Positions 1 to 26,478 of a DNA stretch of 26,478 bases are shown here, piece by piece. How positions within the stretch are numbered: the stretch's first letter is position 1; each line of letters starts with the position of its first letter. This DNA is from a virus. Its lineage: Duplodnaviria > Caudoviricetes. Under the pieces are notes generated by a model. That model was given only the letters and a program-made list of their open reading frames with translations. It was not told the origin of the DNA and ran no database searches. A program made the position numbers and the translations under genes. The stretch spans positions 1 to 26,478 of the IMG/VR virus record IMGVR_UViG_3300022867_000061. One strand, 5' to 3'.

Positions 1-1404
1 AGCATCACCCCAAGATATATCAGTTCCATCTGATGTTAATACTTGATCTGCCGTACCTTTAGTTAAAATTGCTGTAGCAGCACTAGCATTACCATAAATA
101 ATACTTCCTCTGCTTAATCCATCTAATTTATCTATTTCATCTGCTGTAGCATCTATTGCAGCTAGTTTAGTTAAATCTGCTTGAACCAATCCACTAACAC
201 CATCTAATAAATTTAATTCTGTTGCAGTAGAAGTTACTGCTACATCTTCATTTATTTTAGGTGAAGTTAAAGTTTTGTTTGTAAGCGTTTGTGTTGCGTC
301 ATTTAAAGTAATATTTGACGTGTTAGATAAATCTGTTGAAGCGATAGTTATATTTGCTGAACCATCAAAACTTTGACCTGCAATTGTTCTAGCTGTTTCT
401 AGTGCTGTAGCCGTAGCTGCTAATGCAACTGCAATATCTGCTGTACCATCAAAACTAGTACCCCCAATAGTTCTAGCTGTTTCTAATGCTGTAGCCGTAG
501 CTGCATTACCAGTAGTATTTTGGTTAAGAGTTCCTACTGTAAAGTCTAGTGTGTTATCTGCATCATCATATGCTACTGTAATACCTGATTCAGTATTTGA
601 AGTAACCATAGCACCAACTGTATCTGAAATAACTTCAGATAAATCAATATTGGCTGTACCATCAAATGATACTCCATGAATTGTTCTTGCTGTTGCTAAT
701 GCTGTAGTAGTATCCGATAAAGCAACTGCAATGTTTGCTGACCCATCAAAACTAGTACCGCCAATAGTTCTAGCTGTAGTTAAAGTTGCTGCTGATCCTG
801 TAGTATTTTGATTGAGAGTACCTACTGTAAAATCTAAAGTATTATCAGCATCATCATATGCTACTGTAATACCCGATTCAGTATTTGAAGTAACCATAGC
901 ACCAACTGTGTCAGAAATAGTTTCTGCTAAAGTAGTACCAGCAAGAGTTAATGCTCCTGATATATCTACTGCACCATTGATATCAATAGTAGTTGCAGCT
1001 ATTTGTACTTCTGTATCTGCTACTATATCTAATTGACCATCTGTTGATTGAAAAATATAAGTTCCAGTGTCGCCAAAGTTTAATCTTTCTGTACTATTCA
1101 TTAAGATGTCATCAGAGAATTTAAAGTAATCCTCATCTTCCATCCATGTTAATACACCATCAGCTGTTTCTCCATCAAATGTTACAGCAATATCTGTGCC
1201 TGCTGTAGCATCACCGATAGTGATTGCTGTGCCTAATAATTTTGTAATGGGTCCACCTTCTGCAGCTGTCCCATCATGAGTATGTCCTGAAGTTACAGCA
1301 AATGCAGCAAGAAGTTGATTAAACTCCGCATTTAAATCTGATGCCTCAATAACTCCACCATCAACAATTGTTGCTGTACTTTGTCTTATATATGCTGCTC
1401 CCAT
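1..1404 (-). CDS. tail fibre protein (partial, runs off window; absent from ORF track)
   Basis: ATG at 1404 directly after the nozzle stop; frame open to base 1. N-terminus MGAAYIRQS...DLNAEFNQL...GHTHDGTAAEGGPI resembles podovirus fibre anchors; repeated ARTIGGTSFDG and TQTLTNKTLTSP fibre motifs. Confidence 0.88.
   Translation of the reverse strand, partial: MGAAYIRQSTATIVDGGVIEASDLNAEFNQLLAAFAVTSGHTHDGTAAEGGPITKLLGTAITIGDATAGTDIAVTFDGETADGVLTWMEDEDYFKFSDDILMNSTERLNFGDTGTYIFQSTDGQLDIVADTEVQIAATTIDINGAVDISGALTLAGTTLAETISDTVGAMVTSNTESGITVAYDDADNTLDFTVGTLNQNTTGSAATLTTARTIGGTSFDGSANIAVALSDTTTALATARTIHGVSFDGTANIDLSEVISDTVGAMVTSNTESGITVAYDDADNTLDFTVGTLNQNTTGNAATATALETARTIGGTSFDGTADIAVALAATATALETARTIAGQSFDGSANITIASTDLSNTSNITLNDATQTLTNKTLTSPKINEDVAVTSTATELNLLDGVSGLVQADLTKLAAIDATADEIDKLDGLSRGSIIYGNASAATAILTKGTADQVLTSDGTDISWGDA
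509..918 (-). repeat. internal duplication in tail fibre (copies ~509-630 and ~797-918, 288-nt period)
   Basis: Both copies encode ISDTVGAMVTSNTESGITVAYDDADNTLDFTVGTLNQNTTG and differ only at synonymous sites. Confidence 0.92.
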
Positions 1405-2949
1405 TTATCTTCTTCCCCCTGGTGTAAATTCTAATTGAAACCCTTTAATTGCAAAGGGTGCGTTAGTACTTGTGTCTGTTATTTTTAATGCTACTGCAAA
1501 TCCTGATCCTTCTATTGATTCCCTTGTAATGGGTAAATCCCCTTGCCCATAAGCTGCTATACCAAAAATACCTGTTCCAAAATAAGCCCCACTACCAGAT
1601 GATTCTAATGCTATTAAACTTGGTTGAGGAGTATTTATATCGTCATAATTATATCTTACAAATAAACTAGAACTTACTATACCTTCAGGTTCCCAGTTTA
1701 TGTTAACTCTATCCATTGATTTTCTAATACCAGCATCACCCATTACCATATCTGGTGATCTATATGTTGCATCAATAGAAGATGTTGAACCTGCTGTTGT
1801 AAACACATTTCCTGATTCTTGTAAATATATATATCCATCATATCCACCATGAACAATAGTTTCTATATTGTTAACATAATCAGAATCACATGATGAAACT
1901 TTTAAACCTTTTATATCTGCATATTCAAAACCTAGTTGACCTGTATTAGGGTTTGATTTAATAACTGCTAGTAAACCTTTTTGAGTTGCTTCTAGTCCAC
2001 CATCAGTAGGATAAAATAGTCTGTATTGAGACTTATTTCTAACCACAGTTGCTGTAACATTGCTGTATCCAATTTCATTAATTCTTTCTTGAACTTGTTT
2101 TGAAATAGTACCAAGTTCTACGTCACCAATTCTTTCTGTACCTGCTACAGTTCTTAAACCATCTGCAGCTAAAAATATTAAATCTCCACCTAATTCCTGA
2201 ATAGAGTGAGGTGCAATTGTACCAACGTTCTTAGCAACTTCAGCTAATGCAAAATTAGCAGAAGTAGTACCTGTTAATTTATAAATCTTTCTTTGACAGA
2301 ATATAAATAATTCATCTCTGAATACTTTTAATCCTGTAACAATATCGCCTACTTTTATTTCTCCTGCACCACTAGCAGAAGTAAAATCATCCTCTGAAAA
2401 AGGTACTGAGAATAATATGCTACTTGTAGAATTTGACATACCACCATAAAATACATGATTGGCAAATGTTTTAACAAATTTAGGATTAGTAGGTGCAGTC
2501 CCACCCCCTGTAGCATTAATAACATCTACTGCAAAACTTGTATTAACTGTAAAAGCTGCTGCTTCTCCTGTTGCTATAATAATTTTACTTGTACCACTAA
2601 AGTTAAACTTATCAAAATCATATGTGTAAGTTGTACCTTTACTAGTTGCTAGTGAAGTCCATGCTCCACTTGTATCACCGTAGTATACACTACCACCTCT
2701 AGCTGCAATTATTTTATCATTAAATATAGCAGACATTTGTACTCTATCTGCTGCAGATACCACTTGAGGTACTATTGTTGGATTATATTTTGTAGTACCA
2801 TTTAATCTTCTGTAACCACCTTCTGTTGATGGTTCAAAATTTACTAATTGTAATGCTTCTCCTGGTTGCATGTCATAAACATCTTTGTTTAAAACAAGAC
2901 CTCCACCGCATGTGGCATTAAAGTTTTTTAAGGAAGAAGTATCAGCCAT
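1405..2949 (-). CDS. tail nozzle / tail tubular protein B-like (P22 gp10 / T7 gp12 functional class)
   Basis: 514 aa, beta-rich propeller-like repeats; N-terminal GGLVLN...NFEP...GGYRR motif; lies between adaptor and fibre. Confidence 0.75.
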   Translation of the reverse strand: MADTSSLKNFNATCGGGLVLNKDVYDMQPGEALQLVNFEPSTEGGYRRLNGTTKYNPTIVPQVVSAADRVQMSAIFNDKIIAARGGSVYYGDTSGAWTSLATSKGTTYTYDFDKFNFSGTSKIIIATGEAAAFTVNTSFAVDVINATGGGTAPTNPKFVKTFANHVFYGGMSNSTSSILFSVPFSEDDFTSASGAGEIKVGDIVTGLKVFRDELFIFCQRKIYKLTGTTSANFALAEVAKNVGTIAPHSIQELGGDLIFLAADGLRTVAGTERIGDVELGTISKQVQERINEIGYSNVTATVVRNKSQYRLFYPTDGGLEATQKGLLAVIKSNPNTGQLGFEYADIKGLKVSSCDSDYVNNIETIVHGGYDGYIYLQESGNVFTTAGSTSSIDATYRSPDMVMGDAGIRKSMDRVNINWEPEGIVSSSLFVRYNYDDINTPQPSLIALESSGSGAYFGTGIFGIAAYGQGDLPITRESIEGSGFAVALKITDTSTNAPFAIKGFQLEFTPGGRR

Positions 2950-2950
2950 A

Positions 2951-4057
2951 TTATACTATTGATAACCTCGAGTTACCTTCTGCTGTTCTAGTATCTTTCA
3001 TATAATCTGATCTAGAACTGTAGTCAGTTTTTAATAAAAGTAATTTTCTTTGATAGTCTCTGTTTGACATACTAGCATGATCTGGATCTGATCTTAACAT
3101 ATATGTGTAGTATTTAGATCTATCTACAATTAATGGACCAAATCTATCTGGTAATGCCATTGTATCTCCATGTGCTGATAAGTCTGTGTGAGTTGTAAAA
3201 TATTCATAGCTAATTAAATAATCATTTTTATCAGGTATAGGTGTTAATCCAAATGCACTGTAGTCTGGTTTTTTATAAACATATTGGGGTAGACCATAGT
3301 GACCACTATTATTCTGTGTATCTTGTTCTTTAAATCTTTGCATGTAATCATCATAAGATATATATCTTAGTTTTCTAGTCATTATATCTGCTCTAGATAC
3401 TCTTACATAATCTACATCAAGATTGGTTGCTGTAGTTGTATTATTAACAGTTATAAATGTTGTTTGGTCTGTTGCAGTAAACTGTACATCTAGTATCTCA
3501 CCTGCATTAAAATCAGTTACTGTTAATGTTGTGTTTAAATTTTGTGTTCCTTCTGCTGTTGTACCTACTTGTACTTTTAAAGCAGCACCTGTACCTTCTG
3601 AATCTAATACTCTTACTTGTAAATTATAAGTTTTATTTACTACAGTTGATATTGATTGGTATGCAGCATAATCATTTAATCTTAATCTACCATTGCCACT
3701 ACTATTATAAGCTGCACTTCCTGCACCTGCTATTGTAGTCCAGCTAGTAATATTAGATGTAAACTCACCATTAGTAATTAATTCATTTGGTTTTAAAAAA
3801 AAAGATTCAAAATCTACTCTACGCATATCCGATGGAAATGTGTATTCACTGTCTCCAGTGTAAGTAGCTTGAGTCGTTGATGTGTGTAATAAAGGTATCT
3901 CTACACTTTCATTATAAATATCATGAATAGACTTATTAATAAAATCTTTAATAGTAGTTTGAATACCACGGCTACTAGAAAAAGTAGATGAAGTTAATTC
4001 AACCTCATTTAATTCTCTAAGTGTTCTGTTGGATAATTCTAAGTAAGTAGTAGCCAT
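2951..4057 (-). CDS. head-tail adaptor / tail tubular protein A-like, with inserted beta-sandwich domain
   Basis: N-terminus TYLELSNRTLRELNEVEL; C-terminal G.PQYVY...GLTPIPDKNDY.ISYEYF motif; position after the capsid genes. Confidence 0.72.
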   Translation of the reverse strand: MATTYLELSNRTLRELNEVELTSSTFSSSRGIQTTIKDFINKSIHDIYNESVEIPLLHTSTTQATYTGDSEYTFPSDMRRVDFESFFLKPNELITNGEFTSNITSWTTIAGAGSAAYNSSGNGRLRLNDYAAYQSISTVVNKTYNLQVRVLDSEGTGAALKVQVGTTAEGTQNLNTTLTVTDFNAGEILDVQFTATDQTTFITVNNTTTATNLDVDYVRVSRADIMTRKLRYISYDDYMQRFKEQDTQNNSGHYGLPQYVYKKPDYSAFGLTPIPDKNDYLISYEYFTTHTDLSAHGDTMALPDRFGPLIVDRSKYYTYMLRSDPDHASMSNRDYQRKLLLLKTDYSSRSDYMKDTRTAEGNSRLSIV

Positions 4058-4060
4058 TAT

Positions 4061-4243
4061 TTATTCCTCTGTTGTATTGTTATCTTCTGCAAACTGTTCG
4101 CATCTAATTAATAATCTTTTAATACGAGATTGTGCATCATCTAATTGTTTCTTTAAATCATCGATCTGCTTTTTTAATGCAGTATTGTCAGATTTGTATT
4201 CAGAAATTATTTCAAGAAGCTGATGTCTTTTCTGATATTGCAT
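4061..4243 (-). CDS. small coiled-coil protein
   Basis: 60 aa with heptad pattern; fills the gap in the operon. Confidence 0.6.
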   Translation of the reverse strand: MQYQKRHQLLEIISEYKSDNTALKKQIDDLKKQLDDAQSRIKRLLIRCEQFAEDNNTTEE

Positions 4244-4394
4244 TTAATAGTGAAGTTATCTGATCTAATTTATCGGACTGCTCTTCAACTTTACTTTCTA
4301 AATTCTTTAACCTTACATCATTATTATTACCTAATGCAATAATCTTTTGACCTGTGCTTGCACTAGTTTTGTTTATTAAATTATATGTAGCCAT
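4212..4394 (-). CDS. small coiled-coil protein
   Basis: 60 aa; LKNLESKVEEQSDKLDQITSLL heptads; operon position. Confidence 0.7.
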   Translation of the reverse strand: MATYNLINKTSASTGQKIIALGNNNDVRLKNLESKVEEQSDKLDQITSLLNAISEKTSAS

Positions 4395-4425
4395 AAGTTT
4401 TCTAAATGTTATAAGGGGTGTTATC

Positions 4426-4451
4426 TAAGGGGGATATTACTACCCCCCTTA
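4426..4451 (-). terminator. GC-rich hairpin after capsid/decoration genes (terminator or 3' stabiliser)
   Basis: TAAGGGGG...CCCCCTTA inverted repeat in the intergenic gap; no strong U-tract. Confidence 0.5.
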
Positions 4452-4465
4452 AAGTTATCTATCTA

Positions 4466-4903
4466 TTAGTTATGATCAGTTTCATCGATACCTGATACAT
4501 CACATAGTACTGCCCAAACACGGATTTTACCCGCACTTGAATCTGCACTTAATGCAAGTACATCTAGAGTATCTGCACTAGCAACAACAAGATTAGCTGT
4601 TGCTGTAAGCAGACTATAACCTGCTGCGTTAGTATCACCATCAACAAAGTTATCAACGTCTACACCTGTTATACCTAAGTCCATAGTAACTGAACTTGAT
4701 AATGCAGTAAGTACTTCGATTCCTGCTTGCATGATCAATGTTTCTGCAGGGATATCAAGAGCTTGAACTATATCTCCTGTTGCTGTTCCTGTTGCACCAT
4801 TAATCGCTGCTATGTCGATTGTGTTTTCTACTAAGTAAGGTGTTCTACCATTAGACGGATGTCCTGTAGTACCACCTACTCCTGTTTTGTCGTAAGTTGC
4901 CAT
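4466..4903 (-). CDS. capsid decoration / minor capsid protein
   Basis: 145 aa, beta-rich, directly after MCP, strong AGGAG SD. Confidence 0.65.
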   Translation of the reverse strand: MATYDKTGVGGTTGHPSNGRTPYLVENTIDIAAINGATGTATGDIVQALDIPAETLIMQAGIEVLTALSSSVTMDLGITGVDVDNFVDGDTNAAGYSLLTATANLVVASADTLDVLALSADSSAGKIRVWAVLCDVSGIDETDHN

Positions 4904-4929
4904 ATTCTATTTCTCCTTCTAAGTTAGAA

Positions 4930-5871
4930 TTAACCGATTGTTATAACACCAGAGTAAACTGCTTCAGTTCTTAGAACTTTTCTTCCAAAAACGTGAAGAC
5001 CTCTTACGATGTCTGAAAATGAATCAGGGTCTCTGATAAGTTCCGTTTTCGCAATATGGTTTGCAGTTGCTACTGCACCTTGATGTCCATAAAGGAAAGC
5101 GTACTCATTAGAACCTGCTGATCCAAATGTTTTGTTTGCTGCTGATCCACTTGATACTGCTATAGCATTAGTAGTGTACATTCTAAACCCAAATAAAGGT
5201 CTATCTGTAATCATACCATTTCTCATAGCTGAAGCTGATCCGTCTGCCATAACAGATTGATCAACGATTTTAGCACCTGCTTTTCTAAGTTGTTGATAGA
5301 AAGCTGGTGGTGCAACGAACCATCTATTTTCTTCTGGTACATCGTTACCATCAAGAACTGTTTTAGCTGCTGACATAATATCTGTTAATGTGTCAACTGC
5401 TGCATCACCGTCAATAGGTGAACCGTCTGTTCCTGTATTAGCTGCTGAAGTACTCGCACCTGAGTAAATTGCACTTAATACATTAAAGTCGTAGTTCTTT
5501 TTAAGTGCATAAGCACCTGAAGAAGTTGCAAGAGCTTCAAAGTTTACATGTGATTGTCTTTCTTCGATGTCATCTACTTTAAACGCAAAGTACGAACCTT
5601 GGTCGACAGTCAATTGAATTTGATCGTCTGCAAGTGTTTCTGTGTTTACTGTTTGACCTCTAGCGTAGTCATTCACCGTAATAGTCGGCTCTTTTATTAT
5701 ATTTACTGTGTCGCCAAAATTTTCAATTTCTCCAGCGTAATCAGTGTTTGTAATGTCTTCTACAACTGATGCTCTTCTGAAAAACTTTTGAACCTTCTGA
5801 CTATAAATTGCTGGAGCCCAATTACCTGATGGTAAATTTTGGTATCCAGTTGCTTTTCCCATTGTTGCCAT
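4930..5871 (-). CDS. major capsid protein (HK97 fold, P22-coat-like; HMO-2011/cobavirus-type)
   Basis: NLPSGNWAPAIYS, ITNTDYAGEIENFGDTVNI, F.VDDIE..QS, VPEENRW.V, RDPDSFSDIVRGLHVFGRKVLR motifs. Confidence 0.95.
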   Translation of the reverse strand: MATMGKATGYQNLPSGNWAPAIYSQKVQKFFRRASVVEDITNTDYAGEIENFGDTVNIIKEPTITVNDYARGQTVNTETLADDQIQLTVDQGSYFAFKVDDIEERQSHVNFEALATSSGAYALKKNYDFNVLSAIYSGASTSAANTGTDGSPIDGDAAVDTLTDIMSAAKTVLDGNDVPEENRWFVAPPAFYQQLRKAGAKIVDQSVMADGSASAMRNGMITDRPLFGFRMYTTNAIAVSSGSAANKTFGSAGSNEYAFLYGHQGAVATANHIAKTELIRDPDSFSDIVRGLHVFGRKVLRTEAVYSGVITIG

Positions 5872-5900
5872 AATGTTTGCCTTTGTTTATAGTTGTTAGT

Positions 5901-6848
5901 TTAAGGTTGAATCCTACCTTCTCTTGATGCGTCATCGATCTCTGCTTCAAACTTCTCAAACGTTCGTCTATCCATCTTACCAATTTCAGAATTAGACCAG
6001 ATTTTCTTTGTGGGAATATCTGATTCTGTAGCTTTACTAGTTTTTGTTATAGCTTTAGCTGCTTCTTTCTTAACAGCTGTTCCCTCTTTCTTATTTAATT
6101 TACTAGTACCTTGATCCATTTTATATAGATCAATTGCTCTGCCAGCTAATTGTGCATTAGATGTATTTTCATACAACCAACTTTGAATAACTGGATCTTG
6201 CTTACTAGCCCATTCATGAAACTCATCTTTCTGACGAATCTCACTAAAGTCAGGGTGTGCTTTTAACAACTCCACTTCAGCTTTTTCTTTACTAACTTGT
6301 TCTTGTTGAACTTGAAGACTTTGGTATTTCTCCTCAATCTCTTTTGCTCTAGCATCAGCCTTTGTCATAGCTATGGTTTCAACCATATCATAAACATCGG
6401 GATACTCCTGTTTCCAAGCATCTAATTCATCCTTAGATTTAGGTGGAACAAACTCTTTAGTAGATGTTTCCAATTGCGTTCTTAAAGTTCTAACTTCATC
6501 TTTGTGCTTAAATAAAGTAGAATCATAGTGTTTTTTTAAATCGTCATAACGTTTCTTAAAAACACGATCTTCTGCATTTTCAGGGCGTTCAGTTGAAGGA
6601 GTAGCATTAATATCCGAGCTTGCAATTTCTTCAGATGTTTCTGTGTCCTTTTGAACGGTTGCTGCTTCTGCTTGTTCTTGATTAAACTTATTTAATTCAC
6701 CTTTTGCGAATGCTTCAGTTTCTGCATCATCAACATCATCTCTGTGTTTTTGATACATTGCTTTGCCTTCAGGTTTTTTAAAAAGTTTAGTCTCTTGTTT
6801 AGCTTCTGTTTCATTTGAAACTTCAGCTAAGTTTTTTTCTTCTTCCAT
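5901..6848 (-). CDS. capsid scaffolding protein
   Basis: Acidic and coiled-coil; FKKRYDDLK, HPDF.EI...F.EW, C-terminal EIDDASREGRI; directly upstream of MCP. Confidence 0.85.
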   Translation of the reverse strand: MEEEKNLAEVSNETEAKQETKLFKKPEGKAMYQKHRDDVDDAETEAFAKGELNKFNQEQAEAATVQKDTETSEEIASSDINATPSTERPENAEDRVFKKRYDDLKKHYDSTLFKHKDEVRTLRTQLETSTKEFVPPKSKDELDAWKQEYPDVYDMVETIAMTKADARAKEIEEKYQSLQVQQEQVSKEKAEVELLKAHPDFSEIRQKDEFHEWASKQDPVIQSWLYENTSNAQLAGRAIDLYKMDQGTSKLNKKEGTAVKKEAAKAITKTSKATESDIPTKKIWSNSEIGKMDRRTFEKFEAEIDDASREGRIQP

Positions 6849-6864
6849 TATTTTATCCTCATAG

Positions 6865-6895
6865 GTTGAGTGCCTTATGGATAAGGGTAGCTCAC
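6865..6895 (-). promoter_or_regulatory. structured leader hairpin upstream of scaffold SD
   Basis: Minus-strand GUGAG-CUAC-CCUUA-UCCA-UAAGG-CA-CUCAAC stem-loop ending 4 nt before the GAGG SD. Confidence 0.55.
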
Positions 6896-6917
6896 TTCCA
6901 TAATTTGTGGGCTAAAA

Positions 6918-7466
6918 TTATACTAGACCTTGATCTATTGCATCTGTATCTTCTGGCATAGCATTAGGCTCTTGAGCCATCATACCATTAGGATTAGATG
7001 CTTGTACATTTTCAGGTGGCACATTATTGGTATCATCTGATTGTGACTCAGATAATTCTGTAACGAATCCTTGAATGGATTCTTGTTCTGTATTGCTAGG
7101 GTATTTTTTTCTAGCGAAATTCTTTACGACTGATACTGGTAGTATAACGTTTTCTTCAGCAGATGTAAACTGCGATATTACGTCACTAGCTTCAGGTATA
7201 ATTTTTGTTAGTATACTTGAAAGGCTTGGTGATAGTACCATATCTAATTGTTGTTTTTCTTCGTCTGATAAGTTATTTAATTTTTCTATAACAGCAGGAT
7301 CTTTTAATTCTGGCTTCTGTGCTATTGGTGCAACTGCTGCTGGTGCTTTCTGTTCTTGTGGTTGAGCTGGTTGTTTTAAGTTTGACATGTCAGGTGCTTC
7401 AGCTATCTTAGCTGGGCTATTCATTAAACCTGTTGTAGTAACTTCGCCTCCTGGTCCTATTGCCAT
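6918..7466 (-). CDS. acidic, largely disordered putative virion/ejection protein
   Basis: Start re-called to MAIGPGG at 7466 (TAATG overlap with upstream stop); P/Q/E-rich. Confidence 0.65.
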   Translation of the reverse strand: MAIGPGGEVTTTGLMNSPAKIAEAPDMSNLKQPAQPQEQKAPAAVAPIAQKPELKDPAVIEKLNNLSDEEKQQLDMVLSPSLSSILTKIIPEASDVISQFTSAEENVILPVSVVKNFARKKYPSNTEQESIQGFVTELSESQSDDTNNVPPENVQASNPNGMMAQEPNAMPEDTDAIDQGLV

Positions 7467-8803
7467 TATGCTCTTCTCCAATGTGTTAAATTATATTTAC
7501 TAATTTGTTTATCACTTACAAAGTTACCTAGTGCCCAACATACGGGTTCACCTATACCTGCATATATTCTTCCAAGTAAATCAAACTTACCTTCGTTTAA
7601 TCTCCATGCAATATCATTTGCTCTGTGTTGTGCAATGTGTTTCCACATCTTTCTATATCTAGGGTATTTCTGCATATGTTTTACAGTTGGTTCTGCCCAA
7701 AGTAAATAACCTTTAACATGTGTTATAGATAATGTTTTAAATGTAAATTTTGTATCTCTTACCCAATCTCTAGTAGATAATTCTCCTGTTCTGTGTAGGT
7801 CTGTGCAAATAACTCTTCCGCTATCTGAACCACCTCCGCCTCCACCTTCTCCACCAGTTGCTCCTGGACTTGTATCTGTTGCAGTTTCTTTTGCTTGCTT
7901 ATAAGATGCAGCTTGTGTTTTCATGTTTGCAGTATCTGATTTAAATTTATCAGACATAGGTTTATTAGTTTTCTCACGTCTTGCAATTGTTGCTTCTCTA
8001 GTAGCTACTCTTTTATTACCAGCATTTTCTAAATTACCAAAGTCTGAAGTTCTATTCATACCTGCATATAAATCTGTTGCAGGATTACCAGATATTCTTT
8101 GGCTACCTTCGTTAGTATTAAAGTATCCTTTGTTTACTTTTTGTACAGCTGTTTCTTTTGGTAACATACCTGCTATCATTTTAGCTCCAGCCAAAGATGG
8201 ACTAACTATAGCACCTAACACTCTCCCACTCATTTGAAGTGCTTTATTACTTTTAACAGAGTCTATTACACCTGATACAGTATCTTGTACTGCTGATGTA
8301 GCTCTTGATTTTATACTAGGTGGCTTACTATACTTAACACCAGTTTGACCCCGTAAAATTCCATCTTGATATTGTGGCTGTATTGAATCTGTGGCACCAA
8401 TACTTTCTTGTGGTGCTGCTTGATCTGCTTTAGTTTGTCCAGCTTTTATATCCTGAGTTTGTCCATATGCAATATTAGTCATAGGATCACCAACATTTCT
8501 AACTGTAGGTTTATTTACGTCTGCAGTTTTAAGCATAGGTGTAGATGTATCTTGTTGATCTGCCCCACCACCATAAGTATTCATTGGTGTAAATACTTCT
8601 GTAGTTTGTGCTTTAATAGTATCTTCTGTAGCTTTCTTAGTTGTATCAGCAACACTTGTAGTATCACTAGTTTTTAAATCAGGTAAATTTAATTTATTTA
8701 CTTGTTTAAAGCCTACTGATTTTAAATTGTAATTACCACTAGCATCTTGTTCTAATTCGTAAGTACCACCTCCAACTCTTGATGTATCAAATGTATTTGC
8801 CAT
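7466..8803 (-). CDS. putative internal virion/ejection protein with Gly-linked C-terminal VICT domain
   Basis: 445 aa; low-complexity T/D/Q/K-rich body, then GGEGGGGGGSDSGRVICT and a ~115-aa helical domain; located between portal and scaffold. Confidence 0.6.
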   Translation of the reverse strand: MANTFDTSRVGGGTYELEQDASGNYNLKSVGFKQVNKLNLPDLKTSDTTSVADTTKKATEDTIKAQTTEVFTPMNTYGGGADQQDTSTPMLKTADVNKPTVRNVGDPMTNIAYGQTQDIKAGQTKADQAAPQESIGATDSIQPQYQDGILRGQTGVKYSKPPSIKSRATSAVQDTVSGVIDSVKSNKALQMSGRVLGAIVSPSLAGAKMIAGMLPKETAVQKVNKGYFNTNEGSQRISGNPATDLYAGMNRTSDFGNLENAGNKRVATREATIARREKTNKPMSDKFKSDTANMKTQAASYKQAKETATDTSPGATGGEGGGGGGSDSGRVICTDLHRTGELSTRDWVRDTKFTFKTLSITHVKGYLLWAEPTVKHMQKYPRYRKMWKHIAQHRANDIAWRLNEGKFDLLGRIYAGIGEPVCWALGNFVSDKQISKYNLTHWRRA

Positions 8804-8804
8804 A

Positions 8805-9014
8805 CTATTCTTCTTTATTCCTTTTAATTGTTTCCTTTAGACTGAGGATCTTGCGAAGCAAAACCAGCTTCCCCTGGCATCGGTACATTACCTGTTCCGA
8901 TATTGCCACCTCCATTTCCTGTTGGATCTGTTGGCGAAGCTCCTGGAGGTACTCCTCCCATATTGCCCATTGGACTTGGTTGTCCACTATTGCCTGTATT
9001 CGTTTGATTTCCAT
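8805..9014 (-). CDS. small helical protein overprinted on the portal C-terminus
   Basis: GGGGATGG SD-like sequence; W..YL..L....MEVA....MYRCQGK...LR resembles the small gene that typically follows podovirus portals; stop lies 1 nt before the next ATG. Confidence 0.72.
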   Translation of the reverse strand: MEIKRIQAIVDNQVQWAIWEEYLQELRQQIQQEMEVAISEQVMYRCQGKLVLLRKILSLKETIKRNKEE

Positions 9015-10893
9015 TTACCATCCCCATTATTTGTGCATATATTGCTGCTTTCTCTGGATCATTAACCAATTGATCTGGATCAATGTCTAGTGACTTAGCA
9101 ACTTCTTTTAAACATGTATGCCATTTAACAAAAGGTGCTAACGATGGGTTAGACGCTGTTTGCATAAATGTCATTAGTCTTTGTGATCTTACTTCCTTCT
9201 GCATCAAAGAAGATGTTCCTTGTGCTTTAATATCTAGATCACCTTGTATCTCTGGTCTTTCACTATTGAATTGCATGTTCCAATGAAACAATGAATTACC
9301 TAGGGGCTTTAATAAATAGTCATCAATGTTTTTAATAACTGTTTTAATACTTAATGCTGCAGCACCCATCAACATAGACATACCTGCTGCCGTTCTTGTA
9401 GTTGATTGTACTCCAGTTGTACCATGTGAGTACGATGGTATTCCAGTTGACTCATCTGCTAGTTGTCTGAATCTATCAAACATCATTAAATTTTCATTAG
9501 CAGTATTTGGAAACTTAATACCATGTATCGCTTGACCTGGCTGTCCACTCTGTCTTCTAAAAATTTTACCAGGGAATACTTTCATATCTTGTCCTGGTAC
9601 TAACATTGTTTCATCAACATCAAATACTAAATTACCTGATAGTGCTAAGTTATCAATTGCCATTCTTGCATGACCATTCATAACTTGTTGTGAATCTTGC
9701 ATGTTCTCTGGTATACCTACACCAAAGAATTGATAAGGGTTTAACTCATACGGACAAACCATATAAGGTATTCTTTTTGGTGAGAAAGGATTTTCTACTA
9801 CTCTTAAAACTTTACCACCACATATCCAAACGTTAACAGATATAACATCTAATTCATCATCATATTCAAAATCTAGTTCTTCTGCTAATTGTTTGCTTAT
9901 TACACCCCAATATTCTAATACTTCAAATCTATTTTTATATAGTGTTGAAGTGTTTTCTCTATCATACAAAGAAGATTCATATCCTCTTGTTTGATAGTTT
10001 GGTCCCATGTCTAAACATTCTCTAATCTTTTCAGCATTAAACATAGGTTTCTTTGCAAGTTCTGCAAATTGTTCTCTGTTGAAAGAATGTCTTTGAATTA
10101 CATATTCAGCATCATTCATATTAGTTGCATTAGGATCTGGGTAGAAATCCCAACATGATACTGCTTCAATACCTGGTACGTCTTTACCAATCTCCATCAT
10201 TGCTGATGCCCCAGTTTCCTCATCTGTAGAAAACTTGTATTGTGTTTTTACATTTGTAAATGGACCTTTTAAAATTCCTGTACCTAGTAAAGCCATTTCA
10301 AAAAGTACATGTCTCATAACTGAGATAGCATCACTCTCTTCTAACTGATCGTGAATTACTTTTTGCATTTTAGATGCTGCCATTGCAGCTGGCTCTATCT
10401 GTGGTTGTGTTTTTAAATCAGGAGCATCTCCCTCTTCAAAACCTACATTCATATACTCTTGTGCTAGATCTTTCATTAAAGATTCTGCTGTAGCACCTTT
10501 TGGTATTCCACCACCATCACCTGGAAAACCATATGGGCTTTCTGTTTTTGGTTGTTGTGGATCTTGTTCTTTCTTTGGATTAAGATGAGCATACTCTGCT
10601 ACACCTTCTGGCATTGCTGTAGGTGTTACACCAATTGGAAACTTACCTGCTGAAAACAGCACTTCAATAAGTTGACCAAACGCAGCAAGTACCTTAGTCT
10701 TTGTTACTTTAACAAATACTTTAGATTTCTCACTATCACGAAAAGTTTGTTCTGGACCATATAGTCCTCTATAGTTTCTGTAAGCAGATAGCCATCTCTT
10801 CTCATCTTGAAGTCTTGCTGTTTCTGCTTGACTGAACTTTTCTCTTACGTATCCTACAAACGGATCGTAGTTATCCTTTTCGTTATTATCCAT
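8824..10893 (-). CDS. portal protein
   Basis: 689 aa; W..AYRNYRG, VKVTKTKVLAA, GTGILKGP, WDFYPDP.A, YELNPYQFFGVG, RMAIDNLALSG, RTAAGMSMLM. Confidence 0.95.
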   Translation of the reverse strand: MDNNEKDNYDPFVGYVREKFSQAETARLQDEKRWLSAYRNYRGLYGPEQTFRDSEKSKVFVKVTKTKVLAAFGQLIEVLFSAGKFPIGVTPTAMPEGVAEYAHLNPKKEQDPQQPKTESPYGFPGDGGGIPKGATAESLMKDLAQEYMNVGFEEGDAPDLKTQPQIEPAAMAASKMQKVIHDQLEESDAISVMRHVLFEMALLGTGILKGPFTNVKTQYKFSTDEETGASAMMEIGKDVPGIEAVSCWDFYPDPNATNMNDAEYVIQRHSFNREQFAELAKKPMFNAEKIRECLDMGPNYQTRGYESSLYDRENTSTLYKNRFEVLEYWGVISKQLAEELDFEYDDELDVISVNVWICGGKVLRVVENPFSPKRIPYMVCPYELNPYQFFGVGIPENMQDSQQVMNGHARMAIDNLALSGNLVFDVDETMLVPGQDMKVFPGKIFRRQSGQPGQAIHGIKFPNTANENLMMFDRFRQLADESTGIPSYSHGTTGVQSTTRTAAGMSMLMGAAALSIKTVIKNIDDYLLKPLGNSLFHWNMQFNSERPEIQGDLDIKAQGTSSLMQKEVRSQRLMTFMQTASNPSLAPFVKWHTCLKEVAKSLDIDPDQLVNDPEKAAIYAQIMGMVNGNQTNTGNSGQPSPMGNMGGVPPGASPTDPTGNGGGNIGTGNVPMPGEAGFASQDPQSKGNN

Positions 10894-11172
10894 CTAGTCC
10901 TTTTTAAATTGTCCTGTTGGCTCTAACTTCTTTTTATCTTTAACTGCTTTCTTTAAATTAGTTAGTTCTGCTTCTGTTAAAGTAGGATTCATACTTAACT
11001 CTTTAGCAGTTTCTAAATTAACTGCTGAGTATCCTTTCATCTTAGAAGCATTAATATCCATTCCAGATATATCAGCTTTATAATTTTTAGTTAAAGATTC
11101 CTTATCAGCTTTATACTTATCAAACATCGTATACTTAGGATGTTCGTTAGTATATTTTTTATCTGTAAGCAT
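10894..11172 (-). CDS. hypothetical Lys-rich protein
   Basis: 92 aa; stop abuts the portal start. Confidence 0.65.
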   Translation of the reverse strand: MLTDKKYTNEHPKYTMFDKYKADKESLTKNYKADISGMDINASKMKGYSAVNLETAKELSMNPTLTEAELTNLKKAVKDKKKLEPTGQFKKD

Positions 11173-11174
11173 GA

Positions 11175-11369
11175 CTAGTAGTCTCTTTCTTCAGCCATTC
11201 TAAATATTGATGGATCAACTTTTGATTTAGCACCTGGCTTATCATTGCTGTCTCCAGCAGTTGAACCCTTAGTAACTTTTGAATTAGGGTCTATTGCTAA
11301 TTTTTCATTTCTAACTTTAGCCACATCAGCTGAAAGTTCACCGTGTTTGTATCTTTTATTTATATCCAT
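11175..11369 (-). CDS. small protein, paralogue of 11607-11834
   Basis: Start re-called to MDINKRYKHGELS (AAGGAG SD); ends FRMAEERDY. Confidence 0.75.
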   Translation of the reverse strand: MDINKRYKHGELSADVAKVRNEKLAIDPNSKVTKGSTAGDSNDKPGAKSKVDPSIFRMAEERDY

Positions 11370-11607
11370 TGCTATTCTCCTTTTTTGTATAGCCTTGGTA
11401 GCCATAGAATTTACTATCTGTAAGTTTTTTAGCTCCCATTTTTTTTCTTCTTTCCATTACTAAATGAGCTTTAAGTTTTTCTTTAAACTTTGCTTTCTTT
11501 TCTGGTGGATTCTTTTCGTTAAACTTTTTTTTCTTTTTTTCTTTTATTTCTGATTGAAGTTGTTTATCATCAACAAGCTCCATAAAACTATAGCTTTTGT
11601 CAGCCAT
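11356..11607 (-). CDS. very basic small protein
   Basis: 83 aa with poly-Lys tracts; TAATG coupling to the upstream gene. Confidence 0.65.
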   Translation of the reverse strand: MADKSYSFMELVDDKQLQSEIKEKKKKKFNEKNPPEKKAKFKEKLKAHLVMERRKKMGAKKLTDSKFYGYQGYTKKENSNGYK

Positions 11608-11834
11608 TAGTAATCCTTCTCATCAGCCAACTTATTAAAGTTAGCATCTAATTGGCTTCTGAATTTTTTAGGTTCATGATAGCCAAAATTTCCATCTTGA
11701 GTTTCAGCAGCCCTATCTTCTCTTTTGATACTTATCTTAAGATCTCCAGGTTCTTGATTAGGTTGCTTACCTTCAGGAGTAGAGCTTAGATCACCTTGCT
11801 TAACTTTAGCTTTGGGGTCAAATTTCATTTCCAT
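11607..11834 (-). CDS. small protein, paralogue of 11175-11369
   Basis: KVKQGDLS...FNKLADEKDY; AGGA SD. Confidence 0.75.
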   Translation of the reverse strand: MEMKFDPKAKVKQGDLSSTPEGKQPNQEPGDLKISIKREDRAAETQDGNFGYHEPKKFRSQLDANFNKLADEKDY

Positions 11835-11841
11835 ATTGTTC

Positions 11842-12132
11842 CTATATTTTTATTTTTTTTATTTGTAAAACGTTTGTTGTTGGGAGAGTAGTATAACCAC
11901 CACCTGTCTTTACTTTACCATTATCTTCAAATATAAAATCTGACATAATGATAGTTCTTTTATCGTCTTGAAATACTAAGTATCCTAAACTACAACATAT
12001 TGCTGTGCTAGAACTTTTAATATCTGGAAGTTCAGCCCAGCCTGCATCTCCAACGATATCTTCCCATAATATCTGTACTAGATCATAAGGAAAATTCTTT
12101 TTATCTATAGTAGGTAACTTTACTTTTTTCAT
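11842..12132 (-). CDS. small beta-rich phage protein (LV.I.WED...GW family)
   Basis: GAGG SD; motif pattern often seen in phage proteins near terminases; function unknown. Confidence 0.7.
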   Translation of the reverse strand: MKKVKLPTIDKKNFPYDLVQILWEDIVGDAGWAELPDIKSSSTAICCSLGYLVFQDDKRTIIMSDFIFEDNGKVKTGGGYTTLPTTNVLQIKKIKI

Positions 12133-12144
12133 ATATCCTCTCTG

Positions 12145-13779
12145 TTAATATCCAAATATTTTATCTGAGGGGACAAAATTAGCTGTTCTATTACTGTTAC
12201 CAAATGCTTTGTTTGCATAACTTGTATGTATCGGTCTACTCATACATCCGTATCTTAGTGCATCATATGCGTGATCTTCTACGTGTGTATTAATATCTTC
12301 AGGATTACTATCATCTAATGGTAGTGTAGGAAATGTTCTTAACAAATTTCTACAATTAGAAAATATACGAATGCCTGGTTCTTTATCTTCAACCTTTAAT
12401 CGTTTGTGGATTTCTAGCTTTCCACTAATTCTACTTCTTCCTGTTCTATCAGAAGGTCTCCAACGACACCCAGCTTGAATCATTGTTTCTGCAATGCTTG
12501 GACCTATATCACCACGTCTTGCCCATGTACTAGCGTCTAAAACCCCGTAGCGTATGTATTCTCCACTCTCTAGGTCTAAGACTTTCTTTGCGAAAATATC
12601 TGCTGTAATCTTTTGGGTATACAACTCTCTATAAACCCATAGATTATTATCATAATCAATAGCAAACCATAAACAACAAGCAGGAGAACTGTAACCCCAG
12701 TCAGCAGCACGAAATCTTTGCCAGCCTTTAGGTATTTCAAAAGGTTCAACAACATGTAAGTCCCTATCAAATTCTGAGAATGCTGCATTAGAGAATGCAT
12801 CCCAATCTCCGTTTAAAAATTGCTTTCTTTGTACTTCTGGTAATGATGATAACATTGCATAGTAATCATCAGTCTGCATAAGGTAAGGATTGTCCTGTAA
12901 CTTAGCGGGTATAAACTTTCTAGTTATATACTTTGTCCCTGAAGGTGTAGAAATCTCTATGTTAAAAGCTGTATTAGGATCTATAGGATCCACAAACATC
13001 TCTTTAACCCATTGTGATCCAACATTACCTGGGTTACCTGTAGCCCTCATGTATACTGGTATACTCGGATCAACTGATCTAAGTGACGATCTTAGAAAAT
13101 TATATATATCTGGCGAAGGATATTGTGGAAGTTCGTCTATTCCTATCCATGTGTAAGACTGCCCTTGGTAACGTAATACGTCTGTCATGTTCTCTGCATA
13201 ACCAAACTCTATTTTTGCTCCTGATGGGAATCTCCATTCTTTTTCTTGCTCTCTCCATTTTGCTCCTGGATATGCTCTTGAGTATAATCTTTGAGAATGA
13301 TTAATCAAATCTCTTAACTCTGGCATAGTTCTACGAAGTAGTAGACAACGATGATGTTCTTTATGACAGTACCTTAGAGGATCTATTAACATGGCGTATG
13401 ATTTACCACCACCTCTTGCACCCCCGTAAAACACTTCTCGTTCTGATGCAGCTAAGAAATCTCTTTGTGGACCTTTGTTAGGTTGAAAGATTATCTCTTT
13501 ACCTGCTAGATGTTCCTGTACGTTTGCTGGAACTTCGTCTATTACGTCTTGGGTTATAAGCTGCTGTTCTTTTCCATCTAATACTTTGTCAATGGTTAAC
13601 AATTTATCCTTGACATTTTTTGCATGGATCTTAGCTGAACGTAAAGTTTGTTCTGCCTTTGCAACTTTTTTACGTGTTCTTGCTATTGCCTGCTTAGCCG
13701 ACTGCTTGGCTTTGGTCTTTACTTTCTTCTTTGGCTTTGGCAGCGGTATCTCTGGTAACTCTTTTTCTAAGTCCGACAT
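12145..13779 (-). CDS. terL: terminase large subunit
   Basis: Walker A GGARGGGKS, Walker B WIGIDE, coupling motif ATGNPG, nuclease ADWG and EDHAYDALRY. Start re-called to ATG (MSDLEKE) from the TTG at 13821. Confidence 0.96.
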   Translation of the reverse strand: MSDLEKELPEIPLPKPKKKVKTKAKQSAKQAIARTRKKVAKAEQTLRSAKIHAKNVKDKLLTIDKVLDGKEQQLITQDVIDEVPANVQEHLAGKEIIFQPNKGPQRDFLAASEREVFYGGARGGGKSYAMLIDPLRYCHKEHHRCLLLRRTMPELRDLINHSQRLYSRAYPGAKWREQEKEWRFPSGAKIEFGYAENMTDVLRYQGQSYTWIGIDELPQYPSPDIYNFLRSSLRSVDPSIPVYMRATGNPGNVGSQWVKEMFVDPIDPNTAFNIEISTPSGTKYITRKFIPAKLQDNPYLMQTDDYYAMLSSLPEVQRKQFLNGDWDAFSNAAFSEFDRDLHVVEPFEIPKGWQRFRAADWGYSSPACCLWFAIDYDNNLWVYRELYTQKITADIFAKKVLDLESGEYIRYGVLDASTWARRGDIGPSIAETMIQAGCRWRPSDRTGRSRISGKLEIHKRLKVEDKEPGIRIFSNCRNLLRTFPTLPLDDSNPEDINTHVEDHAYDALRYGCMSRPIHTSYANKAFGNSNRTANFVPSDKIFGY

Positions 13780-13960
13780 ATGATATGTATCTTTTCGTTT
13801 TTGCTGATAACCAAATAGCAACCTCTCGGTATGAACATGTTTTTAAAAATTTCTTTGCTTCTTCTAAAGCATCTAATTCAAATTGTATTGGCTCAATATA
13901 ATCTGTGTCTTCTGCTAATTTATATCCAAAAGGAATAGTTCTAGCTTTTCGTTTAATCAC
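13694..13960 (-). CDS. small DNA-binding protein (recombinase-DBD-like / HTH)
   Basis: IPFGY...SYREVA.WL......IS..GL.K pattern; overlaps the terL start. Confidence 0.75.
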   Translation of the reverse strand: MIKRKARTIPFGYKLAEDTDYIEPIQFELDALEEAKKFLKTCSYREVAIWLSAKTKRYISYVGLRKRVTRDTAAKAKEESKDQSQAVG

Positions 13961-14131
13961 TTAATTCTTTTTTTTCTTTTCTAAATCTTTTAATATTAAA
14001 TCAGATATTCTATTATTTTCTTTTATCTGTTTAGCACTAGCAACTTTAAGTATTTTTCCACCAGGTACAAATCTAGTTAGATCCTGTACTTTTTTTTTAT
14101 CTGGGTATGCATTTGAATAATTTTTGGTCAT
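13961..14131 (-). CDS. small basic protein (56 aa, absent from ORF track)
   Basis: MTKNYSNAYPDKKKVQDL...LEKKKKN; fills the gap between neighbours; AGGA SD. Confidence 0.6.
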   Translation of the reverse strand: MTKNYSNAYPDKKKVQDLTRFVPGGKILKVASAKQIKENNRISDLILKDLEKKKKN

Positions 14132-14132
14132 A

Positions 14133-14564
14133 TTAATCCTGCACTGGGGTTACGATTGATTCTTCTGGTTCATTCTTAGCTGGTAATATAAACATACCAT
14201 GCTTTAAATTCATATTGATATCTAATTGATCTTTCTTTACAATACCAATACGGTCTAATATTTGTTTTGCTGCTTCCATTCGGATACTAGCGTGTGGAGT
14301 TGTTCCATCTTCGTCTAACAAGTTTACCATTCTAGTTGCAGCCTTCGCAGAATGTATGGCTAAATAATTTTCTGCTCTTTTAACAATCTCGTCTTTTAAA
14401 TTACGCAGAACTTTAGGATATGAATGTTCTGAGTAACCTGCTAGCTCTCCTGCCTGTCTTGGATTTCCTTGGGCTTCTCCGAATAATGCGTCTAGAAACT
14501 TTTCCTGTGAGACCGTCAAGCTTTTCTTTTGAGTGTTTGTTGTAATAGAATCCATTGTTTGCAT
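14133..14564 (-). CDS. terminase small subunit-like HTH protein
   Basis: LT..QEKFL......GN..QA..LAGYS HTH typical of TerS; AAKQILDR.G; GGAG SD. Confidence 0.75.
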   Translation of the reverse strand: MQTMDSITTNTQKKSLTVSQEKFLDALFGEAQGNPRQAGELAGYSEHSYPKVLRNLKDEIVKRAENYLAIHSAKAATRMVNLLDEDGTTPHASIRMEAAKQILDRIGIVKKDQLDINMNLKHGMFILPAKNEPEESIVTPVQD

Positions 14565-14620
14565 TTACCAACTCCATGATTTCCTTGAAAGGAAGTTCTA
14601 GAGCTTTAGTGGGTATCAAG

Positions 14621-15103
14621 TTATTTTTTCTTTTTTAATTTTTTAAAGAACTCAGATCCAGTCTTAGAGGATTTGAATTTACTGAAGATGCTTTCTTTCT
14701 TCTCAGCACCTTTAGTTTTAGTAGGATCAAATCTATCTTCTCTCTTACCTTTAGTAGTTAAGTAGCCTTTACCACCTAACATGAATTTAGATTTACCTTC
14801 TTTAGTAGCAGCATCGAAAGCTTCTTTGAAAGATCTTTTCTTTCCTGGCATAACTTTAGCATCATCTCTGCTTTTTGCAGATTTGAACATGCTTTCTGCA
14901 GCATACATCTTAGATGTAGCAGCTTGATTTCTTTTACCTTGTGCAACTGAAGCTTTTGCAGCTCTTTTTTCTTTAGCTAGTCTTCCTTCGAAGATACTAC
15001 CAGTCTTTTTAACTTTTGTCCTTGCTTTATAAGCAGCCTTATTCTTATAAGTAACACCGTTTGCAACGATACTACCATCATCTTTAATTTTTATTCCAGC
15101 CAT
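14621..15103 (-). CDS. highly basic Lys-rich protein, first gene of the late arm
   Basis: 160 aa; AAGGA SD; contains the SFKEAFDAA.KEGK.KF..GGK.Y.T motif. Confidence 0.75.
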   Translation of the reverse strand: MAGIKIKDDGSIVANGVTYKNKAAYKARTKVKKTGSIFEGRLAKEKRAAKASVAQGKRNQAATSKMYAAESMFKSAKSRDDAKVMPGKKRSFKEAFDAATKEGKSKFMLGGKGYLTTKGKREDRFDPTKTKGAEKKESIFSKFKSSKTGSEFFKKLKKKK

Positions 15104-15242
15104 TTGTTTATATCCTTATTTGATTGTTAAACTTATGGGAATCCTAGGTGTTCCCTATAAATTGGTACAGTTTAGTGATGACCGATTGTGCATGAGTGCA
15201 TGCTGTAGTGTTTGTGTGTCCTTTTAAAGTGTACCTGATTCT

Positions 15243-15271
15243 AGTATACACACAAATATAACTTTTGTCAA
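15243..15271 (-). promoter_or_regulatory. sigma70 promoter for the morphogenesis operon
   Basis: TTGACA-17nt-TATACT on the minus strand. Confidence 0.85.
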
Positions 15272-15322
15272 GTACTAATTTAAATTATTTTTATATTAAA
15301 GCATTATTGTTAAAAATAATCA

Positions 15323-15351
15323 TTGACAAAAGGTAGAAGTGGGTGTATAAT
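15323..15351 (+). promoter_or_regulatory. consensus sigma70 promoter facing non-coding DNA
   Basis: TTGACA-17nt-TATAAT. Confidence 0.85.
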
Positions 15352-15765
15352 GTAATTAAGGTTACACGGGGGGGTTTATATATAATATATACTTAAATAT
15401 ACATACCCCCTAGGGAACACCCTAGCATATAGCCAGGAGATTTACAGAATATTGTAACCTAGTATGTAGCCACAGGGTGGTTTACAGGGGAATTGGGGAT
15501 TTTAGTACGATCCTATATGTATATATGTAGTACCCCCCTAGTGCCCTTGCCTGCCCCCTTAAAAATATTCCCTCGTGTAAAACTTAGAAATTATCTGGGG
15601 GATATCTTGTGGTTTCGTTTGGGGAGAGTTGGGGGGAGTGTAAAATTTTGTAAGATACACAACCCAATGTTAACCTAGTGTTAATTTAATTAGTACCTAG
15701 TTAAATCATAGTAGTATGATAATCATACCTAAAATAGAGCTTCATTTGATTTATAGTACAGATAC
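15352..15765. other. non-coding G/C-run- and CCTAG-rich region, probable genome terminus / packaging region
   Basis: No credible ORF; homopolymeric G and C runs; six CCTAG copies; lies between late and early arms. Function is inferred. Confidence 0.5.
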
Positions 15766-15797
15766 AAAAAAAGCCCTGATGTTTTAAGTCAGGGCTT
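15766..15797 (-). terminator. intrinsic terminator of the 15817-16686 gene
   Basis: AAGCCCTGA/TCAGGGCTT stem with A7 on the plus strand (U-tract on minus). Confidence 0.8.
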
Positions 15798-15816
15798 AGT
15801 TGTTAGCTAGTATTAA

Positions 15817-16686
15817 CTATGCAATCTTAGAAATTCTAACCAAAGACTGCTTATTGTGGTCTATAACTTTAAACTCAACAGACTCAATATTTACAATGTT
15901 AGCATTTTTCATACTACCATTTTTATCAAAGTCTTTTAAGTCTCTCTCGTATTGCTCAACTAATCTTAAGCTGAATTGTGCTATCTTTCTCAACTCAACT
16001 ATTTCACTAGTACCATAGTCATTTACTAGATAATCGGCTTTTTTGTTTCTAGTTTGCATCTCAGCATTTAAAAAGTTTTTCATTGTTTTTAAATTGCTTA
16101 ATACAGTCTCATCATTGTTAGGTGTTTGGGCTCCAGTTTTAACAACTGGGCTTATTTTATTCCATAACAATTCAAGCCCACGTGTACTCAAAGGTATTAG
16201 GCTTTCATCATTATTAGGCGTGTATTTAATTTCATTGTTTCCAGAAACTTTTAAGTTTGGATAAATGATATTAGATTGTGCAACTACTAACTTGTCTTTG
16301 ATAATAGCCTTAGTTTTGTCAGTATTAATTAAAACTAATGCTAATTTAACAGCACGAGAAACTAAATTTTCAAAAATATAGTTTCTAATTGGTTTTCCAT
16401 CAGCGTCCTTTTCATTAGGATAGTTAACCAGATTATACAACTTTTCTCTAATTGTAGTTAAATTAAAATAATCAGTTGTTTTTAATTTGTTAGTTTCACA
16501 ATGAGAATTAACTTCGTTGTAAAAATTAACAATCTTTAAACTTAAAGGTTGAATAGCTAAGAAACCAGTTTTTTCAATAGTTTCCGATACTTTCCATAAG
16601 TTTTTAACGTCACCCTCGCACACTTTATAAGCTTTGATACTAGCATAAAAGTCCACAGTTTCTGGTTTTTTTGTTTGTATTGTCAT
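15817..16686 (-). CDS. orphan protein (~289 aa), divergent from the early arm
   Basis: Long ORF; start re-called to MTIQTKK (AAGGA SD); has its own terminator; no recognised family. Confidence 0.8.
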   Translation of the reverse strand: MTIQTKKPETVDFYASIKAYKVCEGDVKNLWKVSETIEKTGFLAIQPLSLKIVNFYNEVNSHCETNKLKTTDYFNLTTIREKLYNLVNYPNEKDADGKPIRNYIFENLVSRAVKLALVLINTDKTKAIIKDKLVVAQSNIIYPNLKVSGNNEIKYTPNNDESLIPLSTRGLELLWNKISPVVKTGAQTPNNDETVLSNLKTMKNFLNAEMQTRNKKADYLVNDYGTSEIVELRKIAQFSLRLVEQYERDLKDFDKNGSMKNANIVNIESVEFKVIDHNKQSLVRISKIA

Positions 16687-16833
16687 TTTATTATCCTTGT
16701 TATGAATACCCAATAAATTTATATTTATTTTTAAAATATCCATATCCCTTTATCGCATTTTTAATAACATACGTCAAATTAATATTACATATATATGTAA
16801 TTAATATTATCTGGTGTCACGTGACACAGCATA

Positions 16834-16848
16834 GAACATTACAAGAAC
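16834..16848. promoter_or_regulatory. alphaproteobacterial-type LexA (SOS) box
   Basis: AGAACAttacaAGAACA matches GAAC-N7-GAAC; located in the divergent intergenic region. Confidence 0.65.
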
Positions 16849-16895
16849 ATCAACCCTTGATTGTATTGTGGTATTAATACCATAGTGTGATAAAT

Positions 16896-16924
16896 TTGAC
16901 ACAGTATCTCATAAGTTGTATTAT
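16896..16924 (+). promoter_or_regulatory. sigma70 early promoter
   Basis: TTGACA-17-TATTAT. Confidence 0.8.
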
Positions 16925-16991
16925 ATATATATATTAATTAGATATAATATTTATATATAAAATATATATCTTTAAATGCGAGGTTAAAAAA

Positions 16992-17237
16992 ATGAGCGTT
17001 GAAAACTTACAATATAAAATAAATGATAGACTTGAAAAAAGATTATCAAGCATTGAAAAAATAGTGATTGATTTAAAAGAAGATAAAAAATTATTAAATC
17101 AATTGTTAAGCGTTGCAACTGTAATTCTCTTTAATGAAAGTAGTTTAAAAAGTTTAACAAATGACAATATAAAAAATGTAATGACACCTAAAATTCATGA
17201 GGCGATTAAGTCTATAAATGAGGGCTTAAAAATATGA
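16992..17237 (+). CDS. hypothetical early protein (coiled-coil N-terminus)
   Basis: GAGGT SD; 81 aa. Confidence 0.75.
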   Translation: MSVENLQYKINDRLEKRLSSIEKIVIDLKEDKKLLNQLLSVATVILFNESSLKSLTNDNIKNVMTPKIHEAIKSINEGLKI

Positions 17238-17383
17238 TTGAATTATCTTTTATAATTGGTTGCTTATTAATTGTTTTAATAGGTGTTTATTTAATGAAAG
17301 CTAATCAACTTTTTATTGATGAGCAAAATAGAAAGTACATCAAGCCCATTAATAAAGTTAAACCAAAGTTAAAAACAAAATGA
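17234..17383 (+). CDS. 49-aa single-TM micro-protein
   Basis: MIELSFIIGCLLIVLIGVYLMKANQ...; ATGA overlaps at both ends. Confidence 0.7.
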   Translation: MIELSFIIGCLLIVLIGVYLMKANQLFIDEQNRKYIKPINKVKPKLKTK

Positions 17384-17463
17384 AAACAGCATTAATATTT
17401 ATATCAATCATGGCAATAAGTTATTTATTGCTACATCTATTCAGTAAATCAGTAGGTTTATAA
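17380..17463 (+). CDS. 27-aa hydrophobic peptide
   Basis: MKTALIFISIMAISYLLLHLFSKSVGL; ATGA overlap; followed by a terminator. Confidence 0.6.
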   Translation: MKTALIFISIMAISYLLLHLFSKSVGL

Positions 17464-17486
17464 CAAAAATACTAACTTACAAAATT

Positions 17487-17526
17487 GCGAGGGGGCAAAA
17501 TTAAAATTGCCTTCTCGTTTTTTTTT
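17487..17526 (+). terminator. intrinsic terminator
   Basis: GCGAGGGGGCAA/TTGCCTTCTCGT stem plus T-run. Confidence 0.85.
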
Positions 17527-17536
17527 ATCCTTCCAC

Positions 17537-17565
17537 TTGACACAGCTAATACTACCCTGTAAGCT
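17537..17565 (+). promoter_or_regulatory. sigma70 promoter
   Basis: TTGACA-17-TAAGCT. Confidence 0.7.
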
Positions 17566-17601
17566 GAGATTATGTTTAATTTAATTATGGAAGGAGAGAA
17601 T

Positions 17602-17673
17602 ATGAAAAGCATTTTATATGTAGCTGTCATGTGGCTGTGTTTAGGTATGTTAATAAGTCTAATGGGAATATAG
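17602..17673 (+). CDS. 23-aa hydrophobic peptide in its own transcription unit
   Basis: AAGGAG SD; MKSILYVAVMWLCLGMLISLMGI; in-frame upstream ATG at 17572. Confidence 0.65.
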   Translation: MKSILYVAVMWLCLGMLISLMGI

Positions 17674-17696
17674 GTATATGAAAAGTGAACAGCACT

Positions 17697-17734
17697 AGCC
17701 CTATCGGTAGCAATATCGGTAGGGCTTTTTTTTT
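17697..17734 (+). terminator. intrinsic terminator
   Basis: AGCCCTATCGGTA-GCAA-TATCGGTAGGGCT plus T-run; GNRA loop. Confidence 0.88.
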
Positions 17735-17745
17735 GTCGGTACTAT

Positions 17746-17774
17746 TTGACACAACAAATACACTATGGTATTAT
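17746..17774 (+). promoter_or_regulatory. sigma70 promoter
   Basis: TTGACA-17-TATTAT with TG extended -10. Confidence 0.8.
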
Positions 17775-17802
17775 GAATACATATCAAACAAAGGAGAAAC
17801 TA

Positions 17803-18039
17803 ATGGCAGAACAAACAGACGCACATGATTTTGTGCAATCCCGAAACAAAGCTATACGATTTGATAGGGAGAAAAGGCAGAAGAAAATAAAAGACAACTT
17901 AGAACTGCATCAAGATACTCAGAATACTATTAAGGGTATGGCAGAAAAACTAACAAGTCTTAACAAATCAGCAGATGAGGTAGAGGCAAATCTTAAAAAA
18001 ACTATTCAAGATTTTTTCTCACAACCTACTGTTAAATAA
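17803..18039 (+). CDS. hypothetical coiled-coil early protein
   Basis: Start re-called to ATG 17803 (AAGGAG SD); the track's TTG start is the -35 box. Confidence 0.75.
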   Translation: MAEQTDAHDFVQSRNKAIRFDREKRQKKIKDNLELHQDTQNTIKGMAEKLTSLNKSADEVEANLKKTIQDFFSQPTVK

Positions 18040-18131
18040 AATTAGCCAAGTGCCACTCCCTCTCAAAGTTATGGCACTATAACTAATACGGCTGATGTGT
18101 ACTTTGTGGTCATGTCAGCCGTTAAAAAATT

Positions 18132-18293
18132 ATGATAGATAAAAAATTAGCATTAAAATCAAGACACCTTAGGTTATCTAAGCTATTGCATAGCCTACTT
18201 ATAAAATATCTCGAAGATAAAAAAGTCTACTCAGACCTTTCAAAAATCAGACAGCTAACAGACGAGTTAGATAAACTACTTGACATAGAGTAG
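18132..18293 (+). CDS. 53-aa Leu-rich helical protein (absent from ORF track)
   Basis: MIDKKLALKSRHLRLSKLLHSLL...DKLLDIE; no clear SD. Confidence 0.55.
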   Translation: MIDKKLALKSRHLRLSKLLHSLLIKYLEDKKVYSDLSKIRQLTDELDKLLDIE

Positions 18294-18308
18294 CAGTTAA
18301 TATATACT
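18280..18308 (+). promoter_or_regulatory. sigma70 promoter
   Basis: TTGACA-17-TATACT. Confidence 0.82.
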
Positions 18309-18339
18309 ACGAACTGATTAATCAAACAAGGAAAACCAT

Positions 18340-18627
18340 ATGGATAATGACAAACGCATACCTAAATTGCGTAGGCAAGTAAGGGTATGCACTATAAACA
18401 TCATGGCTTGGCAGGAAAACAATCCAAGTCCTGATAAAGAAAAAATCATTGAGTTAAAAAGACTTCAAATAAAACTTAATGATGCTTTAACTAATTATCT
18501 TTTACATGTGCAAACAGATGATTGGGATAAACACACATATATATCTCAACCATTAGATGAAAATAGGTTGCAAGAACAACAAGAGTTTCTTGACACTAAT
18601 CAATTTGTAGAAGGTAGTGGTAATTAA
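18340..18627 (+). CDS. hypothetical early protein
   Basis: AAGGA SD; 95 aa. Confidence 0.75.
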   Translation: MDNDKRIPKLRRQVRVCTINIMAWQENNPSPDKEKIIELKRLQIKLNDALTNYLLHVQTDDWDKHTYISQPLDENRLQEQQEFLDTNQFVEGSGN

Positions 18628-18783
18628 TTGACTGCTATACTCTCATTACTTGTGTGGCTTATAAGCACATGGGTAGTAGCAAGAGTTGTATTCAAAAACA
18701 AAAGGGGGTTGTCCATTTGGGCAATCCCTTTTTTTTGTGTGAGTGTTTGGTTGGCTAGTCTTATAATCATAGCAACACAATGA
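18628..18783 (+). CDS. 51-aa two-TM micro-protein
   Basis: TTG directly after the upstream stop; MTAILSLLVWLISTWVVARVVF-KNKRG-LSIWAIPFFCVSVWLASLIIIATQ; ATGA overlap downstream. Confidence 0.6.
   Translation: MTAILSLLVWLISTWVVARVVFKNKRGLSIWAIPFFCVSVWLASLIIIATQ
18700..18736 (+). terminator. terminator-like hairpin inside the two-TM ORF
   Basis: GGGGGTTGTCC-ATTT-GGGCAATCCCTT plus T-run. Confidence 0.7.
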
Positions 18784-18977
18784 TTGAATTATTATTATTT
18801 TTATTTACTGACTTTGATAATCGTATGGGTAATTTCCATACAGTTAAACATAAGTTTAATACTTATCAAGAATGTAATGACTACATAAAAGAACACACCA
18901 TAGAAGAAAATATATACACACCCACAGGTCAAGTCATAGGTCTTACTTACTGTAAGCCTGTTGACACAGACAAATAA
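18780..18977 (+). CDS. small protein with F.TY.EC...YCKP motif
   Basis: 65 aa; short hydrophobic N-terminus; two Cys. Confidence 0.65.
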   Translation: MIELLLFLFTDFDNRMGNFHTVKHKFNTYQECNDYIKEHTIEENIYTPTGQVIGLTYCKPVDTDK

Positions 18978-19025
18978 ATCATATACTATGTAAGGGTAAT
19001 CAACGAGAGTTGGTTGCCCTTTTTT
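18961..19025 (+). promoter_or_regulatory. promoter-in-terminator cassette 1
   Basis: TTGACA-17-TACTAT, then AAGGGTAATCAAC-GAGA-GTTGGTTGCCCTT and T-run. Confidence 0.8.
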
Positions 19026-19069
19026 GTTGAGCCTAGTCTTTAAGTAACATGGCACTAGATATTAAAGGG

Positions 19070-19160
19070 GGGTGTAGTAATTTACTATGGCTATGTTAGT
19101 AAGGAGTTGTAAATCTAAGCTGTAAATCCAGAACATAGCATGAGAGTTGAGGCTACACCC
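19070..19160 (+). ncRNA. candidate rod-like structured RNA / RNase III-type site
   Basis: GGGTGTAG/CTACACCC outer stem and GCTATGTT/AACATAGC inner stem in a non-coding leader. Confidence 0.5.
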
Positions 19161-19187
19161 TAATACAATTAACTAATAGGAAAATAT

Positions 19188-19601
19188 ATGAAACAAACAG
19201 ACATACAAGTTGGTAAAGTTTCAGATTATCTTTATGCTTTAATGACACAAACCAAAGCGAAAAAGTTTCGTGCAGGTTTTGTTAAAAAAAATGGAGACTA
19301 TCGGACAGGTAGATTTGATTTAGTAAATCGTTCTACTTGGAAACAAACTGATGGCACTATGTATAAACGTAAAGGTAAAGAAAGAACTACCAATGCTGAT
19401 GAGTACATACTAGCACATGACCTAGATAAAAAAGCACCCAGAAATATTTCTGTTGCTACTTTGAAGTGGTTTAGTGTTGGTAAAAAAGTGTATAAAATCA
19501 ATCACTTAGAGGTAAATGATAGCATAACAGTTGTTATGTTTGAGAAGGTAAAATTTACTGCTCTTAAAAATCTAATCAAGCGAGGAGTTATCAATGAGTG
19601 A
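19188..19601 (+). CDS. SH3/Sm-like beta-barrel protein (WYL_2/DUF2693-like)
   Basis: F...FVKKNGDYR....DL...DLDKKAPR motif. Confidence 0.6.
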   Translation: MKQTDIQVGKVSDYLYALMTQTKAKKFRAGFVKKNGDYRTGRFDLVNRSTWKQTDGTMYKRKGKERTTNADEYILAHDLDKKAPRNISVATLKWFSVGKKVYKINHLEVNDSITVVMFEKVKFTALKNLIKRGVINE

Positions 19602-19830
19602 GTGGTGTCAGAATAAAGAATGTTGTTATAAAAGAAATCAGAATCAAATACGTGGTAGTAAAGGCAATAAATATTATCAGTCTAACAAAGTTAATTCTTA
19701 CTACCATGATATAGCCTGTAGTTTAAACTGTTTAAATTCATGGCTTAAAATTAATAGAGAAACTCTTATTAATTCAGTAGGAAGATTGGATAAACAGACT
19801 ATTAAAGCTGAAGACTCTTGGCTTAGCTAG
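19594..19830 (+). CDS. small Cys-rich putative Zn-binding protein
   Basis: GAGGAG SD; CQNKEC...ACSLNC (TRASH-like spacing). Confidence 0.65.
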   Translation: MSEWCQNKECCYKRNQNQIRGSKGNKYYQSNKVNSYYHDIACSLNCLNSWLKINRETLINSVGRLDKQTIKAEDSWLS

Positions 19831-19898
19831 TTGACACAACAATAACATTAGTATATTATATAGGCATCACTCAGACATCTGGGTGGTGTCTTTTTTTT
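19831..19898 (+). promoter_or_regulatory. promoter-in-terminator cassette 2
   Basis: TTGACA-17-TATTAT, then AGGCATCACTCAG-ACAT-CTGGGTGGTGTCT and T8. Confidence 0.85.
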
Positions 19899-19919
19899 AA
19901 CCCAACAAAAGGAGTACTC

Positions 19920-20924
19920 ATGGAACAAAAAGAGATAAGGCTCAATGCAGGTAAACGTAAGTCTTTGACTAACGATTATCGTAGACATTGTGAAAGTCTT
20001 TCAACTGATTTGAAAGATAAATACAATCAAACAAGAGAGGAAGCTACAAGTTCTATTGCTTCTGCGTTTGAAACTGCAACAAAAGTAGTGCAACGTAGAT
20101 TTCCATTAGAAGATGTAGATACTTTGCAACAGTTACAGAGAAAACATAACACTATCAATGCAGTAGGTGATGATAGTTGTTTTTATTTCAAAGTAACTGA
20201 CGCACCAAAGGTACTTGACTCATATGGTGATGAAGTAGAGAAGTCTAAACACTTTTCATTTGAGTTAGATGGCAGTATTACTGGAGATTATGGCTCACGT
20301 TATGGTAGTGGTAGTTCTAACAATGGTAAGAACTTTCCTTATGCTATGTATCGTGAGGAAATGAAAGCAGTAGGACTTAATCCAGACTGTAACATTGAAC
20401 ATGACCTAAAAAAAGAAGGTAATGTCCATAGACAGGACAACAATCCCTACCTGTCAACATGTAGAAATGAGAATGATTACTTTCTAAATGGTAAAACAGG
20501 TGGTAGTAATTTGTATCAAGATTGGAATAGTAATTATGTATTGCAAATTATTGGTACAGGTGGGTGTCGTTCAAGAGCTATCCCATGCTCAGACTTAGAG
20601 TTTCAAAAGTTTGAGATGATGATACAAGCAAAGCAGAATGTAGTGCAGTCACATACTAAATGGATTGAATCTATTGTAGCTAAGGTTAATAGATTTGAGC
20701 AAGGTATAAAGACTATGACTAAGTTCTCTCAAGTAGAGAAGTTTGCTTCTCACAGTAAAGTCAATTGGAAAATTGATGATGAGATACTTGCTGATAAAAT
20801 TGGCATGGACGTTGTAGTATCTATTGATGACCTAGCAGACGCACTAGATAACATAGATAAACCTAAGCAGACTAGAGAAGAAAAGATACTTGCTTATAAA
20901 GAAGCTATGCGAATGGCTAACTAA
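19920..20924 (+). CDS. hypothetical protein (weak Nmad5-like termini)
   Basis: AAGGAG SD; 334 aa; N-terminal IRLNAGKRKSL and helical C-terminus. Family link is tentative. Confidence 0.7.
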   Translation: MEQKEIRLNAGKRKSLTNDYRRHCESLSTDLKDKYNQTREEATSSIASAFETATKVVQRRFPLEDVDTLQQLQRKHNTINAVGDDSCFYFKVTDAPKVLDSYGDEVEKSKHFSFELDGSITGDYGSRYGSGSSNNGKNFPYAMYREEMKAVGLNPDCNIEHDLKKEGNVHRQDNNPYLSTCRNENDYFLNGKTGGSNLYQDWNSNYVLQIIGTGGCRSRAIPCSDLEFQKFEMMIQAKQNVVQSHTKWIESIVAKVNRFEQGIKTMTKFSQVEKFASHSKVNWKIDDEILADKIGMDVVVSIDDLADALDNIDKPKQTREEKILAYKEAMRMAN

Positions 20925-20940
20925 CTATAAGAGATATCAG

Positions 20941-21008
20941 TTGACATACTAGCAATAGTATAGTATATTAAAGGCATTACTAATTAATTTTAGTAGTGCC
21001 TTTTTTTT
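20941..21008 (+). promoter_or_regulatory. promoter-in-terminator cassette 3
   Basis: TTGACA-17-TATATT, then AAGGCATTACTAA...TTAGTAGTGCCTT and T8. Confidence 0.85.
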
Positions 21009-21029
21009 AACCAACAATAAGGAGAAGAT

Positions 21030-21959
21030 ATGAGTGCATTAGTTGCAAAACTAAAAGAACAGTACGCAGACCAGTACCAACATAGCATTACGCCTGTTGA
21101 ACTGCGTCAATTAGACTCAGTAGAGAGTACATTTACGCTAAATAAACCTAGCTATGCTGTATTAGATACTGAAAACAACAAAGCAATACATCTACATGGT
21201 GCTAACTACCAGTTGATACCCTATGAAAGAATATTATCTGGGCTATCTACTGCATTAGATAAGTATGAGATAGATATAAGTGATACATCTATTAAATTTA
21301 ATGTGTCACCAGACTTAAACTACATGAAACTTAGGATTCTGTTTGGAGATACTGGAGATTTTGGTACTTACTCTATGAGTCATGATGAAAATGACAAGTT
21401 AAAGTTTGGTATTGAAGTTATATCTAGCTATGACGCATCAATTATCTATCAGTTAAGGTCAATGTTCTTAAGATTAGTATGTGCAAATGGTATGAAATCA
21501 TTTGAAGATATTAATTCATCTATGAAAAGACATACACTTAACTTTAATCTTGATGATTCATTTACTAAACTAAAGAATCTTAACACAACCTTTAGTGATA
21601 TGAAAAATAAAGTAGAGGTGTACCAAAGTGTAGAGTTAGGTAGACAAGATGTTGAGAAGTTATTTAGAAAGTTCTCTAATAATTCTGATGGTAAGTACCA
21701 CTTACTAAATAATGTATTAGAAACTGATGCAAATAAATCAACACTCTATGATGTGTATAATGCACTAACAAACTACAGTACACACAATGAACGTGCTGTT
21801 AAGATAGGTAAAAGAGATAGTAAAGATTATAAGATTGAATCTGCTAAGAGAGACCCTATAAGAAGTAATGAGGATAGGGATTTTGAAGTTAGAAACTTTC
21901 TAAAGACTAATGACTTTATGTTTTACTATCATCAAGGCGTAGCCAATCAAGTAAGATAA
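21030..21959 (+). CDS. DUF932/DUF945 family protein
   Basis: NYQLIPY, SYDAS, RLVCANGM, RHT, TLYDVYNALTNYSTH motifs. Confidence 0.85.
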   Translation: MSALVAKLKEQYADQYQHSITPVELRQLDSVESTFTLNKPSYAVLDTENNKAIHLHGANYQLIPYERILSGLSTALDKYEIDISDTSIKFNVSPDLNYMKLRILFGDTGDFGTYSMSHDENDKLKFGIEVISSYDASIIYQLRSMFLRLVCANGMKSFEDINSSMKRHTLNFNLDDSFTKLKNLNTTFSDMKNKVEVYQSVELGRQDVEKLFRKFSNNSDGKYHLLNNVLETDANKSTLYDVYNALTNYSTHNERAVKIGKRDSKDYKIESAKRDPIRSNEDRDFEVRNFLKTNDFMFYYHQGVANQVR

Positions 21960-21969
21960 TAATAACTAC

Positions 21970-22001
21970 TAGAGGTTAGGTAAGAAATTACTTAGCCTCT
22001 A
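21970..22001 (+). other. 14-bp GAAA-tetraloop hairpin without U-tract
   Basis: TAGAGGTTAGGTAA-GAAA-TTACTTAGCCTCTA, intergenic. Confidence 0.7.
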
Positions 22002-22017
22002 TAACAATAGGAAATTT

Positions 22018-22281
22018 ATGATAAAAGATATGGAAGATGTGTACAAACGGTACAATAATAATGATGCTTACCAACTAGAATGGTCTGCATTACAACATAA
22101 ACTAAATGATATAAATGGTAATTGTTCTGTCATGCAAGAGCCAGTAACAGTAAAGTTAGTAAATAGATATAATGCTGTGCAGTTTTCTAATTCTAAAGTT
22201 TATATGACAGATAATAAAAAATCAGGAAAAGATAGGGCTATATCACTAGTAGTTATATTAGATGATAACATAGATAACTAG
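22018..22281 (+). CDS. hypothetical protein
   Basis: AGGA SD; 87 aa. Confidence 0.65.
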   Translation: MIKDMEDVYKRYNNNDAYQLEWSALQHKLNDINGNCSVMQEPVTVKLVNRYNAVQFSNSKVYMTDNKKSGKDRAISLVVILDDNIDN

Positions 22282-22328
22282 TATATAGTATTAACCCCCC
22301 CTGCAATGACACGATACTATAACATATT

Positions 22329-22499
22329 ATGACAGATAAACCAAGTAGACAAATTGACACACCTATTAAACTATGCTATAGTTGTGACTCAAAAGCAATC
22401 ATTATAATTCAAAAAAAATATTACTGTGCAGACTGTGGTCTGCGTAAAACAACAACAAGGATAGACTATGAAAACATTAAACACAGAAGTATCAGATAA
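22329..22499 (+). CDS. 56-aa CxxC..CxxC zinc-ribbon protein (absent from ORF track)
   Basis: MTDKPSRQIDTPIKLCYSCDSKAIIIIQKKYYCADCGLR...; no clear SD. Confidence 0.55.
   Translation: MTDKPSRQIDTPIKLCYSCDSKAIIIIQKKYYCADCGLRKTTTRIDYENIKHRSIR
22354..22382 (+). promoter_or_regulatory. sigma70 promoter
   Basis: TTGACA-17-TATAGT with TG extended -10. Confidence 0.8.
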
Positions 22500-22791
22500 A
22501 ACACCCGAAGAACAATTAGGTATAGCAAAGATTCAAATTATGTTTGAGGATTCCTTTGGTATGTTTAATGCTACAAGTGGGCATGCTAAAGATGTACAAA
22601 AGAAATGGGAGAAAGAAAAAGCAACTGATTGGGTTAGGTCTAAAGACTGTGAGTTTTTCTGTGACCTAGCAGGTACAGAGCATGACCATATAATAAAGTT
22701 GCATGATATATTAACATATAGATACAACACAAAAGAAATAACATTAGAAGAAGTAAGATTTGCAATAAGAAACTTAGGATCAAAACTATGA
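22468..22791 (+). CDS. hypothetical phage protein (A.DW..S.D....CDLAG motif)
   Basis: AAGGA SD; 107 aa. Confidence 0.75.
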   Translation: MKTLNTEVSDKTPEEQLGIAKIQIMFEDSFGMFNATSGHAKDVQKKWEKEKATDWVRSKDCEFFCDLAGTEHDHIIKLHDILTYRYNTKEITLEEVRFAIRNLGSKL

Positions 22792-22982
22792 ATGAAGGAC
22801 TAGAAAATATAAAACAAATAGAAGCTTTAGAAAATAAACTTAACAAAATATTAGAATTGTGTAATGAAGAATTAGAAAATACAGAAATAAATAGTATTGA
22901 TATATGTGAAGATACACATGACCACTATTTATTAGGTAAAGTAGATTTGTCTAATGCAATATTAATTCTAATTAATAAATAA
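22788..22982 (+). CDS. hypothetical acidic protein
   Basis: ATGA overlap; AGGA SD. Confidence 0.65.
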   Translation: MNEGLENIKQIEALENKLNKILELCNEELENTEINSIDICEDTHDHYLLGKVDLSNAILILINK

Positions 22983-22986
22983 TAAT

Positions 22987-23469
22987 ATGAACATATTTCA
23001 TTTAGATAAAAGCCCAGAGGTATCTGCATTGTATCATTGTGATAAGCATGTAGTCAAAATGATATTAGAAACAGGACAGATGTTATCAACTGCATACCAA
23101 AGACATTGTGGTATTGATGAAGAGCTATACAAACCTGCATACCCACACCACCCCATGACTATATGGGTAGGAGATTCATTAGGTAATTATATGTGGTCAA
23201 TAGATTTGTTAGGTCACTTACTTAATCAATACAGACACAGGTATCACAACAGAATACATAAGACAGGTCGCATACTTAATAATTTAATTTGTTTAAATGA
23301 CAAAATAAAAAATAAGTTTGAGTATCAGAATTTTTTAATCCCACCTTTGTGTATGCCAGATGAGTACAAGTGTGATAACTATATACAATCATACAAAGAT
23401 TACTATGTAGGTGAAAAGAAACGATTCGCTAAGTACACATCAGTTGACACACCAGACTTTATGTGTTAA
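22987..23469 (+). CDS. pyrimidine-dimer DNA glycosylase / endonuclease V-like family protein
   Basis: MNIF.L......A....DKHVVKMILE..QML; YK...HHP..IW; CMPDEYK; Y..YY..EK. Confidence 0.8.
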   Translation: MNIFHLDKSPEVSALYHCDKHVVKMILETGQMLSTAYQRHCGIDEELYKPAYPHHPMTIWVGDSLGNYMWSIDLLGHLLNQYRHRYHNRIHKTGRILNNLICLNDKIKNKFEYQNFLIPPLCMPDEYKCDNYIQSYKDYYVGEKKRFAKYTSVDTPDFMC

Positions 23470-23493
23470 AGTATAACTTAACAAAGGATAACT

Positions 23494-23613
23494 ATGATTA
23501 TATATGGTAAGACTCCTAAAGATTGGAGAGAATGGTTTTGTTCTACATCTTTGTATCACAGAGAATACATTGTAGGATTTATTGTAGGATTTATAATAGG
23601 AATAATAATATGA
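23494..23613 (+). CDS. 39-aa C-terminally anchored TM micro-protein
   Basis: AAGGA SD; MIIYGKTPKDWREWFCSTSLYHREYIVGFIVGFIIGIII; ATGA overlap with the next gene. Confidence 0.7.
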   Translation: MIIYGKTPKDWREWFCSTSLYHREYIVGFIVGFIIGIII

Positions 23614-24248
23614 AAACAATCAAAGAGTTAGAGGCAAAGATAGGTAGTCTATCTAATCCAAGTAAGATGCCCTCGTTTGCATGGGGTATACCAATTGAAT
23701 ACTGTGTGACAGGTAGTAAGTTAGCATTAGTTGATGGCACTATCTGTAACAAATGTTATGCAGGTAAAGGTTGCTATGTATTCCCTGTTGTCAAAGCTAT
23801 GTATCAAAAAAGATATGAGGCACTAGGTCTACCAGAATGGGTAGATTATATGGCAGAACTTATTACCCAAAAGTACAAAAACCTAGATAAATCAAGGCGT
23901 TTTCACCGTTGGTTTGACTCTGGTGATATACAATCTTATGAACATCTTATGAAAATATTTGAGGTGTGTGAACTTACACCACACATAAAGTATTGGTTAG
24001 CTACTAGAGAGTATCAAATCATAGATAAAATTACAGAAAAAGATGTACCAAAGAATTTATGCTTACGAGTATCAACAACTAAAGTTGATAGCCCACCACC
24101 TAAGTTTTGGAAGTGGACATCTGGTGTGCATAAAGATAAGAAAGCAGTAGGTCGTGAGTGTCCTGCACCTAAACGAGATGGTGAGTGTGGTAGCTGTCGT
24201 GCCTGTTGGAATCATAAAGTTAAACAAGTAAGTTATAAGGAGCATTAG
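23610..24248 (+). CDS. GP88-family Cys-rich protein (radical-SAM-like)
   Basis: SKMP, C.TGSKL...C.KCYA.KG, RWFDSGD, WLATRE, C-terminal CPA......CGSCRACW; start re-called to MKTIKEL. Confidence 0.8.
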   Translation: MKTIKELEAKIGSLSNPSKMPSFAWGIPIEYCVTGSKLALVDGTICNKCYAGKGCYVFPVVKAMYQKRYEALGLPEWVDYMAELITQKYKNLDKSRRFHRWFDSGDIQSYEHLMKIFEVCELTPHIKYWLATREYQIIDKITEKDVPKNLCLRVSTTKVDSPPPKFWKWTSGVHKDKKAVGRECPAPKRDGECGSCRACWNHKVKQVSYKEH

Positions 24249-24255
24249 TATTGAT

Positions 24256-24711
24256 ATGAGTATGTTAGATGTGTTAAAAACTAAAAAATTAGAAAATGAA
24301 AATGAGAGAATAGATATACAAAAAAATTTAACAGCCTGTAATAAACTAATGTTTGAATTAAGAGATTATTATTGGAGAAGTTTAAAAGTAGGGAGTAGGC
24401 ATAATGGGTATAAATATTGGGTAATAAATGGTCTAAATTATTTTAGACATCATAGACTTTCTCATTATTTATGGAAAACTAAAAGAAGATTAAAGTCTCT
24501 TCAGATAAAGAAAGATGATTTCCATAAATATTTAAGGGATACAAAAAATAATATATCCATTTTAAAAGGGGATGAAAATCAAATTAATAATTTAAATTTA
24601 TCTTTAAAAAATTTAGAATCTTCGTATGAGAAAATTACAGATTTATTTGAAGATGAATACTTAAATTATTTAAAAGATAAGAAAATTAATAAAGAGTTAA
24701 AGGAGAAATAA
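24256..24711 (+). CDS. hypothetical basic coiled-coil protein
   Basis: 151 aa; very AT-rich. Confidence 0.65.
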   Translation: MSMLDVLKTKKLENENERIDIQKNLTACNKLMFELRDYYWRSLKVGSRHNGYKYWVINGLNYFRHHRLSHYLWKTKRRLKSLQIKKDDFHKYLRDTKNNISILKGDENQINNLNLSLKNLESSYEKITDLFEDEYLNYLKDKKINKELKEK

Positions 24712-24712
24712 T

Positions 24713-24934
24713 ATGACTGACAAAGAAAGAGAAGACTTTGAATGGGCTAGTAGTTTTTATTTGTATGCTGACCTAGATAAAGAGTGGGATAATTGGGATG
24801 AAGAAAAACTTTTTGAGGAAATATCAGCACTAGCATGGCAACCCTTTGAACATTGGGAAGGTGAGGATATTTATAATGAGATTAATAAACTTGCATCTTC
24901 AGTAAGACAAAAAATAGAAAAGGAAAACAAATGA
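24713..24934 (+). CDS. small acidic Trp-rich protein
   Basis: AAGGAG SD; 21 D/E versus 9 K/R in 73 aa. Confidence 0.75.
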   Translation: MTDKEREDFEWASSFYLYADLDKEWDNWDEEKLFEEISALAWQPFEHWEGEDIYNEINKLASSVRQKIEKENK

Positions 24935-25131
24935 GTAGAGTATCTAAAAGAAAAATAAAAAAGTTTTTAACTTTAAATTTCTATAAGAATAAAGATTACT
25001 ATAACAAAGAACTTGAGTTAGCTATAGAAGTTATACAAGATTTTTTAAATTGTGATCCAGTTCATATAGGTAGACTACAAGGTAATACTTTTACTACAGT
25101 ATACGAGATAGATGGAGAGGAGGTGGAATAG
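24931..25131 (+). CDS. hypothetical protein
   Basis: ATGA overlap; AAGGA SD. Confidence 0.7.
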   Translation: MSRVSKRKIKKFLTLNFYKNKDYYNKELELAIEVIQDFLNCDPVHIGRLQGNTFTTVYEIDGEEVE

Positions 25132-25133
25132 CC

Positions 25134-25577
25134 ATGAAAAAAGAAATAACCATGAGAGAAAAAGTAGAAGTTTTATTACCAACCTTTAAGAGTGTTAAGA
25201 AAAAAAAGATAGATAAGATATTAAAGTATTGTGAAGTTGAAGCAGAGAATTTAAATGAAGTATCATGGAGTATTAATGAAGATGATGTATTTTCTAAAGA
25301 AGAGCACTTCAATTACATTAAATATAGTGAGGCAACAACAGAGTCAGTTGCGTTAGAACTTATTTATAATTTATATAGTGCCTTACAATATCAATCAAAA
25401 AATAAACTAACACAAAGGAATCTTACAAATGTTTTTAATAATTTTCATGAGAAAATATTTGATGCAGAAAGAGTGGACTTTCATATAGGGTGTTTCTCCT
25501 ACCCTAACTGTGACATCGATCCAAATGGATGTAGTTTTCAAAGAGAAGATCCAGAACCCTATGGTCACAGGGACTAA
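25134..25577 (+). CDS. hypothetical protein with C-terminal H.GC.SYPNCD....GC motif
   Basis: GGAGGT SD; 147 aa. Confidence 0.7.
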   Translation: MKKEITMREKVEVLLPTFKSVKKKKIDKILKYCEVEAENLNEVSWSINEDDVFSKEEHFNYIKYSEATTESVALELIYNLYSALQYQSKNKLTQRNLTNVFNNFHEKIFDAERVDFHIGCFSYPNCDIDPNGCSFQREDPEPYGHRD

Positions 25578-25583
25578 TCTATT

Positions 25584-25697
25584 ATGAAAAGTAAAATACT
25601 ACTTATAATTTTTTTGTGTCTAACTTCCTGTAAGAGTCTAGACTTTAATCCAACAACAACTATACTTAAACATATAATAACTAGCAAGGATAAATAA
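25584..25697 (+). CDS. 37-aa putative micro-lipoprotein
   Basis: MKSKILLIIFLCLTSC: basic N-terminus, hydrophobic stretch, LTSC lipobox; TAATG coupling downstream. Confidence 0.6.
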   Translation: MKSKILLIIFLCLTSCKSLDFNPTTTILKHIITSKDK

Positions 25698-26011
25698 TGA
25701 TTAGATTAATAAAAGTAACACAAGAGCATATAAACAAAGGTACACCAGAATGTAATTTGCTATGTCCAATAGCATTAGCTTTAATGGAAGAATATAAAAC
25801 TGATGATGTTGACGCTGATTATTTTCACGTTGCAGATTTACGTGTTGATAACAAGAAGTTAAGGATTCAAAAAAATCAACAAGAATATGTTGCAGATTTT
25901 ATGAAATCATTTGATCAGTTTATATATAATATAGGTGATGAAGACGATGTACAAACACCTACACCATTTACATTAAGAATAGTAGAAAGAAAGAAAAGAC
26001 TTGACAAATAA
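25697..26011 (+). CDS. hypothetical phage protein (IKVT..HI..G......CPIALA motif)
   Basis: AAGGA SD; 104 aa. Confidence 0.75.
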   Translation: MIRLIKVTQEHINKGTPECNLLCPIALALMEEYKTDDVDADYFHVADLRVDNKKLRIQKNQQEYVADFMKSFDQFIYNIGDEDDVQTPTPFTLRIVERKKRLDK

Positions 26012-26029
26012 GAATAAATCTGATAGAGG
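26001..26029 (+). promoter_or_regulatory. possible sigma70 promoter for the replication module
   Basis: TTGACA-17-TAGAGG with TG extension; -10 is weak. Confidence 0.4.
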
Positions 26030-26031
26030 GA

Positions 26032-26244
26032 ATGATGATGATGAAAAAATACAAAGTAAGATTATTTGGGCTAGGCATAGATGCAAAAGCATTGATACCA
26101 TTTCCATACGAACCAACACTAGATATGATTGAGAATGCAGTTGCTGAATATTTAAACGAAGGACTAATGAAGATAGAAGCTGACAACTTCTATAATAAAG
26201 AAAGGTATACAATAGTATACGAGGAAATGCCAGTTGAATTATAA
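26032..26244 (+). CDS. hypothetical protein
   Basis: GAGG SD; tandem ATGs make the exact start uncertain. Confidence 0.7.
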   Translation: MMMMKKYKVRLFGLGIDAKALIPFPYEPTLDMIENAVAEYLNEGLMKIEADNFYNKERYTIVYEEMPVEL

Positions 26245-26478
26245 GCAACAGCTTGCTGTTATAGAAGGGCTATTCATTCCACCAGATACATCTGTTAGAA
26301 TGGATTGTCCTTTTTGTCATGGTAAGAATACCCTATCAGTAGATACAGCTTCCAATAATATAAATTGGTTTTGCTTTCATGCTGCCTGTAAAGCTAAAGG
26401 TAAGTACACAGGTGAGAAAGATATGAATTATGTAAACTCAACATTCAATACTAATAATAAAACAAATGATGTACACTT
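26234..26478 (+). CDS. DNA primase, N-terminal Zn-binding domain (partial; absent from ORF track)
   Basis: GAGG SD plus TTG; RMDCPFCHGKNTLSV......WFCFHAACKAKG; open to the window end. Confidence 0.8.
   Translation, partial: MNYKQQLAVIEGLFIPPDTSVRMDCPFCHGKNTLSVDTASNNINWFCFHAACKAKGKYTGEKDMNYVNSTFNTNNKTNDVH

Follow-up and report, generated by a model that had tools for sequence, protein, structure and literature searches.

The window, that is, the whole stretch of 26,478 nt that was analysed (IMG/VR record IMGVR_UViG_3300022867_000061), can be assigned to an HMO-2011-type podovirus of the HTVC033P subgroup by the homology of its large terminase subunit (TerL), portal and capsid proteins and by its gene order; the DNA polymerase hallmark lies outside the window. 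TerL (12145..13821, minus strand; PHROG 979, E 9e-61) is closest, among named phages, to that of Pelagibacter phage HTVC033P, with 74.6% identity, the next best matches reaching about 48-52%. HTVC033P, of HMO-2011-type subgroup IX, is among the most abundant known SAR11 viruses (pelagiphages) according to the available text of PMC9038755. A blastn comparison of 15100-15620 with named phages gave a convincing match to HTVC033P only. The genome is laid out in two arms, one with the terminase, portal, capsid and tail genes leftward from 15103 and the other with small genes rightward from about 16990. The promoter-pair region described below lies in the gap that separates the late arm from a 308-aa gene (15817..16743, minus strand), which lacks a PHROG or Pfam match, faces the pac region and has a counterpart at the same place in HTVC033P. 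This gene ends in an intrinsic-terminator-like hairpin (15767..15797, minus strand; z -4.6), situated before the pac region, that would keep its transcript out of that region.

Within the late arm, the putative small terminase subunit (TerS; 14133..14564, minus strand) is 70% identical to HTVC033P gp83 and falls into a look-alike cluster of the Atlas in which Terminase_2 is found on 39% of members. A 160-aa basic ORF (14621..15103, minus strand) occupies a variable slot between the leader and ORF A, both discussed below, and the first gene differs among relatives; the slot holds highly variable genes (basic K/A-rich proteins or the MKFEANIPSYL family) or none. On the other side, the small ORFs of 16896-18989, plus strand, are interspersed with three strong terminators and four sigma70 promoters of the early type that are close to consensus (TTGACAC/T), and a 12-bp palindrome lies at about 16817-16828.

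Two sigma70-type promoters stand back to back in the gap. P-left (15243..15271, minus strand) heads the late arm of terminase, portal, capsid and tail genes, matches the consensus at 11 of 12 positions, is the sole match of at least 11 in 1-15300 and is conserved. P-right (15323..15351, plus strand) is a perfect consensus promoter (12/12) and faces the pac-side block. The two are 23/29 identical and are the two best promoter matches within 12000-19000. The earlier note was right on the places of both promoters and on their likeness, and it was equally right that no credible ORF lies past P-right, where the sole frame of at least 50 aa up to 15800 is a 61-aa one with a TTG start. Relatives were taken from TerL-selected contigs (the best 80 of 598) and from at least 120 pattern-selected loci; a promoter upstream was demanded of the latter so as to remove those that matched by chance. 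The left promoter was detected in 42 TerL loci among the best 80 of 598, and the opposite promoter was present in all 37 that have at least 100 nt beyond it; it was also found in 18/18 HTVC115P-like loci. Since the pair occurs in HTVC033P as well as in the 37/37 TerL-selected contigs, it is not an artefact of assembly, as the earlier note had considered it might be.

The gap between the -35 hexamers changes in helical steps of about 10 bp: among 116 distinct loci listed it measures 31-33 (12 loci), 40-41 (59), 50-52 (44) or 60 (1), and the corresponding A/T-tract spacer of the window occupies 15272..15322. The likeness of the two promoters to each other seems mostly to reflect a common promoter class. 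Both belong to the TTGACAAAA...TATAAT class, their spacers are identical at a mean of 9.4/17 positions in 85 relatives versus 12/17 in the window, and the early promoter at 18280 is already 20/29 identical to P-right. Promoters resembling TTGACAA...GTATAAT also occur inside the late operons of HTVC115P (L203, 3894) and HMO-2011 (L204, 22773 and 23529) and point to a late-promoter class across the phage group.

The inter-promoter spacer of 80 of the 95 relatives listed (e.g., L027, L042 and L067) contains a TGYGACA/TGYGGCA-type motif in a semi-palindrome resembling TGYGACA-N3-5-TGTC, which is degenerate in the window (15295-15312). Read on the opposite strand, TGYGACA gives GTCRC, the right half-site of the RegA/PrrA consensus in the available text of PMC5435760, whereas the second half-site is loose here and the motif is degenerate in the window. 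The late/pac switch proposed below may, through this RegA-like motif, sense the redox state of the host. At the other end of P-right, an inverted repeat (15351..15366, plus strand) begins with the final base of the -10 hexamer and spans the predicted start site. Though its sequence changes, pairing is kept in many relatives and is weak or absent in others. Its loops are of 3-6 nt, and in the initiating complex it could fold on the non-template strand.

Directly past P-left lies a leader RNA motif of about 72 nt (15164..15235, minus strand). Its closing stem P1, which begins about 1-2 nt past the predicted start site, pairs 15235-15225 with 15174-15164, comprising 11 bp with one C-C mismatch in the window and 10-11 bp overall. 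It encloses an internal loop (AAAG/AUCAC), a 3-bp stem P2 (GAC/GUC) and an A/C-rich apical loop with an optional hairpin. Across relatives the internal loop is near-invariant as AAVG/AUCAC, the invariance of the core being partly built in for the pattern-selected loci; P2 varies to GAU/AUU in L076 and AAU/AUU in L077. The apical loop is 30-36 nt long and 71% A+C in the 99 distinct leaders listed.

The pairing of P1 is maintained despite changes of sequence. In the 99 distinct leaders listed, a mean of 9.2 out of 10 positions pair with the leader's own partner strand versus 5.4 with the strand of another leader. In a subset of 54 sequences, 90.6% of cells are paired, double changes occur at 10 of the 11 P1 pairs, and the covariation score is 0.586 compared with 0.154 for shuffled and at most 0.215 for slid alignments; covariation of the inner pairs was examined on 98 sequences. 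Parsimony on a TerS tree of 88 loci, which is independent of the leader, inferred 38 double changes, 6 single changes that keep the pair and 15 breaks, the latter mostly at the mismatch and the outer pairs, and P1 pairs 3-8 underwent 20 double changes versus 0-4 in slid registers. The single changes at P1 pairs 1-4 and in P2 give U-G or G-U when read on the minus strand, and these inner-pair wobbles favour that strand. The minimum free energy of the motif has a z of -2.9 in the window, and four relatives folded singly gave z values from -0.75 to -3.6; therefore, the case for the leader rests on covariation and not on stability.

The leader core lies 20-23 nt past the -10 hexamer in 88 of the 99 leaders listed, 29-31 nt in 10 and 63 nt in 1. 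The first start codon, by comparison, is found anywhere from 5 to 98 nt from the leader, and the first gene itself varies. The element is thus anchored to transcription and not to a ribosome site. It accompanies the left promoter in 42/42 TerL loci in which that promoter was detected (best 80 of 598), many of these being in the training set of the leader RNA model, R1. With R1, one copy was found in the window and one in HTVC033P, and no leader match in HTVC103P, HTVC115P, HMO-2011 or phiM6; because the first look of R1 was loose, a diverged leader could be missed. Full-length phage copies score 46-79 bits and the divergent copy L077 scores 35.5. A pattern scan of GTDB returned 68 scattered matches, five of which score 21-29 bits with R1, and these were taken as chance. 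Rfam gave no match in 15100-15690 at E<=1, and eight relative loci gave only a weak miRNA match. We found no description of the element in the literature, and the readable tables of the IMG/VR structured-RNA catalogue (PMC10690425) do not contain the core motif, which may already stand in its alignments as an unnamed candidate.

Further hairpins occur around the leader. An extra A/U-rich hairpin of about 40 nt is present just before the motif in L027 and after it in L042 and L052. An optional second hairpin with the palindromic centre CCUAGG (15137..15155, minus strand) follows the leader in the window and is absent in about 41 of the 99 leaders listed, most of which have a start codon within about 25 nt. 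Its centre stays self-complementary as the sequence changes, with CCUAGG, GGUACC, CUGCAG and CUCGAG observed in the window, L076, L077, L081 and L084, and forms a possible kissing loop or two-fold DNA site.

The 5' part of the TerS gene carries a second, overlapping reading frame, ORF A (14413..14619, minus strand), which is unannotated in HTVC033P and encodes 68 aa with a predicted helical N-terminal part and an Arg/Lys-rich tail. The frame is open in 90/90 distinct copies and has a start codon in 88 of them. A T that would stop ORF A is found at 0 of 363 synonymous TerS sites compared with 31-68% T at other sites, and the upstream part of the ORF A frame varies synonymously. Two codon choices yielding Arg persist in about 79/84 and 84/86 copies versus a background of 40%, related sequences not being independent of one another; the constraint of the TerS frame accounts for part of the Arg-rich tail. 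AlphaFold models three short helices and a disordered basic tail with modest confidence (pLDDT 69). ORF A had no match in Pfam, PDB or fold searches and only weak PHROG matches (best E 0.005); four unnamed homologues were found, and the Atlas clusters gave no common family. The idea of a TerS frameshift fusion was dropped, as the TerS core is closely preceded by an ATG in the copies listed. The leader is present in 71 of 79 loci selected by ORF A; the other eight have no promoter in the first 600 nt and appear to begin downstream of the leader. This co-occurrence suggests a partnership of the two and no more than that, because it amounts to one evolutionary event at the level of the clade.

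Past P-right, the sequence comprises a G7 run, an A/T stretch and CCCCCTAGGG-AACA-CCCTAG (15368..15425, plus strand), followed by a pac-side DNA block (15479..15560) with the elements GGTTWACA, ATTT, TATA, a G or C run and CCTGC, which is present with near-fixed internal spacing in 75 of the 76 relatives listed. The G run and the C run past P-right can often pair. The first 90 nt past the promoter nevertheless fold no better than shuffled sequences (mean z -0.3, 1/115 below -2), which lends no support to a structured RNA of the decoy kind that the earlier note had offered as one explanation. The distance from P-right to the block, in the relatives listed, is 138-143 nt (4), 146-151 nt (32), 156-159 nt (26), 168-171 nt (12) or 180 nt (1), and these steps of 10 bp could reflect gain or loss of repeat units of about 11 bp. 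The run within the block is C in 38 and G in 25 of the 75 relatives listed; the block is likely a DNA-level site, because such flipping between C and G is as expected for one. A conserved non-coding block with DNA-type spacing constraints was found upstream of TerS. Similar blocks were recognised by eye in HTVC103P, HTVC115P, HMO-2011, the two roseophages CRP-1 and CRP-738, ctYwJ313 and phiM6.

Position 1 of phiM6 is a pac site predicted by PhageTerm, and the phage is reported to package by a pac/headful mechanism (PMC6256558). The CCCTGC anchor of phiM6 lies 62 nt inside its pac cut. By way of two short anchors, and at 46% TerL identity, this would place a packaging cut of the window near 15606 (15596..15616). 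Packaging would then run leftward from about 15606 through both promoters. The 29 contig ends examined showed no stacking at the predicted cut. A pac-ward promoter was not found in HMO-2011, CRP-1, CRP-738 or phiM6. The position of P-right relative to the pac-side block fits transcription-coupled packaging, which had been suggested before among other explanations.

The HTVC115P sister group possesses the promoter pair in 18/18 loci, with a gap of 13-16 nt, and runs a similar late operon without the leader, which was found in 0/37 loci; ORF A was not found there either. In most members of the group (L203, L360-L404), about 7 nt separate P-left from the TerS start codon, leaving the message near-leaderless. 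HTVC115P-like P-right would, in many loci, yield an RNA of about 90 nt that ends at a terminator-like hairpin before the block. The P-left spacer and the pac-side block of this group each contain GTTWACA, which suggests that one protein binds both.

Traces of expression come from contigs of relatives in metatranscriptomes, in four of six RNA runs, and such contigs indicate presence only, not strand, level or ends. In these four metatranscriptomes the late genes are covered, and X19 contigs cover the leader to about 15216. To the right of 15210 coverage is thin, with none in X21 and X24; X19 and X23 each provide single low-depth contigs within 15368-15622, that of X23 covering 15368-15456. Because the contigs lack strand, level and ends, the thin coverage does not argue against a plus transcript. 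One of the X23 contigs begins, behind GGG, close to where the plus transcript is predicted to start, which is a hint only.

The anatomy of the locus is well supported: two promoters, their spacing in steps of about 10 bp, a paired leader, an overlapping gene and a pac-side block. We tentatively read it as a late-gene and packaging switch of HTVC033P-like pelagiphages, a plausible arrangement, if still somewhat short of a probable one, in which a put/nut-like leader would be combined with transcription aimed at pac. P-left would start the message for the virion genes with the covarying leader at its head. The leader may then act on the transcribing host polymerase, in a put- or nut-like manner, by anti-pausing or by protection from Rho over the long operon, with the Arg-rich ORF A protein as its probable RNA-binding partner. 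A scan of the minus strand over 15.3 kb found only two weak 5-bp terminator-like matches, and therefore any antitermination must counter Rho or pausing. P-right, in turn, would send polymerase toward the predicted packaging start, and transcription toward the cut may help the terminase to load, as in T3/T7. We infer the function of the leader from its constant position relative to the promoter, the constraint on its loop and the basic protein that occurs with it.

Among known systems, the HK022 put RNA, as described in the available text of PMC9378689, is similar in being about 70 nt long and structured, and in lying directly past a phage promoter for host sigma70 at the head of a long operon. 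It binds the zinc-binding domain of beta' and suppresses pausing and termination. However, put consists of two stem-loops, occurs in two copies (putL and putR), serves early genes and needs no dedicated protein, whereas the present leader is one stem with a large loop, is found in one copy ahead of late genes and has no Rfam match. With lambda N/nut (available text of PMC2724277) the locus shares a promoter-proximal RNA element and, in the same operon, the gene of a small protein that has an Arg-rich stretch, but it has no boxA, no small hairpin of the boxB type and no symmetry; ORF A overlaps TerS, and its partnership is putative. A search for lambda boxA in 14750-19550 within one mismatch gave no match. 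By the features tested, the leader is not a member of either the nut or the put family.

Promoters directed at packaging have a parallel in T7 phiOR. The T3/T7 polymerase pauses at the concatemer junction and contacts the terminase to start packaging, according to the available text of PMC3276506, and the likeness to the present locus lies in a promoter directed toward a predicted packaging or terminus site. The promoter here is, in contrast, of host type and not one for a phage polymerase, the relative phiM6 is pac/headful, and no pause site was identified. The locus shares a G+C-rich block free of ORFs, located upstream of TerS and flanked by the late and early arms, with the phiM6 pac site (PMC6256558) and the direct terminal repeats of cobaviruses with their G+C-rich 5' ends (available text of PMC6775973); phiM6, however, has neither the leader nor an evident pac-ward promoter. 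The literature yielded nothing on late-gene control or the packaging start of HTVC033P-like phages, nor anything that establishes the type of their DNA ends, and the available main text of PMC9038755 mentions no promoters.

What the locus adds is an RNA motif that is well supported and not in Rfam, a so far overlooked overlapping gene as its candidate partner, and a predicted pac site beside a dedicated promoter. In the fullest form of the proposal, a new leader RNA and an Arg-rich protein hidden in TerS would provide antitermination independent of lambda, a second promoter in helical phase would load polymerase toward pac, and the switch, possibly read by host RegA, would couple virion-gene expression to the start of packaging; this combination as a whole we consider unlikely. 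If true, an antiterminator outside the lambdoid phages, protein-assisted or protein-free, would widen a small class.

The main rival, which is possible though improbable enough to stand second, is that the leader acts after transcription: its 5'-terminal stem would protect the late mRNA, and ORF A, TerS or a host protein would use the internal loop as an operator to control how the first cistron is translated. The onset of P1 right behind the predicted start site agrees with such a role, as do a start codon, often that of ORF A, at 5-15 nt past P1 in about 40 of the 99 leaders listed and the lack of strong intrinsic terminators to overcome in the late arm. The motif nevertheless stays fixed to the promoter where other genes and spacers of 35-98 nt part the leader from ORF A, and neither the near-invariant bases of the loop nor the constant size range of the apical loop follows from protection alone.

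The right half of the locus might also be explained by an origin of replication primed by an R-loop, composed of promoter, G run and A/T unwinding stretch, for which T4 ori, T7 phiOR and ColE1 are parallels; P-right would then not be a packaging aid. The G run starts 43-48 nt from the start of the -35 hexamer in 71 of 74 relatives listed, with an A/T-rich stretch behind it. Genes for primase, helicase and DNA polymerase are present in the phage group, and no annotated RNA polymerase was seen in the parts of HTVC033P that were examined. The spacing in helical steps tied to the pac-side block, together with the terminator-like hairpin about 90 nt into the transcript of the HTVC115P group, argues against an origin, and we regard it as doubtful.

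Release of the leader as a trans-acting small RNA of about 75-110 nt, serving as a packaging-motor RNA or a protein decoy and perhaps dimerising via the palindromic hairpin, is distinctly improbable. The preserved self-complementarity of the second hairpin and the proximity of the leader to the terminase genes would suit such an RNA, but that hairpin is missing from many leaders, no U-tract terminator follows, and an antisense partner for the 3' core was not found above control levels in five records. A reading of the leader as a hairpin of single-stranded DNA with primase sites of the T7 type (GTC) is very improbable. Although GTC stands on both strands of the GAC/GTC core in 94-97 of the 99 leaders listed, L076 and L077 lose both sites yet keep the pairing, and the leader is fixed to the predicted transcription start.

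The earlier note had based its interpretation on a pair of identical boxB-like hairpins, one on each transcript, in the manner of lambda nutL and nutR. The 11-mer TAGGGAACACC does occur exactly twice in the window, at 15157-15147 on the minus and 15411-15421 on the plus strand and thus once per transcript, and two matches were obtained in 0/100 shuffles. The rest of the claim did not hold, as conservation, the left fold and the loop all failed. Among 110 distinct loci listed, the exact motif is present on both sides in the window itself only, whereas 8 loci have it on the right alone, 1 has it on the left alone and 100 have it on neither side; a shorter 9-mer, GGGAACACC, is found on both sides in 9 of the 110 loci listed, all close relatives. 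On the minus transcript the hairpin with a GAACA loop is not the predicted fold, in which GGGAA pairs with UUCCC instead. On the plus side the loop is AACA, TATA, ATA, ACA, TATT or absent across relatives and is not of the GNRA type. With no boxA within one mismatch nearby, a symmetric nutL/nutR element is largely refuted by conservation and retains a very slight probability. The idea of antitermination behind it may still apply to another element, which the earlier note did not mention, namely the covarying leader at 15164-15235. The left copy lies within the optional second hairpin, and the right copy within the segment at 15368..15425, which shows no significant folding and belongs to a CTAG-rich zone. 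The density of CTAG is 16-20 per kb at 50-150 nt past P-right compared with about 4 per kb elsewhere in the window, and therefore the twin hairpins are best read, from these sequence features, as two members of local CCTAGG-type repeats.

Follow-up and report, generated by a model that had tools for sequence, protein, structure and literature searches.

Promoter-hairpin units with putative start-dependent termination, and a leader of exchangeable RNA modules, in the early region of an HMO-2011-type phage

Rho-independent terminators consist of a stem with a G-C base, a loop of 4-6 nt and a U-run, while stabilising 5' hairpins have a paired first nucleotide, which hinders 5'-end-dependent decay. 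Unlike either, each of the hairpins described here would serve both roles, depending on where transcription starts. The combination of promoter and terminator is itself already known. PeSL cassettes of the T4-type phages RB49/phi1, PST/T4 and nt-1/KVP40 fuse a near-consensus sigma-70 promoter with a stem-loop that terminates upstream RNA, as described in the available sections of PMC2839356 and PMC4122927, and one of the five subclasses given in the former has its stem-loop downstream of the -10. In the T4 genes e, soc, 49 and I-TevI, according to the available text of PMC3014915, the promoter lies inside the 5' strand of a hairpin.

Three units in a 26.5-kb fragment of a marine phage (the window, meaning the whole stretch of DNA analysed; Table 1) resemble PeSL, as far as its published sections go, in joining a near-consensus sigma-70 promoter to a stem-loop, here downstream of the -10, and in standing before small genes of unknown function in a variable region. 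PeSL has a ribosome site and start codon at its 3' end, as do cassettes 2 and 3, whereas cassette 1 is followed first by a 166-nt leader. Unlike PeSL, the window copies have no repeated motif in common that would suffice for recombination (32-44 of 67 letters identical over the whole unit and 11-20 of 30 in the hairpins). In phi1, a stem covers the -10 at 9 of 47 promoters, extends to +5 or +7 and is followed by no more than 3 T in 8, so that the local RNA would carry no hairpin, and just 1 of the 47 starts a stem 0-6 nt after the -10. The window units, in a phage that is not T4-like, have by contrast a fixed register, a U-run and a predicted +1 within the 5' arm. As in T4 gene e, RNA fate would be set by the start, the local RNA lacking the 5' part of the stem. 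The gene e stem is described as burying the ribosome site, whereas the window ribosome sites lie outside the stem, and the switch here would be one of termination and scaffold folding rather than a translation lock. Neither a start inside a stem arm nor re-use of the 3' arm is discussed in the available sections of PMC2839356 and PMC4122927, and the element is not described in the literature searched, including the available text of PMC12379486, PMC10204088 and PMC10914365. What appears to be new is the re-use of a terminator arm as RNA scaffold together with shuffled RNA modules, of which the literature searched held no published description.

The late genes of the window (terminase, portal, capsid and tail) lie on the minus strand. 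From about 16900 onwards the plus strand carries an early region, in which small ORFs of unknown function are accompanied by numerous exact TTGACA-17 promoters. The capsid protein is 78.5% identical to that of pelagiphage HTVC033P and the early genes are syntenic, with orthologues of gp10 and gp12; by these sequence comparisons the phage is of HMO-2011 type, near HTVC033P, and kinship with the latter suggests a SAR11 host. HMO-2011-type phages have a group-specific DNA polymerase; the window record ends within a primase-like gene. The group is reported to be among the most abundant pelagiphages (PMC9038755), and the words promoter, terminator and non-coding have no occurrence in the available text of that paper.

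Table 1. Coordinates of the units, the leader and neighbouring genes in the window (the 14 bp of the cassette 3 hairpin include terminal A-U pairs)
Feature	Position	Strand	Remarks
Cassette 1 promoter	18961..18989	+	TTGACA-17-TACTAT; stop codon of upstream 65-aa ORF inside spacer
Cassette 1 hairpin and T6 run	18992..19025	+	13 bp, stem 18992-19021; predicted +1 at 18996
Cassette 1 helix H1 (predicted)	18996-19017	+	9 bp, left by predicted +1; C19018-C19019 freed
Helix H2 (predicted)	19018..19068	+	19018-19027 with 19059-19068; closes variable slot A
Slot B	19069..19161	+	G-rich/C-rich closing stem H3 around pseudoknotted RNA
Slot-B P2	19090-19097 with 19132-19139	+	
Slot-B P3	19103-19105 with 19127-19129	+	
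Slot-B pseudoknot	19080-19085 with 19109-19114	+	
137-aa ORF	19188..19601	+	Orthologue of HTVC033P gp10 (76.6%); WYL_2/Sm-like fold as lead
78-aa ORF	19594..19830	+	No known family; stop codon abuts cassette 2 -35
Cassette 2 promoter	19831..19859	+	TTGACA-17-TATTAT
Cassette 2 hairpin and T8 run	19862..19898	+	13 bp (3 G-U), stem 19862-19891; predicted +1 at 19866
A/C-rich leader and ribosome site of 334-aa ORF	19899..19919	+	
334-aa ORF	19920..20924	+	Orthologue of HTVC033P gp12 (71.7%); no known family
Cassette 3 promoter	20941..20969	+	TTGACA-17-TATATT
Cassette 3 hairpin and T8 run	20970..21008	+	14 bp, stem 20970-21003; predicted +1 at 20976
A/C-rich leader and ribosome site of DUF932 gene	21009..21029	+	
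DUF932 protein gene	21030..21959	+	PF06067, E 3.7e-11, above cut-off

The preliminary description of this DNA had recognised three TTGACA-17-TAnnnT units, at 18961, 19831 and 20941, each with a hairpin and T-run, and these were recovered with stems of 13-14 bp beginning 0-2 nt after the -10 and T-runs of 6, 8 and 8. Position 7 after the -10 also falls where it had been placed (G at 18996, A at 19866 and A at 20976), and the stem interiors do differ while pairing is kept, the three hairpins having 11, 14 and 20 of 30 letters in common. The promoters match 10-11 of 12 consensus letters with a 17-nt spacer, and the hairpins have folding z-scores of -4.69, -2.95 and -5.12 for cassettes 1 to 3. A hairpin of at least 10 bp at offset 0-3 occurs at 3 of 11 exact TTGACA-17-TAnnnT sites versus 14 of 3000 random early-region positions, a combination above chance (binomial about 2e-5, the geometry having been selected post hoc). 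Loose matches to the promoter, taken together, are no more frequent in the window than expected (77 versus 79.7).

All three units have the stable stem and direct U-run of an intrinsic terminator. By a terminator score built for E. coli, the full stems reach +28.6, +34.9 and +25.9, while RNAs beginning at the predicted +1 fall to -45.3, -31.2 and -74.4. Three ordinary terminators near the units, at 17487, 17697 and 18700, score +38 to +52, versus +26 to +35 for the full cassette stems; in two of the three, the end lies some 20 nt ahead of a -35. The reading we consider probable is that a host-type promoter is held at a fixed distance before a hairpin and T-run, such that RNA from upstream likely terminates and RNA from the +1 likely reads through with a 5' hairpin. 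RNA arriving from upstream would fold the full stem and terminate at the U-run, whereas in RNA starting at position 7 the stem base would be missing, and this RNA would escape termination with an 8-9-bp hairpin (-5 to -11 kcal/mol) from its first base. In this scheme the use of the promoters by the host sigma-70 polymerase, the position of the start, termination, escape and the protection of the 5' end are all read from sequence. Because 11 nt lie between the stem and the last U in the local RNA of cassettes 2 and 3, this RNA is predicted to pause there and not to be released. Contigs of public RNA runs cover the early genes and show neither starts, ends nor strand, and their gaps at the cassettes are uninformative. 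PeSL is known for measured promoter and terminator activity and for mini-circles that arise by recombination between copies; these contigs hold no joint between cassettes, which in contigs is no proof of absence. One contig, of run X1, bridges cassette 3, which fits either read-through or DNA carry-over.

Natural variants bear on both halves of this scheme. Among 28 cassette-2 sequences picked from distinct variants, 99.2% of stem cells are paired with 54 double changes, and the pair just upstream of the predicted +1 is C-G in 18 and U-A in 10. The 26 sequences picked for cassette 1 have 96.4% of cells paired, with double changes at 8 of 13 pairs and the unpaired cells mostly in the stem base. 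Stem mismatches are G-U on the plus strand, so the pairing appears to act as RNA. Position 7 is an A after C or T in all 48 cassette-2 rows from relatives (4 of 90 homologues were without a promoter call), and in cassette 1 it is mostly a G after G. In 105 hairpin-less promoter clusters the pyrimidine-purine step has a frequency of 0.52 at position 7 and 0.54 at position 9; this control, favouring the two positions alike, does not settle the start site. Stem base and U-run are gone in some lineages. The cassette-1 stem begins at position 7, without the base, in six rows (L087, L089, L093, L094, L080 and L081), in three of which the automatic detector finds an upstream terminator; in the other three, and in L092 and L097, reading by eye shows a T-run and the C-rich terminus of a longer stem just before the -35. 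By the same automatic detector an upstream terminator is found in none of the 50 rows with an intact stem base. In L421 and L455 base, U-run, slot A and spare G residues (see below) are all gone, and a 9-bp hairpin from position 7 is kept. On these sequences the invariant part of the unit is the 8-9-bp hairpin that starts at the predicted +1.

Such variants could also indicate that the hairpins are mainly 5'-end stabilisers, or processing or pause signals, with upstream termination secondary, leaky or lineage-specific. This would account for the 15 of 47 cassette-2 rows that have a poor U-run (at most 4 T in 8) yet the whole 13-bp stem, for the hairpins from position 7 without a U-run in L092, L093, L421 and L455, and for the contig across cassette 3. 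It sits badly with the 6-8 T directly after a G-C base in all three window units, with their scores, which are like those of nearby ordinary terminators (+26 to +35 versus +38 to +52), and with a base upstream of +1 that covaries and that disappears in rows with a second terminator-like element further upstream. We regard it as unlikely. Start-dependent termination and escape, as the preliminary description proposed, is partly supported by comparative evidence, namely by the fixed register, the pairs kept on both sides of the +1, the drop in score and the base-less variants, but the 15 cassette-2 rows mean that insulation is not universal. The further label of self-insulating expression modules fits in part, since the product of cassette 1 is a long structured leader and the general design has been described for PeSL. 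The 15 rows with a poor U-run keep the four base pairs upstream of the +1, which the model would expect to decay.

The register was surveyed at 344 distinct promoters (145 clusters) in 129 sequences, which are kin, so that the counts are not independent events. The strongest nearby hairpin stands at offset +2 in 61 of the 344 (8 clusters) and at -4 to +1 in 21, while upstream terminators are scattered over -81 to -35 with at most 10 at any one offset. Among cassette-1 rows with a perfect stem, 3 of 41 (L110, L114 and L117) start it at offset 4. The preliminary description had suggested looking for the same geometry in phage genomes. Viral contigs were scanned for promoters accompanied by AG at offset 2 and by C plus T6, with the same pattern at offset 8 as control, the scans covering 48 and 55 of the 64 parts of the collection; among the matches listed, a perfect stem of at least 10 bp was present in 45 of 96 distinct hits at offset 2 versus 2 of 82 at offset 8, and the 45 make up 8 arm families and come mostly from the phage group of the window. 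Among more distant records, G001 and G002 each carry three cassettes with other stems and G005 carries a pair; a single cassette occurs in each of two phages whose G+C content is 52% and 41%. The register is kept where the -10 is TATAAC or TATAAA, as in HTVC033P. This phage has the geometry at 2 of 13 promoter-like sites and possesses both cassette 1 and cassette 2; it also has PeSL-like terminators over its -35 boxes. The geometry is absent from most cultured marine phages examined: HTVC033P alone among eight shows it clearly, HTVC103P has it weakly (1 of 10 promoter-like sites), and there is none in HMO-2011 (0 of 13), CRP-3 (0 of 2), CRP-345 (0 of 5), HTVC011P (0 of 2), HTVC023P (0 of 6) or HTVC027P (0 of 10).

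The preliminary description overlooked that cassette 1 leads into a structured leader and not a ribosome site. The 166 nt between its U-run and the 137-aa ORF hold no called gene, and in relatives the leader has a constant frame with two variable slots. A division into slots was possible for 44 of the 49 distinct leaders that exceed 20 nt; with families defined by shared 10-mers, slot A falls into 22 families (5 leaders empty or short) and slot B into 27, and each of the 8 multi-member slot-B families occurs with 2 to 6 different slot-A partners. This suggests two hypervariable slots reassorted within a constant scaffold of three predicted helices. Compared with shuffled sequences the leaders have a modest folding advantage, with a median z of -1.72; 22 of 51 score below -2, and the window leader scores -0.6.

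When the window RNA is folded from 18996, the two freed C residues and the U-run pair with a strand just before the slot-B stem to give helix H2. In cassette 1 they would in this way be re-used as one strand of H2, and the abutting helices H1, H2 and H3 of the local RNA would present two interchangeable RNA domains before the WYL_2-like gene. A module was detected in 45 of 53 leaders surveyed, and in 37 of these 45 the G-run exceeds the need of the slot-B stem by exactly two G; of the 8 without two spare G, three hold two modules, the script having taken the second. The first four positions of H2 are all complementary in 38 of the 45; two mostly unpaired positions come next, and complementarity resumes over a further four (36-41 of the 45). 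In 36 leaders the H2 pairs are present in the fold predicted for RNA from the +1. One H2 position is G-C in 21, G-U in 5 and A-U in 5 of 31, and L080, L081 and L091 have different, again complementary, strands. The sequences being kin, the pattern is one conserved design seen many times. The match of two spare G to two freed C points to a +1 at position 7 and to read-through, and since those C residues would be held by the terminator base in RNA from upstream, full H2 is predicted to form only in RNA from the +1. H2 would thus give the fixed register a second reason beyond escape.

The predicted use of the U-run by a downstream helix disfavours a further suggestion of the preliminary description, that the units make RNAs of about 30 nt or, similarly, are attenuators that need a phage antiterminator. 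An 8-9-bp hairpin and a U-run do remain in the local RNA, and an ORF of nucleic-acid-binding likeness adjoins cassette 1, but in the +1 RNA the short stem and the run are 2-3 non-U bases apart, the score is negative, the run is complementary to the downstream strand in those 38 leaders, and relatives have the same genes behind promoters without a U-run or without a cassette. We hold this to be very unlikely.

When relatives are compared, the breakpoints lie where the -10 ends and at the U-run, and modules move between cassette sites (L044 and L105; L034 twice). Both observations would suit hairpins that act as DNA, whether as start-site operators, cruciforms or PeSL-like recombination joints, with the leader variety being neutral shuffling. 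That account is hardly probable, given mismatches that are G-U on one strand, three stems with only 11-20 of 30 letters in common and a covarying slot-B pseudoknot that DNA symmetry does not explain. Recombination at the joints can coexist with start-dependent termination and escape.

The slot-B RNA of the window matches an intergenic stretch of HTVC023P, a phage of a different pelagiphage group, at 76.7% over 86 nt. Scans with a pattern that included one pseudoknot strand and not its partner gave 24 viral and 34 metagenome stretches in 30 distinct contexts. Across 18 chosen variants 94.7% of cells are paired. Double changes occur at 8 of 8 pairs in the inner 8-bp helix and at 3 pairs in the 6-bp pseudoknot, where pairing is 100%; the 3-bp helix never varies and is thus uninformative on pairing. 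By this comparison the slot-B RNA is a covarying pseudoknot, also present in HTVC023P. It belongs to no Rfam 15 family at the gathering threshold, and a model of it found only close copies in 80 loci and no copy in HMO-2011, CRP-3, CRP-345, HTVC103P or HTVC011P. The available text of PMC10690425 presents candidate structured phage RNAs, including short covarying intergenic RNAs in marine phages, and 41 rows of its table name Pelagibacteraceae; single slot modules may be among its unnamed candidates. A putative likeness of the slot-B core to small self-cleaving ribozymes was not borne out by Rfam. One match to the pattern, L424, looks like a chance hit.

The pseudoknot precedes at least seven unrelated ORFs, and the same ORF follows 27 different module families or none. 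For both reasons the slot domains most likely act as RNAs in their own right, for example as decoys or aptamers that target host factors and are produced straight after infection, and not as controls of the next gene; this is the weakest step of the argument. The 137-aa protein has no Pfam match at cut-off, and 54% of the members of its Atlas cluster carry PF10902 (WYL_2). Its structure model (pLDDT 79) resembles viral WYL/DUF2693 proteins (E 7e-4 to 3e-3), with weak likeness to BrxR/CapW (E about 0.1) and Hfq. Adjacency and fold allow the guess that it may bind the leader; its gene is present without the leader in ten relatives, and the slot-B pseudoknot is also found without the gene. The 334-aa protein has, as a lead, Atlas matches to ADP-ribosyltransferase-like clusters, which score below 0.9.

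A more tentative proposal, which we put forward as a possibility against the balance of probability, is an RNA arsenal of SAR11 phages, in which the local-start scaffold displays exchanged RNAs that are handled by the WYL_2/Sm-like protein and serve as decoys, aptamers or ribozymes against host factors. If true, it would be an RNA counterpart of hypervariable early anti-defence proteins, with dozens of RNA families traded between cassette sites and unrelated pelagiphage groups. In a pelagiphage group reported to be abundant, the leader provides non-coding slots that appear to be under diversifying pressure. The dozens of short, uncatalogued RNA structures that it offers include one whose pseudoknot clearly covaries, and they raise the question of whether variable RNAs are used against hosts as variable proteins are. 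The cassette is furthermore a compact natural part, a single 65-nt element that would insulate, restart and stabilise, and natural variants separate these three roles. HTVC033P, which has cassettes 1 and 2, and its host HTCC1062 form a cultured pair that could serve as a test system.

Several other ideas were tried and set aside. Leader palindromes as restriction-site decoys did not stand out as a general feature, with 68 six-mers in 51 leaders and 72.4 +/- 8.3 in shuffles. Slots copied as spacers from other phages found no backing, the window leader having matched meaningfully only HTVC023P and HTVC033P, as homologous structure. Start-dependent masking of the ribosome site was considered with predicted folds of 12 cassettes, and the difference in accessibility took no consistent direction. 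Ten rows without cassette 1 have a short hairpin over the ribosome site instead.

Relatives that lack cassette 1, the first promoter-hairpin cassette, have in its place a promoter and, downstream of it, a short hairpin with the ribosome site inside; the predicted +1 falls in the 5' arm of the hairpin. This hairpin may act as a lock similar to that of T4 gene e, where the promoter lies inside the 5' strand of a hairpin. In HTVC033P, terminators at 629 and 1259 overlap the -35 box, providing a further geometry of the type seen in the promoter-early stem-loop (PeSL) cassettes of T4-type phages within the same phage group.

Structured inserts of 80-170 nt were found behind cassette 2 as well, and behind the cassettes of more distant lineages, and some of these belong to families of slot B, one of the two variable RNA stretches (slots A and B) in the leader behind cassette 1. 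In L379, which represents a more distant lineage, a fold that pairs the freed CC and U-run with AAGG downstream is likewise predicted for the cassette at 8894, and it would enclose a tiny slot. Some slot families include members in which a 6-nt palindrome has given way to a different one through double changes that include the centre, and these palindrome-to-palindrome exchanges hint at RNA dimer contacts; there was no overall enrichment of palindromes in the leaders.

Coordinates of features in the window and related loci
Feature	Locus and position	Strand	Remark
Slot families with palindrome swaps	L055/L058/L060/L123; L034/L008; L098/L099; L080/L081
Structured inserts, 80-170 nt	L004 3018, L006 29, L026 485, L028 743, L044 4763; L379 7991, L381, L384
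Promoter and ribosome-site hairpin, no cassette 1	L003 247, L004 2121, L031 3569, L069 3623, L104 4945, L106 4944
Ribosome-site palindrome, 334-aa gene	window 19911-19918
334-aa ORF	window 19920-20924
Divergent promoters	window 15243-15351	+ and -	12/12 on +, 11/12 on -
308-aa AT-rich ORF	window 15817-16743	-	antisense to early region; no known family
Direct repeats, about 35-50 nt	HTVC023P (L395) 6880-7130 and 4373-4567		intergenic

The 334-aa gene has a perfect palindrome in its ribosome site. Across loci, 79 matches have the 8-nt form, 2 a 10-nt form and 5 a 12-nt form, counts that come from overlapping loci and are thus not independent. The longer versions arise from added TA steps that keep self-complementarity. 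The encoded protein bears a weak likeness (score <0.9) to ADP-ribosyltransferase-like Atlas clusters, and HTVC027P holds a distant homologue (29.7%).

Divergent promoters mark the late/early boundary of the window, and the ~450 nt beyond them contain runs of G and runs of C, with no clear gene; two more distant records, G001 and G002, have a similar layout. The direct repeats of HTVC023P are sited upstream of its copy of the pseudoknot RNA, the slot-B RNA of the window, and before gp23. One contig of the window's phage group, L385, is included in a Winogradskyella metagenome bin, where it was probably misbinned.
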